Positions 1-64,000 of a stretch of DNA of 64,000 nt are shown piece after piece. The DNA is taken from positions 997 through 64,996 of the forward strand of contig CAZTZR010000003.1 in NCBI GenBank assembly GCA_964618145.1, read 5' to 3'. Source of the DNA: an uncultured Kofleriaceae bacterium. Its GTDB lineage: Bacteria > Myxococcota_A > Polyangia > HGW-17. The position numbers were made by a program, and so were the translations under genes. Within the stretch, counting starts at the first letter, position 1. Every line of letters begins with the position of its first letter. The notes beneath the pieces were generated by a model. That model did not search any database and was not told the origin of the DNA. It was given only the letters and a program-made list of their open reading frames with translations.

Positions 1-8423: not shown

Positions 8424-11234
8424 TCAGGTGGCCAGGCATTGGCCGGTAAAACTGGCGTTGTTACGGGCGAGGGCTTCCACAGTGCCCTCGGCGACAATAT
8501 AGCCTCCGGCGTCGCCGCCTTCCGGGCCCAGGTCGATGACATGGTCGGCGCAACGGATGACATCCAGGTTGTGTTCGATGACCACCACGGAATTGCCGGC
8601 ATCCACCAGACGCTGCAGGACCGTCACCAGTTTCCGGATGTCATCGGAATGCAGACCCAGGGTGGGCTCGTCCAGCAGGAACAGGGTGCGGCCCGTATCC
8701 GCCCGGGCCAGTTCCCGGGCCAGTTTGACCCGCTGGGCTTCCCCGCCGGAAAGGGTGGTGGCACTCTGGCCCAGACTCATGTATTCCAGACCCACATCGG
8801 CGAGGGTTTGCAGGATGCGCGCCAGGGTGGGGAGCCCGGCAAAAAGCGGCAGGGCCGCTTCCACGGACAGGTTCAGGATTTCGGAGATGTCCAGGCCCCG
8901 GTATTTCACCCGCAAGGTGGCATCGTTGTATCGCCTGCCGTGACAGGTCTCACATGGAACGTAAACATCGGGCAGAAAGTGCATTTCGATCCGGCGTACG
9001 CCATCCCCCTTGCAGGATTCGCAGCGACCGCCAGCCACGTTGAAGGAAAACCGTCCGGGGCCGTAACCGGCGGCCCGGGCGGTGGGAAGTTGGGCGAACA
9101 GGTTCCGGACGAGATCGAACGCCTTGGTGTAGGTGGCCGGATTGGAACGGGGTGTCCGTCCGATGGGGGACTGGTCGATGTGGATCACCTTGTCGACATG
9201 TTCCAGACCGTCAATGCGGTCGTGGGCGCCGATGGCGGTTTTGGCGTGGTGAAGGTGGGCCGCCAGGGCAGGATGCAGGATGCCCCGTACAAGGGAAGAC
9301 TTTCCCGCTCCCGACACGCCCGTGACGGCCGTGAGACATCCCAGGGGGAAAGCCACATCCATGCCCTTGAGGTTGTTTTCCCGGGCGTTGCGCACCACCA
9401 GATGGACGGCAGGAACCCGCCGGGTCCGGGGTGGTTCGAGTTGCAGCCGTCCGGAAAGGTAGCGGCCGGTGAGGGTATCCGAATGCACAAGTTCCCGTGG
9501 GGGTCCCTCGAACACCACCTGTCCGCCCCGGACGCCTGCACCCGGTCCGAAGTCCACCACATGATCGGCGGCGCGCATGGTGTCTGCATCGTGCTCCACC
9601 ACGATCACCGTGTTGCCGTTGTCCCGCAGGGTGCAAAGGGACCGGATCAGGCGGAAATTGTCCTTCGGATGCAGGCCGATGGAGGGTTCGTCCAGCACAT
9701 AGGTCACGCCGGACAACTCGCTTCCCAGTTGGCTCGCCAGCCGGATGCGCTGGGATTCGCCCCCGGAAAGGGACGGGGCGGGACGATCCAGGGTCAGGTA
9801 TCCCAACCCCACGGAATCCAGAAACCGCAACCGGGCCTGGATCTCCCGCAACAGGCCTTCGGCGATGCGCTTTCGCCCTTCATCCAGTTTCATGTGGGAG
9901 AAATGCGACAGGCAGGCAAGAACCGTTTGGGCACATACTTCCGGGAGACTTTTCCCTGCCACCCGCACCGCGCGGGATTCCGGACGCAGACGGGTGCCTC
10001 CGCATTCCCGGCAGGATGACTCCGACAGGTACCCGGCATAATAATCCCGCATGGCCTGGGATTGGGTTTCGCGGTACCGCCGCATGAGGGTGTTCAGCAC
10101 CCCCTCGTATTCCATCAGGAAGGTTCCGCTCCCCCGCTTGTGGTGCATTTCCACGGGAAACTTTTCTCCGCCGTTGCCAAAGAGCAGCAAATCCCGGTGA
10201 GCCGCCGGCAACCGGGAGAACGGCGCGTCGAAGTTGATTCCGTAGCGCCGTTCCAGGGCCTGGAAAATGGCGAAGTTCCATCCATCCTGCCGCTCCATGG
10301 TGGCGGCCCAGGGTTCAATGGCCCCCTGGCGAACGGAACGCGAACCGTCGGGAATCACCCTGGCAGGATCCATTTCCATGCAATGTCCCAGCCCGTGACA
10401 GGCGGGACACATCCCGATGGGGCTGTTGAAGGAAAACCCCTGGGGCGTCGGCTCGGGCAGTCCCAATCCGCAACGGGTGCAGGTGCGCCGCAGGGAAAAG
10501 CGTTTGGCCTTCTCCGGCAGGGACACCGGTTCGGCGATCAGTTCCCCCTGTCCTTCCCGCAGTGCGGTTTCCACGGAGTCGGCCAGGCGGCCGGCATCCA
10601 CCCTGGCGGGGGTGATGCGGTCCACCACCAGTTCAATGGTGTGCTTTTTCGTTTTCGAAAGGGTCATCTCCGGTTCCAGGGAAAGGATCTTCCCGTTGAC
10701 CCGCACCCGGGCATAGCCCCGTGACGCCAAATCCGCGAACAACTCGGCAAAGGTTCCCTTGCGCAGTTCCACCAGGGGAGAAAGAATCAGGGCGGGTTCC
10801 TCCCATTGCGCCAGTTCACGAACGATTTGCGAGGAATCCACAGGCTCCACGGTGCAATCGCAAACGGGGCAGAACTGGGTTCCCACCCGGGCGTACAGCA
10901 CCCGGAGGTGGTCGTGAACCTCGGTGACGGTGCCCACCGTGGAGCGGGGATTGGATGCGGCCGTCTTCTGTTCGATGGCGATGGAGGGTGTCAGTCCGCG
11001 GATATGCTCACAGGCAGGTTTTTCCATCTGCCCCAGAAATTGCCGGGCGTAGGACGACAGGCTTTCCACATAGCGGCGTTGTCCTTCCGCGTAGATGGTA
11101 TCAAACGCCATGGAAGACTTTCCCGAACCTGACACCCCCGTGAAAACCACGAGACGGTTCTTGGGCACCCGCAGGTGCTCCACCCGCAGGTTGTGTTGTC
11201 GTGCGCCGGTGATTTCGATGAATTCGTTCTGCAT
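8424..11234 (-). CDS. uvrA: Excinuclease ABC subunit A
   Basis: Start MQNEFIEITGARQHNL; GVSGSGKSS Walker A; two ABC signature regions; Zn-finger CxxC pairs. ORF runs to 11297. Confidence 0.95.
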   Translation of the reverse strand: MQNEFIEITGARQHNLRVEHLRVPKNRLVVFTGVSGSGKSSMAFDTIYAEGQRRYVESLSSYARQFLGQMEKPACEHIRGLTPSIAIEQKTAASNPRSTVGTVTEVHDHLRVLYARVGTQFCPVCDCTVEPVDSSQIVRELAQWEEPALILSPLVELRKGTFAELFADLASRGYARVRVNGKILSLEPEMTLSKTKKHTIELVVDRITPARVDAGRLADSVETALREGQGELIAEPVSLPEKAKRFSLRRTCTRCGLGLPEPTPQGFSFNSPIGMCPACHGLGHCMEMDPARVIPDGSRSVRQGAIEPWAATMERQDGWNFAIFQALERRYGINFDAPFSRLPAAHRDLLLFGNGGEKFPVEMHHKRGSGTFLMEYEGVLNTLMRRYRETQSQAMRDYYAGYLSESSCRECGGTRLRPESRAVRVAGKSLPEVCAQTVLACLSHFSHMKLDEGRKRIAEGLLREIQARLRFLDSVGLGYLTLDRPAPSLSGGESQRIRLASQLGSELSGVTYVLDEPSIGLHPKDNFRLIRSLCTLRDNGNTVIVVEHDADTMRAADHVVDFGPGAGVRGGQVVFEGPPRELVHSDTLTGRYLSGRLQLEPPRTRRVPAVHLVVRNARENNLKGMDVAFPLGCLTAVTGVSGAGKSSLVRGILHPALAAHLHHAKTAIGAHDRIDGLEHVDKVIHIDQSPIGRTPRSNPATYTKAFDLVRNLFAQLPTARAAGYGPGRFSFNVAGGRCESCKGDGVRRIEMHFLPDVYVPCETCHGRRYNDATLRVKYRGLDISEILNLSVEAALPLFAGLPTLARILQTLADVGLEYMSLGQSATTLSGGEAQRVKLARELARADTGRTLFLLDEPTLGLHSDDIRKLVTVLQRLVDAGNSVVVIEHNLDVIRCADHVIDLGPEGGDAGGYIVAEGTVEALARNNASFTGQCLAT

Positions 11235-11334
11235 GGTCGGGTGCCGGTTCCCTGCCTGTGATCCAATACACCAAATACTCGGGATGAACCAAGTCATTTT
11301 TTGATGAACACGAGGGACAACCGTTTGTATGGGA

Positions 11335-12912
11335 TCAAAGACATTGATTGGTCAGATCGAGGATTTCCTGCAATTCCGGGTCGGATGTCTGGTCGATCAA
11401 TCCCTGCAGTTCCGAAAGCAACAGGACTTTCTGCTGACCCCGGTCCTGTTCGTCGTAAATGGATTGACCGGCCAGGAAGCGGGCGTAGTTCACCACGGCA
11501 TTAGCCTTGTTCAGCATGCATCTTGAGCCTTGCAGCAGTTGCCCGACCGTCATGGTGACAGTTTCACTTCGGGCCTCGCGGGTCAGGGGATCCATCCAGG
11601 TGGCACGAAACACGATTTCCTGGGAATAAACGGGATTATCGTCACAATAATGCAAAAACGAGTGAAACAGCATTGCGTCATTGGGCGCCAGATGCTGGGG
11701 ACGCACTTCCTCGGGGTTCGTGGAGATCTCTTCTCCGTGGAACCGGGAGATGACAAAACCGGGGGGAAGCGTCATTTCCAGGCGCACGTTGAGTGCCGCA
11801 ATGTCCAGGTTCTGGAGAAACCGTTTCTCGGAAAAGGACTCGTATGCGGTGGCTTCGTCATTGATGTACAGGTAGGCGCCCCGTCCATAATCCGTCACGG
11901 TGTCCATCAACTGGTGATTGTAGTAATCCCCGGTTCCGACACCGATCAGGAAGATGCCGTCCCCTTCCTCCATGGAAGCGGCTTCCCCGATAAGCGTGTG
12001 AGATGTGACTCCGGTGTTGGCCCCGCCATCGCTGATGAGGATGACCCGGGTCAGTCGGTCCAGGGAATAGTGTTGCCTGGCCTGTTCATAGGCCCGGATC
12101 AAGCCACCGTTCAAATCGGTGCTTCCCGTGGCACCGAGGTTTTCGATGATGCCTGACAGGGTGGGGTCCGCCGGACCGCTTACCATGTGTCCGGAAAGCA
12201 GTACGTTCTGCACATGGCTCCATTCCACCAGGGAAATCATGTCCCCCTGACGCAACCGTACAGAGATCGCCCTGAGCGTGTGTTTCAGATTTTCAATGGG
12301 CAGACCGCTCATCGATCCGCTGGTATCCAGGCTGAACACGAAATGGACGGGGCGGCGATCCGCCAGGGTGCGGGCTTCGGAAACGAGCCCCACCAGCAGT
12401 TTGTACTGCCCGTCTTCGTCCAGCATCATTTCCGGGTAAATGGCCAGTTGGCCTGCCGGGGCAGGTTCATAGTCAAATGTGTAATAATTCAGGAATTCGT
12501 ATTCCCTGGGTGCCAAGTGGCGCAATTGATTGCAGTTGCCCTTGAGAATGCGATCCTTGGCCAGCATGGGCTGAGCCTGGGAGGCTGAGTCATCCGCACT
12601 CATGAAATAGGTCGTGGGTTCTTCCGGAGCCGTTTCGCAGAGCAGTTCCAGCCATTCTTCCAATGGGATGTCACCGATGGGTTCCCCATCCGGGTCCGTG
12701 CCGGCGTCCTGATGATTATTGCTGTTGTTAGAATTGTTAAAGTTATTGTAGTAGTTGTTTTGGTTGTTGTAGTAGTTGTTTGTGTTGTTGAGGTTATTAT
12801 AATAATTGTTTTGGTTATTAGTTGATTTTTTGCCGGATTCCGCAGTGCAGTTCGTTAATATAAATACGATCATTAAATGGAAAAAAGCTAAGTTCCGCAA
12901 CATGGCAATCAC
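11335..12912 (-). CDS. VWA-domain lipoprotein with poly-Asn linker
   Basis: Signal peptide MLRNLAFFHLMIVFILTNC (lipobox). Linker NNQNNYYNNLNNTNNYYNNQNNYYNNFNNSNNSNN. MIDAS motif VHFVFSLDTSGSMSG. Confidence 0.8.
   Translation of the reverse strand: MIAMLRNLAFFHLMIVFILTNCTAESGKKSTNNQNNYYNNLNNTNNYYNNQNNYYNNFNNSNNSNNHQDAGTDPDGEPIGDIPLEEWLELLCETAPEEPTTYFMSADDSASQAQPMLAKDRILKGNCNQLRHLAPREYEFLNYYTFDYEPAPAGQLAIYPEMMLDEDGQYKLLVGLVSEARTLADRRPVHFVFSLDTSGSMSGLPIENLKHTLRAISVRLRQGDMISLVEWSHVQNVLLSGHMVSGPADPTLSGIIENLGATGSTDLNGGLIRAYEQARQHYSLDRLTRVILISDGGANTGVTSHTLIGEAASMEEGDGIFLIGVGTGDYYNHQLMDTVTDYGRGAYLYINDEATAYESFSEKRFLQNLDIAALNVRLEMTLPPGFVISRFHGEEISTNPEEVRPQHLAPNDAMLFHSFLHYCDDNPVYSQEIVFRATWMDPLTREARSETVTMTVGQLLQGSRCMLNKANAVVNYARFLAGQSIYDEQDRGQQKVLLLSELQGLIDQTSDPELQEILDLTNQCL
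12705..12860. repeat. AAC/AAT-rich coding microsatellite (poly-Asn linker of VWA lipoprotein)
   Basis: gttgttgtagtagttgtt... on the plus strand (RC of AAC-rich codons). Confidence 0.7.
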
Positions 12913-12992
12913 CTTTCTTGTCCGGGGTTATGACGGACTCCAAATTATTACCATGTATTTTTAGATGTGCAAACCTTATTGAATCGTTGGGA

Positions 12993-13337
12993 TCAGTGGG
13001 GGACGCCGTAAATCGGTACGGGTTCGGGCTCCCGGGGTTGCTGTTCGGGCGACTGGCGCTGCCCGCCTTTCACATCGGGTTCCGCGGGCGGCTCATCCAC
13101 CGAATCGGCGGCTTCCCGGGCTGCCGGTCCCTGATACAGGACTGTGGGACCCGGATCCGGCCGACAGGCGATGGTCGGCAGACCCAGTCCGGCCGCCAGC
13201 AGGGTGGCGCAGATCCAGCCGGGGGTCCGGGTGCGGGGTTGTTTTGCAGATTCCATGGCGCGTTGGATTTTTTCCTGGATATCCATTGGATGCCCTCCAG
13301 TCCAGATATTTCTGCGCCTGAATCCGGGGGTTGTCAA
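12993..13337 (-). CDS. Small putative secreted/lipoprotein (hypothetical)
   Basis: Hydrophobic segment WICATLLAAGLGLPTIAC followed by a Pro/Glu-rich tail. Weak support. Confidence 0.3.
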   Translation of the reverse strand: MTTPGFRRRNIWTGGHPMDIQEKIQRAMESAKQPRTRTPGWICATLLAAGLGLPTIACRPDPGPTVLYQGPAAREAADSVDEPPAEPDVKGGQRQSPEQQPREPEPVPIYGVPH

Positions 13338-13347
13338 TCAGTAAGAA

Positions 13348-14637
13348 TTGGTTAATGCGGGCACATATGTTACGTTTCGGCATGGAGAGAAGGAACCTGT
13401 GGCCGTAAGCATTGCCGAAATCATCATTTACTGCCTGATCGCCGACTGGTGTTTCCGTCGCATGGGAATTCCGGGACTCATCGGCATGCTGTTCACGGGG
13501 GTTGTCCTTGGGCCGTATGTCCTCGGGGTCATTGATCCCAATCTCTTGGCCATCGGGCCGGATCTGCGCCTCATCGCCTTGATCGTGATCCTTTTGCGGG
13601 TCGGCTTCGAATTGCGCCGATCGACCCTGCACCGGATCGGGGGCAGGGCCCTGCTCCTGGCGATGATCCCCGCCACCATGGAAGGCATTGCCATCACGAT
13701 TGCCGGACCGTGGTTGCTTGGCCTCGGTTGGCTGGAATCAGCCGTGTTGGGATCGGTTCTGGCAGCCGTTTCCCCGGCGGTGGTGGTTCCGTCCATGATC
13801 AAATTCATCAAGGAGCGTCGGGGCACGGGCAAGGACATCCCCACCATGGTCATGGCGGCGGCGTCGGTGGATGATGTGTACGTGATCGTTGTGCATACCG
13901 CCATCCTGGGGGTTCTGGTGGGTCGCCAGGTCAACATGGCTGCGCAAATCGCCATTGTCCCTCTTTCCCTGATCATCGGGATTGCCATTGGGCTGGCTCT
14001 CGGAATCATCCTGTACAAACTGTTCGACCTTTTCAATCCCCGGGCGACCAAAAGGGTCATGATCGTGATTGCCCTGTCGATTCTCCTGGTGCGCCTGCAG
14101 CACCTGCTGGCCGGCATCCTGCCGTTTGCCGGCCTGGTTTCCGCCATGGCCATCGGATTCATCATTCTGGAAAAACGCGAGAAAATGGCTCACGAACTTT
14201 CGTCCAAACTGGCCAAGGTCTGGGTCTTTGCCGAAATCATCCTGTTTTCCATGGTAGGAGCCCAGGTGAACGTTGGCGTTGCGTGGCGGGCCGGTGCCAT
14301 GGGTGCCGCCATCATCGGCATCGGTCTGGCCGCCCGTGGCATTGGGGTGGCCCTGTGTCTTGTCCGCAGCAGGTTGAATTTCATGGAAAGGTTGTTTGTG
14401 GTGGTTGCCTATTCCCCGAAAGCCACCGTGCAGGCTGCCATCGGTTCTGCGCCGCTGTTGGCGATGAGTTCTGCCGGGATGGACACCGGGCCCGGGGAAC
14501 TGATTCTGGCGATTGCCGTTCTGAGCATCATTCTGACGGCCCCCACCGGCGCCTGGGCGATCCATGCCCTGGGTCGCCGCGTACTGGAAGTGGCCCCGGC
14601 CCCGATAAGCCCGGGAGATGAATCCCTGAGTCATTGA
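13348..14637 (+). CDS. Cation:proton antiporter (CPA1/NhaP-type Na+/H+ exchanger)
   Basis: 10 or more TM helices; motifs MLFTGVVLGPYVLGVID, LLRVGFELR, AAASVDDVYVIV typical of the Na_H_Exchanger family. Confidence 0.8.
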   Translation: MVNAGTYVTFRHGEKEPVAVSIAEIIIYCLIADWCFRRMGIPGLIGMLFTGVVLGPYVLGVIDPNLLAIGPDLRLIALIVILLRVGFELRRSTLHRIGGRALLLAMIPATMEGIAITIAGPWLLGLGWLESAVLGSVLAAVSPAVVVPSMIKFIKERRGTGKDIPTMVMAAASVDDVYVIVVHTAILGVLVGRQVNMAAQIAIVPLSLIIGIAIGLALGIILYKLFDLFNPRATKRVMIVIALSILLVRLQHLLAGILPFAGLVSAMAIGFIILEKREKMAHELSSKLAKVWVFAEIILFSMVGAQVNVGVAWRAGAMGAAIIGIGLAARGIGVALCLVRSRLNFMERLFVVVAYSPKATVQAAIGSAPLLAMSSAGMDTGPGELILAIAVLSIILTAPTGAWAIHALGRRVLEVAPAPISPGDESLSH

Positions 14638-14664
14638 GTCCAGGAAATTCCGGAAGGAGAAAGC

Positions 14665-15549
14665 ATGAATCCGCAAACCATACTCAAACTGGCACAGGAT
14701 CATGGACTTGCATTGCAGGAAGACATGATTGTCAACAATCTGGGGCTTGATTTCCTGGTGGCATTTGCCACGGATCCCGATGGGACCCGATGGGTTCTGC
14801 GTCTTCCACGCCGCAAGGACATGGAGCGGCAAATCGGGCAGGAAAAAAGCATTTTGAATCTCATGCGGAAGCATTTGCCCGTGGCTGTTCCCGATTGGCG
14901 AATTGTGGCTCCGGACTTGATTGCCTATCCCCTCATGGAAGGTCAACCGGTGATCCGGATGAGTCCGGAAACGGGTGACATTGCATGGAGTATCGATCCG
15001 GCCTGTCCTGATTATGTTGTGTCACTGGCTAAAGTGCTGGCGGAAATACACCGGATTCCCGCTCAGGAAGCCGAAACAATGGGACTGAAGTCGTCCACAC
15101 CGGAGATGGTCCGACGGGAAATCATGGAAAAAATCGAACTGGTCGGAAAGGAAATGGGAATACCTGTTGCCCTGGATACCCGCTGGCGCAAATGGGTGGA
15201 TGACGATCGGTATTGGCCCGGGTTTTCTGCAGTGATTCATGGTGATTTGTATGCGGGTCATATTCTGGTGGACGAAAAAGGGATGATCACGGGCCTCATT
15301 GACTGGTCTGAAGGTCAGGTGGGGGATCCCTCCGTGGATTTTGCCGGACATTCCATGCTGTTCGGAGAAGCAAGCCTGCGGGAATTGATTCTTCAGTACG
15401 AGATTGCAGGCGGAAAGGTCTGGGACGGATTGTTCGTGCACACACTGGAGCGCCAGTCTGCGGCTTCCCTCATGTACGCCGCCTTTGCCTTGGGCATTGC
15501 CAGTAATGAGCATATCGAAGCCGCCAGGAAGATGATGGCGTCACAGTGA
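14665..15549 (+). CDS. Mph/APH-family phosphotransferase (macrolide 2'-phosphotransferase-like kinase)
   Basis: Catalytic motifs HGDLYAGHILVD and IDWSEGQVGDPSVDFA. Size about 294 aa. RBS GGAGAAAGC before the ATG. Confidence 0.75.
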   Translation: MNPQTILKLAQDHGLALQEDMIVNNLGLDFLVAFATDPDGTRWVLRLPRRKDMERQIGQEKSILNLMRKHLPVAVPDWRIVAPDLIAYPLMEGQPVIRMSPETGDIAWSIDPACPDYVVSLAKVLAEIHRIPAQEAETMGLKSSTPEMVRREIMEKIELVGKEMGIPVALDTRWRKWVDDDRYWPGFSAVIHGDLYAGHILVDEKGMITGLIDWSEGQVGDPSVDFAGHSMLFGEASLRELILQYEIAGGKVWDGLFVHTLERQSAASLMYAAFALGIASNEHIEAARKMMASQ

Positions 15550-16856
15550 ACGATGAGACATCGGAAGTTACGGGAAGAAATCGCTCTCTTTCCGGGAACG
15601 ACATTCATTGGAAAAAGGATTTGTCGCTTTTTCTCGGAGGCCAGGGTCTCTCGGTTTTTGGTTCCGCGCTGGTTCAGTATGCCATTGTCTGGCACATCAC
15701 TCTGAATACCAAATCAGGTATCATACTGATGTTGTCCGTGGCATGCAGTTTCTTGCCTGCATTCATCCTTTCGCCCATTGCCGGCGTATGCGCGGACCGC
15801 TGGAACCGGAAGCGCCTGGTTGTCTTCTCCGATGCTTTCGTTGCGGTAGTGACCCTTGGGGTGGCACTCCTGTTCATGGCAGGTTCCGGTAGCATCCTGG
15901 TATTGCTGATTGCCCAGACCCTGCGTTCTGCCGGGTCCGCTTTCCAGACTCCTGCCATTGGGGCCATACTCCCCCAAATCGTTCCGAAAGAAAAATTGCT
16001 GCGGGCCAACGGAATCAACAGCAGCATACAGTCCGCCATTCATGTCCTTTCTCCCATGGCCGGCGGAGCCCTCCTGACGCTGGCGCCCATTCACATGGTC
16101 TTTTTCGTGGATGTCGCAACAGCAGCCCTGGCCATCAGCACGCTTGTGCTGTTTTTGCATGTGCCGTCACACGGACATGCGCTGAAACCGGCGAAGGTTG
16201 GTTTTTTCATCGAATTCAAGGAAGGATTTGCCTACCTTGGGGCCCATTCCAGTCAGCTTTTGCTCTTCGTGTATTATGGACTTGTGCTGTTCCTGATTAC
16301 GCCTTCGGCTGCCCTGACACGTTTGTTGGTCGTCAGGGTTTTCGGTGAAGAAGTTTGGCGATTGAGTACCATGGACATGGTTTCTTCCATCGGCATGGTT
16401 GCAGGGGGAATACTGATTGCGACCTGGGGAGGATTCAGGAATCGCCGGATGACGATTCTTGCGGCTTCGGCCATTTTGGGAACGTGTGCATTGATGATTG
16501 GTCTGGTTCAGGATTACGTACAGATAGTCATTGTGATGGCCGTTTTTGGCATGTCTTTGCCGTTGTTCAGTACACCGTTTGCTGTGCTGATTCAGGAGAA
16601 TGTGGAAGAAGCATTTCACGGAAGGATGTTCAGTTTACTGAACATGTTTTCCAAGGGAATCATACCGATCGGAATGCTCGTGTTTGGTCCCCTGTCGGAA
16701 CTTGTCCGGATTGAGGTATTGTTGATCGTGTCGGGCTTGCTCCTTGTACTGTTGGTTTTGATCGCGCTTGTGACGATGCATCGGAACTCCGGATGTGAAA
16801 CACCCGTCAAGGAATGGTGGTTCAAAAGGAAAAAATCAGGAAAAAACCGAACTTGA
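15546..16856 (+). CDS. MFS transporter (Mrx/Mef/EntS-like efflux permease)
   Basis: 12 predicted TM helices. Overlaps the upstream kinase stop by 4 nt (ATGA). N-terminal FLGGQGLSVFGSALVQYAIVWHI. Confidence 0.8.
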   Translation: MNDETSEVTGRNRSLSGNDIHWKKDLSLFLGGQGLSVFGSALVQYAIVWHITLNTKSGIILMLSVACSFLPAFILSPIAGVCADRWNRKRLVVFSDAFVAVVTLGVALLFMAGSGSILVLLIAQTLRSAGSAFQTPAIGAILPQIVPKEKLLRANGINSSIQSAIHVLSPMAGGALLTLAPIHMVFFVDVATAALAISTLVLFLHVPSHGHALKPAKVGFFIEFKEGFAYLGAHSSQLLLFVYYGLVLFLITPSAALTRLLVVRVFGEEVWRLSTMDMVSSIGMVAGGILIATWGGFRNRRMTILAASAILGTCALMIGLVQDYVQIVIVMAVFGMSLPLFSTPFAVLIQENVEEAFHGRMFSLLNMFSKGIIPIGMLVFGPLSELVRIEVLLIVSGLLLVLLVLIALVTMHRNSGCETPVKEWWFKRKKSGKNRT

Positions 16857-16993
16857 AGAAGGTGTCGCCGAGTCCGAACTTCCAGTCCTGCACCAAGCCC
16901 AGATCGAAATCCCGGCACTGAACCGTACAAAAGGCTGGAAGGAATGGTTGCGGTCATTTCCGAATAAAATGACGTTTTGTTGGCGTGAAGTGG

Positions 16994-17407
16994 TCAGTAC
17001 ACGCAGATGACCGCCAGGTTGTGGGTTTCGTCGGTGGGTTCAAGGTTGTAGGTGCAGGAGTACTCCCAGGAACGGCCCCACCGCAGGTAATAGGTTCCGG
17101 GCTGGGTAGGGAGTTTGAGGGAAAACGAATACCCGGAAGTCGGGGTTGCCTGCACGTTGTGGACGCAGTGGGAAAACCCCGCGCTGGGGGCATCATCGGA
17201 GGCTGGCGGGTTGCCCGCGAAAAATCCCTAGTACAGTTGGACGATACACGTGGTGCATCCGGTCAGGGATGCATTGTATGCAAAGTTTCCCGAAACGGTG
17301 ACCTCGGAAATAGCCGAAAGCCCCGAGGTATTGAACACGCAACCCGGAATCAACAGGAAGCAAAAACCTGAACAAATCACAATCCGGCGGAAAAAATGGT
17401 GTTGCAT
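16994..17407 (-). pseudogene. Small lipoprotein gene interrupted by an in-frame TAG (amber) at 17228-17230
   Basis: Manual translation: MQHHFFRRIVICSGFCFLLIPGC...CIVQLY*GFFAGNPPASDDAPS...HNLAVICVY*. Lipobox LIPGC. The frame continues 78 codons past the TAG. Below the 60-aa cutoff, so absent from the ORF track. Confidence 0.4.
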
Positions 17408-17480
17408 GGATCAACTCCCCCAAAAAAAGTATCACGGGATCCATAGGGCGTCAAACGCACCGGGCTGGATGGCAGGAATG

Positions 17481-18617
17481 TCAGCATTCCTGGAAGTAGT
17501 TGGTTTTCGCGAAAGTGGCGACCTTCTCCACACCGTCCGGGGTTTCCCGCAGAAGCTCGATGGTCCATTCATCTTGGCGGAGGAATTCCATGCGTCCGTC
17601 CCCGTCAATGTCTCCCAGAATGGTGATCCTTTCTCCGAACTGGAAGCGGGAATACAGTTGTTTCCAGCCGGTGGTGGTCCTTTTCCAGAGGATGGCTGTT
17701 CTTTCCACTTCGCATTCGTTCAAAGACAACGGATAAGTCATGGTGATGGAAAAATAGGTGTTGCCGTTGAACACCGCGCGCCCGAGATGACCGTGCTGGT
17801 TCAGTTCCTCCATCATGGAGGGATTGAAATCCGCCAGTCCCCTCTTCATTCGTTCGATCTGGTATTCCACATAATTTTCCGGTTCTTCTCCGGCTTCGTC
17901 ACTGAATTTTTTCACATGTTCCTGATACTGGTTCATCTGGACTGCATGCAACTGCTTGAGTTCATCGTCGGAAATGACGGTTTCCATTCGTTCCGCTTCT
18001 GAAATGGAATCGGGGGTGACCTGGGCCCACAGGTTGGTCATGTTGACTTCGGCCGCGCATCCGGTGACACGGGCGGCGGGCCGTATGGTCATGCGCTTCC
18101 AGAAGTCCGCGATGGGCAGTTTGCTGCGAAGGTCCTTTTCCGGGACTTCGTGGATGGTATCGAGAACCACTCCGGCGTTTTCAAAGGTGTCATCATGGTA
18201 CCCCAATTTCAAAACGCCCCAGGGAGTACCGGCTCCCAGAACCCGGGGCCGCTCCAGGGTACCCTCACAAACCCGGCGGTGCCCGTTGTACACAGTGATC
18301 CGGGCTCCCCTGAGGTGTTCCCACGACGAAGAGTCCAGTTCCGAACTGAAAGCGACCTTCCATGGACTCATTTCTTCAAATGTCAGCAATGCCGGATCGA
18401 TCTGCTGTTCTTTCTTTCCTTTCGGGCTCAGGTACACGTACACGCCGTCCTTGACCCTTTCCACGAAAAAGAATGCGTTTTCCCGTGCTCCCGGGGGCTG
18501 AGCCCGTTCCCCGGCGGCGGCCGGCGGCAATCGTGGCGTGCCGGAGCGTCCGGAAGTACAGGTCACAAGTCCCCAGAAGACCGTCGCATAAAGAATGCGC
18601 CGAGTTGCCATTTTCAT
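17481..18617 (-). CDS. Hypothetical secreted/lipoprotein
   Basis: Signal peptide MKMATRRILYATVFWGLVTCTS. Protein-like composition, unlike the overlapping plus-strand ORFs. Confidence 0.55.
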   Translation of the reverse strand: MKMATRRILYATVFWGLVTCTSGRSGTPRLPPAAAGERAQPPGARENAFFFVERVKDGVYVYLSPKGKKEQQIDPALLTFEEMSPWKVAFSSELDSSSWEHLRGARITVYNGHRRVCEGTLERPRVLGAGTPWGVLKLGYHDDTFENAGVVLDTIHEVPEKDLRSKLPIADFWKRMTIRPAARVTGCAAEVNMTNLWAQVTPDSISEAERMETVISDDELKQLHAVQMNQYQEHVKKFSDEAGEEPENYVEYQIERMKRGLADFNPSMMEELNQHGHLGRAVFNGNTYFSITMTYPLSLNECEVERTAILWKRTTTGWKQLYSRFQFGERITILGDIDGDGRMEFLRQDEWTIELLRETPDGVEKVATFAKTNYFQEC

Positions 18618-18818
18618 GGAAAACCTCCTTGAGTGGGTTGGGGACCGCAGTTTTTGTGATCTTGCCTGCGAACCGAAAGACCCGGTTCAAGGATTGCCCA
18701 GGACAGGGTGACTGTCAACCGGATTTCCCGGATTGGACCACGCATCCGCGAAACCTGGGGGGGGGCGGAGGATTCCATTGAGATCCAGGCCGGTTTGTGG
18801 TACCTCCTTTCCAGGTGG

Positions 18819-19742
18819 ATGAGCATGCAGTCAGATACTGGATTTCTTTGTGGATATGTAGCCATTCTGGGGCGTCCGAACGTGGGCAAGAGCACCCTGC
18901 TCAATGCCATTCTCGGGGAGAAGGTGTCCATCGTGACCCACAAGCCCCAGACCACACGGCAGAAAATCCTGGGTGTGGTGCCCGGGCCCGGGTATCAGGC
19001 CGTTTTCATTGATACGCCGGGGTACCACCACTTCAAGCGGCGGTTGAACCGCTCCATGGTGGAGAGCGCCCTGGGAGCCATCGGGGACGCGGATCTGGTG
19101 CTGGTCATGGTGGATGTCTCGGACAAGACCGATGAGTTCAGGGATCCCCACGGGGCCGGTGAACTGGTGCGTATGTGCGAAAAGCAGGAAAAACCCGTGC
19201 TTTTGTTGCTCAACAAGGTGGACCGACTGCCGGACAAAAAGAAGTTGCTGCCCATGATCGAGGCGTGGGCGAAGTTTTCCGGGGCTGTGAAGGTGGTCAT
19301 TCCCCTGTCAGCCATGAAGTCCGACGGCGTGGATCTGATCCTTCAGGAGGTGCCGAAATACCTTCCGGAAGGTCCGGCGCTGTTTCCGGAGGAAGATCTG
19401 ACGGACCAGTCGGAGCGGGCCATTGCCGCGGAAATGATCCGGGAGGTGTGCATCCTGCAGTTGCGCGAGGAATTGCCGTACGCCACGGCGGTGGTCATCG
19501 AGCGGTTTGCGGACACCGCCATGGCCCGGACCATCTCTGCCGTGATCTGGGTGGAGCGGGACAGCCAGAAAAGCATTGTCATCGGCAAACACGGGGCCAT
19601 GATCCGGGAGATCGGACAAAAGGCCCGGGAAAGACTTACCGAGCGTTTTGGAATCCAGACGCACCTGTTTCTGGAGGTGCGCGTGCAGCCTGAATGGACA
19701 GATGACCCCGCCGCCCTGCGGGAGTTGGGGTACGAACCATGA
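18819..19742 (+). CDS. era: GTPase Era
   Basis: ILGRPNVGKSTLLN, DTPG, NKVD motifs and a C-terminal KH domain. ORF 18708 is a GTG-extended version. Confidence 0.9.
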   Translation: MSMQSDTGFLCGYVAILGRPNVGKSTLLNAILGEKVSIVTHKPQTTRQKILGVVPGPGYQAVFIDTPGYHHFKRRLNRSMVESALGAIGDADLVLVMVDVSDKTDEFRDPHGAGELVRMCEKQEKPVLLLLNKVDRLPDKKKLLPMIEAWAKFSGAVKVVIPLSAMKSDGVDLILQEVPKYLPEGPALFPEEDLTDQSERAIAAEMIREVCILQLREELPYATAVVIERFADTAMARTISAVIWVERDSQKSIVIGKHGAMIREIGQKARERLTERFGIQTHLFLEVRVQPEWTDDPAALRELGYEP

Positions 19743-21079
19743 GCCAGAGGTCCACCGTCGCCATCGTGGGTCGCCCCAATGTGGGCAAGTCCACCCTGTT
19801 CAACCGTCTGCTGAAGAGCCGCAAGGCGTTGGTCGAGGACATTCCGGGGGTGACCCGGGACCGGATTTACGGAACCCTGGAGTGGGACGGCCGGTCCTGC
19901 AACCTCATTGATACCGGGGGACTGGACCCCAAGGATCCTTCCAGCCTGAAAAAATCCATCCGCCAGCAGGTGGAAGTGGCCATGCTGGAAGCGGACGCCA
20001 TCCTCATTGTGGTGGACGCTCGTTCCGGCCCCACAGGACTGGACGCGGACATCATACAGTTGGTACGTCCCCTGGGAAAGCCGGTGGCATTGGTAGTCAA
20101 CAAGGCGGACAACCAGAAGCAGGAACTTCTGGCCGGAGAATTCTACCGGTACGGGTTGGAACCCGTGTTTGCCGTGTCGGCATCCCACGGACGGGGAGTG
20201 GGGGAACTTCTGGACTGGATGGAACAGGTGCTTTCGTTTCCGGAGGACAAGGAGGTGGAGGACGCCGGCAGGGAAGCCATCCGGATCACTTTCTGTGGAA
20301 GGCCGAACGCCGGAAAAAGTTCCATGGTCAACCGCATTCTGGGCCAGCAGCGGATGCTGGTGGATGATCGGGCCGGCACTACCATGGATGCCGTGGAAGT
20401 TCCCTTTTCCCGCAGGAAAAAGGATTTCATCCTGGTGGACACCGCCGGATTGCGGCGCAAGAGGTCCATTGACGACCAACTTGAAAAACTTGCAGTACAT
20501 CATGCCATCACTGCCATGGAAGCCTCCCATGTGGTGGTGCTCGTATGTGACGCCAGCCTGGGCATTCATGATCAGGATGCCAAACTGGCCCAATTGGCGA
20601 TGGAACGCGGTCGGGGGCTGATCATCGCGCTGAACAAGTGGGATCTGATTCCCGACCCTGCCACCCGCAAGAAGGCCAAGACCCAGGTGCAGGAAACCCT
20701 GCGGTTTGTTCCCTGGGCACAGGTGGTGCCCACCTCCGCCCTGGATGGCCGGGGGCTCGGAGTGATTTGCGAGAAGGCAGTGCAGGCCCATGCGGCATGG
20801 AACCGTCGTGTTTCCACCGGTGAATTGAACCGTTTCCTGCAGGAGGCGGTGGAGTTGCACCATCCCCCCATGGCCGGCCGCCGGCCGCTCAAGTTCTATT
20901 ACATGAGTCAACCCCAGATCCGTCCGCCGGTGTTTGTGATTCACGCCAATCGCAAGAGTGTGCCGGAGGACTACCAGCGGTACCTGACCAACCGGCTGCG
21001 GGAGGTTTTTTCCTTTGTCGGGACCCCTGTGCGTCTGGTGGTGCGGTCCAGTCATGGAGACAAAGAGGGAACCAGATGA
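19739..21079 (+). CDS. der: Ribosome-associated GTPase Der (EngA), double GTPase
   Basis: Two G-domains (GRPNVGKSTLFN and GRPNAGKSSMVN) plus a KH-like C-terminus. Overlaps the era stop by 4 nt. Confidence 0.92.
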   Translation: MSQRSTVAIVGRPNVGKSTLFNRLLKSRKALVEDIPGVTRDRIYGTLEWDGRSCNLIDTGGLDPKDPSSLKKSIRQQVEVAMLEADAILIVVDARSGPTGLDADIIQLVRPLGKPVALVVNKADNQKQELLAGEFYRYGLEPVFAVSASHGRGVGELLDWMEQVLSFPEDKEVEDAGREAIRITFCGRPNAGKSSMVNRILGQQRMLVDDRAGTTMDAVEVPFSRRKKDFILVDTAGLRRKRSIDDQLEKLAVHHAITAMEASHVVVLVCDASLGIHDQDAKLAQLAMERGRGLIIALNKWDLIPDPATRKKAKTQVQETLRFVPWAQVVPTSALDGRGLGVICEKAVQAHAAWNRRVSTGELNRFLQEAVELHHPPMAGRRPLKFYYMSQPQIRPPVFVIHANRKSVPEDYQRYLTNRLREVFSFVGTPVRLVVRSSHGDKEGTR

Positions 21080-21915
21080 TCCACCAGTTCTCCGGTTTGC
21101 GGGTCCATGTCGCAACAGTTTTCCTGCTGGCCTGTTGTGGCCTGGTCGCGTGCGGCCCGCGCCCCCGGGTTCGGGTGGAAGCACGGCGTCTCGTGATTCG
21201 GCAAATCTCCCTGGAGCATCTGGTGCTGGAGGTACGTTACGAGGTGCACAATCCGCATCCGGTATCCATTTCGATTCTGGAAGTGGATCAGACGTTGCAG
21301 CTGGCCAACACGGTGGCAGCCCGTGGGCAGATGGAAGAGCCTGTCACTGTACCTGCAAAAAAGAGTTCACCCCTGCATGTCACGCTGAAGGTTCCGTTTT
21401 TGCCCATGGCAAATCCCGCAAAGGATTTGCTCCTGGGACGCTCTGTGCCCTACCGGCTGGAAAGCGTCATGCGCATGAAGACCATCCTGGGGAATGAAGA
21501 GCGCAAACTGCTCCGCCAGGGGGAACTGGAACTGCCCATCCTGCCGGGAGGCGGACTGGTGGGTCTGAAGAATGTCCGTCTGGAGGGGGGACCCCTGGGA
21601 ACCCTGCGTCTGGACATGATCATTGCGGTGCCCCGGCCGAAGAAGCAACTCATGGATACTACCGAGGTGGAGTATTACCTCAAGATAGACAAGAGTGTGA
21701 TTGCCGAAGGAAAATTTCCCATGACCGCCGGTCCGGAGAACATGCAGAATGTGACGATTCCGGTGGCCTGGCCCATTGCGGAAGGGGCCACATGGGTTCC
21801 GCGAATGGCCCTGGGTCTTCCGGTCCATTTCCGGCTGCGTTTTGACCTTGGCGAGGAAACCGAGTTCCTGATCGACAAGAAGGAAAAAATGAAACTCAAT
21901 CCGTTTGCGCGGTAA
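21076..21915 (+). CDS. Lipoprotein with tandem LEA_2/WHy-like (Lea14-type) domains
   Basis: Signal peptide and lipobox LLACCGLVAC. EVRYEVHNPHPVSISI pattern typical of LEA14/WHy domains. Confidence 0.6.
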   Translation: MIHQFSGLRVHVATVFLLACCGLVACGPRPRVRVEARRLVIRQISLEHLVLEVRYEVHNPHPVSISILEVDQTLQLANTVAARGQMEEPVTVPAKKSSPLHVTLKVPFLPMANPAKDLLLGRSVPYRLESVMRMKTILGNEERKLLRQGELELPILPGGGLVGLKNVRLEGGPLGTLRLDMIIAVPRPKKQLMDTTEVEYYLKIDKSVIAEGKFPMTAGPENMQNVTIPVAWPIAEGATWVPRMALGLPVHFRLRFDLGEETEFLIDKKEKMKLNPFAR

Positions 21916-21926
21916 AGGAGAGGGTC

Positions 21927-22292
21927 ATGAAGCGAGAAGATCAGATTCAGGTGTGCAAACTGGTGGCGCAGGCCATCTTCATTGACGGACAGTTGACGGA
22001 CAACGAGATGCAGATGCTGGACAAACTGCTGGCCCATTTCGAAATCACCAAAGAAGAGAAAAAGGACATTCTGGCCCGGAACATCGATGACGATGTGGCG
22101 GCCATGGCTGCATTGATCGAAGGGGACGATGCGAAAAAGGAAGCGCTGGTTCAACTGGCCCAGGCGATCTCCGTGGACGGCAGCATCTCCCGCTCCGAGC
22201 GGGGCCTGCTGGTCCGCTGTGCCGAAGCCATGGGGTTTTCCACGGAAACGATGCGCGAAATTGTCGCCCCCTACTTGCCGGAAATGGCATGA
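21927..22292 (+). CDS. TerB-like (tellurite-resistance TerB family) protein
   Basis: IDGQLTDNEMQMLDKLL and ISVDGSISRSERGLL amphipathic repeat pattern of the TerB fold. RBS AGGAGAGGG. Confidence 0.55.
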   Translation: MKREDQIQVCKLVAQAIFIDGQLTDNEMQMLDKLLAHFEITKEEKKDILARNIDDDVAAMAALIEGDDAKKEALVQLAQAISVDGSISRSERGLLVRCAEAMGFSTETMREIVAPYLPEMA

Positions 22293-22306
22293 CGCAAAAC
22301 GGCCGG

Positions 22307-25300
22307 TCATTTTCCGGCGAGGATCTGGGCCACCTTCGAAGCCAGCAGTGAAACACCGAAGGGCTTGGCCAGGAAGTTCTGTTCTTCCGGGGCGATACCC
22401 TGTTTTTCCAGCATGTTTGTTGTGTAACCGGAGATATACAGCACCTTCATTTCCGGTTCGTTGCGCTTGAGTTCATGATACAGCCTCTTACCGCTCATGT
22501 GGGGCATGATCACATCGGTGATCAGCAAGGAGAGGGGTCCTTCCTGGTGGCTGTTGGCCAGGGCGATGGCTTTTTGGGGATCCGGAGCATCCAGGACCCG
22601 GTATCCATGCTTGATCAATGTCCGGCAGACAAAGTGCCGCACTGCATCCTCGTCTTCCACCACCAGAATGGCATGGGGTTGTGCCTGTACCACGGGCATG
22701 GGAGATGGTGTCAGTTCCACTGAAGTGGCTTCCGTTGTGTCCACCAGCGGGATCTGGATGCGGATGCGGTTTCCGGAGGGCGGAGACGGTATCCATGCCA
22801 GGGTACCGCCGAAGGCGGCAACGATGTTCCACGCATTGGCCAGTTCCAGATCTTCCACTGACCCGGAAGCTGCGGTGAACGGGTCAAACACCTGTCGTGC
22901 ATCGGATGGGCTCAGGGGTTTTCCACGTTCAATCAGGTCAATGGAGACCACTTTGCCGGAATCAGACCCGGAAACAATGGACATCACCTGACAACGGATC
23001 AAAACGGGTTGTTCGGCGGGGGTGTCCGGTTGCTTCAGAATCTTCCGAACCAGCGCCAAAAGTACCTGCTGGAAGTGGTCCGCATCCACCTTCACCACCA
23101 GTCTGTCCAGCGAAGAATCGCACTCCAGTTTCGGAGGGACTGCGCAATAGGGGGTGATGCCCTTGATGCACTGCCGGATCAAGTCTCCGGAAAAAACATT
23201 TTCCATCTTGTAGGTGTGGCGTGTACCGAACCGCAACAGGCTGCGGGTCAGATCCTTGGCACGTTCTGCAGCCTCCAGGACACGGCGCAAATCGGTGGCC
23301 AGGGGACTGTCCGAAGGGATGTCCAGCAGCGCCACGGATATGTATCCCAGAATGGGTGACAGAAGGTTGTTGAACTGGTGCGCAATGCCATGGGCCATTT
23401 TCCCGATGGTTTCCTGCTTCTGGGATTGCGCCAGTTGGGCTTCCAGCCAGGAACTGGAACTGTCTGTGCGTTTCTTGGCGAGGGCCGTGCCAAGAAGGGA
23501 GGCCGCCGTACGGAGGCTTTCCACCTCGGGGGAAGACCATTTCCGGGGATTCCGGCATTCGTCCATGCCCCAGAAACCCCACCATTTTCCTTCGGAGAAG
23601 ATGGGAACAACCGCCAGGGAGGCGATGCCCTGGGGAAGCAGGATTTCCTGTTCGGGAAGCGGGAAATCAATGATGTTTCCGTGAATGGTATTGTTCTGTC
23701 CCAGTTCCTGGGTCCAGCGCTGGATGCCGAATTCGTTCAGACTCATGCATTTGAGGTCAGGATTGTCAATCTGTGGCGGGATGCCCGGTGCCACCCATTC
23801 CATCCATTGGCTGGTGAGGAGATCGCCGCTTTCCGAGGAGTGGTTCTCGAAGATGTACATCCGGGAAACATCTGCGGCTTCGCCCAGAAGGCGCATCATT
23901 TCCGGCAGTCTTTCCTTGAAATCCGGCTTCTGGAGGGTCTGGGCCAAAAGGGCCACCGCCCTCCACAGGTTTTCACTGCGCATGGAGGAATTCCTGGAAA
24001 AATCCAGGTCGGTGGTTTCCATTCCGAACACGTGCCATGTGGCAGGCTGCGAACTGTCCACCGGAACCAGTTTCGTCCGGAAAAGCCGCTGGTTTCCGGC
24101 CGCGTCCATGAAGGCCCATGTGTCTTCCACGGGCTGTCCTGCATCGAGTTGGCGGAAAATGCGTTCGATTTCTTCCCGGCGGGGCATCATGGAGAACAAC
24201 CCGTTGGGCAACATGTCCATCTTGCGTTCGGCGATGTCCATCAGATGGAATACGGAAGGAGACAGGAACTTCCACTTCCAGCCGGATTCGGATCGCTCCA
24301 GAATACCTGTAAACTCCTTTGACAGGGGACAGGAAAGCCGCTCCAGGGCCTCCGTGGCATGTTGTTTTTCCTGCAGGGGTTCTGTGGATTCCACCTCGGA
24401 AAGATTGGTCCAGAACATTGCCATGTCCAGGGCCATCTGCTCAAGCCTGCCCACTACGTCATTGGAAAAGGCGAACAAGTGTTCATGATAAAGACACAGG
24501 ACACCGAACTGCCTGTCCGTTGAAGAAACAGGCAGAAACAGCATGGAACCAATGTTCCTGGCCCGGGTCCAGTCCCTCAATGCATCAAGTTCCGCCATGG
24601 ACTGGGTGTCCCGGATATGCACCAGTTTCTGTCCCGAGAAAGCCCACTGTGCCGGATGGTTGTTCGCGATTTCTGCACCATGGACGGGACTCCAGTAATC
24701 AGGTCCCCATTTTCCTGCAACCGTCACCGGTATGAGTTTTCCTTCAACGCCTCCGAGCAGGAACACAGAGTTGCAGCGGAAGTATTCAAGAAGTTTTCCG
24801 CAGACATGTTCCTGCATGTCCTGGACACTGGACATGCGCAAAAGGTCGGAAAACAGCCCTGAGAGGAACCCTGACATGGATTCCTCGCCTGACCAGACAC
24901 CGACAGGACGGGGCGTTTCTTCCATGGAGTCGCCAATGGGTTCGACCCAGAAACAGAGCAATTCCGGATTTTCTGGTATGGTGGTGATGGTCAGTCGGAA
25001 ATGGGTGGCAGAATCGCAATGGGGGCAAGTAAAGAAATATACATCATCCCTGTGTTTGATGTGGTGTTTCAGAAAATCTTCGTTCAGGGTACCGTTTGGT
25101 ACCGGTTTTCCCTCTTCGTTGAGAAGTACCCAACTGAATTGCCGGACATTGGAAAAATCGGCCGGGAGTTCTCCGGCGGCCATCAGTTCCTGGAATGCAG
25201 GATTGACATACCGGATGGTTCCCTTGAGATCCAGCACCAGGGTGGCCACGGGAGAAAGTTCCAGCAGGGGACCTGACTGTGACAGGTATTCCGGGAGATT

Positions 25301-25333
25301 TGTGATGGAGTTTTGATCCTGCCGTGGATTCAT
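22307..25333 (-). CDS. Hybrid sensor histidine kinase (PAS/GAF sensors, HisKA, HATPase, C-terminal receiver)
   Basis: H-box MAHGIAHQFNNLLSPILGY. C-terminal receiver ILVVEDEDAVR...LITDVIMPHMSGKRL. Confidence 0.9.
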   Translation of the reverse strand: MNPRQDQNSITNLPEYLSQSGPLLELSPVATLVLDLKGTIRYVNPAFQELMAAGELPADFSNVRQFSWVLLNEEGKPVPNGTLNEDFLKHHIKHRDDVYFFTCPHCDSATHFRLTITTIPENPELLCFWVEPIGDSMEETPRPVGVWSGEESMSGFLSGLFSDLLRMSSVQDMQEHVCGKLLEYFRCNSVFLLGGVEGKLIPVTVAGKWGPDYWSPVHGAEIANNHPAQWAFSGQKLVHIRDTQSMAELDALRDWTRARNIGSMLFLPVSSTDRQFGVLCLYHEHLFAFSNDVVGRLEQMALDMAMFWTNLSEVESTEPLQEKQHATEALERLSCPLSKEFTGILERSESGWKWKFLSPSVFHLMDIAERKMDMLPNGLFSMMPRREEIERIFRQLDAGQPVEDTWAFMDAAGNQRLFRTKLVPVDSSQPATWHVFGMETTDLDFSRNSSMRSENLWRAVALLAQTLQKPDFKERLPEMMRLLGEAADVSRMYIFENHSSESGDLLTSQWMEWVAPGIPPQIDNPDLKCMSLNEFGIQRWTQELGQNNTIHGNIIDFPLPEQEILLPQGIASLAVVPIFSEGKWWGFWGMDECRNPRKWSSPEVESLRTAASLLGTALAKKRTDSSSSWLEAQLAQSQKQETIGKMAHGIAHQFNNLLSPILGYISVALLDIPSDSPLATDLRRVLEAAERAKDLTRSLLRFGTRHTYKMENVFSGDLIRQCIKGITPYCAVPPKLECDSSLDRLVVKVDADHFQQVLLALVRKILKQPDTPAEQPVLIRCQVMSIVSGSDSGKVVSIDLIERGKPLSPSDARQVFDPFTAASGSVEDLELANAWNIVAAFGGTLAWIPSPPSGNRIRIQIPLVDTTEATSVELTPSPMPVVQAQPHAILVVEDEDAVRHFVCRTLIKHGYRVLDAPDPQKAIALANSHQEGPLSLLITDVIMPHMSGKRLYHELKRNEPEMKVLYISGYTTNMLEKQGIAPEEQNFLAKPFGVSLLASKVAQILAGK

Positions 25334-25504
25334 CGTTCAACCTGGGGTTCCTTCATGTGCATGCAGGTGATCCCTTACTACCACAACAGGATAACTTGTG
25401 CAAACACCAAAGTATTCAATATGACCTGTTCCCGGATTGCCAAAGGACCCCATTTCGCCTATGTTGGGGGCGGCGGTACTGTGCGGAACCGCCGGGAGAG
25501 TCCG

Positions 25505-26596
25505 ATGAACAGATTCCTGTGTTTCGTTTGTTTGTTTTTTGTCTTTTCGGCTTGCCGGTCCACAGGGAGCGGTTCCACCACCCAGGAAAAGACTGCAGAA
25601 AAGCCGGTGAAGTTGCTCGGGGAGAAGGAGACTGAAACCAAAAAACCGCGCCGGCGACCCCGGCAGGAAAAGACGGCCTTTTCAACGGTACAGGATTACA
25701 CCAGATATATTGATGAAAATCCGGATGACCCACAGGCATTCTACAATCGTGGCACACTTCACCTGAGGGCAGGTGATGTGGCATCCGCCCTGGCGGATTT
25801 TTCCAGGGCCATCGAACTGAAACCGGACTATCAACTTGCCTGGGTCAACCGGGCGGTGTTGCACCTGCGGGAGCGGCGGTTCGACCAGGCCATTGCCGAT
25901 TACTCGAAGGCCATCGAAATCACTCCCGACAATCCGCGCATGTATTTTCAACGTGCCTTTGCGTACGAAAGGAAAAACGACTTCAAAAAAGCGTTGGCGG
26001 ATTACACGAAGGCGATTGAATTGCGCGAAAACTACGCCGAGGCATTGGTCAACCGTGGTCTTTTGTACGAAAAGACCGGGCAGGATGAGAAGGCACTGGC
26101 GGATTACAACCGGGCCATCCAGATCAAGCCGAAAATGGGCCGCGCCTATTCCAACCGGGGACTCATCTTTGCCAAGAGGCGCAACTGGGATGGAGCAATT
26201 GTGGATTTCGGAAAGGCCATTGAGTATGCACCGAACTATTCAAGGGGATATTACAACCGGGGGGTCATCCACCTGAACGCGGGGGAAATCGACGAGGCCA
26301 TCGCCGATTTCACGAAGACCATTGAACTGGAACCCGATTTCGTGCGGGCGTACATCAACCGGGGAGCCGCATACACGGAAAAGAAGGATTTTGATGCCGC
26401 CGGGAAGGATTATTCGAAGGCCATTGAACTGGAACCAAAAAATGGACGTGTCTATATCAGCCGGGCGGTCAATTTTTTCAACCAGCAAAAGTATGACGAA
26501 TCGTGGACGGATGTACACCGTGCCCGCAGTCTGGGTGTGAACCCGTCCAATCGTTTTATGGAAGCCCTGAAAAAGGCGTCCCGCCGGGACAAATGA
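25505..26596 (+). CDS. TPR-repeat lipoprotein
   Basis: Signal peptide MNRFLCFVCLFFVFSAC. About 8 consecutive 34-aa TPR repeats (AxADYxKAIELxP pattern). Confidence 0.85.
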   Translation: MNRFLCFVCLFFVFSACRSTGSGSTTQEKTAEKPVKLLGEKETETKKPRRRPRQEKTAFSTVQDYTRYIDENPDDPQAFYNRGTLHLRAGDVASALADFSRAIELKPDYQLAWVNRAVLHLRERRFDQAIADYSKAIEITPDNPRMYFQRAFAYERKNDFKKALADYTKAIELRENYAEALVNRGLLYEKTGQDEKALADYNRAIQIKPKMGRAYSNRGLIFAKRRNWDGAIVDFGKAIEYAPNYSRGYYNRGVIHLNAGEIDEAIADFTKTIELEPDFVRAYINRGAAYTEKKDFDAAGKDYSKAIELEPKNGRVYISRAVNFFNQQKYDESWTDVHRARSLGVNPSNRFMEALKKASRRDK

Positions 26597-26626
26597 TGTG
26601 CTATGGTTTTCCCGGGGAGGAAAGCC

Positions 26627-28510
26627 ATGCGAATCCAATCGTTTCTGAAAATTCTGTTGGTTCTGGGGTGTGTTGTCCTGGTCGGTTGTGATCCTGCGGA
26701 AAAGAACACCAACAACCAGAACAATATCAACAATATCAACAACGTCAACAACATCAATAATCAGAACAACGTCAACAACGTCAACAACGTCAACAACCAG
26801 AACAACCTGTTTTTTGACCGTGATAGCGACGGGGTTCCCGATGACGAAGACAATTGTCCGGATGATTTCAATCCCATGCAGGAAGACTACAACGGGGATG
26901 GTGTGGGGGATGCCTGCACCTTCCAGGATGGCACGGTGCAACATCCGTTCATCATTTCCGTGACCGAAGACGGTGCCATTTACGATGATGCGCAGGACAC
27001 TGCCCAGTCTTCGTCCAGTGTGTTTGATTCCTATCCGCCGAACACCCTGGACCAGAGCGGTCCGGAATATGTGTATGTCATGAGTCTTCCGCGGCGCATG
27101 CAGGTTCATGCATACATTGATCTGCCGGAGCCGCCGGGAGTGGACATTGATGTGCACTTGTTGTCCTCCCTGTCTCCACTGGAGTTGATCGCCCGCAGCA
27201 ATTCGTCGGTCATGGAAACACTGGATGCCGGTTTGTATTACCTCGTGATGGATACGTATGTGTCCAACGGGGTGCCCAAGCCTGGCCCTTATCAGTTGCA
27301 TGTGCGGGCAAGGCCCTGGTACGAGGGCACTGTGGATGACATCATTCCGGTATATGGTTCGAGCATCACCGTGCCGGTTCCGTTGCCGTATGTTTTCGTG
27401 GACATGCGCGACACCTCGGAATCACTGTCCAGTGTGTTTGACTCCTATCCTCCGAACACCGTGAACCAGGAGGGGCCCGAGTATGTTTACGGATTCACGC
27501 TGGACGCGCCTGCCTGGGTGTCCGCAGAAGTGCTTGCACCAGAGCCGGCTGGAGTGGACATCGATGTGCACCTGTTGTCTTCCCTGTCTCCCCTGGAGTT
27601 GATTGCCCGGGGGAACATCCGGGTATGGTCGCGACTGGAACCCGGAACATATTACGTCATTGCCGACACCTACATGAACAATACGGGACCATATAAACTG
27701 ACGGTCTCCTTCCGTTCAGCCGGACTGGAACCGGAAACGCTTTTCAATCCGTACATTCTGGCAGCGGTGGACTACATTGATACGCATTACCGGCTGTTGG
27801 GGTATGACAGCGCCGTTCTGACCCACGATATCGAGTACGGTTCCTTTGGTACCATCCCGGCCACCGGGGGCGCCCGCACCATGTGTGTGGCGGCCGTCAT
27901 GGAGGTGATTCTGGTGGCCATGCAAATATATGAAGCCGAAACCGGCGACTCCACGGTGTGGGATTACCTGCCCATGCGTTCCTTCCAGTTTCTGGGTGCC
28001 AATGATCTCAAAGCACATTTGTGGGTGAACCACGACCTGGATTCCTGGGGAAGCGCGGACGCTGTTCGTCATTTCGGCATGGGCATGAACGTTTCCTTCG
28101 AGAACCTGATCCCGGGTTCCCTGATCAACCTCAACCGTACCACCGGAACGGGGCATGCGGTCATCTTCATTTCATTTATCGATATCGCCGGGAACGAATC
28201 CGACACGTGGCATGACGGAGTCGTAGGTTTCCGCTACTACTCCAGCCAGGGTGGCTTCAACGTCGGTTCCGGCGGCATGGATTACCGCTATGCCGTGTTT
28301 TCCCAGCACGGTTCTCCCACCATGCCCTATCTGCGGGATCTCAACGTCATTTACAGCACTTCCCAGAACTATCTCAACACCGGTGTCATGTACATGCCTT
28401 CGCACTGGCGCTCCACGGCCCGCACCATGGGTGCGAAGAAGAACCTCGATCAACCCGACGTGAGCGTCTTTGACCCCGTCTACTTTGATGGCGTGACCCC
28501 CGGAAATTAA
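26627..28510 (+). CDS. Lipoprotein with poly-Asn linker, thrombospondin-type-3 Ca-binding repeat, two PPC-like repeats and a C-terminal Cys/His domain
   Basis: MRIQSFLKILLVLGCVVLVGC lipobox. NTNNQNNINNINNVNNINNQNNVNNVNN linker. DRDSDGVPDDEDNCPDDFNPMQEDYNGDGVGDAC repeat. Duplicated SSVFDSYPPNT...GVDIDVHLLSSLSPLELIAR module. Confidence 0.8.
   Translation: MRIQSFLKILLVLGCVVLVGCDPAEKNTNNQNNINNINNVNNINNQNNVNNVNNVNNQNNLFFDRDSDGVPDDEDNCPDDFNPMQEDYNGDGVGDACTFQDGTVQHPFIISVTEDGAIYDDAQDTAQSSSSVFDSYPPNTLDQSGPEYVYVMSLPRRMQVHAYIDLPEPPGVDIDVHLLSSLSPLELIARSNSSVMETLDAGLYYLVMDTYVSNGVPKPGPYQLHVRARPWYEGTVDDIIPVYGSSITVPVPLPYVFVDMRDTSESLSSVFDSYPPNTVNQEGPEYVYGFTLDAPAWVSAEVLAPEPAGVDIDVHLLSSLSPLELIARGNIRVWSRLEPGTYYVIADTYMNNTGPYKLTVSFRSAGLEPETLFNPYILAAVDYIDTHYRLLGYDSAVLTHDIEYGSFGTIPATGGARTMCVAAVMEVILVAMQIYEAETGDSTVWDYLPMRSFQFLGANDLKAHLWVNHDLDSWGSADAVRHFGMGMNVSFENLIPGSLINLNRTTGTGHAVIFISFIDIAGNESDTWHDGVVGFRYYSSQGGFNVGSGGMDYRYAVFSQHGSPTMPYLRDLNVIYSTSQNYLNTGVMYMPSHWRSTARTMGAKKNLDQPDVSVFDPVYFDGVTPGN
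26700..26815. repeat. (AAC AAC RTC)n coding microsatellite
   Basis: aacaatatcaacaatatcaacaacgtcaacaacatcaat... Confidence 0.7.
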
Positions 28511-28581
28511 ACCCATCCGACCGACCTCGTCACCTTTGATGGGGTGACCGGGTTTGCCGGGTTTGCCGGGGTTGGATGGGT

Positions 28582-29271
28582 TCAGTACAGGGGGAAACTG
28601 TCTGGATTGGGAAGGTTTCCGGCCTGGGACTGGGCCTCCAGCAGAGGTGCCAGAAGTTGATCATAACAAGAGGGTTCGCAGGTTTCCTTCACAAAGGCGA
28701 GCAGGGTCTGGGCGGCCCGGTCCAGGGGGCGGGTGGCCCGCAAAAGGGAAACTCCCTGACTTTCCCGGGCGGTGACACGTTTTTCCATCAGGGTATCAAA
28801 CTGGTTCTGCATCTCTTCAAGACGGTTCACGAAAGGCAGCAGATGGAACTTTTTCAGCCATTCCATCTGTTCGTCTTCCTGAAGCCACACCAGGCGATGA
28901 TACAGAACGGTGATGTCGCTGAGCAGCGATCCGGTGATGAAGTCGATGGGGTGCAGTTTCTGCAGGATGCCCTTTGCAGGTTCACGGTCTTCGTTGGATT
29001 CCGGGCACAGGATATGGGCCTGCAATACCATGATGATGGCGCGATAGGCGTCATCACGCTGTTTTTGTACACTCTCCAGTTCCTTCATGTACAAATCCTG
29101 CTCGGTGGGGGTGTCCAGGATCATCCTGAGTTCAGACACGCGTTCTTCCAGTTGGTCCGCCAGCAGGTTGGCCGCTGTATTGTTTGCGCATTGATCCCTG
29201 ACCATCCGGATCATCTTTTCAATTGCAGGTATTTTCAGTTCGGGGGGTATCACTCCCATGTGCAGTGTCAT
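28582..29271 (-). CDS. Hypothetical helical protein, last gene of the rSAM operon
   Basis: Start MTLHMG at 29271 with GGAGGA 6 nt upstream. The antisense plus-strand ORF is Gly/His-rich and not protein-like. Confidence 0.55.
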   Translation of the reverse strand: MTLHMGVIPPELKIPAIEKMIRMVRDQCANNTAANLLADQLEERVSELRMILDTPTEQDLYMKELESVQKQRDDAYRAIIMVLQAHILCPESNEDREPAKGILQKLHPIDFITGSLLSDITVLYHRLVWLQEDEQMEWLKKFHLLPFVNRLEEMQNQFDTLMEKRVTARESQGVSLLRATRPLDRAAQTLLAFVKETCEPSCYDQLLAPLLEAQSQAGNLPNPDSFPLY

Positions 29272-29391
29272 TGGTTCCTCCGCAGGGTGGTTTGTCATAC
29301 CGTGGTCACGAAACGCCACACCATTGAACAATTCCGGATGCTATCAGATTTCAAAAAGAAATGAAATTGGTTTGTGCAACAAGTCCATCCA

Positions 29392-30441
29392 TCACCGGGG
29401 CGACAGATCCTGAATGTCCTGTATCAGTCGGCTGCTTTGGATGGCCCGCATGCAAAAGGGGTTTTCTCCAAAGGAATCGCCATTGCCCGCTGCCATGGCG
29501 GTACATCCGGCCCGGCAGGTTTCCGCCATGGCACAGGAGGCACATACACCGGTGAGAAGTCCTGATTTGTTCCGGAAACGGGCAAATGCACCATCGTCCT
29601 TCCACAGGTCCCCCAGTCGCCGGGTCCGCAGGTCTCCGCAAACGAACTCGTCTCCCAGGGACAGACACGGCAGGACTTCTCCGTTGGATCGGATGCCGAT
29701 GACATGGATGCCGGCCATGCATCCGCGCCAGCGTCCGTGGATATGCGGCAGTTCCCCGCCAAGGGGGTGATATCCGAAATCGTCCATGGGACAGATCCAG
29801 ACCTCCGGATCCGACCGCAGGACCCGGGTCACCTTGTTGCAGAATTGTTCATATTCCCGGACATCCAAAGACCAGTCAGCAGCAAAGCGCTCCCCCGTGG
29901 GATTGGCGACCTGCACCTGCCAGGTGATGCCGGAGCCGCGCAGCAGGTCACAAAAAGCGTCAAACTCATGGAAGTTCAGACGGCAGAATGTGGTGATGGC
30001 GTTGACGCGGGGATGTCCGGTGGCCACCAGTCTGTTCAGCAGTTCCATGACACGGTCGAATCCATCCACCCGCCGCATTCGCTGCATGGTCTCCGGGTTC
30101 GTTCCGTCCAGGGAAACCCCGATAATGTGGGGGTTCACATCCACAAAGGTGTCGAACACACGATCATCCACCATCAACCCGTTGGTGATGATGACCAGTC
30201 GCATACCCAGCCGCCCCACCTCGCGGGCGATGGTTTCCCATCCAGGATGCAGTAGAAGTTCCCCGCCAATCAGGGTGATTTCCTCGCCCCCCAGGTCCGC
30301 GAGTTCCCCAAGAACCGACAGCCATCGATCGGTGCTGAATTCCCCTTCCCGGGGTGGCCCCGAGTTGGAAGCGCAATGGACGCAGCGCAGGTTGCACCGG
30401 TTCGTCAATTCCAGGACGGCATATTTCAGCGGGGTTGTCAT
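29392..30441 (-). CDS. Radical SAM/SPASM-domain maturase-like enzyme 1 (anSME/PqqE-type architecture)
   Basis: CNLRCVHC at residues 16-23. C-terminal SPASM cysteines CASCAMAETCRAGC. No N-terminal RRE extension. Confidence 0.85.
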   Translation of the reverse strand: MTTPLKYAVLELTNRCNLRCVHCASNSGPPREGEFSTDRWLSVLGELADLGGEEITLIGGELLLHPGWETIAREVGRLGMRLVIITNGLMVDDRVFDTFVDVNPHIIGVSLDGTNPETMQRMRRVDGFDRVMELLNRLVATGHPRVNAITTFCRLNFHEFDAFCDLLRGSGITWQVQVANPTGERFAADWSLDVREYEQFCNKVTRVLRSDPEVWICPMDDFGYHPLGGELPHIHGRWRGCMAGIHVIGIRSNGEVLPCLSLGDEFVCGDLRTRRLGDLWKDDGAFARFRNKSGLLTGVCASCAMAETCRAGCTAMAAGNGDSFGENPFCMRAIQSSRLIQDIQDLSPR

Positions 30442-31574
30442 GGCAGCTCCAAAAGTGCTTCCAGAAGTTCCCGCCGCTCCAGACGGTGGTAGCAGTATTC
30501 GTTTTCAAGCCGGTTCTGGCACATGGTCAGCAGGATGTCCGGGCATCCCCCGTGACACGAAGGGGCATGGGGACATTCCCCGCATACACCTTCCAGATGA
30601 TCCGCGTGGAGCCAGGAAAGGTTTTCCCGGCAGCGTTCCTCTTCGAGGATGCGCGCAAGACCCCCCGGATCGCGAATGTTTCCCACCACGTTTTCGGGAA
30701 GGGCAAGTGCCGAACACGGGGTGACATCGCCGTTTGCCCGAACGAACAGATTCAGGATGCCTCCCGTGCAGCGTTTTTGCCAGGTGCGGGCCAGAAGGCT
30801 CAGTGGATGCCGGTTCGAGCAGGTAACCAGATCGTCCATGGGAACAATCCGGTGGGGATGCTTTTCGAAAAACCCGGCCACCTGCAAACCCAGTTCGTAG
30901 TATTCTTCAGGTGAAAGGATCAGATCCCTGCCGGCCCGGCCCTTGGCGGAAACCATCTGTACCTGCAGGGTCAGGTTTTCCCGCAGGGCCCAGTCCCACA
31001 ATGCGGGAAGTTCCCCGACGTTGATCCTCGAAAAGGCACTGATGATGCTCACGGGTACCCCGGCTTCCCGCAAAAGACGGATCCCCTCCATGGTGGCGGC
31101 GTGCATCCCGGGGCCCCGGATGGCATCATGTACCTGCGGGTCCATGCCGTCCACGCTGACAGTGGCCAGGATCACTCCGGCGTTTTTCCATGCCCGGGCG
31201 GTGGAGGCATCCACCAGGGTGGCGCTGGTGACCAGCCGAACGGGAAAACCTGCTTCCCGACCGGCGGCCAGAATCCCTTCCAGATCCGGTCGGCAGCAGA
31301 CTTCTCCCCCGGTCAGCGACAACTCCTGCATCCCGGCCTGCCGTGCATCCGACAAAAGGGAGCGGATTTCCTCCAGGGTCAATTCTGCGGTTCCATGCGC
31401 ATCCGGTCCCGCATCCACGTAGCAGTGGGGACAGGACAGGTTGCAGCGCCAGGTGATCTCCAGTTCAAGAATGTAGGGATGACGACAGGAAAATTCCCGG
31501 CCACCGGAGGAATGAAAATACCGGAATCCGTCGCCACTCCGGCGAACCCGGACACCGTCATGCGTGTGACTCAT
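30438..31574 (-). CDS. Radical SAM/SPASM-domain maturase-like enzyme 2
   Basis: CNLSCPHC; SPASM CGECPHAPSCHGGCPD. Stop/start overlap (ATGA) with enzyme 1. Confidence 0.85.
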   Translation of the reverse strand: MSHTHDGVRVRRSGDGFRYFHSSGGREFSCRHPYILELEITWRCNLSCPHCYVDAGPDAHGTAELTLEEIRSLLSDARQAGMQELSLTGGEVCCRPDLEGILAAGREAGFPVRLVTSATLVDASTARAWKNAGVILATVSVDGMDPQVHDAIRGPGMHAATMEGIRLLREAGVPVSIISAFSRINVGELPALWDWALRENLTLQVQMVSAKGRAGRDLILSPEEYYELGLQVAGFFEKHPHRIVPMDDLVTCSNRHPLSLLARTWQKRCTGGILNLFVRANGDVTPCSALALPENVVGNIRDPGGLARILEEERCRENLSWLHADHLEGVCGECPHAPSCHGGCPDILLTMCQNRLENEYCYHRLERRELLEALLELP

Positions 31575-31591
31575 GGATGGTTTCCCGAAAA

Positions 31592-32290
31592 CTAAAAACG
31601 TCCACCGCCGCCATACTTGGTATGCACGCGCGGTGGCTCATCTCTGGGAGCGGGTTTCATGGGCTTGGCAGGAGGCGCCATACCGTCTTCTTCATCCTCG
31701 AAAGGGGACGGGGCCATGGGGGGTCTGACACCTGCGCTGTACCGGTGCTTGGAATAGACCTCTTCCCCGTCCTCTCCGAAAGTGTTCTCCAGATTGGAAT
31801 CCGTCTTTGCTTCCGGTTCTGTCTGAACCTTTCCAGGGGGTTCCGCCTCTTCGGACACTGATTCCGTGTCCCCTTGGGACGACGGCAGGGTGGCAGCTTT
31901 TTCCCTGGGACCGCACCCGGAGGAGGCCAGGGTGACCGCAGTGGCCATCACGGCCACGGAGCCGGAGAAACGCAGAAACATGGACCAGAGTTTCTGGAGG
32001 CGGGGGGATGACTCCCGTTCCATGCGGTTCTTCTGGTGCAAAAAGACCCGTTCGAAGGTCTTGCGGTCCCCGGCCAGAAGCGAACCCAGTCCGTACTGCA
32101 ACTGGGCTTCGGTGTTGCCCGGGTCCAGTTGCGTGGCCTGTTCGAAGCATTCAACCGCATGGGCTGTCCGGCCTTCGGCCAGGGCCATGCGTCCCTTTTC
32201 CATCCAGTCTTGTGTTGTCATGTGGGGCACCTCCTTCGGGTACGAAGGAATTGTACGGGAGGTTTCAGAGTTTGTCCAGCACCTGTTCAC
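31592..32290 (-). CDS. TPR-like N-domain / single-TM / acidic Pro-rich C-tail protein ending KYGGGGRF
   Basis: TPR-like start MTTQDWMEKGRMALAEGRTAHAVECFEQATQLDPGNTEAQ; TM segment LWSMFLRFSGSVAVMATAVTLA. 18 nt upstream of rSAM enzyme 2. True start may be ATG 32221. Confidence 0.6.
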   Translation of the reverse strand: MNRCWTNSETSRTIPSYPKEVPHMTTQDWMEKGRMALAEGRTAHAVECFEQATQLDPGNTEAQLQYGLGSLLAGDRKTFERVFLHQKNRMERESSPRLQKLWSMFLRFSGSVAVMATAVTLASSGCGPREKAATLPSSQGDTESVSEEAEPPGKVQTEPEAKTDSNLENTFGEDGEEVYSKHRYSAGVRPPMAPSPFEDEEDGMAPPAKPMKPAPRDEPPRVHTKYGGGGRF

Positions 32291-32777
32291 AGAGATCCTC
32301 CACCTTGGGATCCTGGAACTTCATTTTGATGGTCTGGCAGCGTATGCGCAGCACCCGCGGCATGTAAGGCTTTTTCCCGCTGTCAAGGTTTTCGGCAATG
32401 CGTTTGAGCAGTCGAATCACCAAAGGCAGGGAATTGATTTCCAGAGCCCGTTCCAGAAACTCCATGTCCGAAGGCAGGGATTCGTTTTCTTCCAGGATTT
32501 GGCGCGCCTGTTTCAGGAAATCACCGGGGTCTTCGATGCGAAGACATGCCTTCACCATGGCGGCCAGGCTTTTGTCCGAAGAACTCTGGATGCTTTTTTC
32601 CTCTTCGGACTTGCGAACCATCTGGGCCAGTTTTTCGGACGAAAACAATTTGTCCACATCCGCTTTGGAAACCCGCATGTGGGAATTGCGTCCGGATTCG
32701 GGGCGTTCGGAGCGGCGCCCGGAACCACTCCGGTCCTTGCGTGCATCGATTTCCTTCCAAGTGGGTTTGTCAGGCAT
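32265..32777 (-). CDS. Hypothetical protein
   Basis: Protein-like ORF in the same operon. Overlaps the TerB-like stop by 8 nt. Confidence 0.5.
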   Translation of the reverse strand: MPDKPTWKEIDARKDRSGSGRRSERPESGRNSHMRVSKADVDKLFSSEKLAQMVRKSEEEKSIQSSSDKSLAAMVKACLRIEDPGDFLKQARQILEENESLPSDMEFLERALEINSLPLVIRLLKRIAENLDSGKKPYMPRVLRIRCQTIKMKFQDPKVEDLCEQVLDKL

Positions 32778-33345
32778 TTTGCTCCGGTCCGGGTTCCGGC
32801 TGCCCGTGCAGCACCATCACGGCATTGTAAACTTCCTGGTTCAGAAAGATGGCCATCTGTTCGGATACCTCGAACCGCCGGGCCATTTCCTTTGCAAACT
32901 CGGGATGGAGGAAATTCTGGTTCAGCACGAAATGGAACACGGAGCGACGATACAGGTAAGCCCGGACTGCGGATTCCAGTTCCTCCACCGTTTCACCCGG
33001 AAGCAGATCCCTGGTCAGATCCTTCAGGAGGTTCTTTTCCGCGTCCGAGAAATTCTCGTCGGCATAGGCTATCATGTACAAAAAGGCCAGATAGGTGGCC
33101 TTGTTGTCATTCGATGAAAGGGTGTCCAGTTCCGAGCGGTCCAGGGGCTTCCAGTCCTTCAGGAGTTCGGGAAAATCCAGCCCGGGAAAGAACTCCGTCA
33201 CGACCTGCTGAAGGAATTCCTTCTCGCGCGGATCCATGTCTTCTCCGTCCGCCTTGGCCATCTGGACGATTCCGCGGAAAATGATCTGCTTTTCCGCCGG
33301 GGTCAGTTCGTTTGCGCGCAGAAGTTGTTCGATTTCCATAGCCAT
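32770..33345 (-). CDS. TerB-like (tellurite-resistance TerB/DUF533-like) protein
   Basis: QIIFRGIVQMAKADGEDMDPREKEFL and FLYMIAYADENFSDAEKNLL repeats. Confidence 0.55.
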   Translation of the reverse strand: MAMEIEQLLRANELTPAEKQIIFRGIVQMAKADGEDMDPREKEFLQQVVTEFFPGLDFPELLKDWKPLDRSELDTLSSNDNKATYLAFLYMIAYADENFSDAEKNLLKDLTRDLLPGETVEELESAVRAYLYRRSVFHFVLNQNFLHPEFAKEMARRFEVSEQMAIFLNQEVYNAVMVLHGQPEPGPEQNA

Positions 33346-33348
33346 GAT

Positions 33349-33729
33349 TCACCTCTTCTCTTCCATCTTTTTCAGGTATTCCTGGAGCAGTTTGTGTTCC
33401 TTCATGCCCACATTGCTGAATCGGATGCCGATTTCGTGGTCCGGCGCACCCTTGACCCAGACAATTTCGCCCTTGACTTCAATGACGGCGTCCAGATCCG
33501 GAAACGTGACAACCAGATCCACGGGAGTTCCCACTTCTTCCGGTTCCGAAGTGGCCAGGCGCATTCCCCCGAGACTCAGGTCGGTGATGCGGTGGTTGAG
33601 AAGGAATTCCCTGCCCGTGTAATCGACAAAGGCTTCAAGTTCGAATCGTTTGTGACGTCGTTTGTCCCGGGTGCTCATGGATGTACAAGGCCCTTTCTGA
33701 AAAAACCTGTTCCAATTCTGGACCGGCAT
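33349..33729 (-). CDS. PilZ-domain c-di-GMP receptor
   Basis: RRHKRFELEAFV (RxxxR) and ITDLSLGGMRL (DxSxGG). Likely start at MSTRDK around 33678. Confidence 0.75.
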   Translation of the reverse strand: MPVQNWNRFFQKGPCTSMSTRDKRRHKRFELEAFVDYTGREFLLNHRITDLSLGGMRLATSEPEEVGTPVDLVVTFPDLDAVIEVKGEIVWVKGAPDHEIGIRFSNVGMKEHKLLQEYLKKMEEKR

Positions 33730-33790
33730 CAGCGTAAAAGAGCCTTGGCATCACGTCAAGGCGAAAATGTGGGAAATGGAGAAAAGAAAA

Positions 33791-34513
33791 CTACTTGCCG
33801 GATGGTTTGCTGTCGCCGGCCTGAAGGACCTGTACTCCCTTGGGGGGAGTGAAGGTGAAAATCCGGTCGGCAATGGGCTTGTTCAATACAATGTTGGAAA
33901 ACGTGATGCGGTTGCGGTTCCCCTCCGAATCAAAGACAATACTGGACACCACGGCCCCCTGTTCGTTGACGATGAACAGCACGGAAGTGAAGTGGGGGGA
34001 AGATTTTTTCGGCAAAAGTTTGATGGCCTTTTGTCCCTTTCCGGCGAATTTGCTCTTGTCGATGATTTTGACGTGGAAGTCATCGACAAGTTTTCCTTTT
34101 CCCCAGAGGAACTTGACCGGAGTGGGCAATCCGCTGTCCTTGATGTCATGCCACATGGCCTGCTTGCTGGAAGGTTCGTACATCCATGCCTTTTTGCCGT
34201 CAATCAGGAAGAGTTTCTTTTCCGGCTTCAGGTAATCCCAGGTCATGAACCCGGGTTTTTTGACGTAGATTTTTCCGCTTTCCGCCGGTTGGTCGCCATG
34301 AAAACGCTTGGTAAATACCTGGGAAAAATCCGCCTGGAAGGTGGTGATCTTGTCGTAATAAGCCTGGGTGACAGCCATGGCGGCCAGGGATTCCTTGCTG
34401 TTGTAGGTACCCAGATCCTCTTGGGGAGCGGCCGGTTTGGCGGCCGGTTTGGCGGGAGGTTTCCCCTGCATGAGCAACGTCATCGTCAAAATGGTGGAAA
34501 CGAACAATTGCAT
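33791..34513 (-). CDS. LolA-like outer-membrane lipoprotein carrier protein
   Basis: Signal peptide; FQADFSQVFTKRF...GKIYVKKPGFMTWDY motifs of the LolA family. Confidence 0.75.
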   Translation of the reverse strand: MQLFVSTILTMTLLMQGKPPAKPAAKPAAPQEDLGTYNSKESLAAMAVTQAYYDKITTFQADFSQVFTKRFHGDQPAESGKIYVKKPGFMTWDYLKPEKKLFLIDGKKAWMYEPSSKQAMWHDIKDSGLPTPVKFLWGKGKLVDDFHVKIIDKSKFAGKGQKAIKLLPKKSSPHFTSVLFIVNEQGAVVSSIVFDSEGNRNRITFSNIVLNKPIADRIFTFTPPKGVQVLQAGDSKPSGK

Positions 34514-34785
34514 GGATATCCTCCTGAACCGGCTTTGTGATTATTGGAACCGGTTGTCGGTGAGGCGGCCTGACGAAAACGGAGGCGGCCACAAGCCCTC
34601 ATACGCCCGATCGGGGCAATTTATTCTCCGAGGTCGGAATGCAGACAATTCCGTGTGCGGAGAGTCGGAAACTAGCATGGGCGAACCTTGCCGGCAAGCT
34701 GATGTTTGGGTCACAAATCGGGAGAAACAGGTTGATGAAACCCGGGAATCTGTGATATGACCATAAACCGTTCAGGAGGAATCCG

Positions 34786-35136
34786 ATGAGGCAAATTATC
34801 ATTTTTGTCCTTTTGAGTCTGTTTTCGGTTCTGGCAATTTCCGGATGTGCCCCGAAGGTGGATTGCAACAAACTGGAAGCACGCATGATTGCCTGCAAGA
34901 ATGACAACTACAAGGCATTGCACCCCGAACCCGATGTATGTCCCCTCGGATCCGAGGAATGCGTGAAGAACCACGAGGAACTCACCACCCGGTATGCGCA
35001 GATCGTCGACACGCAGTTGGTCATTCCCTGCCGGAAGAACAGCGGTCGCGACACCCGGGCCGCCCGCATCAACAAGTGCCTGGATCTCAAGGATTGTGCC
35101 GAAATGCATGCCTGTCTCAAGGAAGTCACCCGCTAG
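34786..35136 (+). CDS. Small Cys-rich lipoprotein
   Basis: MRQIIIFVLLSLFSVLAISGC lipobox; 8 additional Cys; RBS AGGAGGAA. Confidence 0.65.
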   Translation: MRQIIIFVLLSLFSVLAISGCAPKVDCNKLEARMIACKNDNYKALHPEPDVCPLGSEECVKNHEELTTRYAQIVDTQLVIPCRKNSGRDTRAARINKCLDLKDCAEMHACLKEVTR

Positions 35137-35160
35137 CGGTTCCGGAAGTCATAGCTCATC

Positions 35161-36885
35161 ATGCAGGGCATATCCAGGTTTCCGTTTTCCGCCATGCCCT
35201 GGTGGAAAAGACTCATTTTCATAGGTATTCCCATTGGTGTGACCATCCTTCTGGCCGTGGGGGTCCACATCTCCCGCATGAAGGTGACTTCCTGGGTCCG
35301 GGTGTATGGTCTTCCCCGGGTACAGCCGGGTACCCGGAATGCCTTTCGCGTGGTGGTCCGTCACGGGAAGGACAACAAACCGGCCACGCCGGCGCATATC
35401 AAGGCGTATCTCCTGGGAGACGGCCTTCGGCAGTTCATCGGGGAGGGACGTGCGGACAAAGGAGCCCAGACAATCGAGATCAACACCGTGCTTCCCATGT
35501 GGAAGCCCGGCAAATACCGGGTGCAACTGGACATCCGGAGCACCCATGTCCAGGAAAGCGTGGCATTTCCACTGGAGTTGGCGGATCCTCCCGACAAACT
35601 TGGATGGATCCATGAAAGCATGCCCGGGGCCGATGGGGGAAACTATGTGCGCATGCTCACCAGTCCGTTGAGACCCGATGAAGATGGAGTCATTGTCGGA
35701 ATCCATCCCATGAATGGTCGCGGCTTCAAAATGCCCTTCCGGGACGTATTGTTCCTCAGGGCCCATGACACCCAGGGTTTTCCACGGCGGGTCCGCGCCC
35801 AGTTGAAAATGCAACGGGGACGGATCCGGTTGCCCCGGAACGAGGAATGCAACCCCCCGTTTTCCAGACCGGAACCGGATCCCTGCATGATCGAAATCCA
35901 GGATGGCCAGAGCGTACCCTTCCTGCTGGAAACAGACAGTCTGGGTCTCTCTTCCATGGCACTTTATGTCATGACCCCGGGGGTGGTGTTCCTCATTGAC
36001 TATCAGGTACAGGACGGTGCCGGGGAATGGGGTCCGAAGAGGACCATGGATTTCGAGGTGGGAATCGTGGAAGACGATGCATTCATCGCCACATTTCCCC
36101 GGGTGCTGCCCGCCGGTCCGGATTTCGTGTTTCCCTTCCGCGGACTTGGGCGGGGACCGATGTATGTGGACCTGTACAGTGAAACCGGCTGGTTGCGCGC
36201 GGAGTCCGTTCCCCTGAGCGAGATGTTCGGGCAGACCCGACTGGAGCTGGAGGAACCCTCCGGTTTGCGCAAATTGCAGATCAGCCTCTTTTTCATTCCC
36301 ATTGCCAATTCAACCGTCAATGCCACTTTCTGGGTACATCCCCAGGCCAACAATCCCCGGATCATCGAGGACGCCATCCGCATGGCCAGGCGGAACGAGA
36401 ACCTGGATGCCCACACCTTGCAGTATCTTTCCACGCTACTGGACAAGGGGTTGATCTGGCAGCCCGGGTATGTCATCGAGAGCAACATCCATTTTTTTGC
36501 CGGCCTTCTGGACATGTTTCATTACGGGCCGGATGTCCTCACGGACACCCGGGACCACAAGGAGGCGGTTCTTTCCAGATTCAAGCATTCCTCCCAGCGG
36601 ATGGTGTTGTTGATGGTGGGTCTTTCGGGCCTTCTCCTCATGGTCGTCATTTTTGTGGCTGTCTATCTGGCGCTGCGCCAGCGGCACAAAAGCCAGATGA
36701 AGATGTCTGACATCCAGAAGGACGAAGAGGGCAATGAAACCTTCTGGAAAAACCTTCATCATTCCGGCGAGGAAAAGGCCCTGCGTGTACAGGCTGTCGT
36801 TTTCGGCGTCCTGGTGGCCCTCATCATCGGCTTCATCTTTGTCGCCCTGATGTGGGTCCTCTTCAACATCAAATGGGAGATGTAA
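35161..36885 (+). CDS. Hypothetical membrane protein (N-terminal TM, large periplasmic domain, two C-terminal TMs)
   Basis: TMs LIFIGIPIGVTILLAVGV, MVLLMVGLSGLLLMVVIFVAVYL, VVFGVLVALIIGFIFVALMWVLF. Confidence 0.65.
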   Translation: MQGISRFPFSAMPWWKRLIFIGIPIGVTILLAVGVHISRMKVTSWVRVYGLPRVQPGTRNAFRVVVRHGKDNKPATPAHIKAYLLGDGLRQFIGEGRADKGAQTIEINTVLPMWKPGKYRVQLDIRSTHVQESVAFPLELADPPDKLGWIHESMPGADGGNYVRMLTSPLRPDEDGVIVGIHPMNGRGFKMPFRDVLFLRAHDTQGFPRRVRAQLKMQRGRIRLPRNEECNPPFSRPEPDPCMIEIQDGQSVPFLLETDSLGLSSMALYVMTPGVVFLIDYQVQDGAGEWGPKRTMDFEVGIVEDDAFIATFPRVLPAGPDFVFPFRGLGRGPMYVDLYSETGWLRAESVPLSEMFGQTRLELEEPSGLRKLQISLFFIPIANSTVNATFWVHPQANNPRIIEDAIRMARRNENLDAHTLQYLSTLLDKGLIWQPGYVIESNIHFFAGLLDMFHYGPDVLTDTRDHKEAVLSRFKHSSQRMVLLMVGLSGLLLMVVIFVAVYLALRQRHKSQMKMSDIQKDEEGNETFWKNLHHSGEEKALRVQAVVFGVLVALIIGFIFVALMWVLFNIKWEM

Positions 36886-36979
36886 GAGCATGGCCCAATC
36901 CTGGGCCATGCGACCGAGGGAACGAATGTGACCGGATCCATCCACCTGAGGGCCGCCCGCAAAAGGTTATAGGGAACGA

Positions 36980-37996
36980 ATGCAAACACTTTCAGCCATG
37001 ATTCTCGCAGCCGGACACGGATCCCGTTTGCAGGAACTGGGTCGGGACCGGCCCAAGCCCATGCTTCCCGTGGGAACCCGAACCCTGGTGGAGCATGCCT
37101 TCTCGTTTCTGAAACAGGGAGGTATCCGCCAGGTGGTGATCAACAGTTTCACCCATGCTGATTCCCTGGAGGATCATGTGGGGGATGGTTCCCGGTTTGA
37201 CATGCAGGTTCAATGGAGCCGCGAGACCGGGCAGATCCTGGGGACCGGCGGTGGCATCCGGCATGCACGAAGGTTTTTTGAAGGGCACACGCTGGTGGTG
37301 ATGAACGGCAAAATCGTGACATCCGCCAGCCTGCACAATGCACTTGAATGTCATCAAAAGCAGGGAAACCCTGTCACGCTGGTGTTGCGCCAGGATCCGG
37401 AAGCTTCCCGATGGGGCGGATTCACGCTGGATGAACATGGACAGGTGCAATCAATGCTGGGGATCTCCCGCCAGGGCGATGGGACACCGCCTCCTTTGGC
37501 CACCCACATGTTCACCGGCATCAGCATCCTGGAACCGGAATTTCTCGCTGTTTTGCCCGAAGGACCCCACTGTCTGGTCCGTGAAGGCCTGGTTCCCTGG
37601 TTCCGGCCCGGGGCATCAATGGGTGCATATGTCTTGTCATCCGAAGAATACTGGTGGGATCATTCCACTCCTGCCAGATATTTGCAGGGAAACATGAACC
37701 TGTTTGAACCGCACTTGAAGCAGTTTTTCACCGGGGATTTGCCATATCATCCGAGCCGTCCAGATGTGCTGGCCGCGCCAGGAGTCGAACTTCCCGCAGA
37801 TGTTACGGTGTCAGGCCCGGTGGTGCTGGGAAAGGATGTACGGGTTTTACCGGGAGTGCACCTGGACCGTGTGGTGGCATGGGAAGGAGCGTTGATTGAA
37901 AAGTCTCTGTCCTGTGCCGTGGTTACCGGAAACCAGGTGGTTCCCGTGGATCTGTCCGATCCGGGGGCCCGCACGGGCCCGGCCCTGAAAAAATAG
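36980..37996 (+). CDS. Sugar-phosphate nucleotidyltransferase with C-terminal left-handed beta-helix (GlmU/mannose-1-P guanylyltransferase-like)
   Basis: MILAAGHGSRL...KPMLPV N-terminal NTP_transferase motif; C-terminal hexapeptide repeats. Confidence 0.8.
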   Translation: MQTLSAMILAAGHGSRLQELGRDRPKPMLPVGTRTLVEHAFSFLKQGGIRQVVINSFTHADSLEDHVGDGSRFDMQVQWSRETGQILGTGGGIRHARRFFEGHTLVVMNGKIVTSASLHNALECHQKQGNPVTLVLRQDPEASRWGGFTLDEHGQVQSMLGISRQGDGTPPPLATHMFTGISILEPEFLAVLPEGPHCLVREGLVPWFRPGASMGAYVLSSEEYWWDHSTPARYLQGNMNLFEPHLKQFFTGDLPYHPSRPDVLAAPGVELPADVTVSGPVVLGKDVRVLPGVHLDRVVAWEGALIEKSLSCAVVTGNQVVPVDLSDPGARTGPALKK

Positions 37997-37999
37997 GAA

Positions 38000-40900
38000 T
38001 CAGCGGGAAAGCTCTTCTCGCCGGGAGGCCGGAAGTCGTCTGAGTTGGGCATCCACCTCGGTGGGGTATCGCCTGCGCAGTTCTTCCAGTGCGCGGCGAC
38101 TGATGGTCAGGGATTCGTGCCGCAGGGCAGGCAGCAACCACTCAATGGGCAGGGATTCGGATTGCCGGGCACGGGTGAGCCCCATACTGACAGCCACCAT
38201 TTCCGGATTGGCCAGCAAATGTTTCACCATTTCCGGATGTCCGGTGTTTTTCGGGTGGCTCGCCAGGTCCAGAAGCAGGATGCGCTCACGAACGGATCCT
38301 TCATGGTCGAGGGGCAGTTCAAACGGCGAGAGAAGTTCCATGTAGTTGTCAAGATCCTCGAGCACCCCGGCACGGGTATCCGGCCATTTTTCTTCTGCGA
38401 GCATGCGTTCGAGAAGGGTCTTGTCCTGTACGATCAGAAGAACCCAGGCCCGGCGCCGGACAGAGGCATAAGGATGCCTTTTGAGCACTGCCATCCGTTC
38501 CACAAGGCGGGGGAACAGGTTGCGGCCCAGTTTTTCCGCCTCCCTGTCATCGCACAACTCCGAGAATCCGGACAGTGCCAACTCCGGTCCCCATGCGGAA
38601 AGAAGGTTTTCCAGTTCATTGGGAGTCATCAGGGCGAAATTCCCGGTTGAACCCTTGAGGAGGTCGGCAATTCCGGAAAGTTTCGGGCAAGGTGCACCGG
38701 TTACAAGAGGCAGATGCACATCGAGCCTCACCATCTCCAGATCCACATTTGCGGACAGTTCCAGAATCTGCTGCCAGGACCGATCCTGGGAAGAGCCGGT
38801 TCCAACCATGGTTTTTTCGAACAGGAGGTTCAACCACGGTTGTTGCAGGCCGGAGGAATACAGCCTCAGGCTGATGGGGGTTTCGTTCCATTTGCGAGGG
38901 CGGATACCGGCGGAAAAAAGCATTCCCTGGGCGAAATGGGCGCGTTTGTGGGCAGGAGCCCGCCAATACAGGCGGGCCAGGTTCCCCAGATGTTCCCGGC
39001 GTCCGGCGTACACCATCGCCTCTTCGATGGCCGTACGCATTTCGAAACTGGAAAAACGGGCCATCCAGTTGTCCAGCAATATGGTTTCCCGCTCGTTGGC
39101 GTGCAGTGCATAGGCCTGAACGCAGCGCGCACGCACCGAGGTGGGAAGCACGGTGTTTTCGATGACCGGCACCAGTGCGGTCCGGGAAACCCTTGCCAGG
39201 GTGAAACAGGCCAGAATCATGTGGTCATGATGGGCTGGAGCCTGCAGTATCCGTTCAAATTCGGGACTACGGGGAGCCAGCCGGGCCAGTCCCCAGAGGG
39301 CAAGAAGTTGGCCTGCAGCCGATTCCTGCATGGAGGCGAAAAACTGCAGGTCCGCCACTATGCTGCGGTCTCCGATGTGGGAAGCTATCATCAGGCTTTT
39401 CAGAATGAATTGCAGGTCCTGTCGGGAGAATGTTTCGGATCCTGCTTTTTGTGCGGCTTTCTTCCGGGCGGTTTCCACGTTCCGGCGTGCCATGCGGATG
39501 AGTGGAATGGCGGCGTTGGGGTTGCCCAGTTGCGCCAGCAGGTTCCTGGCACTTTCCATGTCAGCCGCATTGTCGGACGTCAGGCTTTCCAGAAGGGGTT
39601 TCAGTGCACGGGTGGCGACCCTTTCCAGTTCTTCCCGTGCGGTTTTTCGCTCCGCTGGATTTTTTGCGTTCCGGACGGTCCACGTCAACTGGGGCACATG
39701 GCGTCGGTACGTTTCAAGAAGCAGTCTGGAAAAGACAGGGCGATGGGCATAGGTAAAGGAAAGGGGATGCAGTACACGTTCGAGTTTCCCCAGGCTGGAG
39801 CGGATTTCCCCGAGTTCCAGTGCGAAACGGGCGGCGCGTTCCACCACCTCGTCCTCCGAGGAGCGGGCAATGATCTGGTGGTAGGTGAGGGATGCCTCGT
39901 CCAGAAGACCCAGTTGCTGTTGAAGGAAAGCCAACTGGAAATAGTAGCCCATTTCGTAGGGGTCCAGCCGGATGGCTTCCTGGAAGGACTTGATGGCTCC
40001 CTTGTAATCCTCCAGTTTCATCGCAAGTTCACCCGCCTTGGCCCAGGAGCGGGAATCCCTGGCGTCCTTTTCCAGGGCCATCTGGAGATACAGGCGGGCC
40101 TTTTCATCATCTCCCATGATGGCCCATGCTGCAGAAAGTTGTTCGTAGAAATCCTTGGCCCGGTGGGGGATCAATTGAACTGCTTCCTCCAGTGCGGTGA
40201 TGTATTCCCGGTATCGTCCCAGGGAATCATACAATCCGATGATGCCCAGCAGGGGCTCACTCAGGGAAGGCTGTTCCTTGCGCATTTTCTGGAAGAGTTC
40301 CAGTGCAGTCTCCCATCTTCCCAGCATCAGGAATCCTTCCGCCAGGAACATGCCACGATCAACCTGGTCCGGTTTCCAGAGGGCCAGTCGCCGGTTCATT
40401 TCGCGTTCCAGCGAGTTCAGTTCCACCCACAACTGCAGCAGTTGCTTGCGCGCCCTGCGTGCCATGACCACGTCCATCTGGGAGATGGCTTCCTCCAGCG
40501 TGGTTTCAAAGACCCTCTCGGCTTCCCTGAGCAACTGGTTCTTGATCTTGACGGTTCCCAGTTGAAACAGGTGACGCGTGTCCTTCGGCTTGAGTTTTAC
40601 TGCGGCGCGGGCCTGGGCGAGGCTTTCCTGGAGCCGGCCGACCTCAAGATAGGTCACGGAAAGCACATGATGGGCCTCGGCTGGATCTTCCATGATCCCG
40701 GGTTTCAGGATCCTTTCCCAGGTGCCCACGGCCTTCACCCTGTCGCCGCGTCCCCAGTATTGCTGTCCCAGGTTGACGTAATGTTCATGATCCAACGGTT
40801 CCAGTCTCACCAGGGTTTCCAGGATGCTGATCACCTTGGCTGGCTGGTTCCATTGTCCGTACAGATCCGAAAGTGCCAGAAGCACGGAGGCATCGTTGCG

Positions 40901-42076
40901 GAATTTGGCCAGAAGGGAATCTGCCAGCGCCAGGGCTTTTTTCTGCTGTCCCGCCCGTTCGTATCTTTTGGCAAGTTCCACGGCAAAGCGGGTCTGGGCG
41001 GGGGCGGCCCGCACAAGTGCTTCCTGTTCGGCGATGAGCATCTGTGGTTCGGCGCCACTCTTTTCCAGCAGGGAGATGAACTCCAGCCGGATGTCCACAT
41101 TGCCGGGTTCCTGCCGCAAGGCGGCACGGTACTGGGAAAAAGCGGCGTCGAATTCCCCCAGTTCCCCATGGATGGAAGCCAGAATCGTGGACTGGAAGGC
41201 ATTGGGGCGTGGCCAGCGTTTCCGGAATTCCCGAAGCAAAAGGGGCAATTCGTCACGACGTCGCGCGATGGAAACCATACGGCCGATCAGTTCGTTGCGC
41301 ACCCAGTGACCGGAAGCCGTCAGGGCGATGGTTTTCCAGTACAGTTCCACGGCCTCGGTGTCCTTGCCCATTCGCTCCAGAAGGACGCCGGTGGCTTTCA
41401 TGATGTCTATCCGCCGGTGGGTGTCGCCGGCGGACATGTTGAGCAGGGTCTTGTATTCGACCATGGCTTTTTCAAACTGCATGGCTTCCGTGAGCAATTC
41501 GGCGTAGTCACGGCGTGTCTGGAAATCCGCGGGCCGCAACTTGATGAGGCTGTCGAAATACCGGGCGCCTCCTTCCAGATCGCCACCCAGGATGGAAATC
41601 CGGACCAGTTCCCGAAGCATGCGTTCCCGGATGGCGGCGCCGGTTACCCGTTCCAGCGCCTGATCCAGGTACCCCCGGGCTTCGGGGTAAAGGCGTTTCC
41701 GGATGTGCAATTCCCCCATGAGTTTGTGGGCTTCATAGCGTTTGTCATCCGTTTTCAGTGCAGTCTGCAGATGGGTCAGGCTCTCGTCCAGGCGATCAAT
41801 CCGCAGGTAGAGTTTTCCCAGAATGGCATTGGCCTGATAGTGTTCGGGATTTTTCTTGAGGATGGCACGGTATTCCAGGATCAGCCGGTCCATGGAACTG
41901 TGATTCTGATACAAGAGGACCAGTTTCCGGAAGGCGAAGTCGTCATCCGGATTGGAAAGGAGCATTCCCTTGTACCGTTCGATCATGGCGGGATTGAATT
42001 CATCCCGCTTCACCTTCCATGCATGGGCAGGCAGGGAAAAGGACAACCAGCACATAATCCACAGAAGATGTTTCAT
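38000..42076 (-). CDS. Giant secreted TPR-repeat protein (1358 aa)
   Basis: Signal peptide MKHLLWIMCWLSFSLPAHA. Dozens of TPR-like helical repeats (AxxxYxxALxxxP). Confidence 0.85.
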   Translation of the reverse strand: MKHLLWIMCWLSFSLPAHAWKVKRDEFNPAMIERYKGMLLSNPDDDFAFRKLVLLYQNHSSMDRLILEYRAILKKNPEHYQANAILGKLYLRIDRLDESLTHLQTALKTDDKRYEAHKLMGELHIRKRLYPEARGYLDQALERVTGAAIRERMLRELVRISILGGDLEGGARYFDSLIKLRPADFQTRRDYAELLTEAMQFEKAMVEYKTLLNMSAGDTHRRIDIMKATGVLLERMGKDTEAVELYWKTIALTASGHWVRNELIGRMVSIARRRDELPLLLREFRKRWPRPNAFQSTILASIHGELGEFDAAFSQYRAALRQEPGNVDIRLEFISLLEKSGAEPQMLIAEQEALVRAAPAQTRFAVELAKRYERAGQQKKALALADSLLAKFRNDASVLLALSDLYGQWNQPAKVISILETLVRLEPLDHEHYVNLGQQYWGRGDRVKAVGTWERILKPGIMEDPAEAHHVLSVTYLEVGRLQESLAQARAAVKLKPKDTRHLFQLGTVKIKNQLLREAERVFETTLEEAISQMDVVMARRARKQLLQLWVELNSLEREMNRRLALWKPDQVDRGMFLAEGFLMLGRWETALELFQKMRKEQPSLSEPLLGIIGLYDSLGRYREYITALEEAVQLIPHRAKDFYEQLSAAWAIMGDDEKARLYLQMALEKDARDSRSWAKAGELAMKLEDYKGAIKSFQEAIRLDPYEMGYYFQLAFLQQQLGLLDEASLTYHQIIARSSEDEVVERAARFALELGEIRSSLGKLERVLHPLSFTYAHRPVFSRLLLETYRRHVPQLTWTVRNAKNPAERKTAREELERVATRALKPLLESLTSDNAADMESARNLLAQLGNPNAAIPLIRMARRNVETARKKAAQKAGSETFSRQDLQFILKSLMIASHIGDRSIVADLQFFASMQESAAGQLLALWGLARLAPRSPEFERILQAPAHHDHMILACFTLARVSRTALVPVIENTVLPTSVRARCVQAYALHANERETILLDNWMARFSSFEMRTAIEEAMVYAGRREHLGNLARLYWRAPAHKRAHFAQGMLFSAGIRPRKWNETPISLRLYSSGLQQPWLNLLFEKTMVGTGSSQDRSWQQILELSANVDLEMVRLDVHLPLVTGAPCPKLSGIADLLKGSTGNFALMTPNELENLLSAWGPELALSGFSELCDDREAEKLGRNLFPRLVERMAVLKRHPYASVRRRAWVLLIVQDKTLLERMLAEEKWPDTRAGVLEDLDNYMELLSPFELPLDHEGSVRERILLLDLASHPKNTGHPEMVKHLLANPEMVAVSMGLTRARQSESLPIEWLLPALRHESLTISRRALEELRRRYPTEVDAQLRRLPASRREELSR

Positions 42077-42082
42077 GGTCCG

Positions 42083-43081
42083 TCATTCCTCACGGGCGGG
42101 GGGAAGAACTTCCAGAATGCGCGAAAGATTTTTCGCCACGTGTTCCTGACAGGAAAAAACTTCCCTTTTCACGGAATCCATGAATCCTGCGGGTTTGCGG
42201 TGTGCTGCGCAGTCATTTTCCATGTCCCGGGCAGAATCGGTCATCCGTTGACCAATGGTCCGGTAGAGAAAATGTGACAATCCGCGGGCTTCCCTGGATT
42301 CGTTCTGGAAATGAATCATGGCTTTGTGTAGATATTCCATGGCATCCTTGTTCCGCTGGGCCTGCCATGCGGTGGCGGATTCATTCACAAAGTGCCGGAT
42401 GCGGTCCCGTTGTTTCAGGAATTCGCGTTTTTGTTCGCTTTCGTGCAACCGCTGTTGCAACTGCTCCCGAACCGCCCTGGATTCGTTGAGTTCCTGATCC
42501 AGCCTGGCGACTTCCTTTTTGAAGCGCACGATTTCGGTTTGCCTGTCCTTGAGTCGGCTTTCCAGATCCGATCGGCCCCATCGCCCACCGATATAGCCGA
42601 TGAAAAACAGCAGGATGCCCGTCAGGACCAGCGCAACTCGATGTCCCCATGTGGTGGAAAGAATTTTCTTGATGACCACCCACAGATCCGATGGTTTCGG
42701 TTCTGGTGGTCCTGATGGGGTTTGCGATGAAGCCAGGGCTGATTCACGCATCATGTCCCTGGTTTTCTCCGGGTCCGGTGTGGGTTCGGGCCCGGGAGTG
42801 GGTTGTGGCTCGGGCCCGGGAGTGGGTTGTGGCTCGGGTTCGGGAGTGGGTTGTGGCTCGGGTTCGGGAGTGGGTTGTGGCTCGGGTTCGGGTTTCGAGC
42901 CGGTCCCTGGCGGTGCCGGTGCCGGGGGCTCCAGTTCCAGAACCGGTTCCGGAGGGTCCGCGCCTGGGTTTTCCTGCACAACGGGTATCTCCGGTTGGGT
43001 GTTCAGTGCCAACAACCGCGGGTCCGGTCCCGGTAGGGGCGCCGGGGAGGGACTTTCGGAAGGGTTTTTTTTTGTGTTCAT
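42083..43081 (-). CDS. Membrane-anchored protein with Pro-rich PEPEPQPT tandem repeats and coiled-coil domain
   Basis: (PEPEPQPT)x4-5, TM VALVLTGILLFFIGYIGG, then a Glu/Arg-rich coiled coil. Confidence 0.7.
   Translation of the reverse strand: MNTKKNPSESPSPAPLPGPDPRLLALNTQPEIPVVQENPGADPPEPVLELEPPAPAPPGTGSKPEPEPQPTPEPEPQPTPEPEPQPTPGPEPQPTPGPEPTPDPEKTRDMMRESALASSQTPSGPPEPKPSDLWVVIKKILSTTWGHRVALVLTGILLFFIGYIGGRWGRSDLESRLKDRQTEIVRFKKEVARLDQELNESRAVREQLQQRLHESEQKREFLKQRDRIRHFVNESATAWQAQRNKDAMEYLHKAMIHFQNESREARGLSHFLYRTIGQRMTDSARDMENDCAAHRKPAGFMDSVKREVFSCQEHVAKNLSRILEVLPPAREE
42775..42905. repeat. About 30-bp tandem repeat (gggttcgggagtgggttgtggctc)n, 4-5 copies, coding for PEPEPQPT
   Basis: Direct reading of 42781-42900. 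Confidence 0.8.
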
Positions 43082-43105
43082 TTAAATATCCCTCAAGTTG
43101 CCGTT

Positions 43106-43891
43106 TCATGGCCGGATCCCGATGACACCCAGATGCAGGCCGTTGGGCCAGCCATCGCGGCGGTAGGAATAGAAAAGATCGTTTCGGCAGAAGGTGCAAC
43201 CGGAAAATTCGGGATGATGCACCATGCAAACGCCGGACCGTAAAAGTTCATCCTTTGCCATGGTTGGCAAATCTGCCAGGATCCGGCCTTGACAGACAGA
43301 CACGTGTTTCGGGTGGTCCTGCTGCATGCGTTCGGCCACCTCGGGTCCGATTTCGAAACAGCAGGAACCGATTCCGGGACCCACTGCCGCCCAGACATCC
43401 TCCGGTTTGCAACCCGCCTTCTGACAGAGGGTTTCCAGTCCGAACCGGCAGATGCCGTCCACCAGTCCACGCCATCCCGCATGAAGTGCAGCCACCACGG
43501 ACCCGTCGGGGGCAGCCAGAAGTACGGGAAGGCAGTCCGCAGTTGTCACACCGATGGCCCGGCCGGGAACCGAGGTGATCAGTCCATCGGCTTCTTCGGC
43601 CAGCACCTCTTCCGGGGTCAGGTGGTCCACATCCAGGATCCCCACGCCATGCACCTGTTCCGCCGTGTAGATTACGGTTTCAGGAAAACCCATTGCATGC
43701 AGGAGAAGCCGCCGGTTTTCCAGGACGTTTTCCAGGTTGTCCCCCTTTTTCCAGTGCATGTTCCCCGATGCATACACGCCTTTGGACACTCCCCCTGTTC
43801 GCGTGGAAAATCCATGGGCGATACGGGGAGGGCATCGGTCTGCCGAGAGGAGGATTGAATGATGACTGCTCAATGTAGCTCCTTCATGCAA
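43106..43891 (-). CDS. pgeF: Purine nucleoside phosphorylase / peptidoglycan editing factor YfiH/PgeF (DUF152 laccase-like)
   Basis: HAGWRG motif and conserved Cys/His pattern of the YfiH family. Confidence 0.85.
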   Translation of the reverse strand: MHEGATLSSHHSILLSADRCPPRIAHGFSTRTGGVSKGVYASGNMHWKKGDNLENVLENRRLLLHAMGFPETVIYTAEQVHGVGILDVDHLTPEEVLAEEADGLITSVPGRAIGVTTADCLPVLLAAPDGSVVAALHAGWRGLVDGICRFGLETLCQKAGCKPEDVWAAVGPGIGSCCFEIGPEVAERMQQDHPKHVSVCQGRILADLPTMAKDELLRSGVCMVHHPEFSGCTFCRNDLFYSYRRDGWPNGLHLGVIGIRP

Positions 43892-43949
43892 ATGGAAACA
43901 TACAGGAAAGGCGGGACGGGTTCAACTCTGAACGGGCAGGACCCTTGAA

Positions 43950-44579
43950 TCATGGGCGGATTTCATCATAATGCAACAGGGCATCCATGACATTCCGTAC
44001 CATGGCGTCGGAAGTCCAGGTAGCCCCTGAAACCACATCCACCCCCAGACTCTGATACAGCGCCTGACAACCGGGGCTGCAATTCTGGTTGTACCCGGGC
44101 AAAAGCGTGAAACTTTCATAGGACCTGCCTGAAAACTGGGTGAAGAAAGACAGGGGAATCATGCTCCACCAACTTTCGCGCTGGTCAATGGTTTCCAGCC
44201 CCACAGCCACCTCGTCCCGGGAAATTCCCAGCATTGTCGTAATCAAACCGTTGAATCCGTAATGGGTTTTTACCAGTGCGTATCCGAGGACTTCCTGGTT
44301 GTCATCGCGCAGTATCCAGTAGTTTCCCGAGGCGCTGGAGTCTTCAGTGGGAGTGGTCCGGGGAAACAACTGGGAGAGTGCCTGGTTTTCGGTCTTGTTC
44401 CGGTTGGCCGGGATGACTTCAACGTTGTTGATATTGTTGGTATTGTTGATGTTATTAATGTTGTTGATGTTGTTGATGTTATTGATGTTATTGATGTTAT
44501 TGACCGGATCTGACTTCGGATCCGCCGGGCAACCTGTGAGGGTCAGTGCCATACACCCGACCAATATCATTTTCATCAT
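43950..44579 (-). CDS. FMN-binding-domain lipoprotein with poly-Asn linker
   Basis: Start MMKMILVGCMALTLTGC (lipobox). Linker NNINNINNINNINNINNINNTNNINN. FMN_bind motif VDVVSGATWTSDAMVRNV. Confidence 0.75.
   Translation of the reverse strand: MMKMILVGCMALTLTGCPADPKSDPVNNINNINNINNINNINNINNTNNINNVEVIPANRNKTENQALSQLFPRTTPTEDSSASGNYWILRDDNQEVLGYALVKTHYGFNGLITTMLGISRDEVAVGLETIDQRESWWSMIPLSFFTQFSGRSYESFTLLPGYNQNCSPGCQALYQSLGVDVVSGATWTSDAMVRNVMDALLHYDEIRP
44395..44510. repeat. (GTT GAT RTT)n coding microsatellite (NNI linker, minus-strand gene)
   Basis: gttgttgatattgttggtattgttgatgttattaatgttgttgatgtt... Confidence 0.7.
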
Positions 44580-44861
44580 TGGTTCATCTCCTGGACTTCG
44601 GCAAAAAGAATCACCGAACGGGGGACATATTACTGCAAACCCGCGTTTGTTCAAGGGAGAGCATGAATTTTTCCGACGGATTTGAAAAGCACGGTACCGG
44701 TTTGGATTCAAATGAATTATCCACAGTTCGCGTTTGACAATTTCCCGTAATCGGGTAAACAGTTGCATCCTGCCTTCTGTTTTCTTTCATTCCGGAAGTC
44801 AGCAGATGGTCGCACTTTGCTTGTTATAATGGTTCAGGTTGTTCTTGAAAGGAGATTGTTC

Positions 44862-47075
44862 ATGCGGAAATTGTTTGCGATATTATTAACTATGGCTGTT
44901 TTTGCCCTGGTTGTCGGATGTGACGATGGTGGCAAAAAGAAAAAAGTCAACACCACCTGTGGCGACGGTGTTCGTGAAGGAACGGAAGTTTGCGACGACC
45001 TCGATCTGGGCGATGCGGACTGTGTTTCACAGGGTTTCTCTGGCGGTGTGCTGGGTTGCCTGGCGGATTGCACCGGGTTTGACACCACAGCCTGCACCAA
45101 CACGACCAACAACACCACTCCCGGACATGTGGGGGACCCCTGCATGCTGGATGAACAGTGCATCACTGACATGGGGAGCTGTTATGCCGAAGTCGGATAT
45201 GGCATGCCTTCGGGATACTGCGTATCCGATTGCACCGGTGAGGGGGGATGTTACGAAGAAAACAACATGTGTGTTTCCGCCGGGGGTGTCTCTTTTTGTG
45301 CCAGAACCTGTGATCTGGAACTCAATGACTGTCGTACGGGATACCAGTGCTACAACATCGGAGAGCCGGTGGGTGTTTGCTGGCCGAAATGCACGACCGG
45401 TGATCACTGCACGGTGACCGGCATCTGCGATGACGAGAGTGGTTTTTGCATGACGCCCCCCGAGGTTTGCGACGATGAAATCGACAACGATTTCGATGGT
45501 CTGGTGGACTGCGAGGATCCCGATTGCGATGCCATGCCTGCCTGCGGTTGCCCCGAGGATGAATACAACAATCATTCCGGTCCCACCGCCCACACCATGG
45601 ATCTCTCCTCGATTCCGGCCAACCTGTCTGGACACATCTGCGGACCGGCCCATGAAGACTGGTTCCGGCTTTCCCCGGCCACGTCCTTTGCCGGCATCGT
45701 CCGTCTGAATTTCACCCATTCCAACGGAGATCTGGATCTGGTCCTGACGGACAGCAACTTTGATGTGATTGGATATTCCTATAGCGTTACGGACGTGGAA
45801 CAGATCAATTACGACTTCGTGGGTGGTTCCACCTACTACGTCATCATTGAAGGATACGCCGGCGCCACCGGGGATTATGAACTCACCGTGGAATACGCCC
45901 CCGCCCGCATTGATGCCGACATCGTGGCCGTACCTTCCGCCGGAACCCCCGGCGGTTCCGTGGCCCTGCAGGTGACCCTGACCAACACCGGTGGTCTGGA
46001 TGCTTCCACCGTGGCGGCCACCCTGACTTCGGCAGATTCCTCCGTGACCATCACCGACGGTGCCGCCTCCTTTGGCGACATTGTCCCGGGCGCCAACGCT
46101 TCCAATGGCACCGATGCCCTGACCTTTGACATTTCGGCCGAACACAAGAACAACCAGCCCGTGGCCCTGACCCTGACCGTGACGGCAGCCGGCGGTGGCG
46201 AGTGGACCTTCCCGGTGGCCGTACCGGTTCCCTTCCCCGTGCTCAAGACCCATAATCTGGTCATCAACGACGCCACCGGCAATGACGATGGTTATGCGGA
46301 TCCAGGCGAAGACACCTTCCTGGAGTTCCATGTCATCAATGATGGCGCCCTGGTGGCTTCCGGTCCCATCACGGTTCTGGTGGAAATCCACGAAGAATCC
46401 ACAGTCGGGGGAATCCTCGTGGTGCCCCCCGCCAATACCGTCTGTTCCGTGGATCCCCTCGCTGCAGGAGCCCATGCGGCCTGTGAACCATGGGGACTGA
46501 ACATTCCCGAAAACGCCGTGGACGGGGACATTGCCGTGGTGGTGTTCCGCTACACGGACGGCGATGGAAACGAATGGTCCGAAATCCGGAACATCCAGGT
46601 GGGACCCGCCACCTACATGTCCCTGCTGACCCAACCCGATCCCCAGGGGGACAACGGTTCCTATGCCTGCGATCTGAAAGATCTCCTGGCCTATGTGGAT
46701 GCCGCCGGCATCATGCACATCAAGACCGAGTTCCATTCCGCCTGCAACCTGACGGGTATTCATGACATTTACATGCATGATGGCAGCAATTACATCACCC
46801 TGACCCTGGAAAACAATGCCCGGTCCATCTGGTCGCGGCACACCGGTTCCTGGACGCAGGTGGGCAATCCGGCGTCCTTTGTCATCAATCCGTTGTCCGG
46901 TTCCACTTCTGAACTGGAATACCACATTGCCGTGGCCGACATTCCCCACATGAATCTGGCCTCGAATTCCGTCCAGATGTATGCGGCAGTGATCCCCGAC
47001 TGGAACGAGTGGGACTACACCGATTATGCGCCCGATTCGGAAGGCGACATGCCTTGGGTGAATTTATCCTGGTAA
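44862..47075 (+). CDS. Large lipoprotein with Myxococcus-type Cys-rich repeats (CGDGxxxxxExCDD), PPC-like domain and CARDB-like domains
   Basis: MRKLFAILLTMAVFALVVGC lipobox with GGAGA SD. CGDGVREGTEVCDDLDLGDADC repeat. GDYELTVEY PPC motif. NTTNNTT stretch. Confidence 0.8.
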   Translation: MRKLFAILLTMAVFALVVGCDDGGKKKKVNTTCGDGVREGTEVCDDLDLGDADCVSQGFSGGVLGCLADCTGFDTTACTNTTNNTTPGHVGDPCMLDEQCITDMGSCYAEVGYGMPSGYCVSDCTGEGGCYEENNMCVSAGGVSFCARTCDLELNDCRTGYQCYNIGEPVGVCWPKCTTGDHCTVTGICDDESGFCMTPPEVCDDEIDNDFDGLVDCEDPDCDAMPACGCPEDEYNNHSGPTAHTMDLSSIPANLSGHICGPAHEDWFRLSPATSFAGIVRLNFTHSNGDLDLVLTDSNFDVIGYSYSVTDVEQINYDFVGGSTYYVIIEGYAGATGDYELTVEYAPARIDADIVAVPSAGTPGGSVALQVTLTNTGGLDASTVAATLTSADSSVTITDGAASFGDIVPGANASNGTDALTFDISAEHKNNQPVALTLTVTAAGGGEWTFPVAVPVPFPVLKTHNLVINDATGNDDGYADPGEDTFLEFHVINDGALVASGPITVLVEIHEESTVGGILVVPPANTVCSVDPLAAGAHAACEPWGLNIPENAVDGDIAVVVFRYTDGDGNEWSEIRNIQVGPATYMSLLTQPDPQGDNGSYACDLKDLLAYVDAAGIMHIKTEFHSACNLTGIHDIYMHDGSNYITLTLENNARSIWSRHTGSWTQVGNPASFVINPLSGSTSELEYHIAVADIPHMNLASNSVQMYAAVIPDWNEWDYTDYAPDSEGDMPWVNLSW

Positions 47076-47087
47076 TCCAGTAATCCG

Positions 47088-47120
47088 GGGCCGTCCCCTG
47101 TTTCGGGCGGCCCCTTTTTC
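47088..47120 (+). terminator. Rho-independent terminator after the lipoprotein gene
   Basis: ggggccgtccc-ctgtttc-gggcggcccc hairpin followed by ttttt. Confidence 0.7.
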
Positions 47121-47146
47121 CCATTTCCCTTTTCACGGAAGCATTC

Positions 47147-47512
47147 ATGAGCACCCAACCTTCCAAGGAACTGAAGACTTTTCCCAATCCCCGCCCCGGG
47201 CGGGAATACTCCATCGAGATCGAAACCGATGAGTTCACGGCACTGTGTCCCATGACCGGGCAACCGGACTTTGCCACCATCCACATTACTTACGTGCCGG
47301 ACCAGTTGTGTGTGGAACTCAAGTCCCTGAAACTCTATCTGTGGAGCTTCCGGCAGGAAGGTGCCTTTCACGAGGATCTGACCAACCGGATCCACGATGA
47401 TCTGGTCCAGGAGCTTTCCCCGCGATCCATTACTGTCCGGGGGGATTTCAACATCCGGGGCGGCCTGCATACCCAGGTCACGGTGCATTCGGACAAGAAC
47501 AATCCCCAATAG
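47147..47512 (+). CDS. queF: NADPH-dependent 7-cyano-7-deazaguanine (preQ0) reductase, type I
   Basis: [23 protein letters not shown] with the catalytic Cys; [12 protein letters not shown] motif; 121 aa. Confidence 0.9.
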
Positions 47513-47604
47513 TTGATTCACATCAAACAAAAATTGGGGTGATTTTTTTCTGAACGGGAGTATATTCTCCTTGGTCCCGGCGATTTCCGGTAGGGAGAAA
47601 CATC

Positions 47605-48219
47605 ATGAATCCAATCAATGGCGGAAAAACACCCCATGACATGACACGAACCATCGAACATTGCATGCGTGTGCTGGACCGGCAGGCTTCCGGTCCACGG
47701 GTGCCGGTATGGATGCAGGCCACCCTGGTCAGTGCGGGCCTTGTATTCTCTGGCGCCTGCAGGGAAAAGACAGACTCATCCCCGTCTGCCTCCGGGCCGG
47801 CGGCGCAGGAGTCTGCGGAATCCGCCAGTCCGGAACTGCCGGCTTACGCATCACCTCCCACAGAAAAGCCCGAAGTGCCGCCCGAACACGGACCGGACCC
47901 GACCGAAGGTGATCCCCCGGATCAGGACCCGGCACCGGCGCCGGAACCCGTCATGCCGGAATCTGGCCAGCCGGAACCTGAAAAGGACAAAGTGCCCGGG
48001 AAAAAGACCACTTCCCCGCTGGTGATTGAAATGGGTTACGGTACCCCTGGAGACATGATTCCCGGTCCGATCGGAGCCTACGGTGCACCCCCAGCGCTGC
48101 GGGAAACTCCAAGGGTAAGGGATTCGAGGGCTGTACCGGCTTATGGGGGTCCACCCATGGCCATGCCAGAAGTGCCCGAAGGGATGTCCGCACAAACTCC
48201 CCGACTGGAAATCAAGTGA
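47605..48219 (+). CDS. Pro/Glu-rich low-complexity putative lipoprotein
   Basis: LVSAGLVFSGAC lipobox-like segment, then a PEPE-rich region. A minus-strand alternative ORF exists. Confidence 0.35.
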   Translation: MNPINGGKTPHDMTRTIEHCMRVLDRQASGPRVPVWMQATLVSAGLVFSGACREKTDSSPSASGPAAQESAESASPELPAYASPPTEKPEVPPEHGPDPTEGDPPDQDPAPAPEPVMPESGQPEPEKDKVPGKKTTSPLVIEMGYGTPGDMIPGPIGAYGAPPALRETPRVRDSRAVPAYGGPPMAMPEVPEGMSAQTPRLEIK

Positions 48220-48265
48220 ACCTTGCAGATTGCGATGCCAATGGGGAAACCGGAGGTGTTCGGGG

Positions 48266-50924
<2,659 letters not shown>

Positions 50925-50932
<8 letters not shown>

Positions 50933-52421
50933 GAATTTTTCCTTTTTTCACGGCTTCCAGAAAAGCCACCACCACCTGTGGATCAAACTGCGTAGAGGAG
51001 TTGGTGCGCAGTTCTTCCAGGGCCACCTGCATGGGAAGCGCCTTGCGGTACGAACGGTCGGAGGTCATGGCGTCATAGGTGTCGGCCACGGCGATGATTC
51101 GTCCGAGAAGGGGAATCTCCTCGCCGGCAAGACCCTGTGGGTAACCTTGTCCGTCATAGCGTTCATGGTGGCAGTATACGCCGGAGATCAGGTGTCTCAT
51201 GAAGGGAATGGGCTCCAGGATCTGCTTGCCCATTTCCGGGTGGCGCCGGAACATGCGGATTTCCGGCGCATTGAGTTTTCCGGCTTTGTTCAGTTTCTGG
51301 GAGGAAATGCCGATCTTGCCGATGTCGTGCAGTTGTCCCGCGAAGAAGATGTCCTCCACGAGGGAATCGCCCAACTGGAGTTCCTCGGCAATGATGCGAC
51401 TGTACATCGCCACACGGTCGGAATGGCCGCGGGTATAGGGATCGTTCTGTTCAATGGCCCGGGCGAACCCGAGAATGGATTGCTGGAAGTTTTCCTGCAG
51501 TTGGCGATTGGCTTCCACCAGTTCCCGGTTGGCTCCCTTGAGTTGTTCCACCAATCGGGTGTTTTCCAGGGCCGCCGCCGCCTTGGTGGCCAGGATGTGC
51601 AGGAATTTGCGGTGTCCCTCGGTGATGATGGAACGCCTGTTGTATGAAGCCAGAACCAGGATGCCAAGAAGCCTGCCGGGGACATGCAGGGGCACCGCGC
51701 AGAAGGAGGACAGGGGCTGGCTTTCCGGGTGCTTCAGGAATTCGACACCGTCATTTCCCTGGATGAGCAGGGAATTCTCGGTGATGAGCAAAGCGCCGAT
51801 GCGGTTGGCGTCCACCACAAGACCCGCCGAGGCTTGTGGGCCTCCGGTGAGGGTTTTGGCCGGGAGGAAGCGGGTTTCCGCACTGGAGAAAACCGTGAGG
51901 TAAACGTAGTCACACTGGGTTTCCGCGATGGAAGCTTCCAGGATCTCGTTCAGGATGCGATCGGTATCGCTTTCGTGCGCCATGGTCTCGGCGATACGGT
52001 ACAGGTTGACGGTTTCCTTCAGGGTGATGTATTCGCGCAACAGGCGCTGGCGGTCGAAACCCCGGTCCAGGACGGAGAGGACTTCTTCCATCTTGAAGGG
52101 TTTGAGAATGTAGTCATCGGCACCGACCTTCATGGCCTGGACGGCGGTTTCAATGGTTCCGTACCCGGTCATGATGACCTTGACCAACTGATAGCCCCGG
52201 GTGGCGATTTCGGTCATCAGTTCCAGACCGTTCATCTGGGGCATCATCAGGTCGGACAAAATGGCGTCGTAATGATCCTCTTCAAGTTCAACCAGGGCAT
52301 CGGCTCCAGACGCCACCGTCACCACGTCATAACCTTCCCCGGAAAGGAAATCCTCAAGCACTTCCCGGATGACCATTTCATCGTCGACGATCAATATGTT
52401 TTTATGCTCACTGCTACTCAT
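50925..52421 (-). CDS. Response regulator with receiver, GAF and HD-GYP (c-di-GMP phosphodiesterase) domains
   Basis: [11 protein letters not shown]...LSDLMMP receiver; HD motif [24 protein letters not shown] motif. Confidence 0.85.
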
Positions 52422-52615
52422 CCGGTCTCCTTGACGTCGTTGGTAAAACCTCCGGCGGGTTCCCGGTCAAAACACCGGCCACAATCTAGAAAAAAACGCT
52501 GGAAAGGTCAATGAAATTCGGGTGAATTCCAGGCCAAATGCAACCGGATCGAAGTGCCAGGGAATTGTATGCCGGAAACGGTGTTGTTGGCCACAGGGAG
52601 TGGGGGATTGTGCGG

Positions 52616-53548
52616 TCAGAAAGGCTGGGCGGCGATGCTGCGGATGCACTGGCGCATCACCACGAAGTCCAGGTCCGTGATGATGGAATAACCGATGCCG
52701 TTATGGGAAAAGAGGGCCACCATCCGGCCACCGGGAGTGGTGCTGATGTAGTCTTCTTCGTCGATCTGGTCGAGGGACTCCACCGACGGGATGTCCACGA
52801 TGTCCGGAATCATGTCCGGGCGGAACATGAAAACCGTTACACGCCGGCCGTTGACGTTGTAGAACAGTTGGACGGCTTCGCGGTCCTGGAAGCGGCTCAT
52901 GCGACCGCCTTCCATCTTGGCTCCCCAGGAGGCCAGTTGTGGCGGTGGGGCATAGAAACCCGACTTGGAGGCATACCAGCGGGCCACGGTTTCCAGATCC
53001 GGAGTCTGGATTTCGGCAGGAAGCGGACGGACGTGTTCCACCACCAGGTTTTCCATGACCTGCGGGGTGATGATGCGCTTCCTGAAGCGGGAAACCGCCG
53101 GGGAAGAAAACTGTTTCAAGTGTGTCTTGGATCGCAGTTGCACGGGAATGGCATGGGATTTACCTTCCGGAGCGGGTGCGGCGGCCACTTCCACTGGAGT
53201 GGCACGGGCATCGGCTCCGGGTTCCCGGGAAACCTGATGGAACCAGGAATACCCTCCATAGACCGCCAGGGCGAAAACGGCGGTGGCGGTTCCCAGGCGC
53301 AGGATGTTGACAAAAATGAGGCTGGAGGATTTCGACGAGATGTCCGCATGAATGCGTTCCACCAGGGCCGCCGGCGCCTTTTTCATTTCAATGCGCCGGA
53401 CCAGATCCTTGATCTCCATGGCTTCTTCGAGCAGGGAATCACATCGCCTGCACGAACCCACATGCTCTTCGAGTTCCTGTCGGTCCTGACGGGCAACTTC
53501 CTTGTCGATGTACAGGGAAATGAGTTTTTCGACTTCGCGGCAATCCAT
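52616..53548 (-). CDS. Anti-sigma factor (zf-HC2 zinc-finger N-domain, single TM, periplasmic C-domain)
   Basis: MDCREVEKLISLYIDKEV...HVGSCRRCDSLL; TM ATAVFALAVYGGY. Adjacent to the ECF sigma gene. Confidence 0.75.
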   Translation of the reverse strand: MDCREVEKLISLYIDKEVARQDRQELEEHVGSCRRCDSLLEEAMEIKDLVRRIEMKKAPAALVERIHADISSKSSSLIFVNILRLGTATAVFALAVYGGYSWFHQVSREPGADARATPVEVAAAPAPEGKSHAIPVQLRSKTHLKQFSSPAVSRFRKRIITPQVMENLVVEHVRPLPAEIQTPDLETVARWYASKSGFYAPPPQLASWGAKMEGGRMSRFQDREAVQLFYNVNGRRVTVFMFRPDMIPDIVDIPSVESLDQIDEEDYISTTPGGRMVALFSHNGIGYSIITDLDFVVMRQCIRSIAAQPF

Positions 53549-53567
53549 GACAGTGTAACTCCTGCAC

Positions 53568-54107
53568 CTAAAACGGAATGATCTGACCGGAGAGGGAATC
53601 CCCGGTTTCCTCGGACTGATTCATGTTCAAAATGATTTCCTTCATGCGCTTGCGGGCCCGGAACAGACGGCTCATCACGGTACCAATGGGACATTCCATG
53701 ATGTCGGCGATTTCCTGGTAGGAAAATTCCTGGATGTCACAGAGCACCAGGGGGAGGCGGAAATCCGAAGGCAGTTGATCCAGGGCCTTCTGCAGTTCCT
53801 GGGCCAGCAGACGGCGTTCTCCGGCGTTGGAGCGGGTGTCGGGATCCGCAGTGGCATTGAGGGTCACGTCATCGAATGCCGTGAACATGGCCTGATTGCG
53901 TTTTTGTTCGTGATACCTGTCGTAGAACAGGCGGGTCATGATGCGGAACATCCAGGCCTTGAAGTTGGTGCCGCGTTCAAACGTTTCAAAATATTTGAAG
54001 GCCTTGAGGTAGGTGTCCTGCACCAGATCCTGGGCGTGTTCTTCGTTGCGGGTGAGTTTCATGGCCGTGCCGTACAGTGCGTCCATGACGGGGGTGGCCA
54101 ATGTCAT
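53568..54107 (-). CDS. ECF-family RNA polymerase sigma-70 factor
   Basis: Region 2 DLVQDTYLKAFKYF...; region 4 FSYQEIADIMECPIGTVMSRLFRARKRMK. ORF extends to 54191. Confidence 0.85.
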   Translation of the reverse strand: MTLATPVMDALYGTAMKLTRNEEHAQDLVQDTYLKAFKYFETFERGTNFKAWMFRIMTRLFYDRYHEQKRNQAMFTAFDDVTLNATADPDTRSNAGERRLLAQELQKALDQLPSDFRLPLVLCDIQEFSYQEIADIMECPIGTVMSRLFRARKRMKEIILNMNQSEETGDSLSGQIIPF

Positions 54108-54230
54108 GAATTCTTTGGAACGATCCTTTTTCCAGCCGAGCACAGGTTCCTCCTTCTGGTGAGCATTTTTGACCATTCTCAACATGGCCATGAATGGCTC
54201 ACGGGGTCTGCAACGGCCCGGAGGGTAGTT

Positions 54231-55133
54231 TTATTCCGGGTCCATCGTATTGAGGGCATCTTGCGCCCACAACCGGTTGCGACGCAGCCGCCAGGCGGGC
54301 TGATCCGCAAAAACCGTATTTTTATACTCCGGTTTTTTCCAGAAATCCAGTTCAGGCAGATCCGTCCGGATGCCGGAAAGATCCCGCCCGGAATCCGGAT
54401 GTACATGGGGACAGACGGAAACACAGGTTTCACAGCCGAAAAAACGACCTTCTCCTTTGGCGAATATTTCAGGCGGCGGCTCCTCTCTGGAGGCTGTCGT
54501 GTAGTAGGAAAGGCAAAGCCGGGCATCCAGTACGCCGTCTTTGGACAGCGCCCCAGTGGGACAGAACCGGATGCAGCGGTTGCACCGGGCGCAGGGTCGC
54601 AGGGCCGGTTCGGTGGGTTCGATTTCCTGGGTGAACAGGATTTCGCCAAGAACCACGTTGGGACCCACGGAAGGAACAATGAGGCAGCCGTTGGTTCCGG
54701 CAAATCCCAAACCGGCCTGCAGGGCGAGATGACGCTCCGGCAGGGGGGCGGTGTCCACGCAGACCCGGTACTGCCCGGGCATTTGTGTGCAGAATCGTTC
54801 GGCGGCTTCCACAAGCACCCGGCGCACCCGGACATGGTAATCTTCTCCGATGGCATACCCTGCCACCGGCGGAGGCGGATCCGGGGGCAGGTGCACCGGA
54901 TGGGGAAAGGCGGCACAGACGATGGATTTTACACCTGCAAGCAGGTTTTCCGGATCCTGCTTCAGTTCCAGGTGGGCGGACAGATAGTCCATGCCCGCCT
55001 GCTGTCCCGAGGACAGCCAGTCCCTCACGCGTTGCGGAGCCTCCATGCGTTGTGCAAGGACCACACCCGCAGCGGCGGCTCCCAGTTCCAGCAGGGTGTC
55101 CACGAGAAAGGAGCGGGCGGCTTGAGGCTTCAT
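54231..55133 (-). CDS. queG: Epoxyqueuosine reductase QueG (B12/4Fe-4S)
   Basis: Start MKPQAARSF at 55133. CARCNRCIRFCPTGAL and CETCVSVCPH ferredoxin motifs. ORF extends spuriously to 55688. Confidence 0.8.
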   Translation of the reverse strand: MKPQAARSFLVDTLLELGAAAAGVVLAQRMEAPQRVRDWLSSGQQAGMDYLSAHLELKQDPENLLAGVKSIVCAAFPHPVHLPPDPPPPVAGYAIGEDYHVRVRRVLVEAAERFCTQMPGQYRVCVDTAPLPERHLALQAGLGFAGTNGCLIVPSVGPNVVLGEILFTQEIEPTEPALRPCARCNRCIRFCPTGALSKDGVLDARLCLSYYTTASREEPPPEIFAKGEGRFFGCETCVSVCPHVHPDSGRDLSGIRTDLPELDFWKKPEYKNTVFADQPAWRLRRNRLWAQDALNTMDPE

Positions 55134-55295
55134 GTCCCCCGATGTATCACAGGCTAGCCACACCGGAAAGACCAAAGCGGCCCGTTTCCCAACTTGACAG
55201 ACCGGGGGTTCCCGGGGATAGTGCCGCACGTTGACCTTTGCAGAACCTCCATCCCCTGGCGGGTTCTGCCTCTTTTCACAGGAAGCTGACCTTTC

Positions 55296-56333
55296 ATGAA
55301 CGAATCCTTTTTCACACTGACGCCGGATACGGTGTTGCGGGCGCTGGAATCCAGCGGCCTGCGTCCCACCGGGCACTGCATGACCCTGAATTCCTACGAG
55401 AACCGGGTGTATGATCTCAAGTTGGAGGACAACACCCACGTGGTGAGCAAATTCTATCGCCCCGGTCGCTGGAGTCGCCAGCAGATCCAGGAAGAGCATG
55501 ATTTCCTGCTGGAATTGGCGGAACATGAAATTCCGGTTTGTGCTCCCCGGCGGTTTTCCGACGGGGAGACCATTCATGAAACCGCTGGAATCATGTATGC
55601 AATATGGCCGCGAACGGGTGGCCGGAGCCAGAATGAACCGGACGATGGGGCACTGGAAATCCTCGGCCGGTATCTGGCCCGCATCCACAACGTGGGCGCT
55701 TCACGTCCCGCCTCCGGCCGGCTGGTTCTGGGATCCGACACCTATGCCCGGGCACCTTTGACATATCTGCTGGAGAACGGATTCCTGCCGGACCACCTGG
55801 CAGGAAGATTCAGCCGGGCGGTCGGGGAAATCGCCGACATTTATGACAGCCTGAGCCGGGATGTTCCCGTGCACCGGATCCACGGGGATTGCCACCTGGG
55901 AAATCTCCTGCAGGGTGAAGCCGGCTGGTTTTTCCTGGATTTTGATGATTTTCTCACTGGTCCCGCAGTACAGGATTTCTGGATGCTCCTGATGGATCGG
56001 GATGCCGAGGGTCTGCGCCGGCGACAGGTGTTTGTGGACGCCTACCGACAGTTCCGGGATTTTGACACGGACTGGTTGAGGCTGGTGGAACCCCTGCGTG
56101 CCTTGCGCTTCATCCATTATTGCGCATGGATCGCACGGCGCTGGGACGATCCGGCTTTTCCGGCGGCGTTCCCGCATTTCGGTACCCTGGAATACTGGGA
56201 AGCCGAGACGACGGATCTGGAAAAGCAACTGGATTTCATCCACCGACAGCCCGATTCGGGTCTGTCTTCTTGTCCGGAAAAGACACCCGAACCCGAACTC
56301 ACCAACCGGGATTTCTTCTGGGACATGGAATAG
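55296..56333 (+). CDS. srkA: Stress-response Ser/Thr kinase SrkA/RdoA (YihE)
   Basis: HGDCHLGNLL catalytic loop; FLDFDDF; overall YihE-like length and N-terminus. Confidence 0.8.
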   Translation: MNESFFTLTPDTVLRALESSGLRPTGHCMTLNSYENRVYDLKLEDNTHVVSKFYRPGRWSRQQIQEEHDFLLELAEHEIPVCAPRRFSDGETIHETAGIMYAIWPRTGGRSQNEPDDGALEILGRYLARIHNVGASRPASGRLVLGSDTYARAPLTYLLENGFLPDHLAGRFSRAVGEIADIYDSLSRDVPVHRIHGDCHLGNLLQGEAGWFFLDFDDFLTGPAVQDFWMLLMDRDAEGLRRRQVFVDAYRQFRDFDTDWLRLVEPLRALRFIHYCAWIARRWDDPAFPAAFPHFGTLEYWEAETTDLEKQLDFIHRQPDSGLSSCPEKTPEPELTNRDFFWDME

Positions 56334-56378
56334 GCATGAACCCTGGAAAACCGGAGGAGGAGGAGGGAACCCGGGGGC

Positions 56379-57899
56379 TCATCGTCCCGACGGTGGCGGG
56401 GGAGGCGTCTTGGCACACGGTGATCCGGGGGACGCCAGTTGCATTCCCCGGGTGATGTCCGGGAACAGGAAACGGAAGTCGTAGGTGAGTTCCAGTCCGG
56501 GGGTTTCGGCGGCGGCCATGGTTTTCATGTAAGCGGCATTGTCGGTTTTCCAGTTGGTCTTGAGTTGGCGTGCGTACAGGAACAGCGCACACCGCACCCA
56601 GTCCCGTTTCAGAAGGCTGCCGGCCAGGCGACTGCGGGAATAGAAGCGGTCATGGGCCCGGATTTGTGCCTGCTGCAGGGAAAGCGGCGAGATGCCCCTT
56701 GGTTCGAACACCACATGGTGGGTGTCGTACAGGGAATAATCCGTCAAACGAATCCGATCCTGGCTTTTCAGCTGATCAAACAGGGAGGTGCCCGGAAATG
56801 GCGTGAGGATCAGGAACTGGGCCGACCAGATGCCGCTGTCCACGGCAAACGCCAGGGTGGCGTCCATCATTTCCGGAGTGTCGTCATCAAACCCGAACAC
56901 AAACATGCCGTGGACGTCGATTCCGGCATTGGCGAACCTGCGGACGGCGTCCTTCATGCCCTGGACATTCTGCTGCTTGCGGGTTTTTTTCAGTACGGCC
57001 GGATTTACAGATTCAAAGCCGATGAAGACATGCGAACAGTGGGTGTTGTGCATCAGTCGGAGCATTTCCGGATCCGTGGCGCAGTCGGTACGCACCTGGC
57101 TGGACCAGTTGGCCACGGGCCGTACGTCCCGCATGGTACGCAGCAGATCCTTGGCCCGTCGCTTGTCCGCAGTGAAGTTGTCGTCGTAGAAGAAGGCGTG
57201 GACGTTCTGTCCCTTCCATCTTTCCAGTTCCGCCATGACGTGATCCCGGCTGCGGCTGCGCAGGCGCCGGCCGAACATGCCGATGACGGAGCAGAAGGTG
57301 CAGCCGAAGGGACACCCGCGGGTGGCCTGCACCGGAATGATGGGATACATGCCGAGCCCCAGCGCCTTTCCCCAGCCATGGATGAGGGAAAAATCCGGTG
57401 CCGGAAGATCGTCCAGATCCACCACCTGTTCCGACGCTGCGTTGTGCTGCACGGATCCTTCCGGATCCTTCCAGGAAAGCCCCGGAACCTGTTGCACCGG
57501 CCGATTGCGCGAAAAGGCATCCAGAAACTGCATGAAAGTGAGTTCGGCCTCTCCTCGAAGGACATAATCACAGTGTTCCAGGGCTTCTTCCGCACAGAAC
57601 GTGACATGGGGTCCGCCCATGATGACCGGGATGTTCCGTTTGCCCAGGGCGTCCGCCAGGGCATAGGCCCTCGACGCAGTGCCGGTGATGCTGGAGATGC
57701 CCACCAGATCGGCCTTGAGCACGACACTGTAATCAATGGGGGCCAAGTCCTCCACAAAAACGGTGACATCCCAGCCCCTGGCCCGGGCCAGAGTGGCCAG
57801 AAGTACCGCGCCCAGCCGGGGCAGGCGCATGCGGGAGTAAATGTGCCGGCCGGGAGCCTTCGGTTCGATCAGGATGAGACGTTTCGGGGTGTGTTTCAT
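56379..57899 (-). CDS. B12-binding-domain radical SAM protein (class B rSAM)
   Basis: N-terminal cobalamin-binding Rossmann region (LILIEPKAP...DLVGIS...IPVIMGGPHVT). Radical SAM CPFGCTFC. Confidence 0.8.
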   Translation of the reverse strand: MKHTPKRLILIEPKAPGRHIYSRMRLPRLGAVLLATLARARGWDVTVFVEDLAPIDYSVVLKADLVGISSITGTASRAYALADALGKRNIPVIMGGPHVTFCAEEALEHCDYVLRGEAELTFMQFLDAFSRNRPVQQVPGLSWKDPEGSVQHNAASEQVVDLDDLPAPDFSLIHGWGKALGLGMYPIIPVQATRGCPFGCTFCSVIGMFGRRLRSRSRDHVMAELERWKGQNVHAFFYDDNFTADKRRAKDLLRTMRDVRPVANWSSQVRTDCATDPEMLRLMHNTHCSHVFIGFESVNPAVLKKTRKQQNVQGMKDAVRRFANAGIDVHGMFVFGFDDDTPEMMDATLAFAVDSGIWSAQFLILTPFPGTSLFDQLKSQDRIRLTDYSLYDTHHVVFEPRGISPLSLQQAQIRAHDRFYSRSRLAGSLLKRDWVRCALFLYARQLKTNWKTDNAAYMKTMAAAETPGLELTYDFRFLFPDITRGMQLASPGSPCAKTPPPPPSGR

Positions 57900-58181
57900 G
57901 TGGAAACCTCCTTGTTTACCCCTTTGTACCGGAACCCCCGGAGAATGTTGTAATGACGGACTTTACGTTGTGACCGGAACTGGACAAGTCTGTTCAGGCA
58001 CATGAATTCATTGGGAAAATCAAAACGGGGCTAAACCGCCGTTTTTCACCCGGGGAGGCCCGGATTTTTGAAATGCGAAAAATACCTTGATAACAAATGA
58101 TTTTTTTCGTTCTGATGAAACACAGACATAATGCCCGAACCGGGGAGGGCATAGAGCAGTGTATGCACTCTTTGCCTTCGG

Positions 58182-59084
58182 TCAGGGGTTTGCCAAAAAA
58201 TCCGTGATTTTTCCGATCAGGCCCGGGTGGTTTTCCAGAAGGGCGAAGTGGGAGGCATCGGGAATCACTTCATACCGGGCATCCGGCAAAAGATTTGCCG
58301 TGCGTTCCATGGCCGGACATGGAGTGACCCAGTCGGCGGTTCCTCCGGTGACATATGCCGGCAGTTTCATGTGGGGCAGATGATCCCAGCCATCGTGGCG
58401 GCATAACTCCAGCAGGGTGCGGCCGTAGGTCTCCGGATTGTGGGAAAGCACGCCCCTGGTGCATTTTTCAAACAATTCCGGATCACAGCGCCGCCCGGTA
58501 AAACCGATGACATACAGAAACTCGCGGACAGCGGGTTCCAGCGGATTCAGGGCACCGTTCAGCACAAGGGGCAGGGCGGGATGCTTCAGCGCTTCGCCAA
58601 GAAGTCCCACCAGGAGTTTTTCAAGGGGACGGGAGAAGGTTTCCAGAAACGGCCGGCCCGGGGCCCCGAACAGCAGGGCCAGCCGGGTGAACCGGTCGTT
58701 TATGCGGCGGTGCGTTTCCACGAGCACCGGGACGCCCATGGACCAACCGGCGGCGGCCACCGCCTGTCCGGGCGCGAAGTGCTCCAGGATGGCCAGTACA
58801 TCGGCGGCCTGGGCGGACATGGATACATCCGGGGAACACAGGGGTACGGAACCGCCCAGACCACGCTGATCCCACCCCAGCACACAGGCCCCGGCTGCGG
58901 TCAGGGCGCGGGCCAGGGGGTCCATGCCGTACCAGCCGACACCGATGCCGTTGGCCAGGAGGACCACAGGACCGTCAGACGGTCCCGTCCGGTACACGGC
59001 CAGGGGGGTGCCGTCATCGCCAGGAACGTACAGGATGTCGTAGGAAAGACCCCTGAATTCAAATGTGGAAATCACAGGAATCAT
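58182..59084 (-). CDS. Alpha/beta-fold hydrolase
   Basis: Start MIPVISTFEFRG overlapping the upstream stop (ATGA). GWSMG nucleophile elbow. Confidence 0.75.
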   Translation of the reverse strand: MIPVISTFEFRGLSYDILYVPGDDGTPLAVYRTGPSDGPVVLLANGIGVGWYGMDPLARALTAAGACVLGWDQRGLGGSVPLCSPDVSMSAQAADVLAILEHFAPGQAVAAAGWSMGVPVLVETHRRINDRFTRLALLFGAPGRPFLETFSRPLEKLLVGLLGEALKHPALPLVLNGALNPLEPAVREFLYVIGFTGRRCDPELFEKCTRGVLSHNPETYGRTLLELCRHDGWDHLPHMKLPAYVTGGTADWVTPCPAMERTANLLPDARYEVIPDASHFALLENHPGLIGKITDFLANP

Positions 59085-60124
59085 GGAGTGACGATGTCGA
59101 AGGCCGACGGGATGTCCCGATCGGAACAACTCATGTCCATGCTGGTGCTGTCTGCACAGGCACTCACCGTGAAGGTGTGCACGTTGCCGACAGACGCGAG
59201 GGAAGCGTACAGGGTGACGGCCCGGTCGTTTCCGGTGCCGTTGTAACCGTAGAAATAGAACCTGTAGGTTCCGGCACCGGTGTTCCATACATAGCCCTTG
59301 CGGGGGGTAGTCAGGGTACCTTCCACGGTTTCACCCAGTTCATCCACCGCATAGGTCCAGATACGGCTCCAGTCGAAGAATCCCAAAGCGGAGGACTGCC
59401 AGGAAGAACTGACCTGGTAATAATATCCATCAGCGAGCAGGGTCCATGTGTCGGCACCCAGAACCTGTTGCTGGGAGTCGGTGTCCATGATGGTGACATT
59501 GTCCAAAGTCCCCTGCTGGGCGAACACGGAAGCGGAATTGTCCACCCGGGCGAGCAGGTACCGGGTGGGTCCGGTGTATTCATCCGTGGAGGTGGTGGAT
59601 TCGAACACGAACTGCAGGGAATCCGTGGACAGGCGGGTGGCACGCCAGGTGATGGTATCTCCGCCGTCCTGCATGGTGAGAACCACCTCGTTGTCCGTGG
59701 TTCCGGCTGCAACGGTCATGCTGATGGAACCAGGAGCCTGGGGTGTGTCACCCAGAAAGTCGTTGAAAAGCAGATACTGGACGGCAGTGATGTCCACGGA
59801 AGTGGCAGTCAGGCGGTTGATCAGGAAATTCCCCACCACCGAAACGGATACTTCATCACCCCCCGGAAGGGTCACCGGGACCGGCGAGGCGGTGAGGGTC
59901 ATTTCTTCGGGACCTTCCTCGGTTTCCATGACCAGTTCCACCGCAGTGATGCGCCAGTAGCCACGCACCTTGTCCGATGGGTCATTCTGGTTGTTCTGGT
60001 TGTTCTGGTTGTTCTGGTTGTTCTGGTTGTTCTGATTATTTTCCGACAATTTGCTGCCAACCGTGCAACCAAAAACCAGAAAAGCCGATAATAAGAAGAG
60101 TGCACTCCTGAAATGGCGTTGCAT
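59081..60124 (-). CDS. Lipoprotein with (NNQ)n linker, hypothetical
   Basis: MQRHFRSALFLLSAFLVFGC lipobox. NNQNNQNNQNNQNNQNNQN encoded by a 9-bp tandem repeat. Confidence 0.75.
   Translation of the reverse strand: MQRHFRSALFLLSAFLVFGCTVGSKLSENNQNNQNNQNNQNNQNNQNDPSDKVRGYWRITAVELVMETEEGPEEMTLTASPVPVTLPGGDEVSVSVVGNFLINRLTATSVDITAVQYLLFNDFLGDTPQAPGSISMTVAAGTTDNEVVLTMQDGGDTITWRATRLSTDSLQFVFESTTSTDEYTGPTRYLLARVDNSASVFAQQGTLDNVTIMDTDSQQQVLGADTWTLLADGYYYQVSSSWQSSALGFFDWSRIWTYAVDELGETVEGTLTTPRKGYVWNTGAGTYRFYFYGYNGTGNDRAVTLYASLASVGNVHTFTVSACADSTSMDMSCSDRDIPSAFDIVTP
59990..60050. repeat. 9-bp tandem repeat (ctggttgtt)x6 encoding (NNQ)n
   Basis: Perfect copies visible at 59995-60047. Confidence 0.8.
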
Positions 60125-60359
60125 GACGTTCCTCCTGTGAGCCGTTCTGGGAATTCCCGGGGGAAATGTTGAAAAATAGTTTTCCCGACGACTCCTGCGC
60201 GAAAGGTATCATGAACCGTACGGGATTGGCAAGTGGCACCTGAAAAATATCGAGAAGTTTTTCCTGTGCTACGGGAAGAAAAAGGCTTTGAACGAATACT
60301 TCCTTGAAATTCACGGTGGATTTCTCCATAATGCCTGTTCGATGGGCTGAAGGTTTGAG

Positions 60360-60737
60360 GTGTGCATGATGAAAATTCCCGACAACATGTCTTCCCGGGT
60401 GACCGGCCCCGGAATGGTCCGATCTTCCATGCCGGTGCAGGACTCCGGCCCGACGGAGGGTAAATCACCCGTTCGTCCTGAAACCCCGGTTTCCGAAAGT
60501 TCTTCACAAATTGCCCAGTTGGTTGAGACTGGACAGGTGACTCCAGCCCAGGCCATGGAACTGGTCATAGACGGGATTGTGGCCAATTCCGGAACATCCG
60601 ATCCTGCCGGAATGAAGGATTTTCTGCTTTCCCAGATGACCACGGACCCCCAGTTGCGCCTGCTGGCCGCCCAACTGGGGCTCGACGTCCATGCCCTGGA
60701 AACCCTCGCCGGTGTTTCCGCAGAGGTGGAATCATGA
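60360..60737 (+). CDS. Hypothetical protein (Ser/Pro-rich N-terminus)
   Basis: ORF overlapping the start of the downstream lipoprotein gene by 4 nt. Weak support. Confidence 0.35.
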   Translation: MCMMKIPDNMSSRVTGPGMVRSSMPVQDSGPTEGKSPVRPETPVSESSSQIAQLVETGQVTPAQAMELVIDGIVANSGTSDPAGMKDFLLSQMTTDPQLRLLAAQLGLDVHALETLAGVSAEVES

Positions 60738-62065
60738 GAAGACCCCACGTTTTGTTGAGAGTTCTTTTGGCAACGTTGGCAGTCCTGGCTTTTGTCGCAT
60801 GTGACAGCGATCCCAGGGTCACCGGCCCGAAAAATTACATCATCGGACAGCCCGTGACCATCCGCGTGGAAAAGGGTTCCAATTTCGTGGAAGGACAGTT
60901 CAAGATTGTGGATGCGGAAAACGGCATTTTCACACCTACCTCCAGTTCCATGGACTACCGGTTCAACAGCGGAAAGGAAATCAGTTTTCGCATCCCTCCC
61001 CATGTGGCGGAGGGGCCAGCCACGTTTGAAATCGGGTCCACCAGTGGCCCCTATCGCATAGATGTGAACCTGTTTCGGGGTTTTGTTTCCGGAGACGGAT
61101 CCGGCAACCTGATCATGCGTTCCATTGGTACACCGTCCCGGGTGCTGCGCCGGGGCAGCATGGGTGAAGGAATCTATCAACTCAGGATGTTGAGCGACCA
61201 GGGATCGTTTGTGGTGTTTTCCCCGGCAGAGGGACGTATTGACTGGCTTTCCATTGACAGCAGTGACACCTCCCGCTTCGGTATTGTGGCCCCGTCGCTT
61301 TCCATTGCATCGGATACCCCGGGGGTGAATGCGAAGCCCGCTGACATACTGGCCCTGACCCGGGGGCTGGTAGTGGCCACCGACAGGGGTGTGGGTACGC
61401 TGCTGGTCAGTGCCGTGGGTTCCGGATCCGAGGTGACTTTCGGCAGCTGGATTTCCCAGGCGGCATCCTTCACGTCCCTGGCCATCAGTTCCGTGCTTTC
61501 CGAGGGGACCGGCGCCCGCATTGTGGCGGCTGGCGGCACAGGCGGTTCCGAAAGCGTGCTGGTGGTATTCAATTCCGTGCCGTTCCCCTCCAACAATTCC
61601 ACGAAGGTGCAGATCCCCCTGACGGACGAGAGCAGCAATGTGACCGACGTGGCCATCGGTGCCAATGGCCAGTACATGGCCGCGGTCGTTCCGGACCTGA
61701 ACCGTCTTTTCCTGGTGGAGTTCAGTTCCCGGAATGTGGTTCCCACAACTCTGGGATCCTGCCAGAATCCGCGTATGCTGCGGTTTGTGGCCGGCGACCA
61801 GCGGCTGGCCGTTTTGTGCGTCAATTCCAAGACCCTGGAAATTTTTTCCGTGTCGGGTACCACGGCCACCCCCTTCCGTTCCCTGGATGTGGGTACGAGC
61901 ACGAAGAACCCTCTGGCCATGTACTACGATCCCAGTGGCTTGCTGTATGTTTCCCTGCAGAACGGCGGCCTGCAGGTAATCGAGGCCGGATCGTCGAACC
62001 CGTCCGTGGTTACGGTTCCCGGGTTCGAAAACGTCACGGCCGCCAGTTTCTTCATCCAGCCCTAG
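60734..62065 (+). CDS. Hypothetical lipoprotein (beta-rich, possible beta-propeller)
   Basis: MRRPHVLLRVLLATLAVLAFVAC lipobox. Confidence 0.7.
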   Translation: MRRPHVLLRVLLATLAVLAFVACDSDPRVTGPKNYIIGQPVTIRVEKGSNFVEGQFKIVDAENGIFTPTSSSMDYRFNSGKEISFRIPPHVAEGPATFEIGSTSGPYRIDVNLFRGFVSGDGSGNLIMRSIGTPSRVLRRGSMGEGIYQLRMLSDQGSFVVFSPAEGRIDWLSIDSSDTSRFGIVAPSLSIASDTPGVNAKPADILALTRGLVVATDRGVGTLLVSAVGSGSEVTFGSWISQAASFTSLAISSVLSEGTGARIVAAGGTGGSESVLVVFNSVPFPSNNSTKVQIPLTDESSNVTDVAIGANGQYMAAVVPDLNRLFLVEFSSRNVVPTTLGSCQNPRMLRFVAGDQRLAVLCVNSKTLEIFSVSGTTATPFRSLDVGTSTKNPLAMYYDPSGLLYVSLQNGGLQVIEAGSSNPSVVTVPGFENVTAASFFIQP

Positions 62066-62083
62066 CCGGCCAGGCCAAGTGGG

Positions 62084-62440
62084 GTGACCATGTCCGACTC
62101 CAAATCCATGGAATCACGGGAATTTCCGAGGCTGGCCGCGGAACTGCGGGTCATGCTCAACCATCCCCGATGGATACATCCCATTGAGGTGGTTTCAAAG
62201 GACATCAGCCTCGGAGGCATTTTTGTTTATACCCGTTATACCCGGGATCTGCCGTCCGCCATGGTGCTCACCATCACCCTGCCCACAGGAGACGACCGGT
62301 ATGTCACCTTTGCAGGGGAGGTCATGCACTGTATCCCCGGTGTGGGTGTGGGTATCCGCTTCCAGACGCGCAGCCGTCATCTGGACACACTTTTGTCCCG
62401 GATTCAACGGGGGTCTCCCGAATCCATCGCCCGCCTGTGA
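62084..62440 (+). CDS. PilZ-domain protein
   Basis: REFPRLAAELRV (RxxxR) and SKDISLGGIFV (DxSxGG). Confidence 0.7.
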   Translation: MTMSDSKSMESREFPRLAAELRVMLNHPRWIHPIEVVSKDISLGGIFVYTRYTRDLPSAMVLTITLPTGDDRYVTFAGEVMHCIPGVGVGIRFQTRSRHLDTLLSRIQRGSPESIARL

Positions 62441-62489
62441 TTTTCCCCTTGACTTTGTTTCGCCATTTCCGTAATAAAGCTGTCCTGAC

Positions 62490-62566
62490 GGCGATGTAGC
62501 TCAGCCGGTCAGAGCAAGCGGCTCATATCCGCTGTGTCCGGGGTTCAAGTCCCTGCATCGCCACCA
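62490..62566 (+). tRNA. tRNA-Met (anticodon CAU; alternatively tRNA-Ile2 if lysidinylated)
   Basis: Cloverleaf read by hand: acceptor ggcgatg/catcgcc; anticodon loop ctCATat; T-arm ggggttcaagtccct; 3' CCA encoded. Confidence 0.8.
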
Positions 62567-62573
62567 CCTTTCA

Positions 62574-62614
62574 GGCACCACCATCCGGTTTCCGGGTTTT
62601 GGTGCCTTTTTTTT
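62574..62614 (+). terminator. Rho-independent terminator after the tRNA
   Basis: ggcacca...tggtgcc stem with inner ccgg-ttt-ccgg, followed by T8. Confidence 0.7.
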
Positions 62615-62709
62615 GCCCCCCTGTACGATTTCCCGCAACCCATTTCCGTTTTTAAAGATAATAAACCAAAGGGCCGCCCGCAAAAGGGTGGCCCGTTATA
62701 GGGAACGAA

Positions 62710-63738
62710 GTGACCAACCGCAGTCGTGAACCCACCGAACAGGCCACACCCAAACGCCTCAAACAGGCCCTGGAAAAAGGAGAAATCGCCTACTCCCGGA
62801 AACTGGGACCGACCCTTCATTTTCTGATGTTTTGCATGCTGGTGCTGGTTTTTGTCCAATCAACCGCCTTGTCCCTGGCCCGGTTTGCCATTGCCGCCTT
62901 CTCCCTGCAGGTTCCGGTGAACAAGGCTTTGGCCGAAGCGTTTTTTGTGCTTCTTGATATGCTCTGGCCGTTTCTCGCCCTGGCGTTTGTGTTTTCCCTT
63001 GTGGCCGGCCTTGTGCAGACGGGGGTACGCTTCAACTGGCGACTGGTGCGACCGGATGTTTCGCGGATATCGTTGTCCCATGGATTCAGGAGAATGACAT
63101 CCGGAAAACTCGCGGATCTGGGATGGGCCTTGCCATTTCTGGTCCTCTTTCTGGGGTTGGTGGCATTCAGTCTCTGGATCCATCGGGCCCGCATTTTTGC
63201 GTTGGGGTTTGAAACCGGGCTGTCCAGGGGTCTGGAATCGGCCGCAGGGCTTTTCAGGACTTTGTTGTGGTTTCAGTTTTTCCTTCTGGCCGCCTTTTGC
63301 GCACTGGACATCGTTCTGGTGGTTTCCCGCCACCGCAAGCGCCTGATGATGACCAAAGAGGAAGTGACCGAGGAGTATCGACAGACCGAGGGAGATCCCC
63401 GGACCAAACAGGAACGGCGAGGAATTTTCGAACAGTGGCTTGCCGGTGCGCCGGAACACGTGTTGGTACAGGAGGCGAAAATGCTGATTGTGAATCCCGA
63501 ACATCTGGCCATCGCCATAGGCGTGGACGAAGACAACTCACCCGTGGTGCTTGCCCGGGGAAAAGGGGAAAAGGCGCACCGGTTCCGCAGGATTGCCAAC
63601 CGGGCAGGGGTGCCGGTGGTGAGGGACGTGCGATTGGCGCGGGAGTTGGAAAAACTGCCTGAAGACGCCCGGATCCAGGGGGAACTTCTGGAAGCACTGG
63701 CGGTGTTGTTTGTTGAACTCGGACTCGCCGAAGATTGA
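62710..63738 (+). CDS. FlhB/SctU-family type III export switch protein
   Basis: N-terminus PTEQATPKRLKQALEKGEIAYSRKL; 4 TMs; NPEH (NPTH-like) autocleavage motif; C-terminus VPVVRDVRLARELEKL. Confidence 0.7.
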   Translation: MTNRSREPTEQATPKRLKQALEKGEIAYSRKLGPTLHFLMFCMLVLVFVQSTALSLARFAIAAFSLQVPVNKALAEAFFVLLDMLWPFLALAFVFSLVAGLVQTGVRFNWRLVRPDVSRISLSHGFRRMTSGKLADLGWALPFLVLFLGLVAFSLWIHRARIFALGFETGLSRGLESAAGLFRTLLWFQFFLLAAFCALDIVLVVSRHRKRLMMTKEEVTEEYRQTEGDPRTKQERRGIFEQWLAGAPEHVLVQEAKMLIVNPEHLAIAIGVDEDNSPVVLARGKGEKAHRFRRIANRAGVPVVRDVRLARELEKLPEDARIQGELLEALAVLFVELGLAED

Positions 63739-63827
63739 ACACTCATTCACTTCTCACATGAACATCACCTGCAACACACGAATGCCCCCTACATCACCGG
63801 TCGTGCACTGGGCACGGAGTGTTGCGC

Positions 63828-64000
63828 ATGTTCAGATTATTTGGTCTCCGAACTTTTGTGGTCTTGATATTGGCCGGTTCTCCTGTTGCTTGCAAGACCG
63901 ATTCACAGAAACTGACTTCAGTCAAAATCGGACTTCCTGACACGATTGATTTCAGGAGCGGGAAAACCCCGCTGATGGTGGCGGCCATCCGAAATGACAT
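63828..64000 (+). CDS. Lipoprotein, 5' partial (possible ankyrin repeat start)
   Basis: MFRLFGLRTFVVLILAGSPVAC lipobox. TPLMVAAIRND resembles an ankyrin repeat core. Runs off the window. Confidence 0.4.
   Translation, partial: MFRLFGLRTFVVLILAGSPVACKTDSQKLTSVKIGLPDTIDFRSGKTPLMVAAIRND

Follow-up and report, generated by a model that had tools for sequence, protein, structure and literature searches.

The H.8 epitope of Neisseria reportedly consists of AAEAP pentapeptide repeats placed behind the lipid-bearing Cys in both Lip and the lipid-modified azurin Laz, and the size-variable surface lipoproteins of Mycoplasma, Vlp and Vsa, contain in-frame tandem repeats that change copy number by slippage, altering the length of the protein. 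In E. coli about half of the outer-membrane lipoproteins possess a disordered N-terminal linker of more than 22 residues, and it is the length of the linker, and not its sequence, that matters for Lol sorting (bioRxiv 10.1101/2021.01.05.425367). The lipoprotein export signal of the Bacteroidota is of the K-(D/E)2, SDDDD, or SDFFE type, and a motif of ~5 residues is sufficient for surface exposure (PMC5080379). The Asn-rich low-complexity regions of Plasmodium and Dictyostelium are a proteome-wide result of extreme AT richness and occur anywhere in proteins (PMC3749963, PMC11132505), and bacteria are generally poor in N-rich low-complexity sequence (PMC11132505). No description of Asn-rich lipoprotein linkers or of NNVNNVNN-type motifs was found in the searchable literature, which yielded only degenerate DNA barcodes and papers on Plasmodium.

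In a window of 64,000 nucleotides (the whole stretch of DNA that was analyzed), four predicted lipoproteins carry a tract of Asn-Asn-x (NNx) repeats, here called a tether, a few residues beyond the lipobox Cys. The genes, predicted anchors, and tracts are listed below, together with a fifth protein that the preliminary description had grouped with them.

11335..12912, (-): predicted lipoprotein with a VWA domain (PF00092), 525 aa from GTG, with an ATG at 12903; exact match P0001
12850-12912, (-): VWA protein, signal peptide; lipobox LTNC, with Cys22 at 12847-12849
12820..12846, (-): VWA protein, pre-linker TAESGKKST (+2 to +10)
12715..12819, (-): VWA protein, Asn-repeat tether NNQNNYYNNLNNTNNYYNNQNNYYNNFNNSNNSNN, 35 aa with 22 Asn, GC 0.26
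26627..28510, (+): predicted lipoprotein with TSP3 repeats and PPC-like beta-sandwich domains in tandem, 627 aa; P0122
26690-26710, (+): TSP3 protein, pre-linker DPAEKNT, after lipobox LVGC with Cys21 at 26687-26689
26711..26806, (+): TSP3 protein, Asn-repeat tether (NNx)10NN, 32 aa, x = Q/I/V, GC 0.365
43950..44579, (-): predicted lipoprotein with an FMN_bind domain (PF04205), 209 aa
44502-44528, (-): FMN_bind protein, pre-linker PADPKSDPV, after lipobox LTGC with Cys17 at 44529-44531
44424..44501, (-): FMN_bind protein, Asn-repeat tether (NNI)6 NNT NNI NN, 26 aa, GC 0.256
59081..60124, (-): predicted lipoprotein, 347 aa, no Pfam match
60041-60064, (-): 59081-60124 protein, pre-linker TVGSKLSE, after lipobox VFGC with Cys20 at 60065-60067
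59987..60040, (-): 59081-60124 protein, tether (NNQ)6, encoded by AATAATCAG then (AACAACCAG)x5, GC 0.41; (NNQ)5NN at 59990-60040
44862..47075, (+): Cys-rich-repeat predicted lipoprotein, VVGC followed by DDGGKKKKVNTT and then the Cys-rich domain, without an NNx tether

The signal peptides of all four tethered proteins have a basic n-region and a hydrophobic h-region, as in MRIQSFLKILLVLGCVVLVGC and MQRHFRSALFLLSAFLVFGC, and the lipoboxes LVGC, LTGC, and VFGC are canonical ([LVI]-[ASTVI]-[GAS]-C), as are those of 36 of 37 tether lipoproteins clade-wide. The VWA lipobox, LTNC, has an atypical Asn at -1, a position held by Gly, Ala, or Ser in its orthologues. The preliminary description placed a poly-Asn linker right after the lipobox Cys in five lipoproteins, which requires amendment on two points. 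In four of these proteins the tract is present, with a length of 17-35 residues, but a pre-linker intervenes and the tract begins 7-9 residues past the Cys; the fifth, the Cys-rich-repeat protein, drops out, its NTTNNTT motif (residues 80-86, 45099-45119) lying between domains, 59 residues past the Cys. In a relative, P0263, the corresponding site after the Cys is occupied by NTNNVNNLNNLNNVNNVNNA. Compared with one another, the four tethered proteins show no significant sequence similarity in their mature parts, and the earlier statement that they are unrelated holds. An exchange of a signal peptide and tether cassette between genes was also considered and is unsupported, as the four N-termini share little outside the Asn columns of their alignment.

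The tethers sit between the sorting residues (+2 to +4) and the globular domain, which is also the slot of the linkers of E. coli RcsF, Pal, and NlpD (El Rayes et al., bioRxiv 10.1101/2021.01.05.425367), and the likeness extends to predicted disorder, to a sequence that is replaceable across homologues, and to length, with the Cys and the tract end 44 residues apart in the VWA protein, 39 in the TSP3 protein, 35 in the FMN_bind protein, and 25-26 in the 59081-60124 protein, all more than 22. What sets the tethers apart is that tandem repetition and a common composition are both lacking in the E. coli linkers, whereas here the tract is a strict (NNx)n array of 9-bp units that is specific to a clade. 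The Neisseria H.8 epitope resembles the tethers in being a lineage-restricted low-complexity repeat after the lipobox Cys that is common to unrelated lipoproteins of one genome, but it is an Ala/Glu/Pro-rich pentapeptide with a 15-bp unit, is confined to few proteins of one genus, and has no sequence relationship to NNx. With the Bacteroidota export signal the likeness would lie in an acidic motif after Cys+1, as many tether lipoproteins start C-[DGS]-D-[DG], although that signal is short and positional, in contrast to the length, lack of charge, and variability of the NNx array. The Plasmodium and Dictyostelium regions share with the tethers a high Asn content, repeat-driven expansion, and predicted disorder, but the tethers are found in genomes of 41-69% GC, in one slot, and in one protein class.

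The disorder proposed for the linker in the preliminary description is also predicted by AlphaFold2 for the two tethers that were modeled. The VWA tether has a pLDDT below 50 and no predicted secondary structure (P0001 residues 4-65, coil by DSSP), with a well-folded domain predicted from about residue 67 in P0001 numbering, and the TSP3 tether has a pLDDT of 34-53 over residues 17-60, likewise with no predicted secondary structure (coil by DSSP). Both adjoin domains with a pLDDT of ~90, and the predicted domain boundaries agree with the tether ends. Lys at +2, which is found in 8 of 12 inner-membrane lipoproteins of M. xanthus (PMC3222651), occurs in none of the 37 tether lipoproteins examined. 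The Bacteroidota export signal has a polar or basic residue and then two or more acidic residues at +3 to +5. Clade-wide, the pre-linkers have Asp at +2 in 13 of 37 cases and at +3 in 19 of 37, followed by Ser/Lys, and in those of the window (TAESG, DPAEK, PADPK, and TVGSK) acidic residues are scattered and number no more than one or two.

At the DNA level, all four window tracts are in-frame tandem repeats of 9-bp units inside a coding region, one perfect and three imperfect, and the pattern (AAYAAYNNN)3AAYAAY has 18 matches in the window, all on the coding strand and confined to the four tether loci, against an expected count of 0 in 100 dinucleotide-preserving shuffles. The term near-perfect, which had been applied to all of the tracts, fits that of the 59081-60124 protein, the sole perfect 9-bp array in the window (TRF 59985-60034, 5.6 copies, 100% matches), but not the other three (76-87% matches). 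The VWA tract has periods of 9 and 21 bp (76-89% matches), the TSP3 tract has a 9-bp period with 79% matches, and the FMN_bind tract has 8.9 copies of a 9-bp period with 87% matches, the imperfection in these three consisting of AAC/AAT and x-codon variation. The interval previously quoted for the perfect array, 59995-60047, is ~8 nt off the actual tract at 59987-60040. The window tracts have a GC content of 0.26-0.41 versus 0.574 for the window as a whole, and Asn accounts for 62-71% of the tethers and for 3.1% of the residues in the window's long ORFs. Clade-wide, the NN pairs are spaced exactly one residue apart in 238 of 266 cases, and the x position is occupied by T (56), V (37), Q (29), L (28), and I (22), with only 7 Gly and 1 Pro; beta-formers and hydrophobic residues are enriched there, the classic linker residues Gly and Pro are scarce, and the tethers have hardly any K, R, D, or P at this position.

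The relatives are Myxococcota MAGs, and the pattern extends beyond the window, again after the lipobox Cys. In a sample of ~249 kb made up of the window and its closest relatives, which are MAG fragments with loci picked around VWA genes and hence not independent of the VWA family, (NNx)>=3NN occurs in 18 ORFs and in no others, and all 18 encode proteins with a signal peptide and lipobox in which the tract follows the Cys; the tethers of this sample belong to at least six unrelated families and are carried by 14 of the 45 predicted lipoproteins. An exhaustive HMMER search of 1.84 billion representative proteins with a tether profile gave 22 matches at E<=1e-3, all 22 with the same lipoprotein architecture and with diverse mature domains, and every match bearing an organism name comes from a Myxococcota or 'Deltaproteobacteria' MAG. 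A metagenome-wide DNA scan with (AAYAAYNNN)4AAYAAY was uninformative on distribution, since this pattern also matches homopolymeric poly-Asn; its 120 loci were mostly AT-rich, eukaryote-like (AAT/AAC)n microsatellites, and a lipobox was present in 1 of 133 ORFs.

Within families, NNx is limited to the closest relatives of the VWA protein (at least 46% identity) and the TSP3 protein (at least 74% identity), and it is present in all known relatives of the 59081-60124 protein, which has orthologues in L083 and L084. The full-length query with the latter returned two relatives only, probably through crowding of the candidate list by Asn words, and for that reason the TSP3 query was confined to the mature part. 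More distant relatives have (DDDx)n, D-rich, G/S-rich, or P-rich linkers in the same slot, and among VWA and TSP3 homologues a low-complexity linker after the Cys is nearly always present, with NNx in the nearest clade only. The (Asp-Asp-Asp-x)n tethers of other Myxococcota MAGs occupy the same slot in the same protein families and are also short in-frame repeats, in this case of 12 bp, but they are strongly acidic rather than neutral and have a period of 4 rather than 3. Within one genome they can be found on many lipoproteins that are unrelated to each other, as on 7 of 9 in L064. For flanking non-VWA lipoproteins with biased tethers, the count was 4 N and 0 D at N-type loci versus 0 N and 28 D at D-type loci (Fisher p=2.8e-5), and the two types were never mixed within the sampled loci. 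The composition of the tether tracks the genome, not the protein family, in keeping with the original suggestion of a lineage-specific linker. N-type loci span GC 0.41-0.69 and the window tracts themselves are at 0.26-0.41, which argues that the tethers are not a by-product of base composition, and base composition was rejected as the cause of the Asn tracts. That Asn is kept across genomes of 41-69% GC suggests instead that composition itself is selected.

Both the length of the tract and the identity of x vary among orthologues. Across relatives the VWA tethers are 17-59 aa long, with paralogues reaching 77-80 aa, and the 59081-60124 orthologues have (NNQ)6, NNA(NNV)3, or (NNT/NNV)5 between conserved flanks. 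Length change of the slippage type, which had been anticipated from the repeats, is seen in a species pair that is 79% identical and whose perfect blocks differ, (AATAATCTG)x7 versus (AACAACACS)x16, and in P0257 and P0267, which are identical at 281/281 positions bar a 12-aa (4-unit) LNNVNNTNNVNN indel, both being short-read MAG assemblies in which a repeat may have collapsed. In the comparison of lengths between strains that had been proposed, the VWA gene, the only window gene with several assemblies on record, has no length polymorphism in three of them (NCBI, Logan L001, and ENA, identical but for the called start), and no length change was found in three other close allele sets, among them P0254/P0268 and P0263/P0269/P0270, even at 88-98% identity. 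The constancy of several close allele pairs suggests that these are probably not hypermutable contingency loci. The Vlp and Vsa lipoproteins of Mycoplasma are similar to the tethers in that in-frame tandem repeats change copy number, but their units are longer, lie in the exposed body or C-terminal part, and vary at high frequency in a manner coupled to phase variation, whereas variation in the NNx tethers looks slow, with one indel among several close allele pairs.

We favor, with a probability of roughly 0.6, the reading that the tracts are repeat-generated, disordered, uncharged hydrophilic spacers from a predicted lipid anchor to a globular domain, and as such a compositional variant of a known linker type. 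The layout would comprise a signal peptide, a lipobox Cys (+1) that would be lipidated, a pre-linker of ~9 residues, an (Asn-Asn-x)n array of 17-35 residues in the window and up to ~80 in relatives, and the globular domain. By analogy with E. coli, an extended tether would hold the folded domain ~6-12 nm off the membrane anchor and would aid Lol-dependent trafficking of lipoproteins that are not destined for the inner membrane. The in-frame 9-bp units (AAY-AAY-NNN) may grow, shrink, and homogenize via replication slippage or unequal recombination, and the arrays would later decay through point mutation. Asn richness would be a heritable preference of one Myxococcota clade, with sister clades filling the same slot with (Asp-Asp-Asp-x)n, in 12-bp units, or with G/S/P/A-rich linkers. 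In this reading the position, periodicity, restriction to the clade, independence of genome GC, predicted disorder, and turnover in length are shown by the data, and the lipidation, membrane destination, spacer or Lol role, and reason for the preference for Asn are inferred.

A conserved slot whose content is replaceable across clades, as the comparative data indicate, fits a model in which the length of a linker counts and not its sequence. The regularity of (NNx)n nevertheless exceeds what a mere spacer needs and counts against a plain-spacer reading, and the retention of composition within the clade is not predicted by a model in which sequence does not matter, which argues that composition is not fully free. 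While the post-anchor linkers of E. coli matter for sorting yet look sequence-agnostic, the Myxococcota clades each impose one repeat chemistry, either the neutral Asn-Asn-x of one clade or the acidic Asp-Asp-Asp-x of others, on many unrelated lipoproteins whatever the GC content, and they thereby offer a natural experiment on whether the envelope reads linker composition beyond length. The tethers would also be a rare case in which selection maintains low-complexity sequence rich in Asn in bacteria of high GC content. If they are spacers only, what they add to lipoprotein biology is tidy but modest.

A more speculative proposal, to which we assign a low likelihood, is that tether composition may be a lineage 'address code', (NNx)n in one clade and (DDDx)n in its sisters, that co-evolves with envelope machinery, for which Lol components, an exporter to the surface or the matrix, or an enzyme that modifies the tether may be candidates, or that an Asn ladder may co-assemble lipoproteins with the same tether; if so, the repeat would be a functional sorting or assembly module and not an inert spacer. 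It is likewise unlikely, in our estimate, that the NNx tract, perhaps with an acidic pre-linker, is a clade-specific recognition signal for dedicated surface-export, matrix-release, or sorting machinery, which would be read as the Bacteroidota signal is read. The strict NN periodicity, the retention of Asn at any genome GC, the dependence of composition on the genome, and the Asp enrichment at +2 and +3 of the pre-linker would all fit such a signal, but tract length (17-80 aa) and x identity are free to vary among orthologues, the same proteins bear linkers of a very different chemistry in sister clades, a tether is present on only 14 of the clade's 45 predicted lipoproteins, the four window pre-linkers are weakly acidic, and no candidate machinery is encoded in the window, the annotation of whose remainder includes no Lol, LspA/Lgt, or oligosaccharyltransferase genes. 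The in-frame 9-bp units with their perfect blocks, the differences in tract length among species, and the 4-unit indel between otherwise identical alleles could be taken to mean that slippage-driven length variation of exposed lipoproteins is itself the selected function, affecting reach, masking, or antigenicity at the level of the population as in Mycoplasma Vlp/Vsa. We find this improbable, given that three of the four window tracts are interrupted and imperfect, which would damp slippage, that in-frame units are unable to switch expression on or off, and that the three VWA assemblies and the close allele sets are without length change.

Self-association would be compatible with a tract that is ~65% Asn, has mostly beta-formers (T, V, Q, L, I, Y) at x and few Gly or Pro, and shows the high Asn/Gln content and paucity of charges and prolines that define Q/N-rich prion-like sequences, a resemblance of composition only. 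N-rich low-complexity domains have been called aggregation-prone (PMC11132505), and one tether type on unrelated proteins of a genome would permit co-assembly, so that a polar-zipper or prion-like module could cluster lipoproteins with the same tether or bind matrix or polysaccharide. This seems to us quite improbable, as AlphaFold2 predicts no structure and the equivalent slot of sister clades holds mutually repelling poly-Asp tethers, a point in favor of a generic spacer. That the tract serves as a series of acceptor sites for N-glycosylation (N-x-S/T) might be suspected from the Thr or Ser at x in 77 of 238 units clade-wide and from the (NNT)16 of some relatives. In the window, however, I, V, Q, Y, and L predominate at x, with no sequon in (NNQ)6 and one in the FMN_bind tract, and no oligosaccharyltransferase is seen. 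PglB-type enzymes use the sequon D/E-X-N-X-S/T, and the acidic -2 residue that they need is absent; glycosylation was rejected as a general explanation and has, we believe, very little chance of being correct. Equally remote is the prospect that the tracts are a neutral by-product, either of a microsatellite that was free to expand because the region is non-essential, or of sequence that is untranslated, with the true start downstream. The NCBI start of the orthologue P0124 is annotated past the tract, and some tracts look partly decayed (P0126), but every orthologue conserves the reading frame and, upstream of the tract, the signal peptide and lipobox, and this conservation, the restriction to the post-Cys slot in 18 of 18 ORFs, and the persistence of tracts up to 69% GC together indicate translation and selection.

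The tether also provides a simple sequence signature for the finding of lipoproteins and for the correction of start codons in poorly annotated MAGs. Exact-sequence look-up did not find the uvrA ORF, the FMN_bind protein (from three candidate starts), or the 59081-60124 protein in the collections. For the TSP3 protein, the best fold match is to the tandem collagen-binding domains of ColG (5iku).

A six-frame scan of the 64-kb window for Asn-dense stretches (at least 8 Asn per 20 residues) returned exactly four open reading frames, all of them among the five lipoproteins to which a preliminary description had assigned a poly-Asn linker placed immediately after the lipobox Cys. Codon-level inspection revealed one layout in all four, in which a signal peptide and lipobox Cys are followed by a pre-linker of 7-9 residues and then by an (Asn-Asn-x)n tract, here termed the NNx tether, of 17-35 residues; the tether does not directly abut the Cys. 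The tracts are:

12715-12819, minus strand: NNx tract of the VWA lipoprotein (11335-12912)
26711-26806, plus strand: NNx tract of the TSP3/PPC lipoprotein (26627-28510)
44424-44501, minus strand: NNx tract of the FMN_bind lipoprotein (43950-44579)
59990-60040, minus strand: NNx tract of the 59081-60124 lipoprotein

The fifth protein, 44862-47075, drops out, since DDGGKKKKVNTT and a Cys-rich domain follow its VVGC, and the NTTNNTT comes only behind that domain, 59 residues past the Cys. The 525-residue VWA protein begins with VIAMLRNLAFFHLMIVFILTNC, followed by TAESGKKST and then NNQNNYYNNLNNTNNYYNNQNNYYNNFNNSNNSNN. Its lipobox (12847-12858) reads L-T-N-C with Asn at -1, a position occupied by Gly, Ala or Ser in all VWA orthologues and in 36 of 37 tether lipoproteins examined. 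The pattern (AAYAAYNNN)3AAYAAY matches the window 18 times, always inside the four tracts and on the coding strand, and never in 100 dinucleotide-preserving shuffles; Asn makes up 3.1% of residues in the window's long ORFs, and GC in the tracts is 0.26-0.41 compared with 0.574 for the window. Near-perfect 9-bp coding repeats had been described for all the tracts, but only (NNQ)6 is a perfect array (TRF 59985-60034, 5.6 copies, 100% matches), the other three having 76-87% repeat matches with variation between AAC and AAT and in the x codon. The proteins are indeed unrelated, with different Pfam domains (VWA, TSP_3, FMN_bind and none) and no significant pairwise similarity among their mature parts. 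About nine more predicted lipoproteins in the window lack NNx tethers, some having P/E/S/A-rich linkers and some short ones. The original observation is thus partly confirmed, with imprecise details, and its interpretation as a shared lineage-specific linker is supported.

In public collections the VWA protein was recovered as P0001, in three identical copies (a 99-kb NCBI contig, an SRR5581382 Logan contig and an ENA copy), and its best 120 homologues, which come from Myxococcota or 'Deltaproteobacteria' MAGs, are nearly all lipoproteins whose Cys is followed by a low-complexity stretch. The make-up of this stretch varies with relatedness, being NNx in the closest homologues (P0002-P0007, P0011 and P0014) and poly-Asp, DxDx or G/S-rich in the others. 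A VWA-profile scan of GTDB species genomes gave 80 loci, in which lipoproteins were called with a simple predictor and tethers classified by the composition of the 40 residues after the Cys; N-rich tethers were confined to the window plus the nine loci closest to it (L003-L011), D-rich tethers to more distant loci, and no locus contained both. When flanking lipoproteins other than VWA were counted, tethers of biased composition numbered 4 N-rich and 0 D-rich at N-type loci versus 0 and 28 at D-type loci (Fisher p=2.8e-5), where they are (DDDx)n tracts coded by 12-bp repeats, and tether chemistry therefore tracks the genome and not the protein family. Base composition is ruled out as the source of the Asn, because N-type loci span 0.41-0.69 GC; the locus at 0.69 GC, L004, has three NNx lipoproteins.

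Other families behave similarly. Orthologues of the 59081-60124 protein (L083 and L084) retain the flanks TVGS... and NDP[ST]D around the tract, which across the three proteins reads (NNQ)6, NNA(NNV)3NN or (NNT/NNV)5, and NNx tethers are also seen in TSP3 homologues at 74-75% identity (P0125-P0127) but in none at 61% or below. One MAG, GCA_964601905.1, contains the N-type forms of three families (L003, L083 and L206). In ~249 kb of sequence from the N clade, the window included, each of the 18 ORFs with (NNx)≥3NN encodes a lipoprotein in which the tract follows the Cys, and NNx tethers occur on 14 of 45 predicted lipoproteins, from at least six unrelated families. An exhaustive search of 1.84 billion representative proteins with a profile of the window's four N-termini gave 22 matches at E≤1e-3, all with this architecture and with diverse mature domains, those named by organism being from Myxococcota or HGW 'Deltaproteobacteria' MAGs; because the profile contained the signal peptide, this is evidence of recurrence and breadth and not of independent positional specificity.

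We consider the most likely explanation, at a probability of about 60%, to be a disordered spacer tether that evolves by 9-bp units. The tract fills the slot between lipid anchor and domain, and this slot is conserved and its content replaceable between clades. AlphaFold2 models from family alignments predict disorder, in agreement with the initial proposal, with structureless stretches in the VWA protein (residues 4-65, pLDDT <50) and the TSP3 protein (residues 17-60, pLDDT 34-53) that adjoin confidently folded domains, the TSP3 body best matching the PPC-type, collagen-binding domains that ColG has in tandem. The pre-linker (median 9 residues in 37 tether lipoproteins) commonly has Asp at +2/+3 and Lys at +6/+7, and Lys at +2 in none of the 37. 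From established lipoprotein biology, the Cys would be lipidated following Sec export, and proteins without Lys at +2 would not be kept in the inner membrane if the rule from M. xanthus applies, where 8/12 inner-membrane lipoproteins have it (PMC3222651). By analogy with E. coli, the tether may be a neutral and hydrophilic flexible spacer, holding the domain off the membrane and easing Lol handling; in that species roughly one in two outer-membrane lipoproteins has a disordered linker of >22 residues, of which the length is required and the sequence is not (bioRxiv 10.1101/2021.01.05.425367).

Tracts evolve as 9-bp units are gained or lost. VWA orthologue tracts range from 17 to 59 residues, and a tandem paralogue reaches 77-80. 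The paralogues of two species, L004 and L005, are 79% identical and differ in blocks of identical units, (AATAATCTG)x7 plus an 18-bp unit x3 in L004, and (AACAACGAG)4, (AACAACCAG)5 and (AACAACACS)16 in L005. Synonymous codons are uniform inside each block, including AAT-AAT at 69% GC, which is the signature of units being duplicated through slippage or unequal exchange. The suspected slippage-prone length finds a strain-level case in P0257 and P0267, proteins of two different MAGs that are identical at 281/281 aligned residues and differ by a tether indel of 12 residues, LNNVNNTNNVNN, but other close allele pairs differ only by substitutions at x and keep their length, so turnover is real and not hypermutable; that the variation in length is itself adaptive seems improbable.

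Other explanations stay in play mainly because of the clade's insistence on Asn, the strict NN-x periodicity and the beta-forming x residues: across 26 tethers, NN-to-NN spacing is exactly one residue in 238/266 cases, and x is T (56), V (37), Q (29), L (28), I (22), S (21), E (16), A (10) or G (7), with almost no K, R, D or P. It is unlikely that composition is a functional address or assembly code co-evolving with the envelope machinery, and a clade-specific recognition or export signal is unlikely too, though somewhat less so than adaptive length variation. A self-association module is more doubtful than any of these, and we give very little weight to a glycosylation target and equally little to a neutral or untranslated by-product.

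Disordered N-terminal lipoprotein linkers are a known kind. The AAEAP repeats of Neisseria H.8, lineage-restricted and right behind the Cys of unrelated lipoproteins, are a precedent for sharing of the slot, and Mycoplasma Vlp/Vsa for repeat-driven size variation. Full-text literature searches found no prior description of an Asn-repeat lipoprotein linker. What appears undescribed is the chemistry of the (NNx)n repeat and its periodicity, its restriction to a single slot across many families of one Myxococcota clade, the way it persists in genomes rich in GC, and its (DDDx)n counterpart in sister clades, the two types being mutually exclusive. A survey of low-complexity domains places the N-rich classes essentially among eukaryotes and finds them rare in bacteria (PMC11132505).

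The window has a second repeat-encoded low-complexity region, unrelated to NNx, at 42786-42892, where a tandem repeat of 24-bp units (4.5 copies, 97% matches) codes for an N-terminal (PEPEPQPT)n in a 332-residue protein (42083-43081, minus strand) with a predicted transmembrane segment and no Pfam match. The FMN_bind lipoprotein, whose best NCBIfam matches are weak and to RnfG, is directly upstream of a same-strand Cu-oxidase_4 gene (polyphenol oxidase/laccase-like, PF02578; the two together span 43106-44579, minus strand), which hints at a flavin redox function in the periplasm or outside the cell. The region 29392-32023 (minus strand) resembles an operon for peptide maturation (RiPP-like) whose precursor would be of lipoprotein type: a 143-residue ORF (31592-32023) with a lipoprotein-like signal peptide (ASSGC), E/P-rich body and C-terminal GGGGRF lies directly upstream of consecutive radical-SAM/SPASM genes (30438-31574 and 29392-30441).

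Among relatives, the deposited start of P0124, a 59081-60124 orthologue (290 residues; L084 9657-10706, GCA_002841905.1, PHBF01000023.1), is downstream of the tether, and the intact ORF extends ~59 codons upstream through an NNT/NNV tether, lipobox and signal peptide; start codons in these MAGs may be systematically miscalled where a tether of Asn repeats is present. In the N-type genome of L005, a lipoprotein (14083-15585, minus strand) has a (DMTP)n repeat tether after the Cys, then a masked N run in the record, so repeat-built tethers in this clade are not confined to Asn. The D-type Myxococcota locus L064 has a 7-bp unit, RGTATGA, in three intergenic arrays of 6-11 copies (9335-9413, 14323-14366 and 16264-16307), each beginning right past one gene's stop codon, ~80 bp before the next paralogous gene for a (DDDx)n-tether lipoprotein; such a unit, if it sits in a promoter or leader, could vary expression. 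Many TPA MAGs among L013-L081 titled 'uncultured Rickettsiales' or 'uncultured Enterobacterales' encode the Myxococcota-type VWA lipoprotein with poly-Asp tethers, and their taxonomic labels look unreliable. Finally, the TSP3-lipoprotein orthologue P0125 has, immediately upstream of it, a type III CRISPR-Cas set (Cas10 palm domain, RAMP proteins and Cas_APE2256; L205 1347-9876, GCA_964516435.1).

Follow-up and report, generated by a model that had tools for sequence, protein, structure and literature searches.

HxsB/HxsC with the His-Xaa-Ser repeat protein and TIGR04133 ('rSAM with lipoprotein') are paired systems defined by genomics. Together with ScmE/ScmF, they share a concept with the locus described here, namely a radical-SAM (rSAM) pair, or an rSAM enzyme and a lipoprotein, beside a repeat-motif substrate. 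The substrates of anaerobic sulfatase-maturating enzymes (anSME) are modified in the cytoplasm and then exported. PqqE joins the gamma carbon of Glu to the ortho position of Tyr, and RrrB joins the gamma carbon of Arg to the same position of Tyr (PMC9389541). The Tyr of X-Y-G is the target of spliceases, which can also modify proteins and are activated by a leader helix (PMC11414181; PMC11626197). Here, we describe a locus in a window of 64,000 nucleotides from an uncultured Kofleriaceae bacterium. We consider it rather probable that the window holds one cassette, in which two rSAM/SPASM enzymes would modify basic-Tyr motifs in the tail of a dedicated substrate. As far as sequence comparison goes, this cassette is a so far unannotated rSAM/SPASM peptide or protein maturation system; no description of it was found in Pfam, NCBIfam, or the searchable literature. 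ScmE, ScmF, and TIGR04133 match the window enzymes and their orthologs weakly (68-110 bits versus cut-offs of 400-425), and neither NCBIfam nor Pfam has a model for the substrate family, which also departs from Hxs, Scm, and TIGR04133 in motif and architecture.

All seven minus-strand ORFs listed in a preliminary description of this DNA were found at the coordinates given there. These include the tandem pair that it recognised: rSAM1 (30438..31574, 378 aa; assigned by Pfam, NCBIfam, and its ortholog family) and rSAM2 (29392..30441, 349 aa; assigned by Pfam, NCBIfam, AF2, and orthologs), whose start overlaps the rSAM1 stop by ATGA. Pfam matched Radical_SAM and SPASM in both. rSAM1 has CNLSCPHC (CX3CX2C) at residues 44-51, the SPASM motif CGECPHAPSCHGGC at 331-344, a complete SPASM Cys set, and a conserved N-terminal extension of ~37 aa, and rSAM2 has CNLRCVHC (CX3CX2C) at residues 16-23, the SPASM motif CASCAMAETCRAGC at 300-313, and seven invariant SPASM Cys residues (241, 259, 300, 303, 309, 313, and 330). 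Both families keep CX3CX2C and the full SPASM Cys sets. The two enzymes are ~30% identical to each other, versus 45-70% inside each ortholog group, and both groups are discrete; for rSAM1, about 92 clusters at 44-72% identity are followed by a drop to E 1e-31. rSAM1 and rSAM2 are paralogous, translationally coupled rSAM/SPASM enzymes. As proposed earlier, neither has an N-terminal RRE: the radical-SAM core begins at residue ~38 in rSAM1 and ~10 in rSAM2, and alignments to the RRE-bearing maturases StsB and AlbA start only at profile position ~100.

Both enzymes fall far below all curated NCBIfam cut-offs, including that of anSME, and the nearest solved folds to the rSAM2 AF2 model (pLDDT 88.6) are PqqE, SuiB, SkfB, and CteB, followed by anSME (ranks 12-22). 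Models for AhbD, NirJ, NirJ2, and AhbC are among the better matches (84-126 bits), and the AhbC/AhbD and NirJ1/NirJ2 enzymes of alternative haem and haem d1 synthesis are likewise paralogous pairs. It is nevertheless very improbable that the window encodes such a cofactor-biosynthesis pair, placed beside a membrane protein by chance: all scores are far under the cut-offs of 500-650, sirohaem, haem, and nir genes occur in none of the neighbourhoods examined, peptide maturases provide the nearest solved folds, and the strict cross-phylum adjacency to the motif protein would be left unexplained. An enzyme of the anSME/QhpD type would instead convert the Ser of Y-S-G-G-V-[R/Y] to formylglycine or install thioethers on a folded protein. 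The cassette shares with this type a full SPASM domain, the lack of an RRE, and presumably a protein substrate that is exported after its modification, anSME is among the structural neighbours, and S-A-G-V-R in the window loosely recalls C/S-x-P/A-x-R. However, the target motif and residue differ, with Tyr and the basic residue as the invariant positions and Gly or Ala in place of Ser in many motifs, and the enzymes adjoin a dedicated substrate gene, whereas a sulfatase is adjacent in none of the loci examined. The tails are virtually Cys-free (0.16%), which excludes thioether chemistry. In addition, rSAM2 reaches only 52.5 of the 349 bits set as the cut-off, and the best 25 families of rSAM1 do not include anSME, so that neither enzyme classifies as anSME. 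We give this reading hardly any credence and regard it as close to refuted, in agreement with the preliminary view of an uncharacterised maturation system.

The conserved unit comprises the substrate, rSAM1, and rSAM2; Myxococcota, Planctomycetota/Phycisphaerae, and Desulfuromonas-type MAGs yielded about 16 independent loci with it. In every locus examined for the cassette, a substrate-family gene lies directly upstream of the rSAM gene(s). A forward search from rSAM1 recovered the cassette in L001, L003, L005, and L007-L010, and a reverse search from the substrate N-domain pattern recovered 11 metagenome loci, six of them with full rSAM1 and rSAM2 orthologs directly downstream. Among the reverse-search loci, L092 retains a deleted remnant of rSAM1, and L099 and L101 are short contigs that end inside rSAM1. 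Two further tandem loci are L107 and L108. The neighbourhood is thus conserved well beyond close relatives, but only as this three-gene unit; the wider operon that had been suggested as part of the system is not. The 170-aa hypothetical (32265-32777), TerB-like (32770-33345; weak Pfam TerB match, 31 bits), and PilZ (33349-33678/33729; Pfam PilZ, 64.6 bits; 109 aa, 33349-33678, in the public call) genes, all upstream on the minus strand, are probably co-transcribed in the window, but they are syntenic only in the close Myxococcota relatives L087 and L088 (61-84% identity) and absent in seven distant loci of the nine compared. Downstream on the same strand, the DUF6261 gene (28582..29271; Pfam PF19775; 229 aa in the public call) has a homolog in none of these nine loci, and the next gene in L088 is on the opposite strand. 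In the public calls it is separated from rSAM2 by 120 nt, at odds with the claim that all gaps were 0-60 nt. The PilZ, TerB-like, and 170-aa genes are lineage-specific neighbours, and DUF6261 is also outside the cassette. The gene tables of the examined neighbourhoods showed no Pfam-recognisable protease or exporter that recurs.

Genomic association and motif conservation suggest that the protein encoded directly upstream of the pair (31592..32221, minus strand) is likely the substrate. Its tail had been proposed earlier as the target, which the conserved adjacency and a motif kept within a hypervariable tail strongly back; the alternative of a separate ORF of under 60 aa fails, as the ORF map leaves no free intergenic space at the locus for a small precursor. 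The earlier length of 232 aa, from a GTG ORF reaching 32290, should likely be replaced by 209 aa, as in public gene calls, with the start at ATG 32221 behind GGAGG. The acidic, Pro-rich tail ending in KYGGGGRF was described correctly (net charge -8, 15% Pro; disordered in the AF2 model), and so was the TPR-like N-domain (aa 1-69, 32015..32221, minus strand). AF2 models this domain at pLDDT 92-97 with helices at 3-15, 19-32, 37-49, and 53-69, a four-helix, two-repeat arrangement; Pfam TPR matches are weak, as are the best fold matches, to consensus and peptide-binding TPRs (E 3e-3 or worse). We are confident in this prediction of a two-repeat TPR-like fold. What had been called a TM helix is rather a signal-peptide-like segment, FLRFSGSVAVMATAVTLASSGC (aa 82-103, 31913..31978, minus strand; from Kyte-Doolittle and lipobox patterns), with a 15-mer Kyte-Doolittle maximum of 1.66, positive charges in front of it, and a lipobox-like SSG-C end (Cys103).

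Every family member (170-640 aa) combines a TPR-like N-domain of ~70 aa, the sole globular part conserved across the family, with a short hydrophobic stretch and a disordered tail of hypervariable sequence. Of 91 motif-bearing members, 56 (~60%) have a PS51257-like lipobox core (Cys median position 108), and about 40% of members lack the Cys. In L001 and L095, two motifs flank ExbD-like or TPR domains within the tail, which argues for an extracytoplasmic tail. Sequence change is much faster in the substrate than in the enzymes, judging from 40% identity between the window and L087 compared to 69% and 64% for the enzymes, and the motif is nonetheless kept.

Apart from one to four copies of the basic-Tyr motif, its only universal element, the tail is hypervariable. 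At least one tail [RK]Y is present in 89 of 97 family-like representatives, the last lying a median of 13 residues from the C-terminus, and [RK]Y dipeptides number 197, compared to 55.8 +/- 6.9 in shuffles (maximum 79 in 1000). Type A has the logo P-x-S-[AS]-H-[RK]-Y-S-G-G-V-[YF] (122 unique instances), in which the search pattern itself fixes Y, while H at -2 is found in 111 instances and G at +3 in 116, close to invariance. For type B, the motif is [RK]-Y-G-[VA]-x-[RK]-P, with [RK]-Y-G-V-x-[RK]-P in the single-enzyme loci. The motif copies in the window are SKHRYSAGVRPP and the C-terminal HTKYGGGGRF. Here, the type-A core VYSKHRYSAGVRPP (aa 155-168, 31718..31759, minus strand), located by the family logo and relatives' sequences, is identical in the closest relatives (P0136, P0137, and P0193), and the C-terminal type-B-like VHTKYGGGGRF (aa 199-209, 31595..31627, minus strand) has variants in relatives (TKYGGG[AG][FY], KYGV, and RYGGG forms).

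The residue after Tyr bears on whether the enzymes could be splicease-like, excising a tyramine equivalent at X-Y-G ([RK]-Y-G) to leave alpha-keto-beta-amino acid residues in the tail. TIGR04103 (nif11-class maturase 3), which we take to contain the spliceases, is the top NCBIfam match of both window enzymes and ranks best or second-best for the rSAM2 orthologs tested; like the cassette, the spliceases PlpX/RhaX involve Tyr in a short motif and a helical leader element, and type-B motifs and the window TKYGGGGRF have Y-G. However, TIGR04103 scores for the window enzymes and orthologs are 115-167 bits versus a cut-off of 725. The known splicease motif requires Y-G, whereas the cassette, which also lacks a Y-protein, has mostly Y-S sites: Ser follows Tyr in 104 of 122 type-A instances, and type-B repeats such as RYRV, KYRV, and KYKV, as well as type C (RY[IV]A), are without Y-G. 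Splicing is therefore quite unlikely. With S, G, A, I/V, or R after Tyr and no curated family matched, no known reaction can be assigned.

Our best guess for the chemistry is a Tyr-centred radical modification. Like the cassette, PqqE/PqqA and RrrB/RrrA employ rSAM/SPASM enzymes, acting there on Tyr of a ribosomal precursor and here presumably on basic-Tyr, and the invariant basic-Tyr pair, together with PqqE as the top structural neighbour of rSAM2, invites a similar cross-link. The differences are considerable: the PqqE model scores 80-94 bits against the window enzymes and orthologs (cut-off 381), the cassette lacks PqqD/RRE and the conserved Glu, and it uses two enzymes, unlike PqqE and RrrB. 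RrrB closes a 16-membered ring, whereas the basic residue of the cassette is directly adjacent to Tyr, and PqqA and RrrA are peptides of 20-40 aa compared to a substrate of 170-640 aa that includes a folded leader domain as well as a signal-like segment. In the mechanism that we propose, the cytoplasmic TPR-like domain would serve as a built-in leader that docks the RRE-less enzymes, and the rSAM2-type enzyme, using a 5'-deoxyadenosyl radical and two auxiliary clusters, would oxidatively modify Tyr at each basic-Tyr site, most plausibly by forming a C-C or C-X cross-link between Tyr and its basic neighbour or by rearranging the backbone at these residues. A further modification, confined to the H-[RK]-Y-S-G-G-V-[YF] form, may come from rSAM1. 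Modification would have to precede export, because the tail is predicted to be extracytoplasmic and rSAM enzymes are cytoplasmic and oxygen-sensitive; for a protein whose signal-like segment is internal, this order counts against the proposal. The hydrophobic segment would then drive Sec export of the tail and, where a lipobox Cys is present (Cys103 in the window), Lgt/LspA processing would remove the leader domain to give a modified, Pro-rich protein of the envelope that is held by a lipid anchor. Against this processing, the lipobox lies in an atypical place, at residue ~103 after a folded domain of 70 aa, and about 40% of members are without its Cys.

The division of labour between the enzymes is suggested by loci with a single enzyme. 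The repeated basic-Tyr motif, the lipobox-like Cys, and these single-enzyme versions are absent from the preliminary description. In L102, L105, and L106, an rSAM2 ortholog stands alone beside the substrate, rSAM1 is absent, and the substrates carry type-B motifs only, whereas type A occurs in every tandem locus whose substrate tail could be read. rSAM2 is therefore, from this gene distribution, the apparent core maturase, and rSAM1 an accessory enzyme present in tandem loci only. In the rSAM2 tree, the single-enzyme loci group as one clade, so the correlation amounts to about one evolutionary event. That motif type tracks the enzyme complement also bears on the possibility that the upstream protein is a membrane-anchored TPR scaffold or regulator and that the enzymes act on a peptide, protein, or small molecule encoded elsewhere. 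Protein binding is a generic function of TPR domains, and the predicted topology places the tail outside the cytoplasm, apart from the enzymes. However, a scaffold has no need for a motif conserved across phyla in one to four copies inside a hypervariable disordered tail, and no other conserved neighbour fits as a substrate in the loci examined. We hold the scaffold explanation to be unlikely, even though a third rSAM2 clade could be read in its favour: there, the rSAM2-type gene of L104 adjoins a TonB-like protein without the N-domain. If the upstream protein is the substrate, as we favour, this neighbour suggests that the substrate range may exceed the one described here.

Seven tightly packed ORFs lie on the minus strand of the window at 28582-33729 by ORF analysis. 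Two of them encode radical-SAM/SPASM enzymes, rSAM1 (30438-31574, minus strand; 378 aa, with CNLSCPHC at residues 44-51) and rSAM2 (29392-30441, minus strand; 349 aa, with CNLRCVHC at residues 16-23). In agreement with the preliminary description, Pfam finds Radical_SAM and SPASM domains in both, and their genes overlap by ATGA. The adjoining upstream protein (31592-32221, minus strand) had been described as 232 residues long. The protein is present and has the KYGGGGRF-type end (HTKYGGGGRF), but the length needs revision: its start is most likely the ATG at 32221, which lies behind GGAGG and gives 209 aa in agreement with public gene calls, and the 232-aa GTG ORF is disfavoured. A separate precursor ORF of under 60 aa, also suggested previously, is ruled out: the gaps of 17 nt and -4 nt leave no intergenic space, and the small ORFs all overlap these genes out of frame. 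A sigma-70-like site (TGGACA-17-TACAAT, 32250-32278, minus strand) where the 170-aa gene ends, just 5' of the substrate ATG, is the sole such match in 28300-34700 and is compatible with a promoter belonging to the cassette. Promoter and terminator matches across 28300-34700 were not above chance, and the sigma-70-like count was below chance expectation.

The association of these three genes extends to distant genomes, and the order substrate, rSAM1, rSAM2 is recovered from both rSAM1 and N-domain searches. The rSAM1 ortholog family is sharply bounded, with about 92 clusters at 44-72% identity followed by a drop to E 1e-31, and its source names are from Myxococcota, Polyangiaceae, Planctomycetes, Phycisphaerae, Desulfuromonadaceae and 'Deltaproteobacteria' MAGs. 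All cassette members seen are from MAGs or metagenomes. At three phylogenetically distant loci (L001, L003 and L005) a 215-323-aa protein precedes rSAM1 and then rSAM2, and four more genome loci (L007-L010) have the same order; a genome scan with the generic pattern CNLxCxHCY, taken from the rSAM1 alignment, gave 4 true orthologs among the 80 loci listed. A metagenome scan with LLx[LV]GICHLL, a pattern built from N-domains alone, returned 11 loci, six with full rSAM1 and rSAM2 genes directly downstream, one (L092) with an rSAM1 remnant, and two on short contigs that end inside rSAM1. L107 and L108 are two further tandem loci. In every locus the substrate gene is directly upstream of the rSAM gene or genes. 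On one low-coverage contig, the substrate ORF (L101:421-723) is terminated immediately behind the N-domain motif (...LGICHLLN and a stop codon) and rSAM1 lies about 400 nt further on, possibly as the result of a frameshift or because the ORF is a pseudogene.

The wider operon was not conserved as a system. In the window, Pfam identifies PilZ and weak TerB-like genes upstream of the cassette and a DUF6261 gene downstream, and finds no family match for the 170-aa upstream protein. Synteny of the PilZ, TerB-like, 170-aa and LolA genes is limited to two close relatives, L087 and L088 (rSAM1 69% and substrate 40% identical to those of the window), and DUF6261 is absent from all compared loci. We therefore rejected all five as parts of the system, none being conserved beyond one clade. 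The LolA homologue (33791-34513, minus strand; 129 bits, cut-off 112) is directly upstream of the PilZ/TerB/170-aa/cassette block, and LolA is also adjacent in L087 and L088, though the genes beyond it differ there. This adjacency may be coincidental synteny, or it may be connected with the lipobox-bearing substrate. The gene tables of the neighbourhoods examined show no recurring Pfam-recognizable protease or exporter, including ABC exporters.

Both enzymes have CX3CX2C and CX2CX5CX3C motifs. The radical-SAM cysteines are invariant (C44/C48/C51 in 33 rSAM1 orthologs, C16/C20/C23 in 29 rSAM2 orthologs), PF04055 scores are 83.9 bits for rSAM1 and 94.7 bits for rSAM2, and both enzymes exceed the gathering threshold of the SPASM model PF13186. 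The SPASM cysteines of rSAM2 (C241, G254-x4-C259, C300/303/309/313 and C330) are likewise invariant in the 29 orthologs; those of rSAM1 are C269, C287, C331/334/340/344 and C361, with an additional C315. The lack of an RRE noted previously is borne out: Pfam gives no PqqD match, and because the radical-SAM core of rSAM1 begins at residue ~38 and that of rSAM2 at ~10, neither has room for one. Alignments to the RRE-bearing StsB and AlbA start near profile position 100, and no PqqD-like gene that might encode a partner of the MftB/PqqD type was present in the window or the neighbourhood tables.

Dozens of NCBIfam rSAM/SPASM models matched these enzymes at about 50-140 bits, none near its curated cut-off. 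For example, rSAM1 and rSAM2 scored 127.4 and 138.1 bits, respectively, with nif11 maturase 3 (TIGR04103; cut-off 725), 123 and 125 with AhbD (cut-off 500), 100 and 113 with MftC (TIGR03962; cut-off 265), and 94 and 83 with PqqE (TIGR02109; cut-off 381). The anSME model (TIGR03942; cut-off 349.45) was not among the best 25 families for rSAM1 and gave 52.5 bits for rSAM2. Distant orthologs scored 115-167 bits with TIGR04103, and window enzymes and distant orthologs together scored 99.7-137.8 bits with MftC and 79.9-94.3 bits with PqqE. Assignment to anSME, AhbC/D, NirJ, MftC, PqqE, WgkB, GeoRSP, ScmE/F, StsB or TIGR04133 was rejected, all being far under the cut-offs, in line with the original view of an uncharacterized maturation system. 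PADLOC defence-system models detected generic viperin-type rSAM similarity and nothing else. A role for the pair in a haem pathway, in the manner of AhbC/AhbD or NirJ1/NirJ2, finds no supporting neighbours: sirohaem and haem d1 genes were absent next to every locus examined, and these models gave window enzymes and distant orthologs 70-126 bits against cut-offs of 500-650. The solved structures nearest by sequence are SkfB, PqqE, SuiB and CteB, and the AF2 model of rSAM2 (pLDDT 88.6) is nearest in fold to PqqE, SuiB, SkfB and CteB, followed by anSME. Given these neighbours in sequence and predicted fold, we read rSAM1 and rSAM2 as SPASM enzymes that resemble peptide or protein maturases.

The upstream protein is likely their substrate. 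Its family has a common three-part architecture of N-domain, hydrophobic segment and tail. The N-domain is about 70 aa long and, in the window protein, is modelled by AF2 as four helices at pLDDT 92-97; its best fold matches are two-repeat TPRs, which match weakly (E 3e-3 or worse). The family has no NCBIfam match, and Pfam TPR matches are weak and sub-threshold. A word-indexed profile search for substrates found 17 proteins, and an exhaustive one across 1.84 billion representatives yielded 58 matches below 1e-30, with contamination by generic multi-TPR proteins below E about 1e-25. The hydrophobic segment, preceded by basic residues, is 13-17 aa long and rich in Ala, Gly, Thr and Val. The tail is disordered and completely variable in length and composition between members, being acidic and Pro-rich in the window and 37% Gly in L003. 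Some tails hold folded domains, such as a multi-TPR array of about 400 aa in L095 (584-2494) and ExbD-like matches in two Pfam stretches in L001 (6033-7004); in both, these domains lie between a motif that closely follows the hydrophobic segment and another at the C-terminus.

The distribution of charges flanking the hydrophobic segment and the ExbD-like domains in some tails argue for an N-in, tail-out orientation. The uncharged hydrophobic stretch is closed by a lipobox-like sequence, [LVI][ASTVI][GAS]C (...AVTLASSG-C103 in the window protein). When the position rule is ignored, a PS51257-like lipobox core is found in 56 of 91 motif-bearing members, in tails whose Cys content is otherwise 0.16%. 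The lipobox Cys is outside the usual first ~35 residues, at position 103 in the window protein and at a family median of 108, behind the folded 70-aa domain. Such a placement, some 100 residues in and after a folded domain, is unusual for a lipobox, and the Cys is missing from about 40% of members. We infer that the substrates are exported by the general Sec machinery, with Lgt/LspA processing where the Cys is present; this processing would also remove the N-domain.

One element is retained in the otherwise variable tails, P-x-S-[AS]-H-[RK]-Y-S-G-G-V-[YF]-x-P, the core of which we call type A and which usually occurs twice. Among 122 unique instances, in which Tyr was set by the search pattern, His is at -2 in 111 and Gly at +3 in 116. 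The window protein has SKHRYSAGVRPP at residues 157-168, and its closest relatives have an identical first motif and ...TKYGVQMRYGGGLR... at the end. The exhaustive profile search revealed two variants, type B ([RK]-Y-G-[VA]-x-[RK]-P) and type C ([KT]-R-Y-[IV]-A-[IV]-H). A basic residue followed by Tyr is the sole universal feature. Tails of 89 of the 97 family-like representatives have [RK]Y, and these dipeptides are enriched 3.5-fold over shuffles (197 observed versus 55.8 +/- 6.9; maximum 79 in 1000 shuffles); the median distance of the final site from the C-terminus is 13 residues. Together with the adjacency in all loci, this enrichment favours the original guess that the upstream protein's tail is modified. 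If the protein were instead a scaffold, the repetition and conservation of a motif within a disordered tail would be left unexplained. The motif strings were absent from the searchable literature, which also had nothing relevant on TIGR04103 or on a tandem rSAM pair with a lipoprotein.

The fixed positions of the motif are Tyr and the basic residue. An anSME-like reaction on the motif Ser is contradicted because this Ser can be replaced by Gly or Ala; in addition, the anSME score of rSAM2 is far below its cut-off, and no locus examined has a sulfatase gene adjoining its rSAM genes. Thioether chemistry is excluded because the tails are nearly free of Cys. Several rSAM/SPASM enzymes act on Tyr: PqqE links a Glu gamma-carbon and RrrB an Arg gamma-carbon to Tyr (PMC9389541), and spliceases act at an X-Y-G motif (PMC11414181, PMC11626197). 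These are precedents for the candidate chemistry here and not matches to it. Splicing at the motif Tyr would suit the Y-G of type-B motifs and of the window's TKYGGGGRF, but in the dominant type-A form Tyr is followed by Ser, not Gly (104 of 122 instances), and TIGR04103 scores are far under 725. We favour a model in which the TPR-like domain would stand in for both leader and RRE, an rSAM2-type enzyme would modify basic-Tyr sites oxidatively, with Tyr as the centre of the reaction, prior to export, and rSAM1 would then act in a further step on motifs of the HRYSGGV[YF] form.

The loci have a modular organization, with one or two enzymes. The rSAM2 family is bigger than that of rSAM1: its clusters below E 1e-94 number more than 120. 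Three loci (L102, L105 and L106) pair a substrate of the three-part architecture with a single enzyme gene downstream, an ortholog of rSAM2 (46% identical to rSAM2 and 30% to rSAM1), and these substrates have type-B motifs only, such as RKKYGVMKPKYRVMPP...MKYGVRQP. Type A is found in every tandem locus with a readable substrate tail. That enzyme complement tracks motif type is suggestive, although the correlation amounts to about one evolutionary event because neighbour-joining groups the rSAM2 orthologs of the single-enzyme loci in one clade. We regard rSAM2 as the core enzyme, with rSAM1 as an addition to it, and the one- and two-enzyme versions offer a natural comparison for separating the two reactions. 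The rSAM1 remnant at L092 (1440-1700) is in frame, with the first ~52 residues up to CNLRCVHCY joined to a C-terminal ...HRVEQRRIL; rSAM2 and a substrate with two type-A motifs are intact there, and the remnant reflects either a real deletion or assembly collapse. At L104 (4002-6050), a gene of the rSAM2 family, 48% identical to the one in the window and from a third rSAM2 clade, directly follows not a TPR-leader protein but a TonB-like protein, with an N-terminal TM, a Pro/Lys-rich linker containing VRRYKKK, and a faint TonB_C match.

To the preliminary description the analysis adds the basic-Tyr motif, the lipobox and the single-enzyme relatives. Judged from sequence, the cassette is a predicted case of rSAM/SPASM maturation of a ribosomal product with an unusual precursor architecture: a folded TPR leader fused to an internal lipoprotein-type signal would replace the short leader and RRE. 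The rSAM/SPASM enzymes have been a repeated source of new peptide chemistry, and most discoveries started from an association of enzyme and motif; here, the limits of both enzyme families and of the substrate family have been drawn, and the 10-residue motif is sharp. Occurrence in Myxococcota, Planctomycetota and Desulfuromonas-type bacteria favours a general role in the envelope over one as a niche antibiotic. We speculate, as an improbable extension, that these proteins form a new class of ribosomally synthesized envelope lipoproteins, in which a folded TPR 'leader domain' would recruit RRE-less rSAM enzymes in the cytoplasm, signal peptidase II would be the leader peptidase, and modified basic-Tyr sites near the tail ends would be covalent envelope anchors or a Tyr-derived redox cofactor; chemistry at adjacent Arg/Lys-Tyr would be a reaction type so far undescribed for rSAM enzymes. 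As anchors, these sites would be functionally analogous to the C-terminus of Braun's lipoprotein, which is ...TKYRK.

Two other features of the region were observed. A 472-aa ORF (31866-33284, plus strand) is antisense to three genes (substrate, 170-aa and TerB-like) and has no family signal; its predicted translation is rich in Arg, Pro and Gly, as is typical of spurious antisense ORFs in GC-rich DNA. A 635-aa predicted lipoprotein (LVGC; 26603-28510, plus strand) contains an Asn-rich (NNxNN)n stretch, which is specified by a DNA repeat at 26710-26806 with 9/27/36-nt tandem units, a thrombospondin-type-3-like Asp-rich motif, and two internal repeats of ~180 aa (SSVFDSYPPNT...GPEYVY...DIDVHLLSSLSPLELIAR).
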